Assembly: GCA_036630325.1 (NCBI GenBank)
Contig: CP142731.1
Location: 310,001-374,000 of the forward strand
Reading direction: 5' to 3'
Source of the DNA: Vairimorpha necatrix
Taxonomy: Eukaryota
Length of the DNA stretch: 64,000 nucleotides
Shown: in pieces, positions 1 to 64,000 of the stretch
Numbering within the stretch: position 1 is the first letter of the stretch
Layout: each line of letters opens with the position of its first letter
The notes under the pieces: generated by a model
What the model was told of the DNA's origin: nothing
Databases searched by the model: none
What the model saw: only the letters and a program-made list of their open reading frames with translations
Program-made: the position numbers and the translations under genes

Positions 1-1743
1 CATCAAATGAAATTTCCTTCCTCTCAAATCACTTTCAAACTTCTTTATTCCAAAAAACACCGCCAACATCTCCTTCTCACTTATCGTATATCTTCGCTCG
101 GTAGGAGTCAACATTTTCGATGCCCATTGTATCGGAATCCACTCACCCTCTTTATTTTCTTGTAATAGAATTGCTCCGATCCCCGTATCACACGCATCAG
201 TTCTTACTCTAAATAGCTTTTTTCCGTCCGGAATCTTCAACTTTTTCATATCTCTCAAGCCTTGCTTCATATCCTCAAAAGCTCTTTCCATATCCTCCGT
301 CCAATTCCACTTAACATCTTTCTTTAAAGCCTCAGTAAGCCTTACTGTTCTATACGCATAGTTGGGAATAAAGTCTCTAAACCAACCAGTTAGTCCTAAA
401 AATCTTCTTAACTCTCTAACATTCTCAGGTTTTCTATATTCCAATGTCTCCTGCTTTTTAATCTCATTCGGTCCCATGACCTCCCCATTAATTGTTACTC
501 CCAGCAACATCACCTCATCTTTTTTGTATTGTATCTTTGTTTGGTTTATTCTCAACCCACACTCTTTAAACTTTTTAATTACCCTCTCTAGTAACTCGTC
601 ATGCACTCTTACGTCTTTACCATGAATAACTATATCATCCATATATACTTCCACGCCTTTACCTCTGAATTCATCTAAAACTCTGTTCATTACTCTCTGC
701 ATTATATGAGGCGAATTCTTAAACCCCATAACCATACTATTCCATTCGTATACTCGACCATTCACTTCAAATGCTGTTTTGTGCTTATGGTGCTCCTCAA
801 TCTCAATATGATAAAACCCTTCTTTTAAGTCGATAACCGTAAATACTTTTGACCCCTGTGTGGCTCTCATAATATCCTTAATTAACGGTAGTGAGTACGG
901 GTCCTTGTCAACCAAATCGTTTAACGCCATCAAATTGCTTACCAATCTTACGTCCCCATTTGGGTTTTCAAGTGCTCTTATTGGACTCCTCCACTCACTT
1001 TTGGAACGTCTTATAACCCCTCTATTTTCCAACTTATTCAAGTACTCCTCAAATTTCACCCTAAGGTAGTATGGCACATTCTGCCCTCTTTTCACAACCT
1101 TTTCACCTTGCTTAGTATTTATTGGACACTTCTCTCCTGTGAGATATTTTATCTTTTCTTCTGATTCTTTAAAAACTTCCGGATACTTTTCAATTAAATT
1201 TTCTAACTTATTTACTGTTTTACATCTTTTCCCTTCATTGTTGATAATTGGTTCTTTCTGTAAAACTTGTTCCTTTTTAATTTTATATTTTTCCCTACCA
1301 GCTACACTTTCATGACATTCTCTAGCGTAATGCCCTTCTTTCTTACATATAAAACATTTTGTAGTTTCTCTGATTTCTCTTCTTTTCCTATACATCCTAA
1401 GATTTTCTTTTCTTTCTTCCCTAAACTCTTTCAACACTTTATCCATAATCTCTTTAATCATTTCTTGTCTTTCTTCTGACTCTCTCTCAAATTCTGCTCC
1501 TTTTTGTAAGCCTTTATAAATTTCCTCCCAACTGCTCCTTCCGTCACAAAAATTTTCAAAAATATAATCCTGCAAGTTCGCAGATGCCAAATCCATAACA
1601 TCTTTCCACTCAACTTTCTCAACTTTCAATATTAACTTTAGTCTCTTATCTATCCTAATTGCCTCTTTCTCTAATGTTCTAGCCTCTTGACTACGGGACT
1701 CTCTTGTTTCCCTGTTCATCCTTGTGTTCGCCATGTTAACCAT
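1..1743 (-). CDS. Ty3/gypsy-type retrotransposon Gag-Pol ORF (short Gag with CCHC knuckle, RT, RNase H); runs off the window
   Basis: Manual translation gives one open frame from ATG 1743/1734 to base 1. It contains CFICKKEGHYAREC (1356-1315), SEWRSPIR, IDLKEGFYH, MGFKNSP, VYMDDI (~645-634), RTDACDTGIGAIL and YTISEKEMLAV. It is missing from the ORF track, presumably because no stop lies within the window. Confidence 0.93.
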   Translation of the reverse strand, partial: MVNMANTRMNRETRESRSQEARTLEKEAIRIDKRLKLILKVEKVEWKDVMDLASANLQDYIFENFCDGRSSWEEIYKGLQKGAEFERESEERQEMIKEIMDKVLKEFREERKENLRMYRKRREIRETTKCFICKKEGHYARECHESVAGREKYKIKKEQVLQKEPIINNEGKRCKTVNKLENLIEKYPEVFKESEEKIKYLTGEKCPINTKQGEKVVKRGQNVPYYLRVKFEEYLNKLENRGVIRRSKSEWRSPIRALENPNGDVRLVSNLMALNDLVDKDPYSLPLIKDIMRATQGSKVFTVIDLKEGFYHIEIEEHHKHKTAFEVNGRVYEWNSMVMGFKNSPHIMQRVMNRVLDEFRGKGVEVYMDDIVIHGKDVRVHDELLERVIKKFKECGLRINQTKIQYKKDEVMLLGVTINGEVMGPNEIKKQETLEYRKPENVRELRRFLGLTGWFRDFIPNYAYRTVRLTEALKKDVKWNWTEDMERAFEDMKQGLRDMKKLKIPDGKKLFRVRTDACDTGIGAILLQENKEGEWIPIQWASKMLTPTERRYTISEKEMLAVFFGIKKFESDLRGRKFHLM

Positions 1744-1771
1744 TTATTTATTAAGGGTTCTAAACCCTACA
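1734..1771 (-). repeat. Candidate miniature 5' LTR (38 bp, TGT...ACA) followed directly by a PBS-like TGGCGAACAC
   Basis: Minus strand reads TGTAGGGTTTAGAACCCTTAATAAATAAATGGTTAACA|TGGCG. The 3' LTR lies outside the window, so this cannot be confirmed. Confidence 0.4.
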
Positions 1772-1849
1772 TAAAATAAAAAATTCATAATTTTTTTTCT
1801 ATATATTACTATTAATACATATTCTAAAATTTATTTAACTAAAAAAGTA

Positions 1850-1967
1850 ATTACGGCCATATCTACTGTAAAGCACCGGAACTCGTCAGCTCTCCGAAGT
1901 TAAGCCAGTAAGAGCCCCGTGAGTACTGAGATGGGAGACCGCTCGGAAAAGCAGGGTGCTGTAATTT
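1850..1967 (+). rRNA. 5S rRNA: 5S rRNA
   Basis: ATTACGGCCATATCTAC...GAAGTTAAGC...AGTACT..GATGGGAGACC...GTGCTGTAAT followed by a T-run. The 5' and 3' ends are complementary, and it is near-identical to the copy at 7841. Confidence 0.95.
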
Positions 1968-2159
1968 TATTAAAAAATGAAATCTTAAAAACAATTGTTA
2001 TTTGTTTCAAAACAACACTAATTACTGTCATATTTCTAATTTACTAAAGCGCAAAAGATAAATAAAGGTTCTTTTTCTATTTTTATTAATCATAAAAATA
2101 ATTTTCTAAAGTTGAGAAACAGAAAGTTAAAGCCAAATATTTACAACTGCCAAAAAAAT

Positions 2160-2300
2160 CCGAGGGCAATTAGGAACTCGCATTTAGAAAATGCTCACAT
2201 GGAAAATTTATATGCCCCCATATAAAAAAATAAAATTGGTAAGAACAAATTTTGTTGAAACAGATGTGATTTTTGATAGTTATAATAATGTGGTATTATT
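2160..2300 (+). mobile_element. Small Merlin (ISXO2-like) transposon relic
   Basis: aattggtaagaacaaa.tttgtt resembles 36276-36300, which lies in a Merlin relic (degenerate IG.NK.VE.DE region). Confidence 0.35.
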
Positions 2301-2412
2301 TACCACATTATTTTTTTTATTTTATTTTCCCTCCGAATGAATTTTCTAGAAAATATTTTGCCATAAATATTTTCTTTTTATTTAACCGTTGTATTATTTT
2401 ATAGCGAGAAGA

Positions 2413-3430
2413 ATGGACACTAACTACAACAACAGCTTCAACGGGAAGGCCTCTTTGCCTTTCTCTCACAGAAGTAACCAAACTAGCCTACAGGGGAGTA
2501 ACAATAATAAAATTTAAGTGAAAATACTTATAGTAATATTGCAGGGAGAAGCATCCCGGTATGCTATTTACAAACAGGTCGTTTCCCTGGGTAAACACCA
2601 CAATAACTTAAAATTTTAATTTAGAAACTTTAACACTGTAGCTTAAAGTAGGTAACACGAATACTAGGACAGAAAGTAAGTTATATGTCTTACAAGACCG
2701 AAATATATTTAATGGGTCGATTGGAAATTGCCCCCATTGCAATAAATCAGCAAAGACCGTGGATCATCTATCGACAAGGTGCGAAAAAAATGCATAAACA
2801 CGACTATATGAGAAGGCACAATGAAATTGTTAAATGCATCCATTTTCTACTGTGTGAACAATATAAAGTGCAGCCTAAGAAGAGATTAAGAAACCACTCA
2901 GTACAACAGATAGTTGCCAACAAAGATGTGGAAATAAGAATAGACACGACGGTTAAAATAGAATTAATGATCAAATATAATAAACCGGACATCGTCTTAG
3001 TAGATAAAAAGAACAAATTTGATCAGAATAATCGAAATAGATGTCACATCACAAGAGAAATTACAGCAAGTAGAAAACGATAAGTTAAGAAAGTATGATG
3101 TCCTCGAGAACGAACTGGGCCTAATATATGGGTTTAAAACAGAAATAATTCCATACGTAATCACTTGGGACGGTATAGTGACTAAGTTTCAAAAATCTTG
3201 TGCCACAAGACTTGAAATTTCTAATAAGGTAAAGCGTACATCAAGATGAACACGCTAAAGAAGACGCTAGAGAGCATTCCTCCGGACTACCGAAGGAGAG
3301 TAGACGAAGCCGACGTGGAAAGAACTATGGAGACGAGAAGCCACCTACAAACAGGAGACGCCAACGCGGAACCTATCCTTGTTAAACTAAAAGTATTAAT
3401 TACAATAAGCATACCCTAATTAAATTTATT
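2413..3430 (+). mobile_element. Defective non-LTR retrotransposon with restriction-like endonuclease domain (R2/R4/NeSL-type C-terminus)
   Basis: Frameshifted ORFs 2685-3083 and 3019-3249 carry HDYMRRHNEIVKCIH, IRIDT, YNKPDIVLVD, IIEIDVT, KLRKYD and IIPYVITWDG. The RT domain is absent. Confidence 0.85.
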
Positions 3431-4566
3431 TGTTAGAAAATTTAATAGTGTAAAATCAGGGTGTTCATTACTCGTCCTAAAGCTAGTAGAATTTTTATTC
3501 TTCTCCTTGAGGTACTAAAAGACAATGTATTACCCGATGTCTGGAGAATTAACCGAAAATCAACATATCAAACCAGCAATTTACCTAAAAATTAAAAATA
3601 TATTTATTTTTTATAGAATATCCATTTTATATAATTACTTTAACATTTTAATATGTATGGATTAAATAGATATTGTATATTAAAGCAGTTGAATATTATT
3701 AGAATGGATATCCCTATAAAAAGTAATATCATAATTTTGTCGGTGAATTGTTTTTCGGTGAATTCTCCTAGAACCGTATTACCCGGCCTATTGTAATCTT
3801 CAATAAATGAAAAGCATACGATGGCGAATTTAGATAAATAAGGACCGTGAATCCTCTTATAAACTTTGTACCCCAAATAATTCTAAAACATATCCCAACA
3901 AATTGAGGGGTTGGTCTCTTTTTATAGATAGATATTTGGTATAAACAAAGAATAAGGCTGAATGAACACTATGAGTAACCTTTACAGTTAATCTGCGTCA
4001 CTAATACCGAAAAATCAAAGTTTAAATCATTTTTTCTCTTTAATAGAAATAAAATTTTAAAGTATTTTTTGTAATTTTTCATTTTTTACACTCCTTTATT
4101 TTTTTAATGCAATTTTCTAAACGGATAGACACCGAAATTTGTTTAAATGTAATATTTGTAAAAAATAAGATTTATTCGAAACAGAAAAATAAAATATGAA
4201 AAGTATAGATTAAAAAAACCTTAACAATCTTTACCTTTACATATAGTTATTGAAGGATTTGTAGTACGTTGTTTGATTTTCTCTATTCTGTTGTTTGTTT
4301 TCTATATTCCGATGTTCTTTTTTAAAAAAAATATAAAATACCAAGAAAAAATTGAAAAAACTTACACCAGATCTTTGAGAAGCGGTCTTGACACTGTTAG
4401 AAAACGAAAACTTATTTCATAATTTTTTTTCAATGTAGTTCCTCGCACAAAGACCTTATCATAAAATAATAAAAACCACGAGCCAGTTATAAAAAAATAA
4501 ATGGTACGATCAAAGCAGCTACAACATCAAGATCCTTAAGTCAGAGAACTTAATAATTAAAATTTT

Positions 4567-5757
4567 GGGCAACGGTCTGAGACCGGACCTTCCCTATTTT
4601 TTACGTACTAAATCCGGCACAGCCCGTAAAGTGGGATAATATTTTTTACGAACAACATCCCAAGAGTCGAGATTTCGCGAATTTGTTTAAATTTCATTCG
4701 GATTCACATTTCTTGAGCTAGAACTTTTTTGTTTTTATGATGATTTTTTCAAAAATTTTCTACCATTATGGCATGTTGGAGCCTTTTGACAGTAGGTCAA
4801 AAATCCTCCAAGATCCACATGGGGCAATATGTTGGATAATGGATGAAAGTCCACTAAAAAACGCCATAGAATGTACGAATTGTCATGTTATAATGGTATT
4901 AACTCCTTACGATTCGTACAAAAACCGCCACCAGTTTAAGTTTAGAGGAAAAGCGGGATGTATCATTAATGGGAGTTTTTGGTAAAACTTCATTTTCTAA
5001 TCCCGTTACCTATACATAATTATATTCATATTCTGTATCCATCTACTGAAAAACAGTTTACACTAAACTTAAACAAAAATTCAAGCGTTTCAGTTTCCTG
5101 TGTCTTCAGGGTTAAAAAAAACATACAAAGCACTGAAATCGGAAAATATCAAGCACCAAAAATAAGGGATTTGAAGAAGTGACACAACCCGATGAAACAG
5201 AAATCGTAAAAAGGACATTTGTCAAATCACGTCGGAAAGATATGACACAGTCAACCCCCGTATATGGTTGGTGGTACAATAAACGAGCAACCGTTAGAAT
5301 TGAGAATCGAGATGTTATCTAACCGGACTATCCAGACGATGATTCAGTTTAATATAAAAAATACTTAAAAAACGTAACGATTTGCATAACTGATTGGCAC
5401 AAATCCTACCGCAGCAGTAGAATCCATCAACGGTGATCATCGCGTTGTAGTCCTCGATGTTGGTTTAAAAACGAAGCAGGAGAGGCCACAAATTTAATAG
5501 AGGGGGCCTGGTCATATCTTAAATGTGATAAAATAGCTAAAAAAGGGAATAAAGAAAGAGGGATCCAGATTTTTTGGAGGTATTTAAATGGAGAAGAAAG
5601 TGTGCAATATATAAAAATTTTAAGAGTTGCAGAAAGTTTTCATTTTAATTATCATAGTTTTCTTAGAATAAAATGCTTTTATTATTATTATTATTTCATT
5701 TCTCTCTAATGGCCAACCCTTAGAGAGAAAAAAGTCCGGGCTCAGACTGTTGCGCCC
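4567..5757 (+). mobile_element. Degenerate Merlin/IS1595-like DNA transposon
   Basis: Imperfect TIRs: GGGCAACGGTCTGAGACCGGAC versus the reverse complement of GTCCGGGCTCAGACTGTTGCGCCC. Broken frames encode a CxxC zinc finger, DETEIVKR, ITDWHKSY and TNLIEGAWSYLK. Confidence 0.8.
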
Positions 5758-7840
5758 AAAATACTTGTAAATGGGTATAACACGAAAAAAATTAACAAAA
5801 ATTCCTATAGAATAAAATTCTTAGGCAAGATTAATCAGCGCCCCATATATACATGCAATATATTTCTGCGCGTCCTATGTAAGGCACAATTTCCATGAAA
5901 ATCCGGCATCAATAACCCCTTGACGAGGCATTGTAGATATATCATATATCAATTTAGGCTATTAAGCAGTTTCAGGCAAACGAGCAGAAACCAAAGTTGC
6001 GAATGTGTTATATCAAAAAGCAGATAATTGTTTATTAAATGAGGATACCGTCATTTACTCTGAATTTTTTGCTAAATTTATTTAGAATAATTGCGGACAA
6101 TTCCGGGTGTATACCAAAAAAGTACTATTTACAGATTATTATAGATTCCACAATTCAAAAGTTTATTATAAACTCTGATAGTTAGGAATGAATTGTATAT
6201 TATTACATTCGTAATCGTCTCAAAAAAATACAGCAGTTGATTTTTTTTAATGATTAAAGCAAGCCTCACTTCTATTTATGATTCCTATACTATTAAAAAT
6301 GATCTTGTACGGATACTCGAAAACAATAGTAGTCTGGTATGTGAAAGATTTTTTGAGCACGTGGAAGAATGAATCAAAGTAAAGGAAGAAAAGTGTCTTT
6401 TTGTAATATTTAATTAAATTAAATTTAATTTTAAAGCACAAAATATTGCAGTAATTAATTTATAACAAATGTAAAATATAAAAATCAAACAACGATATAT
6501 AAAAAGCGAAAACCACGCAATAAAAAGAAATAAATAAATTAAATATTTTTATAAATATTGCGTTTTCCAAGGAAAGATCTTTATATTTGTTTTATATGTC
6601 TGATAAATGTATTTTTATCACAATTTAATGTCGCAGAATCTACTAAAAAAAATATTTGTTTCCAAACATTAATATGGATATTCCATTTATTTTTTAGTAG
6701 CGGGGAATTCCATTTCGGCCAATGGCATACGCTTTTTATTAAAGATTTTTTTGTTATTTTTATCATAAATTATATATAATTAATAGTGTAATTGAATTAT
6801 TTTTGTTGGAAATAGCAGATGAGTCTGGATGAAATTGCATATTTAAGAACTTTTTCTTTTATATTTAATTCTGAAACACTGATTAGTGATAGCCATGTTT
6901 GATTGGACCAGCTTGTGATGAAACAGTTTGATGTTTGATAAAGATCAATGATTGATACCTAGAGTTACAACAATTTTTTTAACTTAAGTACATCAACTGT
7001 TAGTCAGACAAATTCGTTTGGAATAAATATTGGGGGGTAAAATTTGTGGATTTGGTTTATTTTATTTTGCTATGACTAAAATGGTTTTTTGTTTCGAAAG
7101 ATAGATTTTGTTCTATTTTTAATTTATAAAAAAGTGGCCGACATTAGGGCGAACGGAAAAATTTTAAAAATGTTCCCGGCTGTCAACGTGTTAAAGAAAA
7201 CAACTACAAAGTAAAAATTATAATTTATAACAAATTTAACAATGTAATAAAGAGTTCAAATAAAAAAGATAAGTATTAAAAGGGCAAACCATAGAGGGTG
7301 TCTAATATTTGAACGGTTGAAAGGCTTGAATATAAGGGCTAAATATTTCAGGTAGATTTTCGTGGTGGGAAAACATTGAAATAACGTATTAAATGTGTAG
7401 ACGTTGTTTAGGTTGTTGCGAATTGTTAAAAATTTGTTTCTACAAAAAGAAGATTATAGTCATAAAACTGCGAGCAAAAAAATATTTTCGAACATAAACA
7501 AGATTAAATATTGATAATTTATCAAAAGAACACGATCTGCCTTAAAGAGTGCATGCCCGTTAGATCTAAAACAAAAAATACTAAAAAAAATAATCTGATA
7601 AAATACTTAATATAAAAAAACCATTTAGAATCTTATATAGTTGCTTTAGTATTGTACTTAACGCAACATGCACGTATAATACATTAATTAATTTTTTCTA
7701 CTTTAAATTTCTAAATTCCGATCTAACGATAAAAATTTTTACAATAATTGACTCGTTTTTTATCGCTATCAGCACTAAGATTTTAATGAATTTTTTTTTC
7801 ATACTTTTTGTTTACATATTATAGAATTACCTTTGTTTCA

Positions 7841-7958
7841 ATTACGGCCATATCTACTGTAAAGCACCGGAACTCGTCAGCTCTCCGAAGTTAAGCCAGT
7901 AAGAGCCCTGTGAGTACTGAGATGGGAGACCGCTCGGAAAAGCAGGGTGCTGTAATTT
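7841..7958 (+). rRNA. 5S rRNA: 5S rRNA (second dispersed copy)
   Basis: Identical to 1850-1967 except T7909 versus C1918. Flanks are unrelated. Confidence 0.95.
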
Positions 7959-8657
7959 TATTGAATGCGGTTTTTTGAATAACTTTCGATATGTACATAA
8001 ACAAAAAAATATACGAGTCAAATTTTATAAGTTTAGAAGAAAGATGAACCAAAGAAGCAATTGAAGAAATCAAATAATTTTTTGTTAGCAGTAGGCAAAG
8101 AAAAAGAAGGGCGAGGGTAAGATAACATTACCCACTCTCCCCAGGTATATGATTCCCGTGACCACTTAAAAGTACTGAAGCTAGCGAAGAAAATTGAGGC
8201 TAAAAAGTTTTTATCGCTCTTTAAATGATTTATTATAATATCAGGAGGAAGGTAAGAAAATACAACTTAGTTTTATTTAAAAAAATCGGTTTAGTAATCG
8301 TCTGTTAGTATATAAGCAAGGCAAAAAAAACATTCACTAGTAAATAAAGTCAAAATAAAACAAAATATGAAACGGATACTACTAAAAGAAAAAAGATTGT
8401 ATATACATAAAAAACGAAGGTATTTTTTAATTGAATTTATTCTAAAAGCATAAATATTGATGCCGAAAAAATTTATCTGTTATTAAACAAATGTAAAGAT
8501 CGGGTAGAAATAAAATTAAGATGTCTTCTAAGAAGTTTGATTTATTCTAATTTGTAAACACATTAAAGGACTAGGAAATCTTGTCATATTCCCCATGTAC
8601 ACTGTCAGATATAGAGTGCATACTGTTAGTGCAGCAAATTCAATATCAAGAAATTTC

Positions 8658-9080
8658 TTTTTTTTGCATTTAAGAGGTAGGGAGAACCCTTACATGTGGA
8701 CTAGGGGATTTGTGTGTGATCCTTATCAAATTGGCACTGTAAAATTCTTACTCACCAAAACACCCTCCATATAACTTGTCGATCAGAAATCTCCTTTGTT
8801 TCCATTAGATTTTGGCACCAGAATGAATTTTTTAACACCTATACCAAAAATTGCGTCCAGAAGATCTCACGGCGAATATACTTAACGGACAGGGGTTAAT
8901 AACCCGAGGAGAGACATCACAGTACTAGCTTAAAAATTCCTACAATTATCTGTATCGCAAGACAGCTCCTTACACCACTACATTCCCATCTCGGCATTTT
9001 ATTGGACTAAATTGATGTCTAGCCAACTACGAGTTTCGACCACCGTGTTTTAGAATCTGAAAAAGGGTCCACGAACCTCA
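8658..9080 (-). mobile_element. 5'-truncated, diverged copy of the tRNA-headed SINE at 37016-37965
   Basis: Colinear similarity with 37031-37445 (taagaggtagggagaa.ccttacat, cgcgtccaga, atatacttaacgg, taacccgaggaga, ctccttacac). The T-run at 8658-8665 is the A-tail. Confidence 0.8.
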
Positions 9081-10043
9081 TATTATTTTATTTTGGTTAT
9101 TCAGGAAATGGCAATAAAAATAGCAAGCTCTCGAAAAGAAAGCTCCTTATTGAATGCCAAATTACTTTATTATAAACGTTAAAACATGCGTTAAATTCTC
9201 AAATAAAGTTGGATTAAGACACGAATTTAATGCTTTAACTTAACACGCTCGAAATCTAGAGATGCTATTTCTGGGCTTTTGAGTTCTTTGAAAAAAAAAG
9301 CTATGTTTTTAAGCAAGCTAAAGCCCACTAAGCGACTCAAAAAGTATAATCAGAAAATCAAAAGTTTGACCTTAGTTTACTAATTTGGCGTAAAATTCAT
9401 TATGGTGAAATATTTCCCAAATAATGCAAAAATGATATCTGTTCACGCCGGTCTATCTGTTAAACTAACCAAAACAACAAAGTTTGCAATAATTTCGACA
9501 ATATTTCTATACGTCTATATGAGTCAAGGGCGAACATTTTCCAACGCGTTAAAAAATAAAAATATTAATAAATTTAGTCTGCACTAGAAATCTGCGGGTA
9601 ACAAATATTCTCCAATTTCTTTATTAAGTAAAACATGAGCATACATCTATTTGTTTACAATATTGCTTAGCAAATATTTTTAAATGAGAAAGACCCGTTG
9701 GATGGCTTCCAATGTATCTCCTATTTATAATACCCAAAGTTAACCTAAATAGTGGTTAAATTTCGGCACATGCCTGTATGTCAAATAACTATAAGCTACG
9801 TCTAAATATGAGCGGGTGCATGCAATCTATTGAAAAAGTAAAGGACTTTATTAATAATCCAGCTAAAAATATTTGGACAAGTTCAAGTAGAAAAATAACA
9901 TAAAATTACTTTATTGGGGTATAATATTATATCTTACTTACTAATTACCTTTCAAATCTATACTCACAATTTCTTCTTAAGATCCCAGAGTTCCTCCTGA
10001 AATTTACACATTGGGTCCCTAAATACCCCTTCCTGTTCATTAT

Positions 10044-10392
10044 TGTCATGTATCCGGGGTACATGGCCATTTTTATAATATCTCTCTAAATAGTTTTTAA
10101 TGTAAATATGTTTATTGATGGTTTTAGTCTCTCTCTCGGATTCTATATATTCCATACCCTTCACAGACAGACTTTCTTTTATAGTTTATTTTTAATTTAA
10201 AGATTCTTGTCAACACTAAACTACAAACATTGGCGTACTTACGAATGTAGTAACGACCATGCAACTTTCGTTTGTTTGTTTGTTTGTGTGACTCATCTTG
10301 ACATGTAACTTGAAATGCTTGACATGTCTTTGGACATCAGTGACAGTGACATATTTGACATCTGTTCATGTGATGTAGCAATGTACATCACA
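10044..10392. mobile_element. Solo LTR (349 bp) with 5-bp target-site duplication
   Basis: Starts TGTCATGTA and ends TACATCACA (8/9 inverted match). Flanked by ATTAT at 10039-10043 and 10393-10397. Removing it restores the sequence seen at 50335-50350. Confidence 0.85.
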
Positions 10393-10846
10393 ATTATCAA
10401 GCCCATATCCGATTGACATAGTTAGGCTTTCTAAAGTCATTTTAAGGACTCTGTCTTTTTATATACTTTCATTCTAATTGGATCTTTTTTATATGCGAGC
10501 GGCGGAATTTAGTTTCTATTCCATCCCAAGTCATTACGTAATAATAAATTCAGTTTGAATTTGTAGAAAGAAGTTACATGATTTGCAAGCAAGTCGTATT
10601 ATGTTTATTTATTGTTTCTACCACATGAAGGTTGTTAAAGCTTTTGATTCCAACTTCAACAACGATCACTTCTTTCCTCAACTTGTCCACATTTAGTATA
10701 TCAGGCTTGTTATACTTTATTTTGATACTTGAGTGTATCCTATTGTCAAATCTTATCTCAACATACTCATTAACTACACATTTCTGGAATGAATGATTTC
10801 TAATTCTTTACGCATGGGATAATCCATACGTCTTACATAACTGCTG

Positions 10847-12606
10847 GGTTGGTGAAAAAGTCCGCCAAAGTGGAAAAGTCCGCCACCGTATTTAAGAAAA
10901 TTTGAAAAAAAATAGCCCTTAAAATAGAATTTCGAAACTAACAAACAGCATCAGGAAGAAACACCATAAACTAAAACTACAAATTTTATAATAATATAAC
11001 ACAAAATATTTAACATTTATACTCTTATTATACAATTCTATGATATTAAAAGACAATATGTTTTTTTTTTCAAAAATTTATTTTTCGTCGAATGTTAAGG
11101 AACCCTCTTAATATGGAAAATGAAAGAAGATTACAAGAACAGAAAGAAAGACCTGTCGAAATAAAATGCATAAAAAAATAAACATATGAAAATATACAAA
11201 GGACATAAATACTATAAGAAATACACCGGGGCTTCAATTATAAGATGGTCTTGCTATTTAAAAAATTGTAAAGGAAGTATACGCATGAATACTACAACAA
11301 ATGAAATATGTGATTATCAAGAAATTAATCATGAAGAATTAAGTAATTCACAAATTAAAATACTATTTGTAAATGAAGATATAAAAAGAGATAGCCTTAC
11401 GAGTAGAAAAACTAAAAACGAAATTGTATGTGCAACAACATCAATGCTCGATGATTCAGAAAGACAGATACTTCCAAGTATACGTAACATAAAGAGAAGA
11501 ATTAGAAATATACAAGATTTAGCTCAAAATTTTAGCTATTCTAATAATTATGATATTCCAAATGAGCTACTAATGACACGTTCTGGGATCAAATTTATAC
11601 AGTATGATAATTATTTTAGTGCGAAAGAAAGAATAATAGCATGCTGGTCTGATAAAAATGTGAACAACGCCAAGAATAAGAAGGTCTTTGCAGTTGATGG
11701 GACATTTTACTCGTCACCTCTAGCCTTTTTTCAACTTTTCGTAGTATTTTTTGTAGATGAATATACTTACATTCCTTTTGCTTATTTTCTGCTGCCAAAT
11801 AAAAAATATGAATCATATGTGGAAGCTTTTAAAATGCTATTTAATTTAGCAAATGTTAAAAAAATGGAATATGATAATAGATGGTGAGTTGAATATACAT
11901 AAGGCACTGAATAGTGTATATCCAGACACCAGAATAAGATTTTGTGTATTTCATTATTCACAGGCGGTTTTCAAAAAATTTAAATCATTGGGATTTTCTA
12001 AATTATACAAGGATGATACAATTTTTAGATTTTATATCAAATGTTTGCTTTGTTCAATGTTCATTATTGAAGAAAAAAAATATATTACATTTAAATATTT
12101 AGTTAGATTAATATGTCGAGATTATAATGGACATGCAATTAAAGAATTCCTCAACTATTATATAACAAATTGGTTAAATAAAGACTTTTTCCGTTATAAC
12201 GATATGAAAGAAAGAATAGAACATGATATACCATTTACAAATAATGGAGCGGAAGGTTTCAATTCTTCATTAAAAAGAGAATTGAAATCACCACATCCAA
12301 GTCTAACTGAGCTTTTAACGTGTTTAAGAAACCGTGATTTTCTAAATGAAATATACAAACATAATAATAAAAGCCAGAAAAACAATATCATAACAAAGAC
12401 AAGAAATTCAAAAATATTACTTAAAATAGAAGATTTAAAAGACAATGACTGTTTGGAAGTTCTTAAAGAAACTATATCCTTATATAACTTTAAAGATGAT
12501 ATTTTACAATAAATTTATTCATTTTGATTTCTCCTTTTAAGGGCTATTTTTTTTCAAATTTTCTTAAATACGGTGGCGGACTTTTCCACTTTGGCGGACT
12601 TTTCCC
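10847..12606 (+). mobile_element. Mutator-like (MULE) DNA transposon
   Basis: Perfect 69-bp TIRs at 10856-10924 and 12535-12603 enclose a transposase. Confidence 0.93.
11113..12512 (+). pseudogene. MULE transposase (FLYWCH-like plus DDE), split by two frameshifts in A-runs
   Basis: Motifs IRWSC...CKG, VDGTF, IIDGE, FCVFHYSQAV and TNNGAEGFNSSLK. Frame changes at A8 (~11171-11178) and A7 (11858-11864). Confidence 0.85.
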
Positions 12607-13199
12607 CATACGCATTAACTACACATTCCTGGAATGAATGATTTCTAATTCTTTACGCATGGGATAATCCATACGTCTTACATAACTGCTGATGTATGCA
12701 TCGCAGTGCCTCATTGCGCTGTCTAATGTAATCATGTGGAAGCATACGATCACATTGGGAGGCAATATGATCTACTGTCTTTGCATGCTCATGACAGTGT
12801 GGGCATTTTTCTGTTTTTTTAAGAATATGTTTCGATCCTGTAGTGCACATCAGTTGCCTTCCTCTCTTAGGCTTATATTTCCTTTTGTAAGCCACATAGA
12901 AGCCTGCTTTATATCAATGAGTCCGTCGTCTCAAGCAGCAAAATAACGACCATGGAAGTTTATATAGCAGCCAATAAATTTCATAAAACAAGCTCCATCC
13001 CACATGGACAGATGTCATGAAATTATGAAGTTTTGTAGATCATGATCGCCTGTTAACATTTATTAGCAAGTTAGTCTATCTCAATTTAAAGGTAGATTCT
13101 TAGAGGCTGATCCTAATTTCCCACATATAGAATTTTAAGATTCACAAGATATTATTTAAAACGATTGAATTTAGGTATAATAAAAGAAATATAACTCGT

Positions 13200-15000
13200 C
13201 TTTGTCTCATGTTACCTATGAGATCTTGGATAAAACAGAAAACCAGTATGCCTAAAAATAGGTATTACAAGCCATGAAGAGGCATATATAACAAATATAA
13301 ATTGTATCGTGATCTTAAGCTCTTCTCAAAACAGAAGTTGATTTAAATCCCATTAATACGAAATTTAGAAAGTTCTCGCCGGAATTTAGGAAGAACAAAA
13401 GCAAGTATAGCTCTGACTGTAATGATGATGTATGTAATTTAGAGCAAAAAATAATAATATTCGGAAGTAACTAGAAGACTTCTATTACTGTCAAACGAAG
13501 TATTTTTGATAAGTGCAAAGAATAATATACGTAGGTTATAAAAGGGGCGAGACTCGATTAAATGGCCAAGACTGCTTCGGGCTATTATTAATTGTGTATT
13601 CATATAAAGAAACTACCACGTAGGGTTACTAAAAATGGAGCCAATAGATTAAAAATACGATTTTGATATTGATAGTTATCGGTTAAGTAAAGTTCATCTA
13701 CAGCCGCCCAGCAAAAATGACCACCTAACTTAATCTAAATTGAAAGAGCCTTTGTAGCATTTAAGATATAGTTCGTATATCTCTACTAATATTCCGGCAC
13801 AATTAATCAAAACAATCTCATTGAAGCACGCTGTGATATTAAATTTGAGCAAAGATGAATTCAAGTTGTTTTACTTATAATAATAATTAGATTAAGTATG
13901 TAAGTGTGTTTTAATTACATACAAGATACTAGTGAAGCCCTTTAGAACACAATATATCTCAGAATAAAACATGTAAAAATCTAGAAAGCTATGAGAATTA
14001 CATTAGTAAGCATTAGGAACTCTTCTATTTATTTGGTCAAATGGTATTATCACGATATCCGTGGCTATTATTGATTCTTACATGATAGAAATATATTTAT
14101 ACTAGAATGACATTTATCCTTTGTGGATTTTGTAAGAAAATCAAATTATTAGGATACCAAGTGTGATCGAATGTTGGTTTTTTGTGAAAAACAGAAAGAG
14201 ATATTTAGATATATTCCCGCTGGTTATGCATTATATATGTGTTAAAACCTAAAAAGATACGGATACACTTAGTGCAAATTTCATGGAAATGTCCGAACTA
14301 TAATAAAAGTAGACATTTTTTATACCACAGGCCGAATTAATCATTCATAATAGCTAGAAATTCAAGTGAGGAGCATTAAGAAAAAAATATTAATTACGTA
14401 GGGGGGAATAATTAACTAGCGACTCACTATATTCGAAAATTAAAATCTAAGAAAATATGATTTATTTTAAAATGAACTAAGTCTTGTAGATAACTCCTCG
14501 ATAAGAATCATTTTTGAGCAATAATGGGATGCTGTAACGACTAACTTATATTGTACATCGGGAAATGAGAATATAACCAATCTACGAAGCATACACCCGT
14601 TTATTATCCGAAAAAGACTTAAAATATTATTCTTGTATCAAATACAGATACGAGAATATACTTCTGCAAAGAGGAAGAAAAAACTTGTGCTGTTAGTGCA
14701 CTGGCTTAAAAGTCAACAATTAAAGAAGAGATGCGTGTAAAACTAGGTCCTATTAAAATTCGTGTTTTTACGAATATAAATACCACACAATAACTAAAAA
14801 ATAAGTAGAGTAGTTTTCTAAGCCTAGACTGCGGATTTCGATTCTAATGATACTCAAGTATCTTAAAATTTGTAATCTAACTTTAATTTTTAAGTAGGAG
14901 TGTAAAATGGGAAAGCTCACTTACAACAAGTAAGAAATACCAGATCCTCGTAGTATCAACAAATTATATACATACCACTAAAGAGCTCGGTTTAAAGTAT
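13200..15000 (+). mobile_element. Highly decayed non-LTR retrotransposon relics
   Basis: Scattered remnant motifs: VHLQP (~13692), L(H/Q)DRNIF (~14078), IRV.T (~14758), LQQV and ELGL (~14920-14995). Many stops. Confidence 0.45.
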
Positions 15001-15792
15001 AATAATAAACGTCCTTTTAAATATTTTATATATTAGAAAATTTTATCAACAAGAATATGCTCAGAATAAGAAATGCTCTTGTGTATCATTAAAAATTTGT
15101 TTTACAAAGTTCGATAAACAATATGATCATATATCAAAATGCAGTCTCTTAGATTTTATAAATATTTCAAAATACATATAACTGATTGTATAAAGAAAGT
15201 ATTAAAAGGGTTATAAACATGTTTTTTTTACAAAAAAAGATAAAACAATTCTGACATTTTAAAAATAGTATAATTTTTTATAATTTGTTTGCGTTCTCAT
15301 TATTTTTTACATTGAAGATGTAATATTGTCTTTTGAAAAAAATATTATAATTTATAAGTGCTTGTTCTCTGTAGATATTTTACAATGACAGTAATTATCA
15401 TATAACTTTTTTAAATTGCTGAAAATTAGTCTAAAAAGGAAAGGTTACATCATAGTATTACCCAAAAATATTAGAGACGTCATTCAATAACAAACAAAAA
15501 TATATTGAACTAAACAAAAGCATTGTAATATGAAAAAAGCATGTTATATGAATTATTATTATTATAATGAATTTCATAATTAAAAAGCCGTGTAGTTTAC
15601 ATAATTCAATAAATTGTAAATGATATTTTTTTTTAATATTAAAAAAAAAATTTCTTTAATAAACTATATAAAGCAAAAAAACAAAAAATTTAAGACGCTA
15701 TACATAGTAAAAATGTGTTTAATGATCAATTACAAACTTTTATAATTATCAACGTTTTTTCTGTCATTAATTTTCTAATATATACCCTTCAA

Positions 15793-16599
15793 ATGTTATT
15801 TTTTGTTTATATTGAGGTGGTTATTAATACATTTCATTTATTTAATGTTCACAATTCCCCCAGCAATATAGCTATACTCGTGTTAGAAAATTACACACTT
15901 CCTGAAATTTATTCTATTCAACTTTGTACAACAGATGATAAAACATATCCGTTAAATCGTTGTGAAAATTTTAATGATGAAATTGGTTTTAATAATATCG
16001 ACGACTATGATCTAGGGAAAGAACTACGATTTAGTTATAACAAACAACAAAATGTTTTTTTCTATAATAAATACATACCGGCATCATGTAAAAGTGGGAA
16101 TATTATAATTAATGATGAAAGATCGATTATTGCTGAGTTTAATAGTGTAAATCTAGATATCAAAAATCAAATTTCTTCCACGGTAAAGATATTTGAAGTA
16201 AACGTTTTTGAAGAACACGTTGAGAGTATAAATCCAATAATAATAGCGAATGACATTATAGAAGATCAACATGAAGATATAAATCCCGATGAAATAGTTT
16301 ATGTTGAACAAACTCATTCTGAGAGTTCCTCGCTGGAATCAAAATTTGAAGAAGAAACTAAGAAAATCGAGCCCGATTATGAGAGCACAGAGTTATTTGA
16401 GGATGATACAAATTCAGTCAACACAACTGAGACCAATGAAAATACGGAAACTAATGATGATACGTTGGAAACTGTAGAAGACGAGAAAAAAACGTCTAAA
16501 ATGAATATTATTAAAAAATCAGCATTGGTTAGTACGGGCATTAGCGTTGGAGCGGGTGCTGTCTATTTTTTATATAAAAACAGAGATATATTTTCTTAA
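15793..16599 (+). CDS. Hypothetical protein with acidic stalk and C-terminal transmembrane anchor
   Basis: Likely start is ATG 15793 after a CCC motif. Hydrophobic N-terminus, E/D/T-rich region, then SALVSTGISVGAGAVYFLY followed by a short basic tail. AATAAA downstream. Confidence 0.75.
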   Translation: MLFFVYIEVVINTFHLFNVHNSPSNIAILVLENYTLPEIYSIQLCTTDDKTYPLNRCENFNDEIGFNNIDDYDLGKELRFSYNKQQNVFFYNKYIPASCKSGNIIINDERSIIAEFNSVNLDIKNQISSTVKIFEVNVFEEHVESINPIIIANDIIEDQHEDINPDEIVYVEQTHSESSSLESKFEEETKKIEPDYESTELFEDDTNSVNTTETNENTETNDDTLETVEDEKKTSKMNIIKKSALVSTGISVGAGAVYFLYKNRDIFS

Positions 16600-18127
16600 T
16601 GGTGAAAATATATTGTTAATAAGACTTATAATTTGTCATTTTTTGTTCTGGCATTAATAAAATTTATTAACATATTGTTTTATTGACACACGTCAAATTT
16701 GTTATTTAATATTTATTAAATCTAAAAACATATTTTTCGTTAACTTTTAGTTGAAAATTTTATAGAATTATTTTTTTCAACTTTAAAATTAATATTAAAA
16801 ATGAATGATACATCACAAAAATTTTGAAAATAGTAAGATAAAAAATATAACCAGCTATCTAGCGCTCAAAACACTACATTCTACAATTTATTCGAATTAA
16901 AAATTCAATTTTTGACATTAAAAATAAATGCGAAATATGTAGAAATTATCAATGTTATAATGTGTGGATTACATATGTCAATATTACGTTCCGCAAATGT
17001 TTATGATGATATTTTAGAATACAGAAAATTTGGGAACCTACAAGACAACTAGGAACGACGAAGGACAAAAACTAATAAAATATTTGAAAGGAAGACAATA
17101 AAGAAGATTTATCATAAAACAGAAAAAAAAAAGATTTAACCAAATTATAGAACAACATATAAAACGAGAAAAAAATCATCACAGTATAACGTTTAAAAAA
17201 TTTAATTGAAATATGCTTATACAATATCTCACTTCTCTAAATTCATTTTAACCGTAAAATTTTTCTATATGGGGTGTTCAACGTGGCAAGAGCTTTTTCC
17301 AATCAAGACTGAATCTTGAAACAATGTTTTCTTGGCTATAAAAATTTTTAATTTTTTAATTACATTTGATGTTTTGTCTCTTTTAGAAGTATTATAGGGT
17401 CTATATATATAAATAAATAAAAGTAGGATAAAGCAAAATCCCTAGTATAAAAGGCTTTATAATGTTATTTGAATTGTATATTATATCTTTTTCATCTTTA
17501 TTTTGCATAAATTTCGCGTTTATGAATATTTTTTTTTTATTTTAAGAAAAAACCTCCTAATACTAATTTCCTAATAACTGTCAAACATTTTTCGGTTTTG
17601 GAGGGAAATATTTACAGAGCTCTAGAAAAAATTTTCTATAAAAATATAATCTAGTTTGCCTAGTATAAAAATAATATTAATACAAATTAAAATATTGATA
17701 GATGTAACGTTGACAGCATATATAAAAGATTTTACCTAAGAACTTACTAATTATGAATTTTTTGTTGGTTTTTCAGAAAGGTATTAAAAAGAACATTGAT
17801 TTTTACTAAAAATTTATTTTAAAAAATATTAAGTATAAAAAACAAATATTTCTTAAAATCAAAACATTTGCACATGTTTTCAATTTTAAACATAGACTTT
17901 TTTGAATATTAAAATTTTTCACCTGTCAAAATTTAATTCATAAATTATTCAAACATAATTTTCATTCTAAAACTCTTTGTTTTTTAATAATTTAAATTAC
18001 ACTATATGACAAAAAAAATTTCAAAAACAAAAAACCTGCTTAAATAATTCCACATGTTATTTTAATCATAAAAAAGCGTACATTTCAAATATATCCAATG
18101 GTGACGTGTTAAAATGCTCTTTATAAA

Positions 18128-18760
18128 ATGTTTTTTTTTTCATACATGTATTTAATACCAGAACTTGATCAGGAGGAGGATTTTTACGATTTATTAGAAA
18201 AAGATGAAATCATAATATACGAAGATCAATCAAGATCATTTACTAAAATGACTAGATATATGTCGGAAAATGCTTATAAAATATGCGTTAGATCATTTCC
18301 ACTTCTTAAACGTAGGTTAATGTTTGATTTGAACATTCCTATATTACCAGTGGCGATTTATTATAGACACATGATTTTACCAAACGAGCCTATAAAGAAA
18401 TTAATTCATGAGATTAATAGTCTAAAATATGAATTATTAGAAACAAGAGTTAATAATATGATTTCAAAAAACCAAATACACATTTTTATAGAAGGAACAC
18501 CAAAAGATACAGAATTTGAGAGGACAAACCATCTAATGTCAATAATAAACAAATTAAACATGACAAATATTAGTTTTGGTTATTATAACTGTTTATTGAA
18601 TAGAAGATTGAGTAATTACATATGTGATTTTGTCAATAGTAGAAAGTTGCCATTTATTTTTATAGATGGACAATGTTTAGGAACATTAGAAGTATTTGAA
18701 GAGATGTTCGTACAGAAAAAAATATCTCATATTTTGAAAAATTTACGAGATTCAAAATAA
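18128..18760 (+). CDS. Divergent glutaredoxin-domain protein (Grx3/4-like C-terminal domain)
   Basis: IHIFIEGTPK...LPFIFIDGQCLGTLE resembles the monothiol Grx consensus LFMKGTP...FPQLYINGEFIGGLD. Stop overlaps AATAAA. Confidence 0.6.
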   Translation: MFFFSYMYLIPELDQEEDFYDLLEKDEIIIYEDQSRSFTKMTRYMSENAYKICVRSFPLLKRRLMFDLNIPILPVAIYYRHMILPNEPIKKLIHEINSLKYELLETRVNNMISKNQIHIFIEGTPKDTEFERTNHLMSIINKLNMTNISFGYYNCLLNRRLSNYICDFVNSRKLPFIFIDGQCLGTLEVFEEMFVQKKISHILKNLRDSK

Positions 18761-19560
18761 AAAACATAGAATAAAAATAGCAAGTTTATATACTTAATTC
18801 TTTGTCCCAAATCATAAGCAGATTTAATTTAGCTTTTTATTTCTCTTTGTTGAACATTCAAATTATTTTACTGTTTAATTATTGGCTTTACAAATTTCGT
18901 CGCCTTATTTAAATGCCATAAAATTTGTTTCACAATTTATAGTTTTGTATTTCCTTTTATTAACCACTTATGTTACTTTTACAATTAATTTTATACTTTA
19001 CAAAAGTCTGAGACTTATTTTGATACCATAATTCGCGTTTAAATTTTATTTCAATTTTGTTTCTTTCATTGTCTAGATTACTTTGACTGTTAATATAATT
19101 TTGGCAGTTCCTTCTTCTCGTCTTTAATATTAATTTTAGAGTTAACTTTATAACTCATTTCACAAAATATGTTTAACTAAAAAAAAGTTTTCTGAGCCAT
19201 AATACCTTTTTTATTTTCTACAAGATAAGACTTTAAATGGTTCTACCCATGATTTTCTTCAGATATCATCCAATGACCCCCCCCCCTTGTTAATATCAAG
19301 ATATGCAATGACAAGTAGGCTTTTTTTAAACAGATTAAGTTTTTTTTGTATATATAAATCGCCCTGATTTTTATTTAGTGTGTTTATGAGGAATTTTAAC
19401 TATAAAACCGTCTTGTTATAAAACATTGGATGTAGCCTTTTCTGATATTACGAAATTCTATTATATTTATAAAAATATTTTATTTTTTGATAGTACTCTC
19501 ATTAATCCGGTTCCCATCATTGATATCACTTTTTATTTTTTAATTTTTTTTTTTTAACCC

Positions 19561-20859
19561 ATGAGTAAACAGATGACTATAATTAATGACACAAGAAAAC
19601 TAGAAAACAAATACAATAATCTAAAACTTACTAAAAGCCAATTAATTATAAATTTACTTAAAGAAACCCTAATTAAAAAAACAAATGAAAATATTGAATT
19701 AAACAAAAAATTTGAAGAATTACAAATCGCGGAAAATGATTCCAATAATAAAATTATTGAAGCTTTAAATTCAGAAAATAAAAGACTGTATGAAGAACTT
19801 GAACAAACTAAAAAAGAAAATATAAAAATTATTGAAAAACTTAATAATGAAATTTCTAAAACAAAAAAAGAGGTTACTGATCTTCAAAAAAATTCTGACA
19901 ATTCTGATTATAAAAGAAAATTTACAGAAATTTCTTATGAAAACGACAATTTGAAGAAAATTATTTCTACACTGGAAAATGCAAATATTAAACAAGAAAA
20001 ATTTTTTAATGAAAAAAATAATCTAATAAAAATTTTCGAAAATTTAAATATGAAACTTGATGATATTAAAAATGAATTTATTAGTAAAAACATGCTAATT
20101 AATGAAGAAATTAAAGAGTTTAAAGAGGTATTAAAAGAAAATAAACATGTTAGTAATGATGTTGTAAAAGATAATACGATTAAGATATTGAAAGAGAGTC
20201 TTAAAATTAAGGATAAATTGATCAATCAACAAAAGAAAGATAAAAACCAACCTGTTGAGAATGTAAAAGAAGAAGATATGAAAGAAATATTAGAAAATGA
20301 AATATTATATTCAGATGTATCAGAAGTACAAGATAATAAGAAAGAGATCGTTAAATCAAATCTGAAAAGTACAAAACCTACTACTAAAAAACAAACAAAT
20401 TCTGAACCAACTTTGGAAAATCCGAAATCAATTATTAAGAAACAAACAAATATTAAACCTAGTGATAGTCAGAAAAGTACTACAAATACAAGAGCATCTA
20501 AAAAGAAGCCTAATGCCAAAGAAATAACCAGTTTAAAACCAAGCGATAGTCAGAAAAGTACGACTGGTACAAAATCAAATATTAAGAAAACGACAGGTGC
20601 TAAAGAAATAAGTAGTTTAAACTCTAAAGAAAAGGATCCAATTAAAGAAACTCAATCTAAAGAAAAAATTACTTCTAAGCCTAAAAATGGTAGTCCAATG
20701 AAAACTATTACGAATAAGGAAAATGACTTTGACTCGATTGTAAAAAACAATAATAAAAGAAAAACGTCTCTTCTCCGCTTAGGCAAGTCAAATACTTCGT
20801 TCTTTGCTAATTTGTCATTTGCAGATTCTAGCCCAGCATTTAAAAAATATAAAAATTAA
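19561..20859 (+). CDS. Coiled-coil protein with K/S/T-rich low-complexity C-terminal half
   Basis: 432-aa ORF, CCCATG start, heptad-like N-terminal half, KPSDSQKSTT present twice. Confidence 0.8.
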   Translation: MSKQMTIINDTRKLENKYNNLKLTKSQLIINLLKETLIKKTNENIELNKKFEELQIAENDSNNKIIEALNSENKRLYEELEQTKKENIKIIEKLNNEISKTKKEVTDLQKNSDNSDYKRKFTEISYENDNLKKIISTLENANIKQEKFFNEKNNLIKIFENLNMKLDDIKNEFISKNMLINEEIKEFKEVLKENKHVSNDVVKDNTIKILKESLKIKDKLINQQKKDKNQPVENVKEEDMKEILENEILYSDVSEVQDNKKEIVKSNLKSTKPTTKKQTNSEPTLENPKSIIKKQTNIKPSDSQKSTTNTRASKKKPNAKEITSLKPSDSQKSTTGTKSNIKKTTGAKEISSLNSKEKDPIKETQSKEKITSKPKNGSPMKTITNKENDFDSIVKNNNKRKTSLLRLGKSNTSFFANLSFADSSPAFKKYKN

Positions 20860-21134
20860 ACTTAATGTAGTAAATAAAAATTGTAAATTCTTTTATTAAA
20901 ATAGACACAGGCTTACATTCATTTAAATGGAATGTATCATTTCTAGGTGCTTTTCAAAAAGGGTTTAAAATCCATTATACACCGAACTTATGTTACTAAT
21001 ATCAATCTATAACTATAGTTTGAAAATAAACACTAAAGAGTCAAATATTAATTATATAAAATTCTACAAATGTTTTTGTTTTTTTTTATCGTCTAGTGCA
21101 GTCTTTCATTTTTTCTTATCCCTCTAATTTCTAA

Positions 21135-21542
21135 ATGAAACAAGAAGATTTTCTCAACAATCTAGACAAGGAAACTCTAGGCGGTTGTATTGCCAATTCA
21201 TACGATCTTTTAACTTTATCATCTGACAAAATTTTTAATACAAATATTGAAAAAGACTTGTTTGAAATTTTAAGCACAAATTTCTCAACAATAAAAAATT
21301 CAGAAAAAAAATTTTTAAAAAATAAAAATCTTAAAGTTTTATTTAACAATTTAAGCCATTTAATTTTGGGCAATGATGACTGGAATAAACAAAATAAAGA
21401 AGAAGCTGCAAGGCTTCTTTATGGGATAAATTATTGGGTTATTAAAGAAGGTGGGCCATATGTGACAGATTTTATAATTTTAAATGATTTTCATGTTGAT
21501 ATTGTCTTTTTGTTTATACAATTATTTGACAAATTTGTATAA
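21135..21542 (+). CDS. Hypothetical protein
   Basis: 135-aa ORF with a CCC motif upstream and AATAAA just after the stop. Confidence 0.7.
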   Translation: MKQEDFLNNLDKETLGGCIANSYDLLTLSSDKIFNTNIEKDLFEILSTNFSTIKNSEKKFLKNKNLKVLFNNLSHLILGNDDWNKQNKEEAARLLYGINYWVIKEGGPYVTDFIILNDFHVDIVFLFIQLFDKFV

Positions 21543-21678
21543 CAAAATAAAGAAAAGTTTTGTTGTTGATTATTATTATTCTGTTTTATAATATAGACAA
21601 ATTTATTTACTGTTTTTTTTTTATAACTTATAGTAGAATTTGTTTACATACATTTTAATTTCGTACTAATTTTTTTAC

Positions 21679-21829
21679 ATTTGTTTTCATTCTACAAATA
21701 TTAGCTGTAATTGTTATGTCTTTGTTTTTAAATATTGCATTTTAAAAATAATTTGTTTTCATTCTACAAATGTAAGCTGTAATTAATACATCTTTGTTTT
21801 TGAATATTGCATTTTAAAAATAATTTGTT
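21679..21829. repeat. Tandem duplication, 72-bp unit x ~2.1
   Basis: atttgttttcattctacaaat...aatattgcattttaaaaata repeats at 21679 and 21751. Confidence 0.85.
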
Positions 21830-21912
21830 GTCTACTTTTTTTTATATCGCATCTAAAATATCAATTTTTTATTTTTAAAGAGTAATAAGTCTGTCTTTTT
21901 TCTGCCCTTTTA

Positions 21913-23028
21913 ATGTCTTCTGATGATCATTTAATTTACACAAAAATCAGAGATTTATCATATTCCGGATTATACAACATAAAATGCCATGTATTGACGA
22001 TTTACCCGTGGAAAGAATCTAAAGGGAATGATTTCGTTATGACACTCAAAGTCGCCGACGACCCGAAAGAAAATTTTATATTTGTAAAAATTTTTAATAG
22101 TAAAAAATATGAACATGATTTTTTAATAGGCGACTTTTTAAAAATAATAAAAATACGACATTTTAGTAATAATTTTTATATTTTAGATAAAGAAGGTCAA
22201 ATTTCAAAACTCAATAAAACTAATACTAGTAAAAATGTGGATTTTCCACTTCGAAAAATTGTCGACCTAACCTATTCTGAATATATAAAATTCATAGGAA
22301 TATTAATTTACAAACAAAAAGAGACAGAAAATCTTACAATACTCGGATTTATTGATTACACAATAAATCCGAGTATTAAAAAATCAGAAAATAAAGCATA
22401 TTATGAAAATAATATGATTTTATATGTCAGGGTATGGGACAAATTGGCCAAAAAAGCTTTAAATTTATCAGAAAATTCTGTTTACTGTTTAGTTAACTTG
22501 AAAATCAAGCCAGAAATGAACAGAATCTGCTCTGATCTGTCAGATTGTCCTCTGTCAAGTATTTCAGAGGTATTAGACGAGTCAATTATAAATGAAATTA
22601 AGTCTAGAGGCAGACAGCCTAAAGATAAAATTATTTGCTTTAATGGAGATCTTTACAAGAATAATAAGTTGATATTTATAAAAGACATTAAAGATTCGGG
22701 ATATTATAAAATACAAGTAAAGATATTGAGACATCATCCTTTTAATGGCGAGATTATTAAAATATGCACGCCGTGTGGACTAATAAAAACGAGTAAGAAA
22801 TGCGAATGCGGACTGGAAACTGACGAGGTTTTTGTTGTCAAATATTTGGTAAGAGACGAGAGTGGGGAAATTGTCTTGCTTTGTAAAAATGACATAGCCA
22901 AGGCTATGCTGAGAAGATGTGAAGCGGAGAAGAGGATGGAATTACTTGTTTATTGTGAGTATAGGAATAGTAAAATGTATTATGAAGTAAAAGACATACC
23001 TAAATTAACAAATAAATTCAATACATAA
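21913..23028 (+). CDS. POT1: Multi-OB-fold ssDNA-binding protein, POT1-like
   Basis: N-terminal V...YPWKESKGNDFVMTLKVAD...VKIF resembles POT1 OB1 (SKGxD...DxS). Second OB fold GFIDYT...VRVWD. C-terminal OB with CxxC...CxC zinc ribbon and VRDESG. Confidence 0.65.
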   Translation: MSSDDHLIYTKIRDLSYSGLYNIKCHVLTIYPWKESKGNDFVMTLKVADDPKENFIFVKIFNSKKYEHDFLIGDFLKIIKIRHFSNNFYILDKEGQISKLNKTNTSKNVDFPLRKIVDLTYSEYIKFIGILIYKQKETENLTILGFIDYTINPSIKKSENKAYYENNMILYVRVWDKLAKKALNLSENSVYCLVNLKIKPEMNRICSDLSDCPLSSISEVLDESIINEIKSRGRQPKDKIICFNGDLYKNNKLIFIKDIKDSGYYKIQVKILRHHPFNGEIIKICTPCGLIKTSKKCECGLETDEVFVVKYLVRDESGEIVLLCKNDIAKAMLRRCEAEKRMELLVYCEYRNSKMYYEVKDIPKLTNKFNT

Positions 23029-23234
23029 ATTTAATATTCAAATTTAATACATAAATTTTAAACAAATAAATTTAATATTTAAATTTTTAAACAAATAAAT
23101 TTAATATTAAAAATAAATGAAAATATGCATTTTAAAATAATAATATTTTAATATTTTTAACAAATAGATTTAGTTCAATTTTGACTTGCTCTCATTTGTC
23201 CTTTTTCTTTTTTTCTTATTTTTGACCCATCAGA

Positions 23235-23444
23235 ATGTCCGGTGAAAAATTCAACAAAGAAGAAGAAAAACTTATTCCTAACCAAAATGTAGAAGGAGAC
23301 AGAGAAACAGAAGACAGCGAAGTCAGCACATCAGATAGCAGTTTAACCGACTCTGGATCAGACGACAGTTCAGAATCATCTTACAGTGATTACGATGATG
23401 ATGACAGCGACAGTGAAATCGAAAGCGACGATGATTCAGAATAA
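23235..23444 (+). CDS. Small acidic Ser/Asp-rich protein
   Basis: 69-aa ORF with a CCC motif before the ATG and coding-like composition. Confidence 0.65.
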   Translation: MSGEKFNKEEEKLIPNQNVEGDRETEDSEVSTSDSSLTDSGSDDSSESSYSDYDDDDSDSEIESDDDSE

Positions 23445-23828
23445 TTAAAAGTTTTATAAAAAAAACTCTATTTTTAATTTTACCACTTTATATTTGCAAT
23501 TATAAGTTTTAAAATTAATTATTTTGAAATGTTCTTACTTTATTTTGCAATTATAAGTTTTAAAATTAATTATAATACAAATTTATATAAAAAAATCTCA
23601 AATTATTCCACAACTTTAGATTTGATTGTTTTATTTTATACTACAATTTATGCATAGTTTATTTTATATGTACGTGTATTCTTAGTAATTTGTGTTTTTA
23701 TGAGTTTGTTTGTTAACAAACAAAGTATTTCTTAAAAAAGTATAAATAGAAAAAATTTCCTGCATAATTATAAAATTGTAAGGTCTCATATTTTTATTTC
23801 AAAATCTTTCTCCTCTTGTCTTTTTTTT

Positions 23829-24641
23829 CTATCCTATATTTTCAGTGTTTCCTCTAGTATTATGTCTCTCGTCATTTATCTCGTCTTGTCTTCTCAGTTC
23901 CTCCAAGTCTTTTTCCCTTTCTTCTTCTTTTTTTTCTATTTCTGGCCTCTCGTTTATATTTTTCAATAATTTTTCCGCAAATTGGTCCAGTGTGTATTTT
24001 GGTTGTATTCTGTTTTTTAGCATGTCTTTTCTATTTATAATATTCCTTTCTATGTTTTTATAATTATGAGTCTTATCTCCTGTACTGTTATGAGTCTCGT
24101 CTATTTTGTCAATCCTTTCTATATTTTTATAAGTAAGAGTCTTTTTTGAATTATTTATTTTTCTATGGAAATCTTCTTGTTCTTCCTTTTGGCGCATTTC
24201 TTGAAATATTATCTCAAGTTTTAGATAATTTACTGTCTCTATACTTACTACATACAAATATTCTAGTAGTGACAATATCCACTCTTTATCATCCCAGTCT
24301 ATAAAGTCAAATCTAAATGACTTCTTAATTTTGTACATTTTTATTTTATCATTTCTCGATTTTATGTTATATTTTTCCTGATCTTTCAGATCTTCAATAT
24401 AGAACATGTAGTTTTCATATTCCTCGATGCTCTCCTGTTTTCTATTCTGAGTTTCTAGATATTTCCCATTTAGAAAAGGAATAGAAAAATCAAGGAGATC
24501 CCGGGAATCCAAGTCATTTAATTTGTACTTGTCATATTGAAAGAAGAAGATGTATTTAGAAGGAGGCTTATTATTTAAGACACTGATTATTTCTTCCTTA
24601 ATATTAACACTCTCTTTAATGTTTTCCTGTATAGGATTCAT
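23829..24641 (-). CDS. TAP42: TAP42/alpha4 (IGBP1) family PP2A regulator
   Basis: SRNDKIKMYK, PKYTLDQF and C-terminal RRQDEINDE...RGNTENIG match the Tap42 pattern (R.wD.wkD...GN..N.G). Confidence 0.75.
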   Translation of the reverse strand: MNPIQENIKESVNIKEEIISVLNNKPPSKYIFFFQYDKYKLNDLDSRDLLDFSIPFLNGKYLETQNRKQESIEEYENYMFYIEDLKDQEKYNIKSRNDKIKMYKIKKSFRFDFIDWDDKEWILSLLEYLYVVSIETVNYLKLEIIFQEMRQKEEQEDFHRKINNSKKTLTYKNIERIDKIDETHNSTGDKTHNYKNIERNIINRKDMLKNRIQPKYTLDQFAEKLLKNINERPEIEKKEEEREKDLEELRRQDEINDERHNTRGNTENIG

Positions 24642-24762
24642 AAAGGGGTCTAAACATAAAAATGGTCATATGTACATTTCTAAGATTTAGATTGTGATGA
24701 GGTTTAATTTTGTTTATAACACTGTAGATTAAAAAAATAAGAAACTTGCACTTATTTATATG

Positions 24763-24893
24763 CTTATAATTCTGAAATATATTTATAATTACTGTAATAT
24801 ATTTATAAGCTGTAATATATTTATAATTCTGAAATATATTTATAATTCTGAAATATATTTATAATTACTGTAATATGCTTATAAGCTGTATTA
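24763..24893. repeat. AT-rich minisatellite (~17-20-bp units)
   Basis: Repeated tataattctgaaatatatt / tataattactgtaatatatt variants. Confidence 0.8.
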
Positions 24894-24933
24894 TACAGGT
24901 ATATTCAAATATTATATTGTCAAATCTCTTTAT

Positions 24934-25551
24934 TTAGTCACATCTCCCTACAAATTCCCTTCTCTTGTATCCCTCTGGATTTATCAGGAGGCACTCAAAG
25001 CCCATCCCGCCAAATGTGTCTCGATCTGATGAATTCAGAAATGTCTGCACTGAAGTAGTAAAAAGATCTTCATCTTCCATCTCTGGATAGAACAAGGCTT
25101 CAGACAAGCCCATCAAGTTCTTACTCGCAGTACCAGAAGTAACAAACTCACTTGTCTCTTTCATGGCTCCTATACAATCCATACTAGAAGCATAAGGCTT
25201 CTTATCCAGAGTCATCCCGCACACTATAACTGCCACATAGTAGGGCTGAAGTCTCTTCTGATACAAAATATAAGAAATCATATTACTCAATTCTGATGGC
25301 TCCATGTCTTTATTATTGTCTTGTACAAACAAATTATAATTCTTCCGTATCTTTTTAAATAACATTTCTCCGTCTGAGACGAGGCCTGTGAAGCCGAAGA
25401 AAAGCCTGGGGGTTAGGGAGTAAATTTTAGTAAAATTTTTGCTTACTGAAATTGGGCCTGAGCCGAGTCTCTTGTCTGATAAAAAAGCGACTGAAGATTT
25501 GCCTATCATGGCTAGTAAAGAGCCACCGTAATGTTGAGAAATATCACTCAT
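24934..25551 (-). CDS. PUP3: 20S proteasome subunit beta-3
   Basis: Starts MSDISQHYGGSLLAMIGK after a CCC motif. Motifs SDKRLG, GFTGLVSD, PYYVAVIVCG, MDCIG, FVTSGT, DRDTFGGMG and a C-terminal R.D. Confidence 0.93.
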   Translation of the reverse strand: MSDISQHYGGSLLAMIGKSSVAFLSDKRLGSGPISVSKNFTKIYSLTPRLFFGFTGLVSDGEMLFKKIRKNYNLFVQDNNKDMEPSELSNMISYILYQKRLQPYYVAVIVCGMTLDKKPYASSMDCIGAMKETSEFVTSGTASKNLMGLSEALFYPEMEDEDLFTTSVQTFLNSSDRDTFGGMGFECLLINPEGYKRREFVGRCD

Positions 25552-25857
25552 TTGAGGGTATAAAAAATTAGAAATTATGGAATTGTTTGTATTTGTCAAA
25601 TAACATGTTTATCAAGATATATGAGTAAATAATGTGTAAAATAACATTTTAATTTGATTGTAAAATAATATTCTAAGATGTAATTAATGTATGATTTATA
25701 TTTAAAAATATGATCAAGTATAAAATGTATTAAGAATATAATCAAGTATACAATGTACTTAAGAATATGTCTTATATTGATCATATTAAAAAAGTTTGAG
25801 ACTCTTTATGAAAGACAGACAATTTGATTTGAATAATTTTAAATTTTTTTACCCCAA

Positions 25858-28839
25858 ATGAGACACTCTTTTTATAAACAAAAAGCCTTTTATAAAAGAT
25901 CTTACATATTTCCTATGTATCTTCTCCCTATCTTAATAGGCATTACAAAATCATACCACATAATCCCTCTTTTTACTACGCTTTTCAGCATATTCTTTTT
26001 TTTATTGACTTGCTGGTCAGACAAATTTAAAATTCTCTTCACCATGGTCTCATCAAACACGCCTTCTTTTATTTTCTACAATGGAAAATTGTGTAAAATT
26101 CAAAATTCGACATTTTTATATAAAAAATCAAAATTTTTTATAGAAAATAAAAAAATTATAAAATTGTCTCCAAATATAACAAGAAATTTCTCTTATTACA
26201 TTTCTGAATATAAAAATCAACCTTTTGTTGATCCAAAATATTTAAAAAATTTTCAAAAAAATTTTTATAAAATTGATCCACCAAAATTTGTAGATTTATT
26301 TTGTCAACACGCTACCACTCCATTTTTCGTATTCCAAATCTTCTGCGGTATCTTATGGTGTCTTGATGAATACATTTACCAATCATTATTTACAATAATA
26401 ATGCTTATTATTGTAGAAGCAGGACTAGTTTATCAAAGAATAATAACTTTGAGACAATTTAGAACTATGAATCATAAAAATATACAAGTAGAATTAGAAA
26501 ATGGAGAAAAAATTGACTCTGTTGATATTTTACCGGGACAAATAATAAAAATTAAAGAATGTATAAGAATACCTTGCGATTTGTTAATAAAAAAAGGTAG
26601 TTGTGCTGTAAATGAAGCCATTTTGACTGGAGAATCAATACCACTTATTAAAGAAGATATTTCGGAAGTAGAAAAAAGCCGAATTTTTGATATAGAAAAA
26701 GACAAGAAACACGTCCTCTTTGCGGGGACAGACCTAATAAAAATAGACAATAATTTCGTGGAATGTTTTGTATTAAAAACAGGATTTGATACCGTCCAAG
26801 GCGAATTAATAAAAAAAATGATGACAAACGACGAAATAACTGTCAATGATGTGGAAGCTTATGGATTTATAGGAATGTTACTATTTTTCGCCATAATATC
26901 GGCCACTTACACTTGTAGAGAAGGTTTAAAAATGGGCAAAACAGGTTACAAAATATTTTTAGAATGTATTCTTATAATCACGAACGTCGTACCAACAGAA
27001 TTGCCTTTAGAACTGAGCATGGCAGTCAACGCTTGTGTGGCCGCCCTAAAAAATTTGGGGATTTTTTGTCTGGAACCTTTTCGAATTCCATTTGCGGGCA
27101 AAGTGAACGTGTGCTGCTTTGATAAAACTGGAACACTAACAGAAACAGTCTTAAATGTACAAGAAATTCATCATACAACTGCGGAAACTGTCAATGTATT
27201 GAGAACTTGTCATACACTAATAAAATTAGACAATAAATTGACTGGTGATCCATTAGAAACAGCAGTAGAAGATTATATAAACAAAATCATATTACAGTCT
27301 AATAATATTAATGTTTTAGAAAAGGTAAAAATGCCTAATCAAAATTTTATTGAAAATATTAATAAGACGATTAATACGAAGTATAATATAAAAAAGAAAT
27401 ATTTATTTTCTTCAGAATTAAAAAGAATGACTGTGGTTTATGAAAAATCTAAAGATTTTTACGTGTCAATGAAAGGCGCCCCCGAAACAGTAAAAAATTT
27501 TTTGAAAAAAATTCCTGATTTTTATGAAGACTATAAAAAATTTGCCAACGAAGGATTTCGAGTAATCGCCCTTGCACATAAAAAATTTTTAAAACGAAAT
27601 ACATTTGTAAGACAAGAAGTAGAAGAAAATATGGATTTTGCTGGATTTATTTTATTTGATTGTAAAATTAAAGATCATGCTTTTGAAACTATTAGAGATT
27701 TGAAAGATAGTGGTCATAAAGTTCTAATGATCACAGGTGATAATTTGTTGACTGCTTTGACAGTGGCTACAAAATTGGGAATAATTAATAAAAATGAAGA
27801 ATGTGGTGTAGAAGGAAATGATATAAATGAAGTTTTGTATACTGACGAATTTGAGAAATATCTTGTGTTTGCTAGAGCAGACCCGAAACAGAAAGAAAAA
27901 ATAGTGGAGAAATATAATAAAATGGGGTTTTATACTTTAATGTGCGGAGATGGGACAAATGACGTGGGTGCATTGAAATCTGCTCATGTTGGTGTGGCTT
28001 TGTTAGAACCACAAGTTAGTGCAAAATCAAAAGTTGTTTTGAAAGAACAAACTACGCCTCAACAAAGTTTCTTGAAAAAACTGGCTGAGGAAGTTAACGA
28101 CGAGTCGCAAGTCAAAATGGGCGACGCCAGTGTGGCGGCGCCTTTTACTGCTAAAACTAAATCTCTAGAATGCATTTTAAACATAATTCGTCAAGGAAGA
28201 AGTGCGCTAGTCACGACCATACAAATGTACAAAATTTTAGCTTTAAATTCTCTAGTAAACGCCTTTTCTCTTTCAGTTTTGGACTGTATGGGCATCAGAT
28301 TCAGTGAATATCAATTAGTAGCTTCAGGGATGCTTGTGGCATTAGCTTTTACATTTTTGACTAAAAATGTTCCACTTAAAGAAATCAGTAGTAAAAGACC
28401 TCTTACTACTATTTTTAATAAGTATATCATGTCTTCTATCTTTTTACAAGTCAGTATACATATAATATCATTTTTAGTGGTACTAAAAAAACTTAAAAAT
28501 TTTGAGACATTAATTTATGAAGAAAAATTTAAGCCCAGTTTGACGAACACTGCTTTGTTTTTATTGAGTACGACACAACAAGTGTCAACTTTCTTAGTGA
28601 ATTATATTGGTAGACCTTTTAGAGAAAGTTTGATGGAAAACAAAAGGCTTTTGGGGTGTCTTACACTGCTTTTTGGGATGATTTTTTATCTTTTATTGGA
28701 AATTAATGAGGAATTTAACAGTTTAATGGAAGTGGTGCCATTGGGAGAGCTTAAGACTTTTATAGGGGCAGTTATAATTTTAGATGTGGGCGCTTGTTTC
28801 TTAGTTGAAAGGATGTGTTTTAACTATTTATTATTATAA
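25858..28839 (+). CDS. SPF1: P5A-type P-ATPase (Spf1/ATP13A1)
   Basis: PFFVFQIFCGILWCLDEY, LTGES, VVPTELPLELSMAVN, CCFDKTGTLT, MITGDN, MCGDGTNDVGALK and GDASVAAPFT. Confidence 0.96.
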   Translation: MRHSFYKQKAFYKRSYIFPMYLLPILIGITKSYHIIPLFTTLFSIFFFLLTCWSDKFKILFTMVSSNTPSFIFYNGKLCKIQNSTFLYKKSKFFIENKKIIKLSPNITRNFSYYISEYKNQPFVDPKYLKNFQKNFYKIDPPKFVDLFCQHATTPFFVFQIFCGILWCLDEYIYQSLFTIIMLIIVEAGLVYQRIITLRQFRTMNHKNIQVELENGEKIDSVDILPGQIIKIKECIRIPCDLLIKKGSCAVNEAILTGESIPLIKEDISEVEKSRIFDIEKDKKHVLFAGTDLIKIDNNFVECFVLKTGFDTVQGELIKKMMTNDEITVNDVEAYGFIGMLLFFAIISATYTCREGLKMGKTGYKIFLECILIITNVVPTELPLELSMAVNACVAALKNLGIFCLEPFRIPFAGKVNVCCFDKTGTLTETVLNVQEIHHTTAETVNVLRTCHTLIKLDNKLTGDPLETAVEDYINKIILQSNNINVLEKVKMPNQNFIENINKTINTKYNIKKKYLFSSELKRMTVVYEKSKDFYVSMKGAPETVKNFLKKIPDFYEDYKKFANEGFRVIALAHKKFLKRNTFVRQEVEENMDFAGFILFDCKIKDHAFETIRDLKDSGHKVLMITGDNLLTALTVATKLGIINKNEECGVEGNDINEVLYTDEFEKYLVFARADPKQKEKIVEKYNKMGFYTLMCGDGTNDVGALKSAHVGVALLEPQVSAKSKVVLKEQTTPQQSFLKKLAEEVNDESQVKMGDASVAAPFTAKTKSLECILNIIRQGRSALVTTIQMYKILALNSLVNAFSLSVLDCMGIRFSEYQLVASGMLVALAFTFLTKNVPLKEISSKRPLTTIFNKYIMSSIFLQVSIHIISFLVVLKKLKNFETLIYEEKFKPSLTNTALFLLSTTQQVSTFLVNYIGRPFRESLMENKRLLGCLTLLFGMIFYLLLEINEEFNSLMEVVPLGELKTFIGAVIILDVGACFLVERMCFNYLLL

Positions 28840-29161
28840 ATAAAAATATTGACTTTTTATATATAAAAATAATTTCGACTAGTTTATAATTTTTTACTTC
28901 TTCTGTATAAAAATTAGAATAGCCTTTTTTTAAACAGCATTTATGAATTTATTTGAAAATTACATTATTATATAAATTTCAATAATTTAATTACATTAAT
29001 ATATAAATTTATTTGATTTAGGTAGTGGCAATTAACTTTGTAAATTGTTATACCTTTGATTAATATTTACATTCTTAAAAAAATATGTCATCTTATTGAT
29101 TAAAAAATAAATTAATAACGACATTTAATTTGCCGTTATAAAATTCATAATTTTTCACCCC

Positions 29162-30094
29162 ATGAAAATGATCATAGATTTTATTATTTTAATGTTTTTC
29201 ATCAAAAAAGAATTTAACGATCAACAGTCGACACTGTGCAAATATTTACTTGATCCAATTTCTAAAGAATATTCTGAACTAGTAATCTCTGAATTGGGTC
29301 GTGTCTTAAGAAATGACATTTGTTTGATTGTAAATTCTAATACTACCAGTATTTTCAGATATAAAATAAAAAGACAAGGTCTGCAAAGAATACTATCTTA
29401 CAATAGGAAATTAGTAATTGAACCATTCGTTAAATCAAATTTATCTAATTTTTTTGTAGATAAAGAATCTCTGGTGTATTTTTCAGATTTAGAAAAAGCA
29501 GGTCAAAAAGTGCTACATTATAACTACAGCCTCGTACCAGACAAATTCCACGATCTTCTAATTAAAGCGTATAGAAAGCTGACTGAGCGCGAAATACAAA
29601 ATTCGAAATTTTATGAATTTAATATAAAAACAGAAAAATATAAAAATTTTAAGGAATACAGAATTGAACACTGTGACATAGGAATAATACACAATACTGT
29701 GTACAAAAAGGAATGTAATGAGTCATATAATATTCTAACAAAACATTTTAGAACATTTATAAGTGATATTAATTTAATAGATAAACCGTTTTTTGAAATA
29801 ACGGACAAATACCTAAAAAGCTTAACGAATTTTTTAATTGATAAAAATCTTCTTAATGAAAACATACCAATTTACAACTTGTTGCCTTTTAAATTTACTA
29901 AAAATTTATCAGACACATTTCACGATGAACATTTAATTTCTGGTGGAATATGTTTTGATAGACTCACAGAAGAACAAAAAAAACATTTCAATATCTCTGA
30001 ATTCTGTAAATATGGTGACAGATATATTTTTACTTACAAATGTTCTGTAAAGAAATCTATTTTTAAAAATAATATTTATAAAGAACTTATTTAG
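29162..30094 (+). CDS. Hypothetical protein
   Basis: 310-aa ORF with a CCCCATG start, ending 19 bp before the next gene. No confident domain. Confidence 0.75.
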   Translation: MKMIIDFIILMFFIKKEFNDQQSTLCKYLLDPISKEYSELVISELGRVLRNDICLIVNSNTTSIFRYKIKRQGLQRILSYNRKLVIEPFVKSNLSNFFVDKESLVYFSDLEKAGQKVLHYNYSLVPDKFHDLLIKAYRKLTEREIQNSKFYEFNIKTEKYKNFKEYRIEHCDIGIIHNTVYKKECNESYNILTKHFRTFISDINLIDKPFFEITDKYLKSLTNFLIDKNLLNENIPIYNLLPFKFTKNLSDTFHDEHLISGGICFDRLTEEQKKHFNISEFCKYGDRYIFTYKCSVKKSIFKNNIYKELI

Positions 30095-30113
30095 AAAAAA
30101 CAAACCCCCTATA

Positions 30114-31496
30114 ATGGACATTAAAAAAACTTTTAAACAAAAAATTATTTCAGATGTCTTGACTTATAACACTGACTGGCCTGTTCTAATTTACGACAAG
30201 ACATGTGCAGAATTATTAAAAAATCTTTTTACTAAATCTGAGTTTATAACTTATAATATCGTCATGTCTCAATTTATAGAAGAAAATCGTGATCAAGCCG
30301 ATTTTCCTGTAATTTATTTTGTTAAATGTACTAGCGAAATATCAAAAATAATAAATTCAGACTTTATTAATAAGAAATATTCTTCATTTAACGTATGTTC
30401 ATTATGTGAACCAGAAAATCTTAATAATGAAATTTCTTGTAAAGTAGTACATTTAAATATAAAAGCAATGGAAGAAAGATTTTTTTTGAGTGAAATTGAT
30501 GACCTAAATTCTGTTTGTAATATTTTAAATTCATATTTTTTTGTTGAATATACAAATAGAAATTTAGAGAAATACAGTAAAATACTTACAGATGACAATA
30601 ATAAATTAGGAAAATTGATATTATTTGATCGTAGTATAGATTTATTTACACCTTTATTACATTTTTATACTTTCCAACCTTTATTAGAAGATATCAATAT
30701 AACTGACATGAAAAAAATTTATGAAGAATACGGGAACACAACACTGTGGAAAGACCTAAGACACACGCATTTAGGAGAAATGTCGGATTTATTAAAATCT
30801 TATGTGAAGAAAGTTAGAACAAAACCAAATGAAAATATTAAAGATTTAATGAAAGCAGTCATGGACGCACCAGAAACCATGAAAACTAATAAAGGATTAC
30901 GCTTATTTTTCGATTTAACAGAAGAATGTTACGCCAAATTTGATTATTTTGATACATTCGCCAATATCGAACAATCAATTGTAACTAAAGAAAAAATTAA
31001 AAATGAAAAAATTTTAAAAATATTAAAAAATCAAAATATTGAAGAAAATGATAGAAAAAGAATATTTTTACTCTATAAACTTAGTGGACACAAATATACA
31101 GACGAAGAAATGAAAGATTTGGAATTTTTGAAAGATCTTGATATAGAAATAGGCGATTTTAAACCCATTTCGTATGATTACAAGTTCAATTACGCAGTGT
31201 CTAAATTCGAGCCAACGATTTCTGTGGCTTTACGTGAATATATAAAAAACAATAAAAAGATTATACCTTTTTATAAAGTAGAAAGAGAAAAGAAAACAGT
31301 ACAAAGTTTACGAAAAACAAATTTGATATCAGTAAAAAAAGAAATTAAAGGTGACAATATATGGTGTATTTACATAAAAGGCGGAGTTACTTATGAAGAA
31401 ATAAAATGCATATATAAATTAAGTGACGAGTTGGGAATTGAATTTGTGATAGGAAGTGATAAAATAGTAAGAGCGCAAGATTATATAAATAAATAA
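30114..31496 (+). CDS. SEC1: Sec1/Munc18 (SM) family protein
   Basis: WPVLIYD, LILFDRSIDLFTPLLHFYTFQ, LWKDLRHTH and IYIKGGVTYEEI...VIGSD. Confidence 0.85.
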   Translation: MDIKKTFKQKIISDVLTYNTDWPVLIYDKTCAELLKNLFTKSEFITYNIVMSQFIEENRDQADFPVIYFVKCTSEISKIINSDFINKKYSSFNVCSLCEPENLNNEISCKVVHLNIKAMEERFFLSEIDDLNSVCNILNSYFFVEYTNRNLEKYSKILTDDNNKLGKLILFDRSIDLFTPLLHFYTFQPLLEDINITDMKKIYEEYGNTTLWKDLRHTHLGEMSDLLKSYVKKVRTKPNENIKDLMKAVMDAPETMKTNKGLRLFFDLTEECYAKFDYFDTFANIEQSIVTKEKIKNEKILKILKNQNIEENDRKRIFLLYKLSGHKYTDEEMKDLEFLKDLDIEIGDFKPISYDYKFNYAVSKFEPTISVALREYIKNNKKIIPFYKVEREKKTVQSLRKTNLISVKKEIKGDNIWCIYIKGGVTYEEIKCIYKLSDELGIEFVIGSDKIVRAQDYINK

Positions 31497-31741
31497 AATG
31501 TTGGTTAATTCTATAAATAGGCAATATTTGTTACTAAAATGCAAGCTATATTAATTTTATATACAAAAAACATACATTTTATAATCAGAAGTTTAAAATT
31601 ATTATTTTATTTTTTCAAGTTTTTTTTTTGAATATAAATTGTAATAATCACGCAATAAATACATTTTAAAATTATTATATAGTTGTTTACACCAGCTAAA
31701 AGCTGTAAATATTAATTATATTGTAAAAGATTTATTTAAAG

Positions 31742-31990
31742 CTAATTTATATGCTTCAAAGTCAGAATTAAAGTCAAATAAATAAGAACTAAAATTGAAA
31801 CCACAAATACGACATAGTATTTACCTTTTGTAACATCTTCATCAGCTTCTATAGTATCTTCTGTACTATCATCTTTTAATAACTTATAATTAGAATCTGA
31901 TAGATCTACTGTATAAAAAACGGATGATACTACTTTATTTAAAAATAGAATAGTTAATAAATAAGAGAATAAATTTCTAATGATATTCAT
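31742..31990 (-). CDS. Small secreted/membrane-anchored protein family, paralog 1
   Basis: MNIIRNLFSYLLTILF signal-like N-terminus, TVDLSD motif, acidic spacer, hydrophobic C-terminus. CCCATATG start. Confidence 0.85.
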   Translation of the reverse strand: MNIIRNLFSYLLTILFLNKVVSSVFYTVDLSDSNYKLLKDDSTEDTIEADEDVTKGKYYVVFVVSILVLIYLTLILTLKHIN

Positions 31991-33095
31991 ATGGGTTAAT
32001 TTTTTTTTTATTTAAATAGTATATTAAAAAAATTTATGATGTTGCATATTTAGGCGTAATTAGATTTATGTAGACTTCACTTATGAAGCGTAAATTGCTG
32101 TATATTTTATGTAATATGACTCAGTTAAATAAAATTTACATATTGTCAGTTATTTTTAAAAATTTGTCAAAATCAAACTAAAATATTTACATATAAATGC
32201 AAATATAATTTTTTTCAATAATAAAATTTGTTTATGGACTTAAAATGCCAGAATTGAAGGCTTATGTATAATTATTAAATATTAGTGATAATTATGTTAT
32301 ATATATCTGTCAATTTTAGACACTTCGGCCGCGTCGAGACATTTGACATTTTAAATTAATTTGATTTTTTTTTAAAAAAAATGGGTTATTTTATTCATTA
32401 AAAAGCACTTATCGTACTTAAAAGTTTTACATACAAAAATATTGTATATTATATAAATTTAATAATTGTTTTATTTGGAACTAATATAACGTTCGTCTCG
32501 TTATCTTGATTAACTCTTACAGGGGTAATTGTTATTGTCAAAGATCTTATAATTTTTTGAAATTTTCAAAACTTTAAACTAGACGCACTTTCCTTAGAAC
32601 ATGCCTTCTCAGCAAATATTTGTAATTCTTACTTTCCAAGATCTTCCTAATCGTAACCTCATTTTAATCTATTGACATAGACTCTAAAATATTAGTACAA
32701 TTGGTATTGTGTAAACGTCAAAAATGAAAGGACTTTCAGCTTCCATATGTGTTTTCCATGATATTGCAGTATTCTTCATCTCGCAACATCACTTATGGAA
32801 TTTTTTCGCCAGATTTTTGATTAGACTCGGATTTTCATACAAAAATAATATTTCTTTCGTTTTCTATTCTCGACTATAGTAATTAAATACTAGCATTAAT
32901 AAAACTTCCATGTTTAAATTTTTCTCATCAAACGCAAGATGAATATGTTGAAAATTATAATAACATCGATAAAAGTTTTATTGCTTAAATTATATGTAAT
33001 ACACTGCAATATAATTTTCAAATTATACAAAATTTTTTACTAAAATATAACTTTTGGATGTACTTTACATAAATATTAGAAAGCATTTATTCAAA

Positions 33096-33347
33096 TTAAT
33101 AAACACACTTAACAGCTAGAATTAAAGCCACGCATGAAAGAATTAAAATCGAAATTACAAAAACGACAAAAGATTTAGCTTTGTCACCATCTTCATAAGC
33201 TTCTAAAGTTTCATTTGTGCTATCATCATCTTGTAAAAGTGGAGCATTATAAACTGATAGGTCTACTGTATTTAAAACTGAAGCTAAGATTGTATATAGA
33301 AAGCTAATAGTTAACAAATAATAGAACAAGTTTTTAATAATATTCAT
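33096..33347 (-). CDS. Small membrane-anchored protein family, paralog 2
   Basis: MNIIKNLFYYLLTISF...TVDLS...FVVFVISILIL. CCCATATG start. Confidence 0.85.
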   Translation of the reverse strand: MNIIKNLFYYLLTISFLYTILASVLNTVDLSVYNAPLLQDDDSTNETLEAYEDGDKAKSFVVFVISILILSCVALILAVKCVY

Positions 33348-34691
33348 ATGGGTATATTTTTTTTAATTATATACGGCCTCAGAAATTTTAAATTATTAAA
33401 TACTTGAACTCGTTTGTTGTATAATTTTGAATTTACTACTTATTTTAAAACATCGTATATCTTATATTGTATGATTTTCTAATCTTAATAACATACATTA
33501 AGAGATGATAATGAAATTTATAAAAAATTACAAATATATATATGAAATGCTATTTTGCTGAAGAACAAAATTTGTCCAAAAATAAAAAATTCTAAGTTTA
33601 AAGACTAATTGTATCATTTTGTGAAAGTAAGGATAATATATATAATTTGATTAAAACAAAACGTCAGACGCATGGAGATATTTGACATCTTATTATATTC
33701 AGACAGTTTTAAAAAGCATATGTTTTCTATAAATAGATGGGAGTTCAAATAAACAAAAGATCGTCACATTGATAATTTAACAGTTTTAATAATAAAAATA
33801 ACATGCACAACGAGGACTAGACATAGTTCAAGTCGATATCCATTCTGCAATAAAATGTTTTTGACAAAAACTCCTACTACTATTATTTAAGAAGGCTTTA
33901 AACAGGAAAAGCGTGCAGGAAGGTAGCAAAACTTAATTTAATGAATATCATACATTTGAAACATCCCTTAATTTTAATAGACGTACCCTCGCTGGGGTGG
34001 GTCTAACCACATTTAAGTTATGACGTAACAAAAATATCACTAAAATAAAATATAGTGTGCATTTATCAATAAATTAATTTAGATTCATTTAATTTATTAG
34101 TACAGACACTCCAGTCTCATTTATGAGATTGAATCTTAGAAGTTTCTAACTATTATTGTTAACCCTTTCAGAATTTTCAGACTATAAATCACTTTTTATG
34201 CGCATTTCCTTTAGACTTACTTTTTCAGGCAGTACATTTCTATTTCTGGCTACTTCTTCCTCTCAAGAAACTTCTTAGGCGTAGTCTCATTTTACTCCGA
34301 ATATACAGACACTAAAGACTTCTTAAGTATGATAGATAAGACTTGAACTTTAAATAATGAATATATAATTCAGCCTTATGCTGGTTTTCTGTAATATTTA
34401 GTCATTACTAACATAATTACGCTCGTTGAATATTTATATTTACATGAATGAATAAAAATTTTTTATTTGGAATTTAATTTTAGACTTTAGCAAGTCAACA
34501 CTGGCAGTTATTCAAATTTATTATTAATTTTTTCTTTCTTTTTGCTAAACACAAGAAATGTTATAAAATTTATAAATATCATTAGTAAAAAGTCTTTGTT
34601 GCTTCAATACATGCTATACGCTGCAATAGAATTTAACATTTTTATAAAATTTGAATACTTCACAGGAATAAAAAATAGCATTTATTTAAAA

Positions 34692-34937
34692 CTAATTAAT
34701 GCACTTCAAAATTACGACAAATGCTCCAAACGATAAAATCAAAACCAAAACAACTAATGCTTCATACAACTTAGCTTTTCGTCCATTTTCATATGTTTCT
34801 AAAATATTTGTGAAATAATCATTTTGTATTGGTGGGTCATTATTGTCCGATAGGTCTATTGTATAAATTGATGATATGACTGTATTGAAAAATACATTGG
34901 CCAACAAATAAGAGAATAAGTTTAAATTAATATTCAT
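34692..34937 (-). CDS. Small membrane-anchored protein family, paralog 3
   Basis: MNINLNLFSYLLANVF...TIDLSDNN...ALVVLVLIL. CCCATATG start. Confidence 0.85.
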   Translation of the reverse strand: MNINLNLFSYLLANVFFNTVISSIYTIDLSDNNDPPIQNDYFTNILETYENGRKAKLYEALVVLVLILSFGAFVVILKCIN

Positions 34938-36214
34938 ATGGGTTAATTTTTTTCAATGTATACAATCCTTAAAATTTTGAAAAAATAATTTTTTAATTCA
35001 TTAATTAGACAATATATTTAAGTGTATATTGAAAAATATGTTTTTTACATGTTTCTATTACTCTATAATATAGAATTCTAGATTAGAGCAAATCTTATAA
35101 AAAATGTCAAAATCAAATTAACAAAAAATTTATAATTAAATAAAAAATTCATTTTTTGCTATAATTACATCTGTAGAAAGCTCAATAAATTTTATAAATA
35201 TTTTGTTTCAAGTGTAAATTGTTTTCACTGTGTATTGCAAAAAAAAACATATCAAATATCGACACGTTGTATGAATTGATACATTTGACATCTTAAAATT
35301 TACTAATTTGTAAAAACACTTGGAATAAAAAAACATATTCAAGGCTTTTAAAATAGAAAGATGCCGTTAATTCTTAAAATATGATTTCAGTTTTTATAAA
35401 AACAATAAACCTAGTATTTATACTAAAAGATCATTTGAAATAATGTTTGGGGTTAAAATCTATATTTTGATATGTTATTTAACTTAAAAGAATGTGCTGT
35501 ATTTCTTCATATGGGAAATAAACATAAAGATAATATTTTTAATATTGTTCGTATTCTTATTGCATATTGTAAAATACATCATAAATCATTTAAATCATTG
35601 AATGTGTATAAATTACATATCTTTGTTCTTTATAAATATTCAACTTTTTATGGTTATAGTTAAAATTAATAGATAAATGGCTCTTGATATATTTTTTATT
35701 TTGAGATTAGATTTCTATTTTGTGAGTAATTTAAAAATATTAGTGTCTATTATATGGGCTAAAATACATACAAAGTATCAATATAAGTGCAACTTGAATT
35801 TTATATTTTGTCTTTTTTTACATTGACATGCAATTATTATTGTTATTAATGCATATTTATTAAATTAAACCCTTACTTACAATTATAAACTTCATTTTTT
35901 TTGAAAACTAAATTAATTTTTTTTATAACTCTTAACTTTTGCGTTATGAGGAAATTAGTTTAAAGGATATTTTTAGAACAATTAAAGTCCTTGGTTTGGG
36001 CTTGTATGTGGATTTTTTGCAAATTTTATATTATGTGACTAAAATTGTTATACTTATTAAATCTAACTTACTCCGCATGTATTTTTAGTTAATTGTTCTT
36101 ATAATTGGTTAAAAGAAAAATGCCGACGTAGAAATGGCATGGAATCATCTAAATCGCTTCATCCATTGACAAAGGTCTTTTGTTTTATTTTTAAGCATAT
36201 AAAAATTTAGTACA

Positions 36215-36816
36215 TGAACGTTTGGAGCCCGCATTGAAAATTTAAGTGGACTTCACTATAAAAAAAGGACATAATTGGTAAGAACAAAATTTGTTAATCA
36301 AATGAGTTTTTTAAAAAATAAATAGATTAAAGTAGTTTAAAATTTTAATATGCAGAAACAGCGTGTGCCTTACGTGTCCTGTGGCTAGTAGAAATGCGTC
36401 TATTATTTGAGGATATGCAAGATAATGTATTACCAGTTCTATTGTGATCACTGATCAATGGTAGCATATGATATCGCATTAGACAAATCACGGGCATGGA
36501 GCACAGGGCTGTAAATAACGTCGTTAATTACATAAACTTTAAGGATCCTGGGACACAATACCAAACAAATTGAGTGATTTTAGTCTCTTGCTAAAAGAGG
36601 TATCCGGTCTAGGCATGGAATAAACCAGAACGAATACTAGCAGTACCTTTTACAGTTCGTCTTCTTACCAAATATCAAAAAATTAACGTTAAATTATCTT
36701 CTTTTATTATTCAAAATAAATTGTTAAGTCTCTTGTTGTATAATTTTTTTTCATTTCTCCTTTTTTTTAAATTTATAATGCGGGTTCATTTTTCTAATGT
36801 GCGGGTTGAACGGTCA
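36215..36816 (+). mobile_element. Degenerate Merlin transposon relic
   Basis: Remnant DNVLP.SIVITDQW..Y (36421-36470) and NFKDP...T.QIE (36535-36575). Weak inverted ends cccgcatt / aatg(t)gcggg. Confidence 0.55.
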
Positions 36817-37015
36817 TGTGACAAAATTTCATATGAAACATCTAATACCCTTATACATCTAAAACAAATCAATATTCCAAATCGCCAATAAAATTAAAAC
36901 TGTTTTTTGCTATGAGGTCTTTTTTTATAGAAAGCTACTTGTTAAGGGGAATATTTTCAATATTTAACTTTCATATTGTCTACGCAGATCAGAAATGCTA
37001 TCAATTATAAATTAT

Positions 37016-37965
37016 TTTTTTCCTTGCAAGTAAGAGGTAGGGAGAAACCTTACATAGGGACCAGAGGGATTTGGGCGTGATCCTCATCCAACTGGTACTG
37101 TGAGATTATTACTCACTAAAACTCCCTCCATACACTTGCCGGTGCAGCAAGCTCCGCCGTATCCATTGGACTTTATCTCTAGGAGAACGTTTTCCATTTA
37201 TACCTCAAATCGCGTCCAGAGTGACCTCACAGCGGATATACTTAACGGGCATGGTTATCTATAACCCGAGGAGATACATCATCGTACTGACTCAAAGGTC
37301 CCTACAATCATCCGTATTGCACACACGGCTCCTTACACGACCACATCCCCAGCCCGGCGGTTTTATTAGCTGCGTTGACCACCAGTCTCCCACTAGTTTC
37401 GGCCACCATGTTACAGAATCTTGTAGGATAGGGTTTACGAGACCTTCTATTGCCCTACTTCGTCTAGTCTCTTAGTTAGCTCTAGGATCCCACTCTAGAG
37501 TGCACCAGCCATGGGTTCCAACTGGGCCGTACCCATTAGATACTTTTATGTATCATTAAGTCACCAAAGGGCGATGCTGCTTTTTGGCCTTGAGGTGCGT
37601 TTCTACACTAGATGCTAATCCCCCTGTGGCTGGACACACACAAGTTTCATTGAATCAACTTAATGATTATCGTGGACATTTTCATCATCTGAGTTGTTCC
37701 AACTGCATCATAGAAAGTAGAAACAATTTTGGTGCCCCTGGGAATCGAACCCAGCCATTGCTCAATGGAAGCATTACATTCTACCACTGTGCTAAGGGCA
37801 CCTAACAATTTTGGTGCCTTTGGGAATCGAACCCAGCCATTGCTCAATGGAAGCATTGCATTCTACCACTGTGCTAAGGGCACCTAACAATTTTGGTGCC
37901 CCTGGGAATCGAATCCAGCCACTGCTCAATGAAGCATTGATTTCTACCACTGGGCTAAATGCACC
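37016..37965 (-). mobile_element. Full-length tRNA-derived SINE with a trimeric tRNA-Gly-like head
   Basis: Three tRNA-like units, an ~700-bp body that is GC-rich relative to the flanks, an A-tail (T-run 37016-37021), and an 11-bp TSD TTATAAATTAT at 37005-37015 and 37966-37976. Second partial copy at 8658-9080. Confidence 0.88.
37730..37965 (-). ncRNA. Three tandem tRNA-Gly(TCC)-like units (37894-37965, 37812-37884, 37730-37802; 82-bp period)
   Basis: A box TAGCACAGTGGTAG, B box GGTTCGATTCCC, T-arm CTGGG/CCCAG and acceptor GGTGCCC/GGGCACC. The anticodon arm does not pair canonically. Confidence 0.8.
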
Positions 37966-38489
37966 TTATAAATTATATAATATTGTAAAAAATGAACGTT
38001 GCCAATTGCAAGAACTAGTTATTACATACTTTTATACTAGTTTTTTTTACATTTTTATTGTAAACAATTACATAAAATGAAGTATTTTTTGACAAGTAAT
38101 AAACTTTTTTATTTTATACAGATTTGTTTATTTTCATCTTTATAGATCATATATTTGAAAATTGGAATTCACAAGTTGAACTTAAAAATTTTGCATTATA
38201 ATTTAACACATCCTGTTCAGAGGGAGCATTTAAAATATGCTTTAAAAAAGTCCGACATGAATAAGGGACCTGTATTCATAAACATAATCTGTAAATTTTA
38301 CGTATTTTTCGTGTCTGTTTAAGATTTTTTCTGAAGTTTAACTTAATAATTCCAGATAATATAATTCATTCTAATACAAATATATGAAGTCAACTTAAAT
38401 AAACATATTTTACTATTATTGGGTTTATAATATTTTTTCTGTCCATGGAGTATTCTGTACTGCAATATTCGAATCTTTTTGGTAAACAT

Positions 38490-38762
38490 TTATTTAGCAT
38501 TTACAATGCTTATCATTCTATTAATAAATATACAACAACAAATTAAAGATACTATGAATATTATTATGTTACTTTTAGTAATTGTAATTTGTTCGCTATT
38601 CCCAATTGTATTTTCTGTATTATTATTATTATTATTATTAGCATCTTCTATTGATATGCCATTATGATCTGAAATTTCTACAGTAAAAGGTACTACTAAA
38701 AAAACGAGATTTGAAAACAAAATAGTCAACAAGTAAAAGATAAAGTTTTTATAAATCTTCAT
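38490..38762 (-). CDS. Small membrane-anchored protein family, paralog 4
   Basis: MKIYKNFIFYLLTILF...TVEISDHN, poly-N spacer, hydrophobic C-terminus. CCCTATATG start. Confidence 0.8.
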   Translation of the reverse strand: MKIYKNFIFYLLTILFSNLVFLVVPFTVEISDHNGISIEDANNNNNNNTENTIGNSEQITITKSNIIIFIVSLICCCIFINRMISIVNAK

Positions 38763-40123
38763 ATAGGGCATAATCTTAAATTAATATATTCAGTATTTAA
38801 ACATTTATGCAATGTTTGAAAATAAATTGAATATCTAAGACCTATAAGAAAATCAGATCACGTGATACACTTGATAATGTTAAAATATTGTTGTTTTCCT
38901 GATCAAAAACTACATAGTATTTATCTCTAAAAAAATAAATAGTTGGTTCGAAAAAACAACAATTTGCTTTTAATTTGAGATATAAGTTGCATAATAACAT
39001 AAAAGAATCTAATATGAAAAAGGCTGCAAAATTTACGCATACATTTTAGTTCTACAGTCTATGGGCCTCGACACAATTTGTAAACCATAGTTAGAGACTA
39101 GTTCATATTTCTACCTTTGGTAACGTTTTATCAAGAAATCGATTCGGTCGTAAAAGATACAAAAACCTAAAATTAAAGTTTGCTCTTTGATCTAAAGGCT
39201 TGATATCAAAATCAGATGCTTTGGTACAGAATATATCTTCATACGCGTATGATTATGTTGTATTGAATGCACTATGTGGTGATTTTCTTTTCTTTTTTTG
39301 TTTGAAACAAAATATATACTTTTAATTAAAAAAAAGTATTTAATTGCTGTTTTTTTATTGATACTAAAGTCCAATTTGTATTTAAATTATAGACATTCCG
39401 TTTAGTGTATATTTTTTTGTTAAAAGGGAAACATCTATAGCTCTATTGCTTTGTTTTTTTAGTAATCATAAAAAAATATACACGTTTTACATTTTAATTT
39501 TAGCAGTCCAATAAATACTAAATATCATTAACACAGAACTTTAGTATTGATTTTTTTACATTTATTTATAAAGTTATCTATAATTTCTCTTTTGTTTTTT
39601 TTTACATGTCTATTATCCTTTAAAAATGAGATTTATGCGCAAGATAAATTTTTTTATTTGATCGGTCAATTTGATCATTCCCGTCCATCTTTTATGTATT
39701 GAAATATATATTTGTTTATTCTCAATATAGTTTTTTACTGTTAATTCTCTTTAAGGTGAAATATTTACAGTATTGATATTTTAAATCGAATAATTGAATA
39801 TTTCATTTTTAACTCAATCTTTTTCGCAATAGTCGAGCTTGAAATTTTTTGTAATTACTTTATTAATATATTCATGCTTTCTAAAGAGATTGGAATTTTA
39901 AATACTATTTAGTTTCGTTCGTTTGTAGTGAAAATTTGTTAGTATTTGACTGGCTAAGAACCAATTTAAGAATATATAAATATAAAGGGAAACAACTAGT
40001 TGCATTATTTTTTTAAATATTAAAATTTGCAAAGTATTTATAAAAAAATATTCATGCTGTGATACGATCTTACAATGCTTAAAATTATAATTTGTTAGTG
40101 AATAATTAAAAATTTTATCTAAA

Positions 40124-40375
40124 TCAGATTGATTCAATCAACAAGACCATTGCCACTACACTAAGAAAAATAATCGTCAAAACTGCAAAAGTAAAAAAAC
40201 ACTTCGTTTTCTCATGCACCTCCTGTGGTTTCGAAGTGTTGCTTTTTGTAAAAACATCTTCTGTTGATATGTCATTATAATCCGATAGTTCTAAAATAAC
40301 AGACTCCGATGACAAGATAGTTTTGGAAAATAGAATAGCTAATAAGTAGGACTCTATATTTGTATTTATGTTCAT
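40124..40375 (-). CDS. Small membrane-anchored protein family, paralog 5 (promoter displaced by the Helitron array)
   Basis: MNINTNIESYLLAILF...ILELSDYN...FFTFAVLTIIFL. The ATG is 1 nt from the Helitron CTAG end. Confidence 0.8.
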   Translation of the reverse strand: MNINTNIESYLLAILFSKTILSSESVILELSDYNDISTEDVFTKSNTSKPQEVHEKTKCFFTFAVLTIIFLSVVAMVLLIESI

Positions 40376-40376
40376 A

Positions 40377-41417
40377 CTAGCGTATGCTTTCCCGTTTTGA
40401 AAACGGGATCTTAATGTTTTGTTTTATAATATGTCCCGCCTCGGTGAATTTTGGAGAGTTTCCATTTTGGGATGATTGAATTTGACAGGGTAAAGACATG
40501 ATTTTTTAAATACTTTTTAGAGACATAGAAGATGTAAAGTTAAGTTAAAAACACAATTTAATCTTACTTAGATAATTTTAGGGCACCCAAAGCTCATTTT
40601 TGACACTTTTATTCTGTTTTTTCTCTGGTTAATATTTTAGTGAATTTTTTCTAGAAGGGTCAAATAAATTCTAAAAAACGATTCTGACGATATTTTGGAA
40701 CTGAGTTTAACAAAAAAACAATAATCAAAATTAAATGTATTAACACATAGTATACACACTTACAATAATCATATCGAAACATTAGATATAAATTTGATGT
40801 TTTTAATACACAATAAGTATGAAATAAGAAGTTTAGATTTTACAAAACCACAAAAAATAGGGGTAAAAAATTAAATAAAATTCTTTTATATATATGACTA
40901 GCGTATGCTTTCCCGTTTTGAAAACGGGATTTAAATGTTTATATTTTGATAATATGTCTTTCATCCTTAAATTTTGTACAGTTTCCATTTGGGGATAATT
41001 GAATTTGACAGATTAGACATGATTTTTAAAAATACTTTTTAGCAACATATAAGAAGTAATGTTGTTTTAAAACATTTAATAATCTCAATGAGATAATTTT
41101 GGGAAGTTCTAAGTTCAATTTTTGACGCTTACATTCATAATAATTATTGGTTAAATATTTTTACAATTTTTCGTAGAAGGGTTAAATAAATTCTAAAAAA
41201 CGATTCTGATGATATTTTGGAACTGAGTTTTCAAAAAATAATAAATAGAATAAAAAAGTATTAATATATAGTATCCGCACATATGATAGTCAAAATCCAT
41301 CATTAGATCTAAATTTGATATTTTTAATACACAATAAGTCTAAAGTTTATAGTGTAGATTTTACAAAACCACAAAAAAGAGGGGTAAAAAATTAAATAAA
41401 ATTCTTTTATATATATA
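40377..41417 (-). mobile_element. Two non-autonomous Helitron units head-to-tail (40377-40897, 40898-41417)
   Basis: Minus strand starts TCATATATATAAAAGAAT (the unit ending at 41417 lacks the C) and ends with hairpin CCCGTTTTCAAAACGGG, 10 nt, then CTAG. Confidence 0.92.
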
Positions 41418-44400
41418 CTAGCGTATGCACACCCGTTCTGAGAACGGGTTGTTTGTGTTTGCATGGGTACATGTTTTAATTTTATCACATTATGTTTATT
41501 CTTTAAAAAGATGGCATAGTTTCTGTACGCTCACGGCGCATTTTACCATCTTTTATCTTGTTTTTGTTGAAAAAAAATGGCATAGTTCTTGTACGCTCAC
41601 GGCGCATTTCTTCATCTATTGCTCTTATGAGCCAATTAGTTCATGTAGAACTACATTTTTGACATTGCCCCTGTTTCCCCCCAACTTGCTCTCAAGTTTT
41701 CACTCTTCTTCACTCTTGACAAAGCTACGTATAATTGACCATGAGAAAATACATCCTCAGGCAAATACACTCCCACTTTGTCAAAAGACTGTCCCTGTGC
41801 TTTATGTATTGTCATCGCATATGACAATACCACAGGAAACTGTCTTCTTTTAAGTACAAACGGAAGAAGAGTGTCACTTGGCATCATGTCTATCTTTGGT
41901 ATAACAGCAAGGGTGCCCCTTCCCCTTCCTGTTATTATTTCACCTAAGATGTAATTATCTTTAAGACCTTTTATCTTCAATCTGGTCCCATTTAATAATC
42001 CATTCTTAGGATCAATATTGCGTAACAACATCACTATTGCCCCTATCTTCAATACTAACTTATGTGGAGGTAGTCCTGATGGCTGTTGCATGTATAAGAA
42101 CTCAAGAGGAAATCTCAGTTGTTCTTCGATATCCTCTGATTCTATAGCATCAGAACTCACATATACCCTAGAAGATCCATTAAGTAGGTTTAACACTTTG
42201 GCATTCAATTCATTTGCATGTTCATTTTTGCTCGTTAAGATAATCTTATCAAACAAAGAATCATCACCTGCTTCAATTTTGATTGTTCCAAAAATGCTAT
42301 CGATTATGTCCCCTTCTTCAAGATATTCTTTGGGTATCTCCACACATCCTTTACTATCTCTAGTACGCCCCTCACCTATATCTAACAACCACTTATTAAA
42401 CTCCAATTGATTATAAGATCTCATATTCGTTTCAAGCTTTAGTACACAGACATGTACCCAAAGTCTTGAACTAATTAATGAGTTCTCGATGATATCATTT
42501 GGAGTACCCTTCATTACAATGGTTGATGTCTGTCTAAAGTCACCACCCAATAATAAAGTCTTCCCTCCAAAGATATCATTATTATTACAGAGTCTTTTAA
42601 GCACCTCATCTATTGCGTTCAATGCATGTTTTGACATCATTGAAACTTCATCTATTAGCAATAAAGAGGCCTTTATTATTTTCTCTGCTTCAGGAGTATT
42701 TCTTTTTAATCTAGATACGCTGGTCTCTGTCAAAGGAACAGGAAGTTTCATACAGCTATGCATTGTTCTTCCATCCTTTAGCAGATCTGCAGCAATACCT
42801 GTGGTTGCCATTTGAATTGAAGATTTCCCATTCTTACTTAGATACTCAATCAGGACATTGTATAAATACGTCTTCCCCGATCCAGCTGGTCCATCTAAAA
42901 AGAATAAATTGCCCTTTTTATCAATATTATCTGTTATTTTATCAAAAGCATCCCTCTGTTTTGCATTTAGAGAGGAGATCATCTGATCTAGATCTTTTCC
43001 ATTATCAGAGATAGTTTTTGCCTTCACGATATAGTTAATCGGCTCATCTAAACCCAGAGCATTTAGACTCCATCCATGAGCATTAACTATATCTTTTAAT
43101 CTACTAATAACTTCGTCTCTACTATTCTGATCTAGATCTTCAGACATATCTCCAAGATACTTATCAAAGAGTTTTTTGGTATTTTTTGGCTTATTAAAAG
43201 CACAAATATATCCAAACAATGCTCTTATTATTGCTGGGGATTCGGTTGCTACTGCCTCATCCAAAGCCCTTTCCCATTCTTTGTCATCTTGAAGAAGTCC
43301 TCTTTCTTCAACCGCTTCTGCAAAAGAACTATAAACTATACCATTTACAGTTCTCAAATCATCATATGATCTAGCCCCCTTTACATTGATCAATAGGACT
43401 CTGAGGCTAAATCTTTCCTTCTCTGTAGGAGATACAGAATAAAGTCTAGTAATTATCTTGCTGTACTTATTCTTTCTCCTTATCCATTCTCCCCTTTTAT
43501 ATGTATAGTGATAGGGTATCTCACTATATGCAAATTGATTTGCCTCTTCATCAACTTCATTCAACTTGAAGTAGGCTAAAAGAGGAGTCTGTCTAAGATC
43601 AGATAATCTAACAGCTTCCTCTTCTTTCCCTTCTTCGAAAGTGATCAAGTGTTCTTGTGGAAGATGCACAGGAAGTCTATGGATCTTATGAGATCTCCCA
43701 TGCATCTTGTATTCCATTAATCTCCAGGTAGCCTCTGGTGCTGAAACATATCTGGAATTCACAAAATGATCAATTTCATTGTTGTCAGTTATTCTCATTT
43801 CTGCACAATCAAATCCCTTGTAAATATACTTGAAAATATACTTAACTGACTTGATAGAAGTACAAACTTCTACATTGATATGACAGTTGTATTTTTCAAG
43901 CAAATAAGCATTATAGGGGACCACGTTAGCATTAGTAACAATGTTTCCCCTTACATTGTACTCGGTCCCTCTTATTCTTCGGTATTCAGGATATCCGTCA
44001 TTATTTATCTTTGTTTCAAAGTTATATTCTTTGGGATATTCTTTCGTGCAGACACCATTTTCCATGCATGGACTTGTCAAGTAACTTAATCCACATGGTC
44101 CATGAATCATATGTTTTGTTACACAGTTGTGTAACATCTCATTGTCCATGGGTGATGGTATTTCTGCACTCACATACTTATCTATTCTTTCTTCATCCCG
44201 AATCTTATCCTTTAACATTATCAATATGTGAGCATGAGGAAGTCCACGTTTTTGGAACTCAATGGAATAGACATGAGCCACAACTTCCCCAAATACTCTT
44301 CCTGACAAAATCTCCTCCATCATGCTTTTTAATTTCAAGTTAAAGACCTTTGCTACCAAATCAGGCCTATCAACTGCAGTTTGTCCCCCAAATAGATTCT

Positions 44401-46534
44401 CCTTTATCTCCTTCCAATTTGGATTGCAAGTCATAGTAATAAAAAGATCGGGCTTGCCGAAATTTCTTACGATAGACATTGCATCGTGGTATCTTTCCCT
44501 CATATTTCTTGGAGATCCCTGGAAGCTTGATGGTAAAATTACAGGCTTAGCATTACTTTCTATTCCATTATTTATATAATCTACTAAGCCTTTGTAAAGA
44601 TCTACCCTCAACTTCTTCTGATTTAACTTTATGAAGTTCAAGTTGTTTGCTTCTACTTGTAGATATGAATCTACAATCCATTGTTGAAACAACTTCCCTC
44701 CATAGAGTAAAGGATTGAACTTATCTTTTCTTATAGATATTTGTGCTACTTTATATTGTAGTAAAGATATCTTCTGTGATTCCCCATGATAAGACTCAAT
44801 CCTCAAATTTGCGTTCCATCCAGCTTCGCCATGTGGATAGAACAAAGTATATGTCATTGGATCTAAATGTGGACTTAAAATATCCAAATGTAAATTATCA
44901 GAACTAAGACCCTTGCTATATACTTTAATGTCCCTTTCAAATGGTGGTTCTCCATTTGGATCAGTAAAAATCATTGCGATTTCATTTGTTGAGGGAGCAT
45001 TATACCTTCTCTGATCCCTTTCTAAATTCTTATTAAAGACCATAGAAATGTCTTTAACTTCTTTTCCCATCTCCTTTTGCTCCTTTATTACTTCAGACAT
45101 ATTCTTGTATGCATTGGAATATGGATTGGCAGATCTTATAAATCCATCTAATTTGCTCATGATATATATATCACAATTTCTATTAGATGGATTCGTCATT
45201 CTTTGGGCATTTGCCATATCACTATCTACTACATATAATTGAGCATACTTCTTTGGTGTATTAGAGTCCATATTATTTACATTATAAGTGTTATGATACA
45301 CTTGACCATGTATTTTAAATACATATGGTCCATTGGATACAGTTTCTATTTGAGCACCAAGAGAAGCAAAAGAAAGAGCAGCATTGTAGGATCTAATATT
45401 GTCTCTGAAGTTTTTTGCATCTTTATTTTTTCCTATATATAAATTCTTAATGTCGTCTGGGAAGTCTCTTGTTCTTTGTAATTTAACTTTCCCAAAATGA
45501 CAGCAGCTTTTGTATAATCCATTACTGCTTGCTTCTCCAGCAAAATGTAATGCACCACAAAAGCCACATTCTTCTTTGAGATCTCCACAATAATGTTCGG
45601 CATGGTTTCTAGTACTGATTCTGCAAGCTACATCTAGAATCTCCGTCAAAGCATCCAAATTAGTGTTATTAATTCTCATGATTGTTTCTTCTGTTTCTTG
45701 GGCCGTTTTGTTTTCGCTAGAGAAACTGAATATAGAATTCCTTTTTTTTGTTTCTCCAGCATTTGTTTTTTTATTTTTAGTGCTATTTACAGATGTCTTG
45801 GCTTCATAGAAAACAACATTGTTGTTTTCAGTATTACTACTTATCTCCTGAGAGATAGTGACGTTTGCTTTGGGTTGCTTACTACAATCATTTTTTGTTT
45901 GATTTTTCGTAAACATAATGGGGGCAAAGAAAAAAAAAAAGTATTTATAGTTTTTAAAATTAAAATTCCATTTTGGGAAAGAAGAAAACAAAAATGAGAA
46001 AATGATTTTTTATAAATAGCTTTGATATTAGTCTAAATATTAATTAATTGAGTTTGTTATTCAGTTGATAAATTTCTAATGTTTGTAAATCAACTTTATT
46101 ATGTTTATTTATTTTGATCATATTGATTTTGATTTTCCATTTCTGGAAGGAAGAATTAAAAAGGAGAAATGTGATTTTTAAAAATTAAGTATATTATTGA
46201 ACCAACATTCAGTGGTAAAGTTAATTCAGAAACAAATATAAATTCAATTAAGTTAATTTCACACATTAGCAACAAATTTTTTAATATTTGTGTCACATTG
46301 TTTTTGTTTTCTTTTTCTAAAAGGAAGAAATTAAAAAGGAGAAAATCATATTTCTAAGAATTTCAAAAATGATTTAGAAATAAAATGTAAATAATGAAAG
46401 TGGTTGAAAATTGTCTATAAAATACAATTCAAGTATTCAAAATCAATTTTAGATCAAAATTAGCAATTTTATTTTTTTACCATTTTTTATATTTTAGGGG
46501 TAAAAAATTAAATAAAATTCTTTTATATATATGA
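41418..46534 (-). mobile_element. Autonomous Helitron (5117 bp)
   Basis: 5' TCATATATAT at 46534. 3' hairpin CCCGTTCTCAGAACGGG plus TGTGCATACGCTAG ending at 41418. Intact RepHel ORF inside. Confidence 0.95.
41651..45916 (-). CDS. Helitron RepHel transposase (zinc finger, HUH Rep, Pif1 helicase), ~1421 aa
   Basis: CGFCGALHF...CCHFG, PDLFITMTCNP, EFQKRGLPHAHIL, KYIFKYIYKG, GPAGSGKT, DEVSM, GDFRQ, TIHKAQGQS and GQLYVALSRV. Likely start ATG 45916 after CCCCC. Confidence 0.97.
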   Translation of the reverse strand: MFTKNQTKNDCSKQPKANVTISQEISSNTENNNVVFYEAKTSVNSTKNKKTNAGETKKRNSIFSFSSENKTAQETEETIMRINNTNLDALTEILDVACRISTRNHAEHYCGDLKEECGFCGALHFAGEASSNGLYKSCCHFGKVKLQRTRDFPDDIKNLYIGKNKDAKNFRDNIRSYNAALSFASLGAQIETVSNGPYVFKIHGQVYHNTYNVNNMDSNTPKKYAQLYVVDSDMANAQRMTNPSNRNCDIYIMSKLDGFIRSANPYSNAYKNMSEVIKEQKEMGKEVKDISMVFNKNLERDQRRYNAPSTNEIAMIFTDPNGEPPFERDIKVYSKGLSSDNLHLDILSPHLDPMTYTLFYPHGEAGWNANLRIESYHGESQKISLLQYKVAQISIRKDKFNPLLYGGKLFQQWIVDSYLQVEANNLNFIKLNQKKLRVDLYKGLVDYINNGIESNAKPVILPSSFQGSPRNMRERYHDAMSIVRNFGKPDLFITMTCNPNWKEIKENLFGGQTAVDRPDLVAKVFNLKLKSMMEEILSGRVFGEVVAHVYSIEFQKRGLPHAHILIMLKDKIRDEERIDKYVSAEIPSPMDNEMLHNCVTKHMIHGPCGLSYLTSPCMENGVCTKEYPKEYNFETKINNDGYPEYRRIRGTEYNVRGNIVTNANVVPYNAYLLEKYNCHINVEVCTSIKSVKYIFKYIYKGFDCAEMRITDNNEIDHFVNSRYVSAPEATWRLMEYKMHGRSHKIHRLPVHLPQEHLITFEEGKEEEAVRLSDLRQTPLLAYFKLNEVDEEANQFAYSEIPYHYTYKRGEWIRRKNKYSKIITRLYSVSPTEKERFSLRVLLINVKGARSYDDLRTVNGIVYSSFAEAVEERGLLQDDKEWERALDEAVATESPAIIRALFGYICAFNKPKNTKKLFDKYLGDMSEDLDQNSRDEVISRLKDIVNAHGWSLNALGLDEPINYIVKAKTISDNGKDLDQMISSLNAKQRDAFDKITDNIDKKGNLFFLDGPAGSGKTYLYNVLIEYLSKNGKSSIQMATTGIAADLLKDGRTMHSCMKLPVPLTETSVSRLKRNTPEAEKIIKASLLLIDEVSMMSKHALNAIDEVLKRLCNNNDIFGGKTLLLGGDFRQTSTIVMKGTPNDIIENSLISSRLWVHVCVLKLETNMRSYNQLEFNKWLLDIGEGRTRDSKGCVEIPKEYLEEGDIIDSIFGTIKIEAGDDSLFDKIILTSKNEHANELNAKVLNLLNGSSRVYVSSDAIESEDIEEQLRFPLEFLYMQQPSGLPPHKLVLKIGAIVMLLRNIDPKNGLLNGTRLKIKGLKDNYILGEIITGRGRGTLAVIPKIDMMPSDTLLPFVLKRRQFPVVLSYAMTIHKAQGQSFDKVGVYLPEDVFSHGQLYVALSRVKKSENLRASWGETGAMSKM

Positions 46535-48095
46535 CTAGCGTATGCTTTCCCGTTTTGAAAACGGGATTTATAGTTTTGTTTTATAATATGTACCTCCTTT
46601 ATCTTTTTGTGAATTTCCATTTTGGGAAGAACGAATTTGAAAAGGAGAAAACATGATTTTGAAAAATACTTTTTAGTAACATATAAGGAGTAAATTTGAT
46701 CTAAAAACATTTAATAATTATAATAAGATAAGTTTGGGAAATTCTAAGCTCAAGTTTTGACACTTATATTCAAAATCCTTATTAGTTAATTGTTTTATGA
46801 ATTTTTGTGGAAGGGTTAAATAAATTCTAAAAAACGATTCTGACGATATTTTGGAACTGAGTTTTACAAAAAATTTATAAAAAACAAAAATGCATTTACA
46901 CATAATATACTTACTTACAATAATCATATCGAAACATTAGATTTAAATTTAATATTTTTAATACACAATAAGTATGAAATAAATAGTTTAGAAATTTCAA
47001 AGTCACAAAAAAGAGGGGCAAAAAATTAAATAAAATTCTTTTATATATATGACTAGCGTATGCTCTCCCGTTTTGAAAACGGGCTTTAATATATTTTGTT
47101 TATTGCATTTACTTCTTCCTTTATTTTTTTTGAGTTTCCAATTTGGAATGAATGAATTTGAAAAGGAGAAAACATGATTTTAAAAAATTCTTTTTAGTGA
47201 CATATAAGGAGTAAAGTTGAGCTAAAAACATTTAATAATTATAATACGATAATTTATGTAACTTCTAAGCTCAAGTTTTGACACTTTTATTCAATTTCTT
47301 CTTTGTTATTTGTTTTTGCAATTTTATCTGGAAGGGTTAAATAAATTCTAAAAAACGATTCTGACAATATTTTGGAACTGAGTTTAACAAAAATAATAAT
47401 CAAAATTAAAATGTATTAACACATAGTATACACACTTACTGTAATCATATCGAAACATTAGATTTAAATTTAATATTTTTAATACACAATAAGTATGAAA
47501 TAAATAGTTTAGAAATTTCAAAGTCACAAAAAAGAGGGGCAAAAAATTAAATAAAATTCTTTTATATATATGACTAGCGTATGCTTTCCCGTTTTGAAAA
47601 CGGGATCGAAATGTTTAGTTTGCTAATATGTCTTATATCCTTAAATTTTGTAAAGTTTCCATTTTGGGATGAATGAATTTAATAAGGAGAAAACATAATT
47701 TTTAAAAATACTTTTTAGTAACATATAAGGAGTAAAGTCGAGCTAAAAACATTTAATAATTATAATGAGATAATTGTGGGAATTTCTAAGCTCAAATATT
47801 GATACTTATATTCAAAATCTTTATTAGTTAATTGTTTTTACAATTTTTCGTGGAAGGGTCAAATAAATTCTAAAAAACGATTCTGACGATATTTTGGAAC
47901 TGAGTTTAACAAAAATAATAATCAAAATTAAAAAGTATTAACTAATAACATACACACTTAGAATAGTCAAATTAAAGCAATAAATCTATATTTGATATTA
48001 TATTAACGTAAAAAGCTCAAACCATATCGTATAGAATTTTTAAAACCACAAAAAAGAGGGGTAAAAAATTAAAAAAAATTATTTTATATATATGA
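46535..48095 (-). mobile_element. Three non-autonomous Helitron units head-to-tail (46535-47052, 47053-47573, 47574-48095)
   Basis: CTAG|TC junctions (plus strand tatatga|ctagcgtatgc) at 46534/5, 47052/3 and 47573/4. Same termini and hairpin in each. Confidence 0.92.
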
Positions 48096-48469
48096 TGATG
48101 GGTCAAGTTAGTTTTATTTTAAAATACTACCCCTTAACATTGTTAAGTTGTTTAATTCTTGAAAATTTTATAATTCCTAAAAGATTAATAAAATATGTGT
48201 CTTTGATTATAAGTACGGTCATTATAGAATTAAAAGAAACTAAATTCATAATGTACAAATTTACAAAATTTTTAAGAGCAAAAATAAAGTTATGTAGTCG
48301 ACGAAATATTACAAAAAGTTGTTAGAATTATTATTAATATTGACTGAGATGTTTTATAATTATATTTAAAAGATCAATCAATGATAGTATTATCATTTTT
48401 ATTCAAATGCTCAAAATAGATTAAAAACCTATCTGTTTCTGTTTTTTAATAATATATAAAATGGCATTA

Positions 48470-49180
48470 AAGAATCGAAATATTTTCTTAGAGAAACAAA
48501 AAAAATACACACTTTAACGAAAATGCAAAGATTGTAGATCTTATGGCCCCCCAATGTGATCGTATGCTTTCATGTGATTACATGATGCACAACGATGCAT
48601 ACATCTGCAGTTCTGTAAGACGTACGGGCTATCTTATGCTAAAAGAATTATCAATCACACAGTCCAGAAATGTGTATCTAACGAGTAGGTTGAGAAAGAG
48701 TAAACAGCTGGTACATTCAAGTATCAAAATAAAGTATAACAAGCCTGATGTAATAATTGAGGATAAAGGAAAGAAAAGATTGTTGTTGAGGTTGAAATCA
48801 CAAGCTTTAACGATATTTATGCTGTAGAAACAGTAATAATTAAAATACGACTTGCTTGCAAATCATGTGGCTTCTTTCAACAAAAAAAATCGAAATTATT
48901 TGTTACGTAGTGAATTGAGATGAATTATCATTATATTTAACGCGCGCATATCAAAAGCTGCGATTAGAATCCAGAACGAAAGTATATACGCAAACAAGAG
49001 TTCTTAAAAAGACTTTAGAAAGCCTAACTCTGTCAATAAGACATGGGCTTTATACTGAACAGGAAGGGGTACTCGAGGACCCAATATGTGGATTTCAGGA
49101 GGAACTCCGAGATCTTTCAGACGAGATTGTGATTGCATCTTGTAAAAAGTAATTAGCAAGTAATATATTATACGATAAAT
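48470..49180 (+). mobile_element. Decayed 3' fragment of the RLE-type non-LTR retrotransposon
   Basis: QCDRMLS.DY and HSSIKIKYNKPD. Colinear with the reverse complement of 50210-50940. Confidence 0.8.
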
Positions 49181-49325
49181 ATTTCATAAATTACATATTC
49201 TAGTTTTATCTATGTTTATACAAATCACTCTTTTTGCATGTTCCACTAGGTCAAACTATAGAAAAATCATCAATTATAGATATAAATGTAAAATGGAGGT
49301 TGACGGTTGTCTACGAACATTAGTA

Positions 49326-49974
49326 GGCGCTACTTCATTTTCTTGCCACCTAAAAAAATATATAAAAAGATACAAAATCTTGTTATTTTAAAATTTTAAA
49401 CTTTTTTTTTTTTGGGGGGGGGGGCAGGAAAATGAAATTTAGGTATTTTTTGACGATTTGAGAATTTTTAATTGTCTTTGAAGATTCAATATTAAGGGGT
49501 AAAAAAAAATTAATTTTTAAATCCCTACATGTTAAATCTCAAGAAGACTATTCAAGAATGAATTATTGTGAAGATGTGTGCTTTAGAACAATGAAGCAGC
49601 ATTTGAAGATTTTTTTAGACGCAAAATAAATCTGGCTCTATAATAATTACTGATGGTTTTATCTTATCCTCCTGCCTCTAGAAATTTTGGAAGCGAATAC
49701 TATATAGTAAAATATTCGCTTGGCCTTATAAATGCTGATGGAGGCAACACAAATCATATAGAAAATTTGTGGCCCCATTTTGAAGAACGAATATAGATCT
49801 AGAAGTGGGTTTATTAGGCATTAATTTATTTCTAAGAGCAATTCACAAGGAAAAAAAATAAATATCAAATATTCAAAAGATGATGATAAGGGCTCTCTTT
49901 TATTAAAATTTTAGAACTTTGTGTGTCAGATTGTAAAATAAATTTTTTAGGGAGCAAGAAAATAGTGTAGCGCC
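49326..49974 (+). mobile_element. Internally deleted Merlin transposon
   Basis: TIRs GGCGCTACTTCATTTTCTTGCCACCTAAAAAA versus the reverse complement of TTTTTTAGGGAGCAAGAAAATAGTGTAGCGCC. Remnants IITDG and TNHIENLW. Confidence 0.8.
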
Positions 49975-50209
49975 CATTGTGTTATTATCCGAATAAATTC
50001 AACATGATTTTACCGAATAAAAAAGATTTGAAAATATTTTTTATTGTATTTCCTCATAATTTAACTAAGTGCCGTGTTATATATAGTTTACACATTTATT
50101 AAAAGTTTTAAAATTATTATAAGAAAAAAAATCAACACGAAAATATACACCAATAACCAAGCATTACAACAGAATCTCTCTAAACATAAAAATATATAAA
50201 TTAAAAAAT

Positions 50210-51120
50210 ACTTTTTGGGGGTATAATTTATTAATTTACTTACTAATTATTTTTCACAAGCTCTGCTCAATTTCTTCTGGTAGTTTTCGGAGTTTCTCCT
50301 GAAATTTACATATTTGGTCCTCGGACACGCCTTCCTGTTCAGTATCAAGCCCATGTTCGACTGACATAGTTAGGCTTTCTAAAGTCTTTACAAGGCCTCT
50401 TGTTTGCATACATGCTTCCGTTCTAGATTTTAATCGCAGCTCTTTGATACGCGCGCGTTATATAATACTAATACATCCCAATTCATTACGTAATAAATAA
50501 TTTTAGTTTGAATTTGTAGAAAGAAGCCACATGATTTGCAAGCAAGTCATGTTATGAGCTTTTCTGTTTATACCGCATGAAGGTTGTTAAAGCTTGTGAT
50601 TTCAACCTCAACAACGATATCTTCTTTCCTCAACTTGTCCAGAATTAGTATATCAGGCTTGTTATACTTTATTTTGATACTTGAATGTATCCTAGTGTCA
50701 ACTCTTATTTCAACATACAGATTAGCTACACATTCCTGGATTGAATAATTTCTAATTCTTTTAGCATGGGATAATACATACGCCTTACATAACTGCAGGT
50801 GTATGCATCGCAGTGCCTCATTGTGCTGTCTCATGGAATCATGTGAAAGCATACGATCACATTGAGTGGCCATATGATATACTGTCTTTGCATGTTCATG
50901 ACAATGTGGGTTTTTTTGTTTTTCTAAGAATATGTTTCGGTCCTGTAGTACACATAAATTGCCTTCCTTTCTTTGGCTTATATTTCCTTTTGTAAGCCAC
51001 ATAGCAGCCTGATTTATATCAATGAGTATTTCGTCTTGTGGTCTAAATGGCTTTGAGTGTTTTATTTTTGTTTTTATATCGCTATAAAGAGCTTTGATTT
51101 GGGTCTCTATCAATGTTTTA
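50210..51120 (-). mobile_element. 5'-truncated RLE-type non-LTR retrotransposon
   Basis: ORF 50568-51113 has WLTKGNI, LQDRNIF, RQHNEALRCIH, IRVDTRI and KYNKPDILILD..VVEV, with a premature stop. 3' UTR shared with 9910-9960. Confidence 0.88.
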
Positions 51121-51978
51121 ACTGTGAGGGTTTCCTTAAATTATATTTCTCAATAAATTTACATTATAGTTTTGTTAAAATATTGCTGTAATAGTGACTA
51201 GATACGAAAAAATATAGGGTGCTATCTGCAACACTTACTCGTTTGTGTTAAAACAGAAGGGTTGACGCAACGTAATTTGTGTAGCTGTACTTTTAAATGA
51301 CTCTCCCAAAATAAGACCATATACGTTTTGCATTGTTTAGATAAATTTGCACACGATTGATCCGCTTTTTGTTTTTTGCCAAGAAAATATGTTTGATAGA
51401 AAAATGTCCGTTATTAGTAATTATTCTATAGATAAAAATATAGAAAAATCCTATGTAGCATAATACATCTAAAACTTTTGTATTGGACATTTTTAACAAA
51501 TATTTTGTTGTAATTTTTTATGTTCCAGCTCATCTTTTTTTAGATTTTTTTTATGTTAAGGTTTTTTGATTAACAAGATAAGTACAGAATTATATTGTAT
51601 AAACAGCGCGAAAAAATTGCCGCAATCATACATTTTAAAAAAAATAGATATTAAGCATTGTAATAGAGATAGTATAGTTTTATGAAAAAGATAGGCCAAT
51701 GCATAGTTGTCTTGCACGCCGTCAACAGTTGTTAAAAAAAGTATTTTTATTATTTTATACTGTCGATTTTTCTGTAATATTGTAGAACTGTCAACTTAAA
51801 AACACAATATATAGTAATATATCCATTTAACAATATAAATAGAATAGTTTAAAAAAGTCTTTTTTGTTCCATATTTAACTAGACAAAGTTTCAATATTAC
51901 CCCTGTTTTGATTAGCATGCTTTTCATTTATTCAATATATATAAAAATGAAATTACATAAAAAATTTTAAAATGTATT

Positions 51979-52212
51979 TTAATTTTTATTTATAGCTAAA
52001 AACCAAGTAATAAGAACACAAACAAATGAATAAAAAATGAAAAAAACGACGAACCTAGCAAAATCTTTGCATCTATTGCCTGTGATATTAGTATCTTCTC
52101 CCAATAACGCAACAGAATCTTCTATTTGTACGGTATAAATTGCTGTTTTTATGATTTGGTTTAATAGTATGATGGTCAGTAAGCAATGCAATAAATTTCT
52201 ATGAATATTCAT
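51979..52212 (-). CDS. Small membrane-anchored protein family, paralog 6
   Basis: MNIHRNLLHCLLTIILL...YTVQIED...FVVFFIFYSFVCVLI. CCCATATG start. Confidence 0.8.
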   Translation of the reverse strand: MNIHRNLLHCLLTIILLNQIIKTAIYTVQIEDSVALLGEDTNITGNRCKDFARFVVFFIFYSFVCVLITWFLAINKN

Positions 52213-53959
52213 ATGGGCTAAAATTTTTTATATTTTATAAGTTTTAGACAATCGAGGAATTCAATGATATATTAGATTACAATACTTTCAACAAAATTGG
52301 TGTGCTCTATATCACATAACAAATTTTATGAAACGATAAGTTTAAATATTTTTTTTAATGTTATTACTAATTGAATGTTTCAATTTCATTTACATAATAA
52401 ATTATTTCTTATAAAAATTTTGTTCAGTATACATTTCTTATGATTATGTCATAATGATTTATTTATAGTTTTTTCCTAAAAAACATCTACATTGTTTTGT
52501 ATATTCCTTTAAGAACTTTTCCTATAATTTTTTCTATTTTAATAAATCAATATTTTCTAAAAATATTAATTGTATCTATTACTTTTACTATTTATTATTT
52601 CTACGTTTTTCCTATGATCAGACTCTTTATTAATCATTTTATTGTTCTATCAAACATAAATAATATTGCATACAAATATAATCATGATACTTTTCGCAGA
52701 TAGTAGCAAATGATAAACAATATAATTTTATATCCATTTAAAATTTAGAAAATTAAAAAATTAATGTTTTTGCGGCTTATTATATTTGTTACAATATCTA
52801 TAAAGATACACGGGGATACCAAGGCGTGTAACATATGCGGCAATGAAATGATTCCGATGTATGAATATTGTTGGATTTCGTCCTTTTTATTAAGACGGAA
52901 CGTCGTTGTATATTAATGGAATAAATCGCTATAAGAAAAACATATAACATTGTTTTAAACATACGTTCAAAATTTAATATAAATTTACTACGTCAATATT
53001 CTAGTTTACAGAATTTTTAGATGCATAAGGAATCGATAAAACCTCATCTAATAAAGCCAGATTAAAAATGAACACACACACAATTCCTGTTTATTGATTA
53101 AATAGACATTTTGTAAGATTTTTTTTAAATATATAAATCCTTAAGTATAATAAATAGCAAAAATTCTTTATGCTATAATAATAAAATATTAGATCAATAT
53201 TTAGTATAAAAGGCGGCCTCTTTTTAAACTAGACGTCAGAGTACTTAATTGCATAGAAATGTTCTGTGTTTCAATATCTGTAAGCTTATATTCATAAGAT
53301 TAAAAAAAAGATTAAATAGGATAAAAGTGGATTGTTTTTTTGACTTTCATGGGGATCTAACTTTAACAACTTTTATGGTCTTATGTAAAAAAACATATAA
53401 TAGGTCTTATGTAAAGAAAATATGTTTATACAAACTAAACTACGATGTAAATTAGCATCTTGTTTTTTTTTCTAACATATCTTATAAGAAAGACCAGTGG
53501 TTTCTTCATATACAACTAATTTTTAAAATTTTATAGCAAAAAATTATTTATCTAAGACTTAATAATTTACTAATATTGTTGTAGCAGTATTAATTCAAAT
53601 GAGAATTTTTTAGCAGTATTTTGCCTCGTCTGCATTAGCTGTTTTAAGTCGTTATTTCTTCTGAATTTTTTCAAGACATTCTTAAGATTATTAAAAATAG
53701 TATAAGCTTTATTTTTATAATAAATTTCCAATACTCTTTTGTATATTGTGATAATGCCGGCCTAATTTCAATGAAGTATTAGTTTTTATTATAGTTCCAA
53801 GCATTAGCTCCAGCTCATTGTTTTTGGTTTTATGTCGCGTTTTTTTTTCAAATAGTTAAAAGTTTTAGCAAATATATTTCGCTGTCATAAAAGATATTAA
53901 AAACTTAATCATGTTTCAGTCTACATTTTACAGAAAAAAGAGGATTAAAGATAAATCAT

Positions 53960-54223
53960 TTAATATCGGTAGCTTAAATATACCACAACAAAAACAACAA
54001 CAGACACGTACATTATTAAAGCTGTCAACGCAAGATTTTCCGAAGTCTTTATAGTTTCTTTATCTTTATATATATTATTGTTGATATGGCCACCATCATA
54101 ACTGTCTTTTTTATGAATTCTTTCGTTGTCTAACACATCTATTATATGAGAGGATGTTGATAAGACTGTATTTAATAACACAAAAGACATTATGCAAAAC
54201 ACAAAGTTTTTGTAAATATTCAT
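53960..54223 (-). CDS. Small membrane-anchored protein family, paralog 7
   Basis: MNIYKNFVFCIMSFVLL...IIDVLDN...LALTALIMYVSVVVFVVVYL. CCCACATG start. Confidence 0.8.
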   Translation of the reverse strand: MNIYKNFVFCIMSFVLLNTVLSTSSHIIDVLDNERIHKKDSYDGGHINNNIYKDKETIKTSENLALTALIMYVSVVVFVVVYLSYRY

Positions 54224-55149
54224 GTGGGTATTTGTTAAGAAAAATAAGTTTTAATTTTGCAAATTTTATAATATTAAAAAAGTCTAATTTGATCATTAGT
54301 TGAAAAAATTTACATTTTAACTTGCTCGTTTTTTATTCTCAAATTCAACATAATTGTAAAAATTTTAGTTACTTGAGGAAACTGATAAATGTACATGTCT
54401 TTTAAAGGCCGTTGGAAGAGTCTCATATGTAGGTTTAGCATTATAAAGTGCATTTATATGAAAAATTTGCAGCTGCTTAGATTTTAAGAAGTTGATATTT
54501 TTAAACACAAGAGGAGACAGACTTAATTTTACAGTATGAAGCTTCTTATCAAAAAAAATTGTTTTTAATCTCACTTGTATTGTGATATCATCATAAAAAA
54601 GCCTGTCTTATGATTTTGTTCGCCGCATTGTATCGTTTTAATGTAATATCGATGACTGTCATCTTAAAAAAGCGCCCAATTCTATACTATTATTTTTGCG
54701 CGAGGCTAGGAATATTATCCCAGATCCAATCAGCTTGCTTTTATAATAAATGACAGCAGACGTACAAATTATCACAGGATATTTGCTACTAAATTCTTAG
54801 TAAGGAATACGACTAGGCCGTAAAATGTTATTAAGTTGCATCTTATTATTTCCTAAATTGAATAGAATAAGATAATATTATATTTAAAATAATATTATTT
54901 TAACTCATGCCATTTCTAATAGAGTTAAGAAGTCTGTTAAATATAAATATTATCTATGTTTAGTCTCTTCATAATTTTATTAAGAAGTGTACTACACCTC
55001 CCCTTTTTGTTTACCCTTTTGGGTAAATGTCATTTCCGGTATATTTGATCAGTAAATATCCTTGTTACTATTCTGACAGTAAATTTTTACTACACGATAC
55101 ATTCATTAGATGAATTTAGATTTGAATTTTTTTTGGCCCTCATTTCCAG

Positions 55150-55623
55150 ATGTCTGATTTTTATTCTTTGTCAGCTCTCGACACTTCCAAATCATTAGTA
55201 GATTTATCATCTTACAAAGACAATCTTCTCATTATCTCAAATGTCGCCAGTGATTGTGGCCTCACCAAGTCAAATTACACTTCTTTCAAGTTACTTATAG
55301 ATGAATATTACGATAAAGGACTCCGTATTCTTCTATTCCCTTGTTCTCAGTTTCTAAACCAAGAATCTGGAGATATAGAAAGTATTAAAAAGAGAGTCGA
55401 GGAGATTTCGCCCAAATTAATTTTATTTGATAAAATTGATGTTATGGGATCTAAACAAGATCCCATTTTTAAGTATTTGAGGAGTAATGAGCCGTCGGGA
55501 TGGTTTAATTTTGTAAAGTGGAATTTTATGAAGTGGGTTGTTAAAGACGGGAAAGTGTTGAAGAGATTTGGGCCTACAGAAATTATAAAGAGTGAAGATA
55601 TTAGTCAATATTTTAGTAAATAA
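55150..55623 (+). CDS. GPX: Glutathione peroxidase family protein (Cys-type)
   Basis: NVASDCGLT, FPCSQFLNQE, LFDKIDVMG..QDPIFKYL and KWNFMKW. Confidence 0.93.
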   Translation: MSDFYSLSALDTSKSLVDLSSYKDNLLIISNVASDCGLTKSNYTSFKLLIDEYYDKGLRILLFPCSQFLNQESGDIESIKKRVEEISPKLILFDKIDVMGSKQDPIFKYLRSNEPSGWFNFVKWNFMKWVVKDGKVLKRFGPTEIIKSEDISQYFSK

Positions 55624-56215
55624 ATAATTGACATTACAGTCTTCTTAATCTTTATTAAATTCGTTTTTTTAAGTTTATTTACACTATATAATCTTTACAT
55701 TTCTTTCAAATTGCCCGGTGAGTAAATACAACTCCAATTTATATTGCTTTTTTTCATAACACTATCAAAGTGAAATTGATTAGCTTATAAATTTCTAGAA
55801 GTAGATGTAATCTTTAAGTTTTGTTCCATAGTATATTGACTAAACATGACACAAAACAATCTGGGCCTCTAAATTATCATCTTTTTACATTTTAAAAATG
55901 TGTGTTGTCGAGTTAGTCCAGAGACAAGAATCAGTGCTTTTTAAACACAAGATATATTTTTGATTTTTTTTTTTTCTCTTTATGCCCTTCTGGGGGCAAT
56001 TTGCTTAAATGCATTATACCAAAATACAGTATTCTGAAGAGGGGCGAAATAAATCAAAATATTTATAAGACACATATTTCCAAGAAAGAAGTTTCTATTT
56101 ATTTATAAACATTAAATGTGTCTTGATCATATCTATAATATTCTCCTTTGTTTTGATCATATCTATTATATTTCTCATAGTATTTTACAATATTGATTCC
56201 TTTTTTATACACCCC

Positions 56216-56800
56216 ATGTCTCTAGAGGGATCAAATTTCTATAAATTATCTGCCATAGACTACAAAGACAATCTCATTGACTTCTCCCAGTACAAAGGTA
56301 AAATGTTACTTATCACTAATATGGCCTCTACTTGCGGCCTGGCCAAGAGTAATCTTTCAGTCTTGGCTGATATTCTGACTCTTTACAGGGAGTTCGGCCT
56401 CGAGATCTTGATTTTCCCCTGTCTCCAGTACGCCAAGGATGACACAGACATCCTTAAAAAGATGTATGAGATAATAATCGACTACTCTGATAAATTCACA
56501 GTCTTCAGTGACATAAACTTGATAGGAAAAGATATTCATCCTGTGTATAAGCACATTATAAAGTACAGTAAGGGATTTGTAGGGAGATTTATGAAGTGGA
56601 ACTTCGCGAAATTTATTATAAATGAGAAGGGAGTAATTGTCAAGATGTTTGAGCCTGGAGACCGAATAGAAGTGAACGAGAAGATATTTAAGAAATTATT
56701 GAAGAATAAGAAAGTGCAGATTGAAGAAAGAGAGGTATTAAAATATGAGACAGATCCATATGATTTAGAGAACAGTAGTGACGAGGAATTATTTTATTAA
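56216..56800 (+). CDS. Second, divergent glutathione peroxidase family protein with an acidic C-terminal tail
   Basis: NMASTCGL, FPCLQY, HPVYK and KWNFAKF. Likely start is ATG 56216 after CCCC. Confidence 0.88.
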   Translation: MSLEGSNFYKLSAIDYKDNLIDFSQYKGKMLLITNMASTCGLAKSNLSVLADILTLYREFGLEILIFPCLQYAKDDTDILKKMYEIIIDYSDKFTVFSDINLIGKDIHPVYKHIIKYSKGFVGRFMKWNFAKFIINEKGVIVKMFEPGDRIEVNEKIFKKLLKNKKVQIEEREVLKYETDPYDLENSSDEELFY

Positions 56801-56817
56801 AATAAAAACAGAAAAAA

Positions 56818-56990
56818 AATATCTTATTATATAATAATATTGTATTTATAATAATATCTTATTATATAATATTGTATTATATAATAATGTTTGTATTATA
56901 ATTATATTGTATTATATAATAATGTTTGTATTTATAATAATATTGTATTTATAATAATATTGTATTTATAATAATGTTTGTATTTTATAA
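56818..56990. repeat. AT-rich minisatellite
   Basis: Repeated tataataatattgtatt variants. Confidence 0.75.
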
Positions 56991-57055
56991 AGTCATTATA
57001 GACTTACTTTTCTTTAGATTTATTTTTTTAAAAAGTTTCTTTTTTTTTGCCCCCC

Positions 57056-57844
57056 ATGTTTTGGCTTTTGTTACTGCAAAATGTCTTCTCTAATAAAACA
57101 AGTCTAGAAGATCTTTATCTCATTCCTCCCTACATAAATGGTAAAGGAATCTCCTCTGTAGTCAATCTTATGGGAGAAAACTCTATTCTCTCTCATGGTA
57201 GTGATCAACATATAAAACTCGCTTATATGTCTCCAAACTCAGCAGGCGCTTTAGTCTACAGAAATCAATTAGGAATTGACAAATTCCTAATTGAAATAAA
57301 ACTAAACATCTCTGATTTAAAATACAAAGGCCAAGAAAATCATGGAATCCTCATCTTCTTTACTAAATCTGATAATGTAGAAATAGGTGATTTTTATGGT
57401 ATAAAAGGCGACTGCGACTTCGCAGTCGCCTTAGACATCAAAGAAGGACTGGATGTGAACATCAAAGTATTTGTAAACAATAAAATGCAGAAAAGTGTAA
57501 ACTACAGATTCTTCGAAGAAGATGATGTAAAAATAAGAATAAAACAAGGAGATAAATTGGAAGTAGAGGCTGATGACACATACGATAATGTAGTGGTCTA
57601 TGACTCTGATAAATATTTTATAAATAAAATGTCATTTTTGGGAATATCAGCGAGTAATGGGGAAAATACTGAGGCATCATTTGCATTGAGATCTGTGGAA
57701 TTTAGTAATATAAAAATAGTACCAAAATATTTTGAGAGAGGTGAACGAGAAGGAAATAATAAATTGACTATGGTGGTATTTATAATATCTATAGGAGGAA
57801 TCATATACTACTTGTATAATCAGCGAAATATTAAAAGGGTTTAA
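57056..57844 (+). CDS. Probable L-type lectin cargo receptor (VIP36/ERGIC-53/Emp46-like)
   Basis: Signal peptide, LIPPY, HGILIFFT...GDFYG...FAVALD, FLGISASNG, C-terminal TM and a short basic tail. Confidence 0.7.
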   Translation: MFWLLLLQNVFSNKTSLEDLYLIPPYINGKGISSVVNLMGENSILSHGSDQHIKLAYMSPNSAGALVYRNQLGIDKFLIEIKLNISDLKYKGQENHGILIFFTKSDNVEIGDFYGIKGDCDFAVALDIKEGLDVNIKVFVNNKMQKSVNYRFFEEDDVKIRIKQGDKLEVEADDTYDNVVVYDSDKYFINKMSFLGISASNGENTEASFALRSVEFSNIKIVPKYFERGEREGNNKLTMVVFIISIGGIIYYLYNQRNIKRV

Positions 57845-58149
57845 TAAAAAAAAACTACTTCTAAAATTTATAGCGCATATTGTGTATAATATTATATTAT
57901 AACACATATTGTGTATAATATTATATACAATTAAAAATCTTAACTAGTTTTATTACTATTAAAAATAATATAAATCTTATATAAGTCTAATATAAGTCTA
58001 GTATAAATCTAGTATAAATCTAGTATAAATCTAATATAAATCTAATATTAGTTGATTTAGATTTTGTTTACAAATGTAAAATTTATCATGTTTAGAAGAG
58101 ATTTATTATACAATATAATATAAGTCATTGCAAATTTATTTTGTAGCTT

Positions 58150-59748
58150 TTATTCCTTGTATGACTTGATTTCTAGTTCTAATTGATATTTTATATATTC
58201 AGTATCTTGTTCTAATTCATTTCTCTGCTCTAATTTCAAAATTCTATCTTTAAAAAAATCTTCTTTAAAAAATTTTCGAAAAATTTTTATACATTGTATT
58301 TTTTCAGAAAAAATTAATTGATCAATTTCTTCATTTATAAAAAGTTCTACTCTTTTTTTACATCTTACTAATTCGTCTTTATAAAGTCTCAAATACATTT
58401 CCCAAACTTCATTATTAAGATCAATAAATTCATCTTCAAATTTTATAAAAATATTTATAATAATCTCTAATGATTCCTTAATATTCTTCATACACTTCTT
58501 TAATATATCATTTATATAAGGTAACAAACTACTAAATTTATAATTTATCAATTTTAATATTAATTCATTATAATCTTCATTTTCATAATTACTAAATATT
58601 TCCGGCAATATTTCTACACTGAACACGTACATATGAGTCATAAATTTAGTATCATTTTTCATATCAATATAATATTTTTTATCGAGTATTATACTAAATT
58701 TAGTAGATATTTTTTCTAATAAAGTGTATATTGATGAATCAATATACACTTTACTAAGTAATGATTTGAAGATGAAACTGGCATACGCTTCTGTTATAGC
58801 AGTGTCCCAGAATATTACCAGTTGGTTAAGAATTTGTTTGTCTTGACTTTTTAAAAGTGGATAATAAAATTTTATAATTTCCAGTGTGTCCCAATTATAT
58901 TTAAAAAATAAATTGTTGATAAGTTGACATTTATAATGTGTTGGGTTTATAAAAGCAAGGTTGTATAAATTTAATTTGTCAGTTTCCGTTAGATTTAGTA
59001 GGTCAAAAAAGCCTAAAATTAAAATTAGAGTTTTTTCTGGAATATCTTGATCTGAGCTTAAAACAGAGAGAAGTTTATCAGTGATGTATTTTTTTATGAA
59101 TTTTATAAATAATTTCTCTTTTATAAGCTTCAAAAGACTAGTAAATGTGTTTATTCCTTCTATAGAGTAAGTGTCTTCTATAATGTCGTAGTAGACAATG
59201 AAGTCGAAATATCGTCTTACTTTGTTTTTATTATAATTTAATGTGTTAGAAATTATAGTGTTGTTGTTATTATTAGTAATGTATTTGTTGTTGTAATTAA
59301 TTAATGAGTTATTAGTAGGTCTTATTAAATTAATATTTTTTGTTATTGTCTTTGGTCTTACTAGATTTGATGGCGTAGAATACAAGTCATCTGTTTCAAT
59401 TTGTCTTATATTTATCTTCTTCGGTCTCTGGATCTTACTACTCATCTCCAAATATATTAATAATCCATAGACACGTGGGCATGAGTCAAATCCAAGCCAG
59501 ATATCTCTTCTCGCTTGTGATATTTGACACCAGTGTACTAATATTTCATTAATAAATTTAGTATCATCCACAAAATGTCTTATAATCTCTTGTGCCGCAT
59601 TGTGTCTGAGCTCATATTCTTCTACACATATTTCTAATAATATTTCTAATACTTCGCCGGGCATATTAAACTTATTAAGTAAGTAGTCAGTGAAAGAAGG
59701 AATAGAGGTATTGTAATCTTTTAACCAAGTGAGTATATCATTTTTCAT
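58150..59748 (-). CDS. Hypothetical protein, probably alpha-helical, with an Asn-rich insertion
   Basis: 532-aa ORF. No confident domain call. Confidence 0.75.
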   Translation of the reverse strand: MKNDILTWLKDYNTSIPSFTDYLLNKFNMPGEVLEILLEICVEEYELRHNAAQEIIRHFVDDTKFINEILVHWCQISQARRDIWLGFDSCPRVYGLLIYLEMSSKIQRPKKINIRQIETDDLYSTPSNLVRPKTITKNINLIRPTNNSLINYNNKYITNNNNNTIISNTLNYNKNKVRRYFDFIVYYDIIEDTYSIEGINTFTSLLKLIKEKLFIKFIKKYITDKLLSVLSSDQDIPEKTLILILGFFDLLNLTETDKLNLYNLAFINPTHYKCQLINNLFFKYNWDTLEIIKFYYPLLKSQDKQILNQLVIFWDTAITEAYASFIFKSLLSKVYIDSSIYTLLEKISTKFSIILDKKYYIDMKNDTKFMTHMYVFSVEILPEIFSNYENEDYNELILKLINYKFSSLLPYINDILKKCMKNIKESLEIIINIFIKFEDEFIDLNNEVWEMYLRLYKDELVRCKKRVELFINEEIDQLIFSEKIQCIKIFRKFFKEDFFKDRILKLEQRNELEQDTEYIKYQLELEIKSYKE

Positions 59749-60566
59749 GTATTGGTAAGGAGTAAAAAATATTATAAAAGTATTTTTATAAATTAAAAAA
59801 AAAGATAAAGAAATAATAATAACAGTAGTGACGAAAGGACACGTGGTTTATTGAAAATAAAATGTGAGAAATGTCAAGAGAGACTTCAAAAATCAATTAA
59901 TAGAAAATTATGATCTATCAAATTAAAAGAAATATAGAAATCATCTTATAAAATTTACTAGTGCATTAATAAAAACATAATTGCATTATGTTTTTTGGTT
60001 TATAAATACTGCTGATCTAATTTTTAATAAATTAAAAATGACTTGTATTTAGACATCTATCAATAATAAATTAAATTTTAAAAAAAAATATTTATTTGAG
60101 AGTATTAAAAGATATTTCTTTGTGTTGTCTATAAAAAATGATTAAAAAGATGTTTGAACTTGATTATGAAGATTTTATTGGCAATAATAAGATTTAGAAA
60201 AAAAAACTATTTATCAAAATAAGAGGGAATTTCGAATTAACAAGCAGACGAGTTAAAATATGCAGAAAACTTAAAATAAATAAAATAATGAATTACAATA
60301 CTAATACAGCCAAACAAACTAAAAAATAAACATAATAGTTGTCATTTATTCAAAACCATTGAATAATATTTATTTATTGAAATATTCATAGACCTAATGA
60401 AAAAATCTTATTCGTTGTTTTTACATACTATAAAAGCATTAATTTTGTTTGTTTCTGCCACTTTGTTTGTTCCTCTCACTTTGTTTGTTTCTGCCACTTT
60501 GTTTGCATAAAGTTTATGCAAAAAAGCTTAAATACACTTAAATTTTTCATTTTTTATGCCCCTATT

Positions 60567-62024
60567 ATGCTGAAGGAGGAAAGACAATCAAATATCAGAA
60601 ATTCGATATTTGAATCAGCCCACGCTTTACTAAACATATTATCATCATCAGTAGGCCCTAAAGGCCTAGACAAGATGTTAATAAAACAAAACAAGACTAC
60701 TGTTACTAATGATGGTGCTACTATCCTGAAATTCTTTACTGACAATCCAATTCACTTGTTCTTATCAAATGTGTCAAATGCTCAAGTTGAAAAATGTGGA
60801 GATGGTACGACAAGTGTAATAATTTTGACTTGTAGTTTACTTAACTCATTGAAGAAATTAATAGACATGAATATTCATCCTTCAATAATATGTGATCATT
60901 TAGAGAAAGCCAGGAATATTGCTATAGATTATATTGAATGGGTAAAAATACCAAATAATAATTTGAATATTTTTAATACTGTCATTACTACACTAAATTC
61001 TAAAGTAGTGGGAAATGCAGTAGAAATGGCCAATGCGAGCATAAAAGCCATGGAGGCTGTAAATTATGAGAAGAATAAAATCAGAATCTTGAAGAAATTG
61101 GGCGGGTCTATTGACGATGTACAATTTTACAATGGAATGCTTTTTGATTCAAATTTTAAGACAGAAAAGCGTACAGTGAAATGTGCACTGATACAATTTT
61201 GTATCAGTGCGCCCAAGACTAACATGGATAGTAAAATATTAGTAGATAATCCTTTATTAATGGAGCACATAATATCAGACGAGAGAAAATATATTCTAGA
61301 AATTTGTAAGAAAATAAAAATGACAGGATGTCAATTATTGATAATCCAGAAAAGCATCCTAAGGGACAGTCTGTCAGAACTGGGCAGGCATTTCCTTAAG
61401 AAGCTTAACATTCTAGTTTTAGAAAGTGTCGACAGGAAAGAAATCGAGAATATTAGTGCGGCTTTGAATATTGAGCCAGTTTCTGATATAAATTTATTCT
61501 CAACAGAGAATCTTAAAGAAGTCGAAATTCAGAATACTCGCGACTTTTTAGAAATCAAAGGATTCGGCAGTAGTATCGTCCTCAATGGGTGTGATGACTT
61601 GATCCTGGACGAAGTAGAGCGAAGTTTAAATGACGCACTCTGTGTGGTAAATTGCATGCACGAAGAGAATTTTATAGTCCCAGGAGGCGGGGCGATTGAA
61701 ATCGCGATCTCAAAGAAGATTTTAGAGTCAGACGAAGGAAATATATTTATAAATAGGGAAATAAGTAAGGGATTTGAGTCTATTCCCTATTTTCTGGCCA
61801 GGAATGCAGGGCATAATCCTGTGGAAGCTGTGTCTGAATTACGGAATATTATTAAGGACGAGCCTACGTATGGGGTGAGTGTACGGGGACACAATATTAA
61901 TGACATGTTGGAAGATGACAATGTTGTACAACCAGTGTCTATCACTAAATCAGTGGTGAATTTGGCTATTGAGACTGTCAGTTATATGTTGAAGATTGAT
62001 GATATTTTACCATCAAGAACATAA
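60567..62024 (+). CDS. CCT4: CCT/TRiC chaperonin subunit delta
   Basis: GPKGLDKM, TNDGATIL, GDGTTSV, the delta-type IQFCISAPKTNMD and IQKSILRD, VPGGGAIE and KIDDI. Likely start 60567 after CCCC. Confidence 0.93.
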   Translation: MLKEERQSNIRNSIFESAHALLNILSSSVGPKGLDKMLIKQNKTTVTNDGATILKFFTDNPIHLFLSNVSNAQVEKCGDGTTSVIILTCSLLNSLKKLIDMNIHPSIICDHLEKARNIAIDYIEWVKIPNNNLNIFNTVITTLNSKVVGNAVEMANASIKAMEAVNYEKNKIRILKKLGGSIDDVQFYNGMLFDSNFKTEKRTVKCALIQFCISAPKTNMDSKILVDNPLLMEHIISDERKYILEICKKIKMTGCQLLIIQKSILRDSLSELGRHFLKKLNILVLESVDRKEIENISAALNIEPVSDINLFSTENLKEVEIQNTRDFLEIKGFGSSIVLNGCDDLILDEVERSLNDALCVVNCMHEENFIVPGGGAIEIAISKKILESDEGNIFINREISKGFESIPYFLARNAGHNPVEAVSELRNIIKDEPTYGVSVRGHNINDMLEDDNVVQPVSITKSVVNLAIETVSYMLKIDDILPSRT

Positions 62025-64000
62025 TAAATTATTAAGATTTGATAATATTATATTTTTTAATTAATGTATTATAGGCAAAAAGCCTATTTTACGAGTAAAT
62101 TTTAATATTAAAAATATAAAATATTTAGATACATTTAAATTGGTATGTATATTTTAAACATTATAACTCTATGGCAATCTTCTAAAGATACATGTATAAA
62201 ATAACAAACAGAAACATACATTTACTTGTGTTATAGTGCGGAGCGACTTGTAATAAATTAGGCCACTGACGAGCTTATGCACATATTGTCGTCTGTCCAT
62301 GGAAGCCTTCTTGTAGTAAATATTTTATAGTAAAAACATCTAAAAATGAGTACTAAAAACATTTAAAAACAATACACTTTACGAATAAAAAATTATATTT
62401 TGGATTAAAATTTAAAAATATTATACATCTTGTTTTAAAATTGTAAGATTGATATATTAAGAAATTATGAACTACACCAAAATTGAGGCCAATTTACAGT
62501 CCATAACTATATTAAGCCTAAAATAATGTATTCTTTAGATTATAAAAGATAATGCACATCTACAGAGAAAGACAGGGGCAAAACAAAGAATTAGCAGCAC
62601 TTGGTAGCAAATGGTCGGGAAATACGCCAAATATGAAATAACCAAATTAAACAACACATTTCTATGATTATCTAAATTCAAGCATGAAGATATTGTAATA
62701 CTAAAAACTAAAAAAAGTAGAAGTAGAGATACTTTATTAAAATAACTTATAAACTTTGCATGCAGTTTATATTTGAGCTTTTATAGTACTTACTTCGAAA
62801 ATTAATAATTACAATAACAAGCATTTCCGTAATTTAAATTACATATCAATTAGGGATAACTCTGGTGAACAAGCGAAATAATAAAAAAATTTAAAATTTT
62901 ACAAAAAATCCCGAGCTTCTAAAAACATTGTATATCGAAATCTATAAATAATGGATTTTAATTTATCATATCAAAATGTTTTTATGGAAAAACAATAAGC
63001 CTATAACATTTATTAATATCTTTATATTTTTCGAATTTATAGCACATGTATGCATCAAATCATAAATTTACTTATTGTTGATCGCATTATCATCTTAGTA
63101 ATTCATATATTTCGGCAAAAATAATTTTATTGGAGCATAGTTTGATAATTTTTAAAAATTCTCATATAAATTAAGTCGCGTAGAATTACAAATGTTTTAT
63201 AGGGAGCTTACTTTATATAGACAGCATCGTAAATCAACAAAAAAAATTATTTAAAATTTGAAGAGGGGTAAACATCTAATTCTAAATTTTTTTTAAAATT
63301 TTATTTTACATATAAAAACAGATACTGGCCATAAAAAAATTGTATATAGTTAAACACTGATACGATATTGCAAAATATATACTTATGTAATGTCTTCTTG
63401 GGGTTAAATGAAGTAAAGGCAACAAATCATATCAATTATTTTTTTATTAATAAGTCAATAAATAATCTTGTATGCTGTTAAATGTGCGACTAGAACGGAG
63501 TTATATGTTTATCAGTAATTGATGTACAAACGGACAATTACATAGTCAGAGTATCATACTTTTAATATTGAAAATATTTTGCTGCTATTCTTTTCTTATC
63601 TGTTTTATGATCAAATTAGGAAACTTTCTTTTATAGATATTTTTTTCTTAACATCTAAGCACGTGTATAAATTATTATATCATGATTCTTGTCTATTTTA
63701 TTTTATAGAAGTTCAGATTTACAATAAAAATTATATCTTCTTTATAAATTTCTAGGAACGTGTCCTCAAATTAATATTATTCACATTTTAGAAAACCATA
63801 AACCAACACCGTTTATGTTTGTTTTTACCTTTACTTCATTTTAAACTGTCGTTACCTTATCAATGACGCAATTTTATTCACAATATAGCAAATAGAATGT
63901 TTGAAGCGAAAAAATTTTCAAAAATATAAAAAAATTATTTTTCAAACTTTTACATGAGACAAAATTTAAAGGTTCTTATTAAAATGATGAAAACTCAAAT

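What the first reader, a model, noticed from the sequence alone, without database searches (positions are those of the whole stretch)
37005..37976. 950-bp SINE with a trimeric tRNA-Gly-like head
Seen: three 72-73-nt tRNA-like units (82-bp period, A and B boxes largely intact, anticodon arm degenerate), a 700-bp body, an A-tail and a perfect 11-bp TSD. The transcribed strand has only one T4 run (37118-37121) in 950 nt despite the AT-rich genome, as expected for a Pol III transcript. A diverged 5'-truncated copy lies at 8658-9080. Known: SINEs normally have one tRNA head and are usually shorter. Inference: a long, multi-headed SINE family probably mobilised by resident non-LTR elements. I do not know of a described equivalent in microsporidia.
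Basis: partly seen in the sequence, partly recalled or inferred. Interest (0 to 1): 0.75.

Follow-up and report, generated by a model that had tools for sequence, protein, structure and literature searches.

The report
Microsporidian SINE copy with tripled head
A real 950-base jumping element (a SINE) in an insect-infecting microsporidian carries three tandem tRNA-like heads, but it is most likely one copy of an ordinary single-headed family whose head was duplicated twice, not a new three-headed family.

Summary
The element is real: 37016-37965, minus strand, 950 bp, perfect 11-bp target duplication (chance 4/5000), three tRNA-Gly(TCC)-like heads at 82-bp period, a non-coding ~700-bp GC-rich body, a short A tail, and a 74-76% identical 5'-truncated copy at 8658-9084. 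The genome is Vairimorpha necatrix or a very close relative. The T4 argument fails (P 0.19-0.40). Without two heads the element is 787 nt, the size of the single-headed ~770-800-nt SINE that this scan already noted elsewhere in this genome (10 notes seen, none mentioning extra heads; link not confirmed by sequence). The 5'-most head, which a propagating trimer would need as promoter, is the most decayed (8 private changes, B-box G53A). Best reading (0.65): a copy-specific head triplication, by DNA tandem duplication or reverse-transcriptase template switching, whose progeny would tend to be monomers. A propagating trimer is not excluded (~0.15), because heads per copy could not be counted genome-wide. 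Trimeric tRNA SINEs and tandem duplications inside SINE copies are both described. The partner LINE is unidentified. My searches found no published microsporidian SINE family.

The parts
37966..37976 (.). Target-site duplication, 5' side of the element
   Evidence: 11/11 identical to 37005-37015
37894..37965 (-). Head unit 1 (5'-most), tRNA-Gly-like, most decayed: 8 private changes, one anticodon base deleted; A box 37946-37957, B box 37905-37915 with G53A
   Evidence: fold z=0.10; not called by ARAGORN
37885..37893 (-). 9-nt spacer 1
37812..37884 (-). Head unit 2; A box 37865-37876, intact B box 37823-37833; 2 private changes
   Evidence: fold z=-1.5
37803..37811 (-). 9-nt spacer 2, identical to spacer 1
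37730..37802 (-). Head unit 3, best preserved (acceptor 7/7, T stem 5/5); A box 37783-37794, B box 37741-37751; 1 private change
   Evidence: fold z=-3.3
37712..37729 (-). T-rich trailer after head 3 (contains T2GT3), resembling a decayed tRNA-gene terminator
   Evidence: sequence; T2GT3 tested as a non-canonical human Pol III terminator in PMC3141230; function here is inference
37022..37720 (-). Non-coding body, ~700 nt, 46% GC
   Evidence: no Pfam hit in 6 of 6 frames; no Rfam family at gathering score; fold z=-1.1; GC
37118..37121 (-). Single T4 run, also present in the truncated copy
37016..37021 (-). A6 tail
37005..37015 (.). Target-site duplication, 3' side of the element
8658..9084 (-). 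Old 5'-truncated copy: 3' ~430 nt of the body plus A tail; no head, no TSD found

Best explanation
This is one insertion of a long tRNA-Gly-derived SINE. Inferred from established SINE biology: RNA polymerase III transcribes a source copy from the A and B boxes inside the head, and a non-LTR retrotransposon's reverse transcriptase copies the RNA into a staggered nick at an AT-rich site, leaving the A tail and the 11-bp duplication. The normal family unit is one head plus body, about 787 nt. In this copy the first 82 nt (head plus 9-nt trailer) were multiplied to three. The more likely route (about 60:40) is two successive DNA-level tandem duplications after insertion, first unit 1 versus units 2/3, then unit 2 versus 3. 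The alternative is template switching during insertion onto short head-only transcripts that end in the T-rich trailer. Since unit 1's promoter is damaged and units 2 and 3 are intact, transcription would tend to start at an inner head, so daughters would lose the extra heads: the trimer should be self-erasing. Shown here: boundaries, TSD, second copy, unit structure and decay pattern. Inferred: transcription, the mobilising enzyme, family membership and the duplication route.
For: TSD at both exact ends, chance 4/5000. Body dispersed 28 kb away with the same 3' end and a lost 5' end. No coding signal. Unit 3 plus body = 787 nt; of 10 distinct SINE notes shown for this genome (8 of 32, 8 of 41), 6 span 785-789 letters, all span 769-802, one names tRNA-Gly, and none of the displayed lines mentions more than one head (leads, unchecked AI notes). 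Private changes 8, 2 and 1 in units 1, 2 and 3; a simultaneous (star) origin is unlikely (P=0.026). Unit 1 carries G53A in the B box and a D stem of 1/4; a complete promoter is needed in the 5' unit (PMC13023118 passage). An intact TSD is compatible with 4-6% divergence since insertion (P=0.26-0.41). Tandem duplications inside single SINE copies, including of the tRNA part, are described, and most stay single instances (PMC10702118). Template switching yields same-sense RNA chimeras (PMC13174262).
Against: Sequence look-ups found no look-alike among the scan's indexed windows, so the link to the single-headed family rests on length and description only; the index needs about 90% identity and the one sibling I hold is 74-76% identical. 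Heads per copy were not counted: no genome is held and no reads were laid. Only one headed copy was examined (1 of 2 copies in the window). There is no exact microhomology at the duplication junction. The perfect TSD also fits a young insertion of a pre-formed trimer. No partner LINE tail was found in the window. A T4 run sits about 100 nt before the 3' end in both copies, and the two 5S genes here end in T4AT2, so full-length Pol III transcripts need read-through.
Confidence: 0.65

Rival explanations
1. A propagating complex SINE: a trimer-headed source gene was transcribed from its first head and retrotransposed as a 950-nt unit, so a three-headed subfamily exists.
For: The TSD encloses all three heads and is 11/11 identical. 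Units differ by 4-12%, which could predate insertion. Trimeric tRNA SINEs exist. The A box of unit 1 could pair with the B box of unit 2 (inference).
Against: Unit 1 is the most decayed and has a B-box mutation. No multi-head mention in 10 displayed notes from the same genome, and a word search for multi-headed microsporidian SINEs returned 0. No near-identical sibling found.
Confidence: 0.15
2. A SINE copy of a separate family from the ~787-nt elements noted elsewhere (own body, low copy number), with the head number of that family unknown.
For: Zero look-alikes by sequence. Earlier notes give several lengths (about 750-800), suggesting more than one family.
Confidence: 0.12
3. A functional tandem tRNA cluster, or a functional Pol III non-coding RNA gene that was retrocopied.
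For: ARAGORN of 3 units; unit 3 folds well (z=-3.3); 5 of 87 predicted pairs change on both sides between the two copies.
Against: In the Gly register the anticodon stem keeps 2 of 5 pairs; in the Met register the loop lacks U33 and a purine at 37. Identity between the copies is evenly spread, with no conserved block beyond chance (P=0.20 and 0.61). Body folding is unremarkable (z=-1.1). Two sequences cannot establish covariation.
Confidence: 0.05
4. Assembly artefact: a single head expanded by read or consensus error.
For: Tandem repeats are error-prone in assemblies (general knowledge); reads were not examined.
Against: The three units differ at 12 columns with unit-specific substitutions; an artefact would copy identical units.
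Confidence: 0.03

Closest known systems
tRNA-derived SINEs (SINE2 class; head, body of unknown origin, tail), as defined in SINEBase (PMC3531059, passages)
   Same: tRNA head with A and B boxes, non-coding body, A tail, TSD, under 1 kb, dispersed 5'-truncated copy
   Different: 787 nt as a monomer and 950 nt here, above the 75-662 nt range of the 175 families in that 2012 paper; host is a microsporidian; copy number and partner LINE not established
Complex SINEs made of tRNA dimers or trimers: colugo t-SINE (Piskurek 2003; Schmitz and Zischler 2003; cited in PMC4758252, originals not read), tree-shrew Tu type III trimer (PMC13023118), Twin SINE of Culex (title only)
   Same: Several tandem RNA-derived units at the 5' end
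   Different: Those amplify as multimers, which is not shown here; PMC4758252 lists tRNA multimers and head-body-tail SINEs as alternatives, whereas this copy has three heads and a 700-nt body
SINE-derived satellites and SINE copies with internal tandem duplications in squamates (PMC10702118, passages and Discussion)
   Same: Tandem units taken from one end of a SINE, the terminal unit continuing into the rest of the element; one variant repeats the tRNA part; most stay single genomic instances
   Different: Only three units, in a fungal-related parasite; no sign of array growth
Single-headed ~770-800-nt tRNA SINEs noted by this scan in the same genome (unpublished AI notes)
   Same: Length of the one-head equivalent (787 nt), tRNA head (Gly in one note), A tail, 13-15-bp TSDs
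   Different: Three heads; sequence identity to those copies not established

Membership tests
tRNA-derived SINE | Short (<1 kb), interspersed repeat | tested here: met
   950 bp; second copy 28 kb away
tRNA-derived SINE | At least 60% identity to a tRNA over at least 60 nt | tested here: met
   Unit 3 matches a phage tRNA-Gly(TCC) at 54 of 79 columns, best of 27 phage tRNAs; that tRNA was picked as a BLAST hit (E=2), an unselected Gly(TCC) ranks 2nd-4th. The organism's own tRNA set was not available
tRNA-derived SINE | Internal A and B boxes | tested here: met
   Intact in units 2 and 3, B box mutated in unit 1
tRNA-derived SINE | Target-site duplication and simple tail | tested here: met
   11-bp TSD, A6 tail; no TSD found for the old copy
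tRNA-derived SINE | Non-coding | tested here: met
   No Pfam hit in 6 frames read through stops; stops in all six frames
tRNA-derived SINE | [quoted passage not shown] | not testable with these tools
   2 copies in 64 kb; no genome held
tRNA-derived SINE | Transcribed by Pol III | not testable with these tools
   T4 scarcity is not significant; no expression data obtained
tRNA-derived SINE | 3' end shared with a partner LINE (optional feature) | tested here: inconclusive
   No shared tail with the LINE relics in this window: best score outside the two copies 29, shuffled maxima 28-37; rest of genome untested
Complex (trimeric) SINE family | Amplifies as a multimer: several loci with the same multi-unit head | not testable with these tools
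   One such locus seen; indirect evidence is against
Complex (trimeric) SINE family | Complete promoter in the 5'-most unit | tested here: not met
   Unit 1 B box has G53A and 8 private changes; judged from sequence, not assayed, and the damage may postdate insertion
Functional tRNA gene cluster | Cloverleaf with intact D and anticodon arms, U33 and purine 37 | tested here: not met
   D stem 1-2 of 4; anticodon stem 2 of 5 in the Gly register; C before and T after the anticodon in the Met register

The most novel reading that the evidence does not exclude
A three-headed, 950-nt SINE subfamily propagates as a unit in a microsporidian, combining a tRNA trimer with a 700-nt body (longer than any of the 175 SINEBase families), its extra heads gained by reverse-transcriptase jumps onto head-only transcripts released at the leaky T2GT3 trailer. 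That would catch complex-SINE birth in a 15-Mb genome, and near-identical copies in other organisms' sequencing runs might then trace horizontal spread.
Probability: 0.15. Interest if true: 0.55.

Novelty: new member of a known kind. Interest (0 to 1): 0.3.

Why it matters
No characterised SINE family in microsporidia turned up in my searches, so a long tRNA-derived SINE in Vairimorpha fills a taxonomic gap and may explain part of the roughly 50% repeat content reported for V. necatrix. That point is shared with at least ten earlier notes of this scan. The tripled head adds a snapshot of how complex SINEs or SINE-derived satellites begin. If it is copy-specific it is a curiosity; if it propagates, it is a testable case of multimeric SINE birth in a small genome with four haplotypes that can be compared.

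Tried and rejected
Whole-genome copy count: no genome is held. Sequencing runs for 36400-38600: 8 runs listed, 6 hold part of it, none half or more; X1 0.41 and X2 0.25 of the words, four with small shares (0.05-0.13); no RNA holder listed. None was laid, so they are no evidence: 0.41 fits either the element alone near-identical (it is 43% of the stretch) or the whole stretch at about 97% identity. Head number per copy and empty alleles therefore stay unchecked. Exact-pattern scans found nothing: tail motif in metagenome and viral contigs, head motif in metagenome, viral and prokaryote contigs; these collections hold few microsporidia. Body against plasmids: no match. Four motifs in the paper library: 0 papers. 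Idea that homology extends past the A tail, making the TSD accidental: rejected (flank similarity P=0.10-0.36). Missing 5' part displaced downstream of the truncated copy: rejected (score 32, shuffle 95th percentile 34). Body as a decayed ORF: rejected. Body as a known RNA family: only sub-threshold hits. ARAGORN's Met(CAT) call: rejected as a shifted register. T4 scarcity as Pol III evidence: rejected. Window LINE relics as partner: no shared tail. SINEBase supplement and the Kramerov and Vassetzky review were not held. Dfam, Repbase and SINEBase sequences, tRNAscan-SE and host insect genomes could not be searched.

Full report
Context. The window is 28% GC with compact housekeeping genes, two dispersed 5S genes, a Helitron ORF and MULE fragments. 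Its proteasome beta-3 protein matches PDB 8ADN chain I over all 205 residues; that this entry is Vairimorpha necatrix is recalled, not given by the call. So the organism is V. necatrix or a very close relative. No genome was available for this window.

Observation. The element spans 37016-37965 on the minus strand (950 bp) and is 47% GC against 30% and 23% in its flanks. An 11-bp direct repeat touches the A6 tail at one end and base 1 of the first head at the other; such a match arose in 4 of 5000 random window pairs. Three heads follow at 82-bp period. A copy of the 3' ~430 nt lies at 8658-9084, 74-76% identical, with the same 3' end and no head. Homology does not extend beyond the tail (P=0.10-0.36). 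The old copy has drifted towards AT (40% versus 48% GC) and has no recognisable TSD.

The heads. Counting from the first G, units 2 and 3 have T33, TCC at 34-36, A37 and the T loop at 54-60, the canonical positions of tRNA-Gly(TCC). Among 27 phage tRNAs the best match for all three units is a Gly(TCC); it was chosen from a non-significant BLAST hit, and an unselected Gly(TCC) ranks second to fourth, so Gly is supported moderately. ARAGORN's Met(CAT) call uses a shifted, re-paired stem whose loop lacks U33 and purine 37. D stems keep 1-2 of 4 pairs and the Gly anticodon stem 2 of 5: these are not working tRNAs. Units 1, 2 and 3 carry 8, 2 and 1 private changes, plus one junction base. Unit 1 has lost an anticodon base and has G53A in the B box. 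A simultaneous origin of the three is unlikely (P=0.026); the pattern fits unit 1 separating first, or coming from a different source.

The body. No Pfam family in any of six frames, no Rfam family at gathering score, ordinary folding energy (z=-1.1). Between the two copies 5 of 87 predicted pairs change on both sides, but identity is evenly spread (P=0.20) and two sequences cannot show selection on structure. The window's non-LTR relics (around 2652-3080, 10619-10843, 12602-12954, 48464-48826 and 50571-51140) are related to reverse-transcriptase proteins and show a cysteine-histidine knuckle and a PD-(D/E)xK-like motif (naming this the restriction-like endonuclease type is from recall). Their 3' ends do not resemble the element's tail, so the partner is unidentified.

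Family context. Removing two heads leaves 787 nt. This scan's notes on other pieces of the same genome describe tRNA-headed, A-tailed elements of 769-802 letters; I saw 10 distinct notes (8 of 32, 8 of 41), 6 of them 785-789 letters, one naming tRNA-Gly, none mentioning extra heads in the lines shown. These are unchecked leads, and sequence look-ups found no look-alike, which is expected below about 90% identity but leaves the link unproven. Pattern scans of metagenome, viral and prokaryote contigs were empty.

Mechanism. Inferred from general SINE biology: Pol III transcription from the head, then target-primed reverse transcription by a LINE enzyme, giving the tail, the TSD and 5'-truncated copies. 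For the tripling there are three routes. (a) Two DNA-level duplications after insertion: fits the stepwise divergence, is compatible with the intact TSD (P=0.26-0.41) and has precedent in squamate SINE copies, where most such duplications stay single (PMC10702118, Discussion read); no exact microhomology marks the junction. (b) Template switching at insertion onto head-only RNAs: both junctions fall exactly where the monomer has T2GT3, a motif tested as a non-canonical terminator of human Pol III (PMC3141230, abstract and passages; yeast is stricter, microsporidia unknown), and switching gives same-sense chimeras (PMC13174262, passages). (c) A propagating trimer: it needs a working promoter in unit 1 (PMC13023118, passage), which is the damaged one, though the damage may postdate insertion. 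I put a copy-specific origin in the ~787-nt family (a or b) at 0.65 and (c) at 0.15.

Comparison with print. SINEBase gives 75-662 nt for 175 families, 13% complex (PMC3531059, passages; supplement not held). Dimers and trimers of tRNA units are described (PMC4758252, passage; PMC13023118). Lepidopteran tRNA SINEs are about 260-300 nt with microsatellite tails (PMC8010984, passages). For microsporidia: 'SINE' occurs 0 times in the V. necatrix genome paper and its 3 supplements (PMC10759460), 0 in PMC4202319 and PMC7313128; SINEs are reported absent from Microsporidia MB (PMC11585130); PMC13702014 lists SINE as a RepeatMasker category in a figure I could not see. Searches (12 of 13 listed; 10 of 11; 25 of 258; 25 of 75), seen as listings, showed no description of a microsporidian SINE family. 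Subscription journals, Dfam and Repbase were not searched.

Verdict. A real SINE-type insertion, a new member of a known kind in a group where the kind seems undescribed and which this scan has already noted repeatedly. The three heads are real but probably a property of this copy. Interest 0.3.

Noticed in passing
window 40376-41448 and 46496-48095: Two arrays (about 2 and 3 units) of a ~520-bp repeat, 78-85% identical, one on each side of the Helitron ORF.
   Followed up: no
window 41651-45916 (-): Uninterrupted 1421-aa Helitron Rep/Pif1-helicase ORF.
   Followed up: partly
window 1849-1967 and 7840-7958 (+): Two dispersed 5S rRNA genes, 98% identical, each followed by T4AT2, a local hint of the Pol III terminator.
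   Followed up: partly
window 2652-3080, 9902-10924, 12535-12954, 48464-49199, 50191-51140: Five decayed 3' fragments of non-LTR retrotransposons; the closest long relative found is annotated in a paper-wasp assembly (P0001, 56% identity), possibly a microsporidian contaminant or a transfer.
   Followed up: partly
window about 10044-10394: A ~350-bp insertion interrupting one LINE fragment (gap between BLAST pieces; sequence).
   Followed up: no
window 11174-12512 (+): MULE transposase in two overlapping frames, lying between two pieces of a LINE fragment whose ends match in inverted orientation (10856-10924 versus 12535-12603, 100%).
   Followed up: no
window 31718-34962 and 52114-52235: Another dispersed non-coding repeat family, 67-73% identical pieces.
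   Followed up: no
window 55150-55623 and 56216-56800 (+): Two adjacent ORFs that look like glutathione-peroxidase paralogues by eye (not scanned).
   Followed up: no

Follow-up and report, generated by a model that had tools for sequence, protein, structure and literature searches.

The locus raises the question of how six complete Helitrons came to be joined head to tail at a single spot in the genome of a microsporidian from the Nosema/Vairimorpha group. In the 64-kb window (the whole stretch of DNA analysed), the minus strand from 48095 to 40377 reads U5-U4-U3-autonomous-U2-U1, five short non-autonomous units with an autonomous element among them. The earlier note had described six spacerless elements with this order and these junctions, and reading of the minus strand together with extraction by script showed the description to be correct to the base. 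The elements are as follows.

U5: 47574..48095, minus strand; non-autonomous unit, 522 bp; TC at 48095-48094, CTAG at 47577-47574, hairpin at ~47587-47605; nhmmer E 7.9e-149.
U4: 47053..47573, minus strand; non-autonomous unit, 521 bp; hairpin at ~47067-47083, 7-bp stem, −8.0 kcal/mol.
U3: 46535..47052, minus strand; non-autonomous unit, 518 bp; hairpin at ~46548-46566.
Autonomous Helitron: 41418..46534, minus strand; 5,117 bp, 5′ TC and 3′ CTAG; hairpin at ~41431-41449, −8.6 kcal/mol.
U2: 40898..41417, minus strand; non-autonomous unit, 520 bp; 5′ end TA..., C missing; hairpin at ~40911-40929.
U1: 40377..40897, minus strand; non-autonomous unit, 521 bp; hairpin at 40390-40408, −9.3 kcal/mol, z −5.69; CTAG at 40380-40377.

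There are no spacer bases at any of the five internal junctions. Four of these read CTAG|TC, and the joint between the autonomous element and U2 is CTAG|TA because U2 is without the C of its 5′ TC. The block is flanked by ...CCATCA| (A at 48096) and |TATGAA... (T at 40376); these host flanks show no target-site duplication and confirm that the whole block sits within one A|T site, and the internal joints are G|T. Since 6,824 A|T sites are available in the window outside the array, yet all five joints are exact, chance is excluded as their source.

The six elements are related through their ends. A search of the window for CATACGCTAG with up to one mismatch gave six matches, all exact, on the minus strand and coincident with the six 3′ ends (0.85 expected by chance; none of 100 shuffles reached six); the CTAG that closes each element lies inside this motif. 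With up to two mismatches allowed, TCATATATATAAAAG was found seven times in the window, six of these being the 5′ ends (four exact, U5 with one mismatch and U2 with two in the ungapped register). The seventh match, at 22670-22684 on the plus strand with two mismatches, is compatible with chance (1.93 expected; 2/100 shuffles reached seven). TC opens five of the six elements, U2 beginning with TA. Compared with the autonomous element over the first 37–40 nt, U1 agrees at 40/40 positions, U2 at 37/37, U3 and U4 at 38/39 and U5 at 37/39, and the last 31 nt match at 84–87%. The subterminal hairpin ends 13–14 nt from the 3′ end. In the three ends that were folded it has a 7–8 bp stem and a 3-nt loop (−8.0 to −9.3 kcal/mol; z-scores −3.9 to −5.7), and the hairpin sequences at the other three are identical to that of U1; relative to the units, the stem of the autonomous hairpin differs by a double change, T:A to C:G. 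Alignments, motif searches and folds together confirm that all six elements have in common a start of about 40 nt and a hairpin end.

The TC start, CTAG end, 3′ hairpin, A|T site and RepHel domains (see below) identify the elements as a canonical Helitron (Helitron1, Helraiser-type) family, in support of the proposal that canonical Helitrons are joined here head to tail. Among the 10 inverted pairs reported in the repeat search there were no terminal inverted repeats. Helitron2 and Helentron elements are marked by asymmetric terminal inverted repeats and, in Helentrons, by an endonuclease domain (in part after PMC5148889); this class was rejected on the lack of both features and on the TC...CTAG ends in an A|T site. 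The notable parts of the autonomous element are listed here.

RepHel coding sequence (P0001): 41654..45916, minus strand; 1,421 codons, free of internal stops and frameshifts; closed by the stop codon 41651-41653.
5′ non-coding region of the autonomous element: 45917..46534, minus strand; the shared 39–40-nt terminus followed by three copies of a ~60-nt module.
Two 62-nt direct repeats in its 3′ non-coding region: 41493..41620, minus strand; from the repeat search and blastn.

The RepHel reading frame runs uninterrupted for 4,263 nt (1,421 aa). Its Pfam matches include Helitron_like_N (residues 392-566, 4.3e-62), PIF1 (983-1188, 3.2e-55) and Pif1_2B (1278-1318), and no endonuclease family is present among the 11 matches. 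Residues 106-1417 align to Helraiser (7LCC) with 1228 bits, an alignment that retains GLPHAHIL, SVKY(I/L)FKYIYKG and the Walker A sequence GPAGSGKT as well as the HxH (HUH) and two-tyrosine Y..KY..K motifs. The intact autonomous copy claimed for the array is therefore borne out by an open frame with domains and motifs in place, and the gene is apparently functional, as judged from its sequence; the element may be active today. This is the only RepHel copy found in the window by tblastn. We take the HUH, two-tyrosine and Walker A motifs to have the catalytic roles given to them in the Helraiser literature. Helraiser mutants Y727F/Y731F and K1068Q are named in an excerpt of PMC5876387. The ~60-nt modules lie at ~46290-46365, ~46115-46190 and ~45945-46020 (repeat search, blastn and alignment), and the 62-nt repeats are 81% identical and spaced 66 nt start to start.

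The five units are of nearly uniform length (518–522 bp) and are clearly diverged, as the earlier note had said, with identities of 78.2–87.6% over all 10 pairs. An nhmmer profile built from them gave eight matches in the window at E≤10, none outside 40377-48095: five cover the units over their full length (E 4e-144 to 2.5e-151) and three are partial matches on the autonomous element. No second copy of any unit, nor of the autonomous element, was found in the window. The divergence is unevenly distributed. Of 526 alignment columns 203 are variable, and this falls to 7/71 in the first 40 and last 31 columns, against 196/455 elsewhere (none of 20,000 permutations gave as few). The longest stretch without a variable column measures 26 columns, a length reached in 10 of 20,000 permutations, and lies inside a central block.

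Central conserved block of the units: U4 47326..47390, U5 47851-47912, U3 46808-46869, U2 41176-41230 and U1 40654-40713, all minus strand.

This block is 96–97% identical among the units, and neither the autonomous element nor the remainder of the 64-kb window contains it. Conservation of both ends and centre is the pattern expected of copies selected for mobilisability, not of neutral decay in place, and suggests an independent origin of each unit, although the conserved termini could alternatively be conversion tracts begun by RepHel nicking at the joints.

It had been suggested that a phylogeny of the units be compared with array position, which fails as posed: the units are mosaic and follow no single tree. 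At 42 informative sites the groupings conflict by region (U4+U3 at 8, U5+U2 at 9, U2+U1 at 9, U4+U1 at 7 and others at 9), and, apart from U4/U3, array neighbours are not systematically closer than non-neighbours. U4 and U3 are the same over their first 132 nt, within an identical tract of 144 nt that spans the U5/U4 and U4/U3 junctions, 12 nt of it lying before the joint and 132 nt after it. Given this regional conflict and the 132-nt identity of U4 with U3, recombination or duplication in place has certainly acted on the units, and it could account for a larger share of the structure than our main explanation assumes. Satellite DNA was rejected as a description of the array, which has only five monomers, in runs of three and two, with 78–88% identity and complete transposon ends.

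The autonomous element is related to the units only through its first ~39 nt, its last 31 nt and the ~60-nt module. It is for this reason not a unit variant, and must therefore have arrived separately and been placed exactly between two unit termini. With the 4,263-nt reading frame intact while the units differ by 12–22%, the divergence would not all have arisen in place after a joint birth. At least one precise end-adjacent insertion is thus required, and there were probably several. We favour, with moderate confidence, the explanation that members of one canonical Helitron family inserted separately at one place in the genome and so piled up into the block. The first element would have inserted at a host A|T, and later arrivals, from non-autonomous lineages that had by then diverged as well as from the autonomous one, would have been joined precisely to a resident terminus. 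This might occur by either of two routes. In route (a), the host A together with the T at the 5′ end of the resident copy would restore the canonical A|T target, such that a new copy lands at the 5′ edge with its CTAG abutting the older TC. In route (b), the nick made by RepHel would fall at the terminus of a resident copy or at one of the CTAG|TC joints inside the array, whose sequence is that of the circular-intermediate joint, and would receive the incoming strand. Sequence exchange between neighbouring units after assembly would then have produced the 144-nt tract. We infer the number and order of the insertions, and the use of route (a) or (b), from the finished array. Route (a) has against it that U3, U4 and U5 must all postdate the still-intact autonomous copy, and route (b) that it needs a non-canonical G|T target. 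The imperfect joint between the autonomous element and U2, with its one missing C, was counted against serial insertion.

Other histories were weighed against this one. One or two non-autonomous Helitrons might have been multiplied in place by unequal crossing-over, replication slippage or as an old rolling-circle concatemer, followed by satellite-like divergence and exchange, with only the autonomous element coming later, at an internal joint. This would suit the uniform unit length, the mosaicism and the 132-nt U4/U3 identity, which speak of local recombination, and the finding that the most similar pair (U4/U3, 87.6%) are neighbours; Helitron-derived arrays of 2–7 repeats are moreover common in Xenopus, with 43 arrays given in an excerpt of PMC12001565. 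Neutral decay, however, predicts neither the near-perfect ends (7/71 versus 196/455 variable columns) nor the conserved central block, and the adjacent pairs U2/U1 (80.0%) and U5/U4 (80.8%) stand below the non-adjacent U5/U2 (82.4%) and U4/U1 (82.2%). We regard this combined scenario as unlikely and, since the autonomous copy would still need one precise end-adjacent insertion, it does not in any case remove terminus targeting. Quite improbable, in our judgement, is a composite train in which the array or its sub-runs were built elsewhere and moved as one transposon bounded by the U5 5′ end and the U1 3′ end, with read-through by RepHel of the 3′ ends in between. The block does have a proper TC...CTAG outline in one A|T site, and end bypass is an accepted Helitron property (PMC5148889, in part). 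Against this, a single event would need to bypass five internal 3′ ends, each with hairpin and CTAG intact, the single A|T site is predicted just as well by serial insertion at the 5′ edge, and the 64-kb window contains no second copy of the train.

Integration of a multimer made by copying one circular template several times is the classical reading of perfect head-to-tail joints in bat and plant genomes (excerpts of PMC5876387 and PMC2267711). For the present array it is extremely improbable: rolling-circle concatemers are expected to hold near-identical, star-like copies, whereas the units here are mosaic and 12–22% different (78.2–87.6% identity, with conflicting groupings), and in their middle lies an otherwise unrelated 5.1-kb element that has only its ends in common with them and whose coding capacity is intact. 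The same divergence, mosaicism and 5.1-kb insert uphold the view of the earlier note that this is not one round of rolling-circle amplification. There is similarly very little to be said for a mis-join or an expansion of repeats during assembly. Long identities do surround the joints (36 nt upstream and 40 nt downstream for U3/autonomous and U2/U1; 12 and 132 nt for U5/U4 and U4/U3), but each unit is unique and at least 12% different from every other, so that reads longer than ~150 nt could be assigned to their unit; the window's TCP-1 protein lies on a contig of 1,281,651 bases, which suggests a long-read assembly.

The serial-insertion explanation can be set beside known head-to-tail Helitrons. 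Plant centromeres are said to contain such arrays, reportedly described by Xiong, Dooner and Du in Plant J in 2016 and taken as a rolling-circle trace, made up of truncated and decayed copies, in which many 5′ ends often go with one 3′ end, and running to hundreds of repeats. In contrast, the elements here are few, heterogeneous and all six complete at both ends. Tandem Helitrons are also cited in the literature from bat, Drosophila, rice and maize and from plant centromeres. The closest counterpart comes from maize (Du et al. 2008, BMC Genomics 9:51, PMC2267711, cited from part of its text), in which two different Helitrons are joined CTAG|TC with zero host bases between them and are interpreted as consecutive insertions, not tandem replication. 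Unlike elements in spacerless joints (5/5, of which 4/5 are CTAG|TC) are likewise what we find here. The maize study already proposed that a host A and resident 5′ T re-create the A|T target, and discussed the same two routes, G/T at the resident 3′ end or A/T from host A and resident 5′ T. The maize pair are two gene-carrying non-autonomous elements, whereas the present array has six members including an intact autonomous copy, and its non-autonomous members form one diverged 520-bp family. In maize, presence or absence among inbred lines backed two independent insertions and left their order open; here there is a single array sequence.

Helraiser/Helibat, from the bat Myotis lucifugus, has the same transposase architecture and TC...CTAG ends as the microsporidian element (7LCC; excerpt of PMC5876387), the latter being known from sequence alone. 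Perfect head-to-tail joints also occur in the bat genome, as cited in the excerpts of PMC5876387 and PMC2267711, although these cases are suggested in the latter to be tandem repeats of one element, unlike the array here. Helraiser cuts the plus strand of the RTS-LTS joint exactly at the junction (PMC5876387, in part), and the joints inside the array are of the same form as this circular-intermediate joint. In the fungus Metarhizium acridum, three Helitron copies lie in tandem (excerpt of PMC5148889), a further case from the fungal lineage; these are Helitron2-type with terminal inverted repeats, whereas the present element is a canonical Helitron1.

Given the maize precedent of 2008 (PMC2267711) and the tandems in bat, plants and fungi (Metarhizium acridum, PMC5148889), the novelty of the locus was overrated in the earlier note. 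The array reveals no new kind of element or mechanism. Heterogeneous, base-precise pile-ups of this sort nevertheless show directly that resident ends can serve as targets of Helitron integration, a point noted since 2008 and, to our knowledge, never tested biochemically. The array is small and fully resolved and, with an apparently functional transposase gene and five complete substrates, it offers natural donor and target sequences with which terminus-directed insertion could be assayed. It is also a record of a canonical autonomous Helitron of Helraiser type from a microsporidian, a group for which the literature that we found holds repeat-annotation totals and three non-autonomous Lep1-like copies from Nosema bombycis. 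We raise, as a tentative and rather doubtful idea, that resident Helitron ends act as homing sites, with RepHel nicking a terminus or CTAG|TC joint, the latter a chromosomal version of the circle joint, and transferring incoming copies there. If this were true, the 144-nt tract of U4/U3 conversion, beginning 12 nt ahead of the joint, would be a by-product of nicking, and each internal joint would be a ready origin for releasing single units or short trains again. The helper and its parasitic short elements would then gather in a safe haven of their own making, sparing the genes of a compact genome.

Six Helitron elements lie end to end on the minus strand between 48095 and 40377, with zero bases between neighbours: five short non-autonomous units (U1 to U5) and, embedded among them, one autonomous element (the long element). 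Read directly from the sequence, coordinates and joints bear out the order U5-U4-U3-autonomous-U2-U1 described in the earlier note.

48095-47574, minus strand: U5, 522 bp
47573-47053, minus strand: U4, 521 bp
47052-46535, minus strand: U3, 518 bp
46534-41418, minus strand: long element, 5,117 bp
41417-40898, minus strand: U2, 520 bp
40897-40377, minus strand: U1, 521 bp

As previously claimed, four internal joints read CTAG|TC and the joint between the long element and U2 (41417/8) reads CTAG|TA, because U2 is without the C. A nested insertion at the A|T within TCATAT... was considered as the source of this odd joint and rejected, because the extra TCA that it predicts is absent at the joint between U3 and the long element. 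The whole block occupies a single A|T site, again as proposed, with host A (48096) before it and host T (40376) after it, and the flanking sequence is not duplicated. The 3' motif CATACGCTAG, searched in the window at ≤1 mismatch, gave six matches, all exact and all at array 3' ends (chance expectation 0.85; six matches reached in 0/100 shuffles). The 5' motif gave seven matches at ≤2 mismatches, six of which are the array 5' ends; the remaining match, away from the array at 22670 (2 mismatches), is no better than chance. A unit-profile search of the 64 kb returned eight matches, these being the five units and three places in the long element's ends and 5' region, and nhmmer, tblastn and blastn found no further element copies in the window. 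In bacterial and archaeal contigs, a degenerate 3'-end pattern and a 20-nt joint each had 0 matches, a result with no bearing on the host genome.

The surroundings of the array are poor in genes, with nothing but short ORFs to either side. ORFs in the window for TCP-1 delta, Sec1, a P-type ATPase and a proteasome subunit are uninterrupted; the best named TCP-1 matches are from Nosema granulosis (65%) and N. bombycis (60%), followed by Ordospora and Encephalitozoon (53–56%), which places the host among the microsporidia, in the Nosema/Vairimorpha group. Three small minus-strand ORFs of 77–93 aa (40124-40375, 38490-38771 and 51979-52212) are 25–28% identical and have a common layout of hydrophobic N-terminus, acidic middle and hydrophobic C-terminus. 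The first of them starts 1 nt downstream of the array 3' end, and the array has therefore replaced its former upstream sequence. Two tandem tRNA-Met (CAT) genes, 9 nt apart, lie ~2.5 kb from the array (37730-37802 and 37812-37884, minus strand); Rfam at gathering score reported only the second. On the array's upstream side, two ORF fragments in opposite orientation (48543-48827, plus; 50568-51113, minus) are 41% identical over 91 residues. They have no Pfam match and are probably the remains of another repeated element, conceivably the C-terminus of a non-LTR retrotransposon. A gypsy-type pol ORF (RVT_1, RNase H, zinc knuckle; 1-1743, minus) runs off the window start, with one 5S rRNA gene ~100 nt from it (1849-1967, plus) and another 6 kb further (7840-7958, plus). 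Also in the window are a MULE transposase match that falls below threshold (11853-12512, plus; 22.7 bits, cut-off 27.6) and a tandem pair of glutathione peroxidase paralogues (55150-55623 and 56123-56800, plus).

The long element carries a single ORF (45916-41654, minus) of 1,421 codons without stop or frameshift, which encodes its transposase, RepHel (P0001). Pfam places Helitron_like_N at residues 392-566 (4.3e-62), PIF1 at 983-1188 (3.2e-55) and a Pif1 2B domain in this protein. The element is intact, as the earlier note held; an endonuclease domain is absent among the 11 Pfam matches. RepHel aligns with the solved transposase of the bat Helitron Helraiser (7LCC) over residues 106-1417 (1228 bits), an alignment that takes in GLPHAHIL, SVKY(I/L)FKYIYKG and the Walker A site. 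At the level of sequence the element has every feature expected of Helitron1, with TC...CTAG ends, an A|T site and a 7–8 bp hairpin 13–14 nt from its 3' end; no terminal inverted repeat emerged from the repeat search. Among 8,000 scored candidates, 2,669 database relatives of RepHel were found at E≤0.001, the closest full-length ones being ≤54% identical. The closest named relative is an 805-aa fragment from the butterfly Papilio xuthus (P0058; 64% over 780 residues), covering P0001 residues 634-1410. This likeness could reflect horizontal transfer between host and parasite, or microsporidian DNA in the insect assembly. The 3' non-coding region, between the RepHel stop codon and the terminal hairpin, contains a pair of direct repeats (41493-41620), each 62 nt long, with 81% identity and a G+C-rich core. 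The array contains no tRNA and no known RNA (Rfam, E≤1) apart from one sub-threshold match to a bacterial sRNA within the RepHel ORF (25.8 bits; gathering score 55.6), which is taken as chance.

Judged by their sequences, the short units are non-autonomous relatives of the long element. Their 5' ends match it at 40/40 positions in U1, 37/37 in U2, 38/39 in U3 and U4 and 37/39 in U5, in line with the common start of ~40 nt reported earlier. The last 31 nt of the units are 84–87% identical to those of the long element, and the hairpin stem differs between the two by a paired T:A to C:G change, of the kind that a functional stem would show. They also have in common a ~60-nt module (consensus ...AAAATCATGTTTTCTCCTTTT.AAATTC.TTC.TCCCAAAATGGAAA...), absent from the earlier note, that is present once per unit near the 3' end and three times in the long element, where repeat search and alignment place all three copies within the 618 nt that precede the RepHel start codon. 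It may serve as a promoter or as a site bound by the transposase.

45945-46365, minus strand: ~60-nt module, three copies, long element
46595-46670, minus strand: module in U3 (~75 nt in each unit)
47116-47191, minus strand: module in U4
47637-47712, minus strand: module in U5
40970-41045, minus strand: module in U2
40445-40520, minus strand: module in U1

Lep1 Helitrons, known from Lepidoptera and Nosema bombycis, were considered as an identity for the units; they are described as 190–445 bp long.

The units are clearly diverged from one another, as the earlier note had it, with pairwise identities of 78.2–87.6% across all 10 pairs and 203 variable columns in their 526-column alignment. Their ends are conserved: only 7 of the 71 columns formed by the first 40 and the last 31 are variable, so few being reached in 0/20,000 permutations. 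A ~58-nt central block (columns ~188-245) is 96–97% identical among the five units, against 60–80% for the surrounding sequence, and contains the longest invariant run, of 26 columns (reached in 10/20,000 permutations). It was found neither in the long element nor elsewhere in the window, Rfam gave no match for it, and neither the block nor the 5' end has predicted structure (z-scores +1.25, +0.35, +0.42 and -0.68). The 42 informative sites group U4 with U3 (8), U5 with U2 (9), U2 with U1 (9), U4 with U1 (7) or support other groupings (9), and the conflicting groupings cluster by region. The unit relationships are thus mosaic, no single tree exists, and the comparison of unit phylogeny with array position that had been suggested is not meaningful. 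U4 and U3 are identical over their first 132 nt; adding the 12 nt that precede the joint gives a 144-nt tract of identity, which resembles the outcome of a recent conversion or template switch starting beside a Helitron joint.

47326-47390, minus strand: central block, U4
47851-47912, minus strand: central block, U5
46808-46869, minus strand: central block, U3
41176-41230, minus strand: central block, U2
40654-40713, minus strand: central block, U1
47585-47442 and 47064-46921, minus strand: 144-nt identical tract, spanning the U5/U4 and U4/U3 junctions

Given diverged, mosaic units with a different element among them, one round of rolling-circle copying is excluded, in agreement with the earlier note, and the same observations make a single concatemer highly improbable as the origin of the array. 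The long element resembles the units only at its ends, and a separate event must therefore have set it precisely between the termini of two units. The window offers 6,824 A|T sites outside the array, so that chance explains not even one such placement. Duplication of units in place followed by one late insertion would supply that event, and we consider it unlikely; the conserved ends and the intact 4.3-kb ORF argue that most unit divergence predates arrival at the locus, which in turn would suggest several insertions whose source lineages had already diverged. Arrival of the whole as a composite train, the helper-plus-satellite possibility raised earlier, appears decidedly doubtful to us, and there is very little likelihood that the array is an artefact of assembly. 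The U4/U3 identical tract shows that neighbouring units have also exchanged sequence in place. On balance we lean towards serial end-adjacent insertion, in which successive elements would have inserted exactly at the ends of resident copies, with local conversion between neighbouring units afterwards.

Two routes to an exact joint were already stated by Du et al. 2008, one of them being insertion at the G|T beside a resident 3' end and the other insertion at an A|T made up of the host A and the resident 5' T (PMC2267711). The Helraiser transposase cuts the plus strand of an RTS-LTS joint precisely where the two ends meet, and double-stranded circles with a precise joint are offered by the authors, as a possible interpretation, as preferred substrates for circle replication (PMC5876387). 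Each internal joint of the array has the form of such an RTS-LTS joint; serial insertion could then proceed by nicking of these joints and transfer of incoming strands there.

Bat and plant genomes are cited as having head-to-tail joints and tandem arrays (PMC5876387). Multiple tandem insertions are cited for bat, Drosophila, rice, maize and plant centromeres, and a three-copy case is reported in Metarhizium acridum with the same two readings (PMC5148889); for Xenopus laevis, 43 Helitron-derived arrays of 2–7 repeats are reported (PMC12001565). Among the literature matches listed, no description of Helitron arrays in microsporidia was found; in the excerpts available, two microsporidian genome papers give Helitron content only as repeat-annotation totals, and three Lep1-like non-autonomous copies are described from Nosema bombycis. 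The present array is distinctive in uniting three features: all six elements are complete, the helper in the middle is intact, and the others are diverged members of a single short family.
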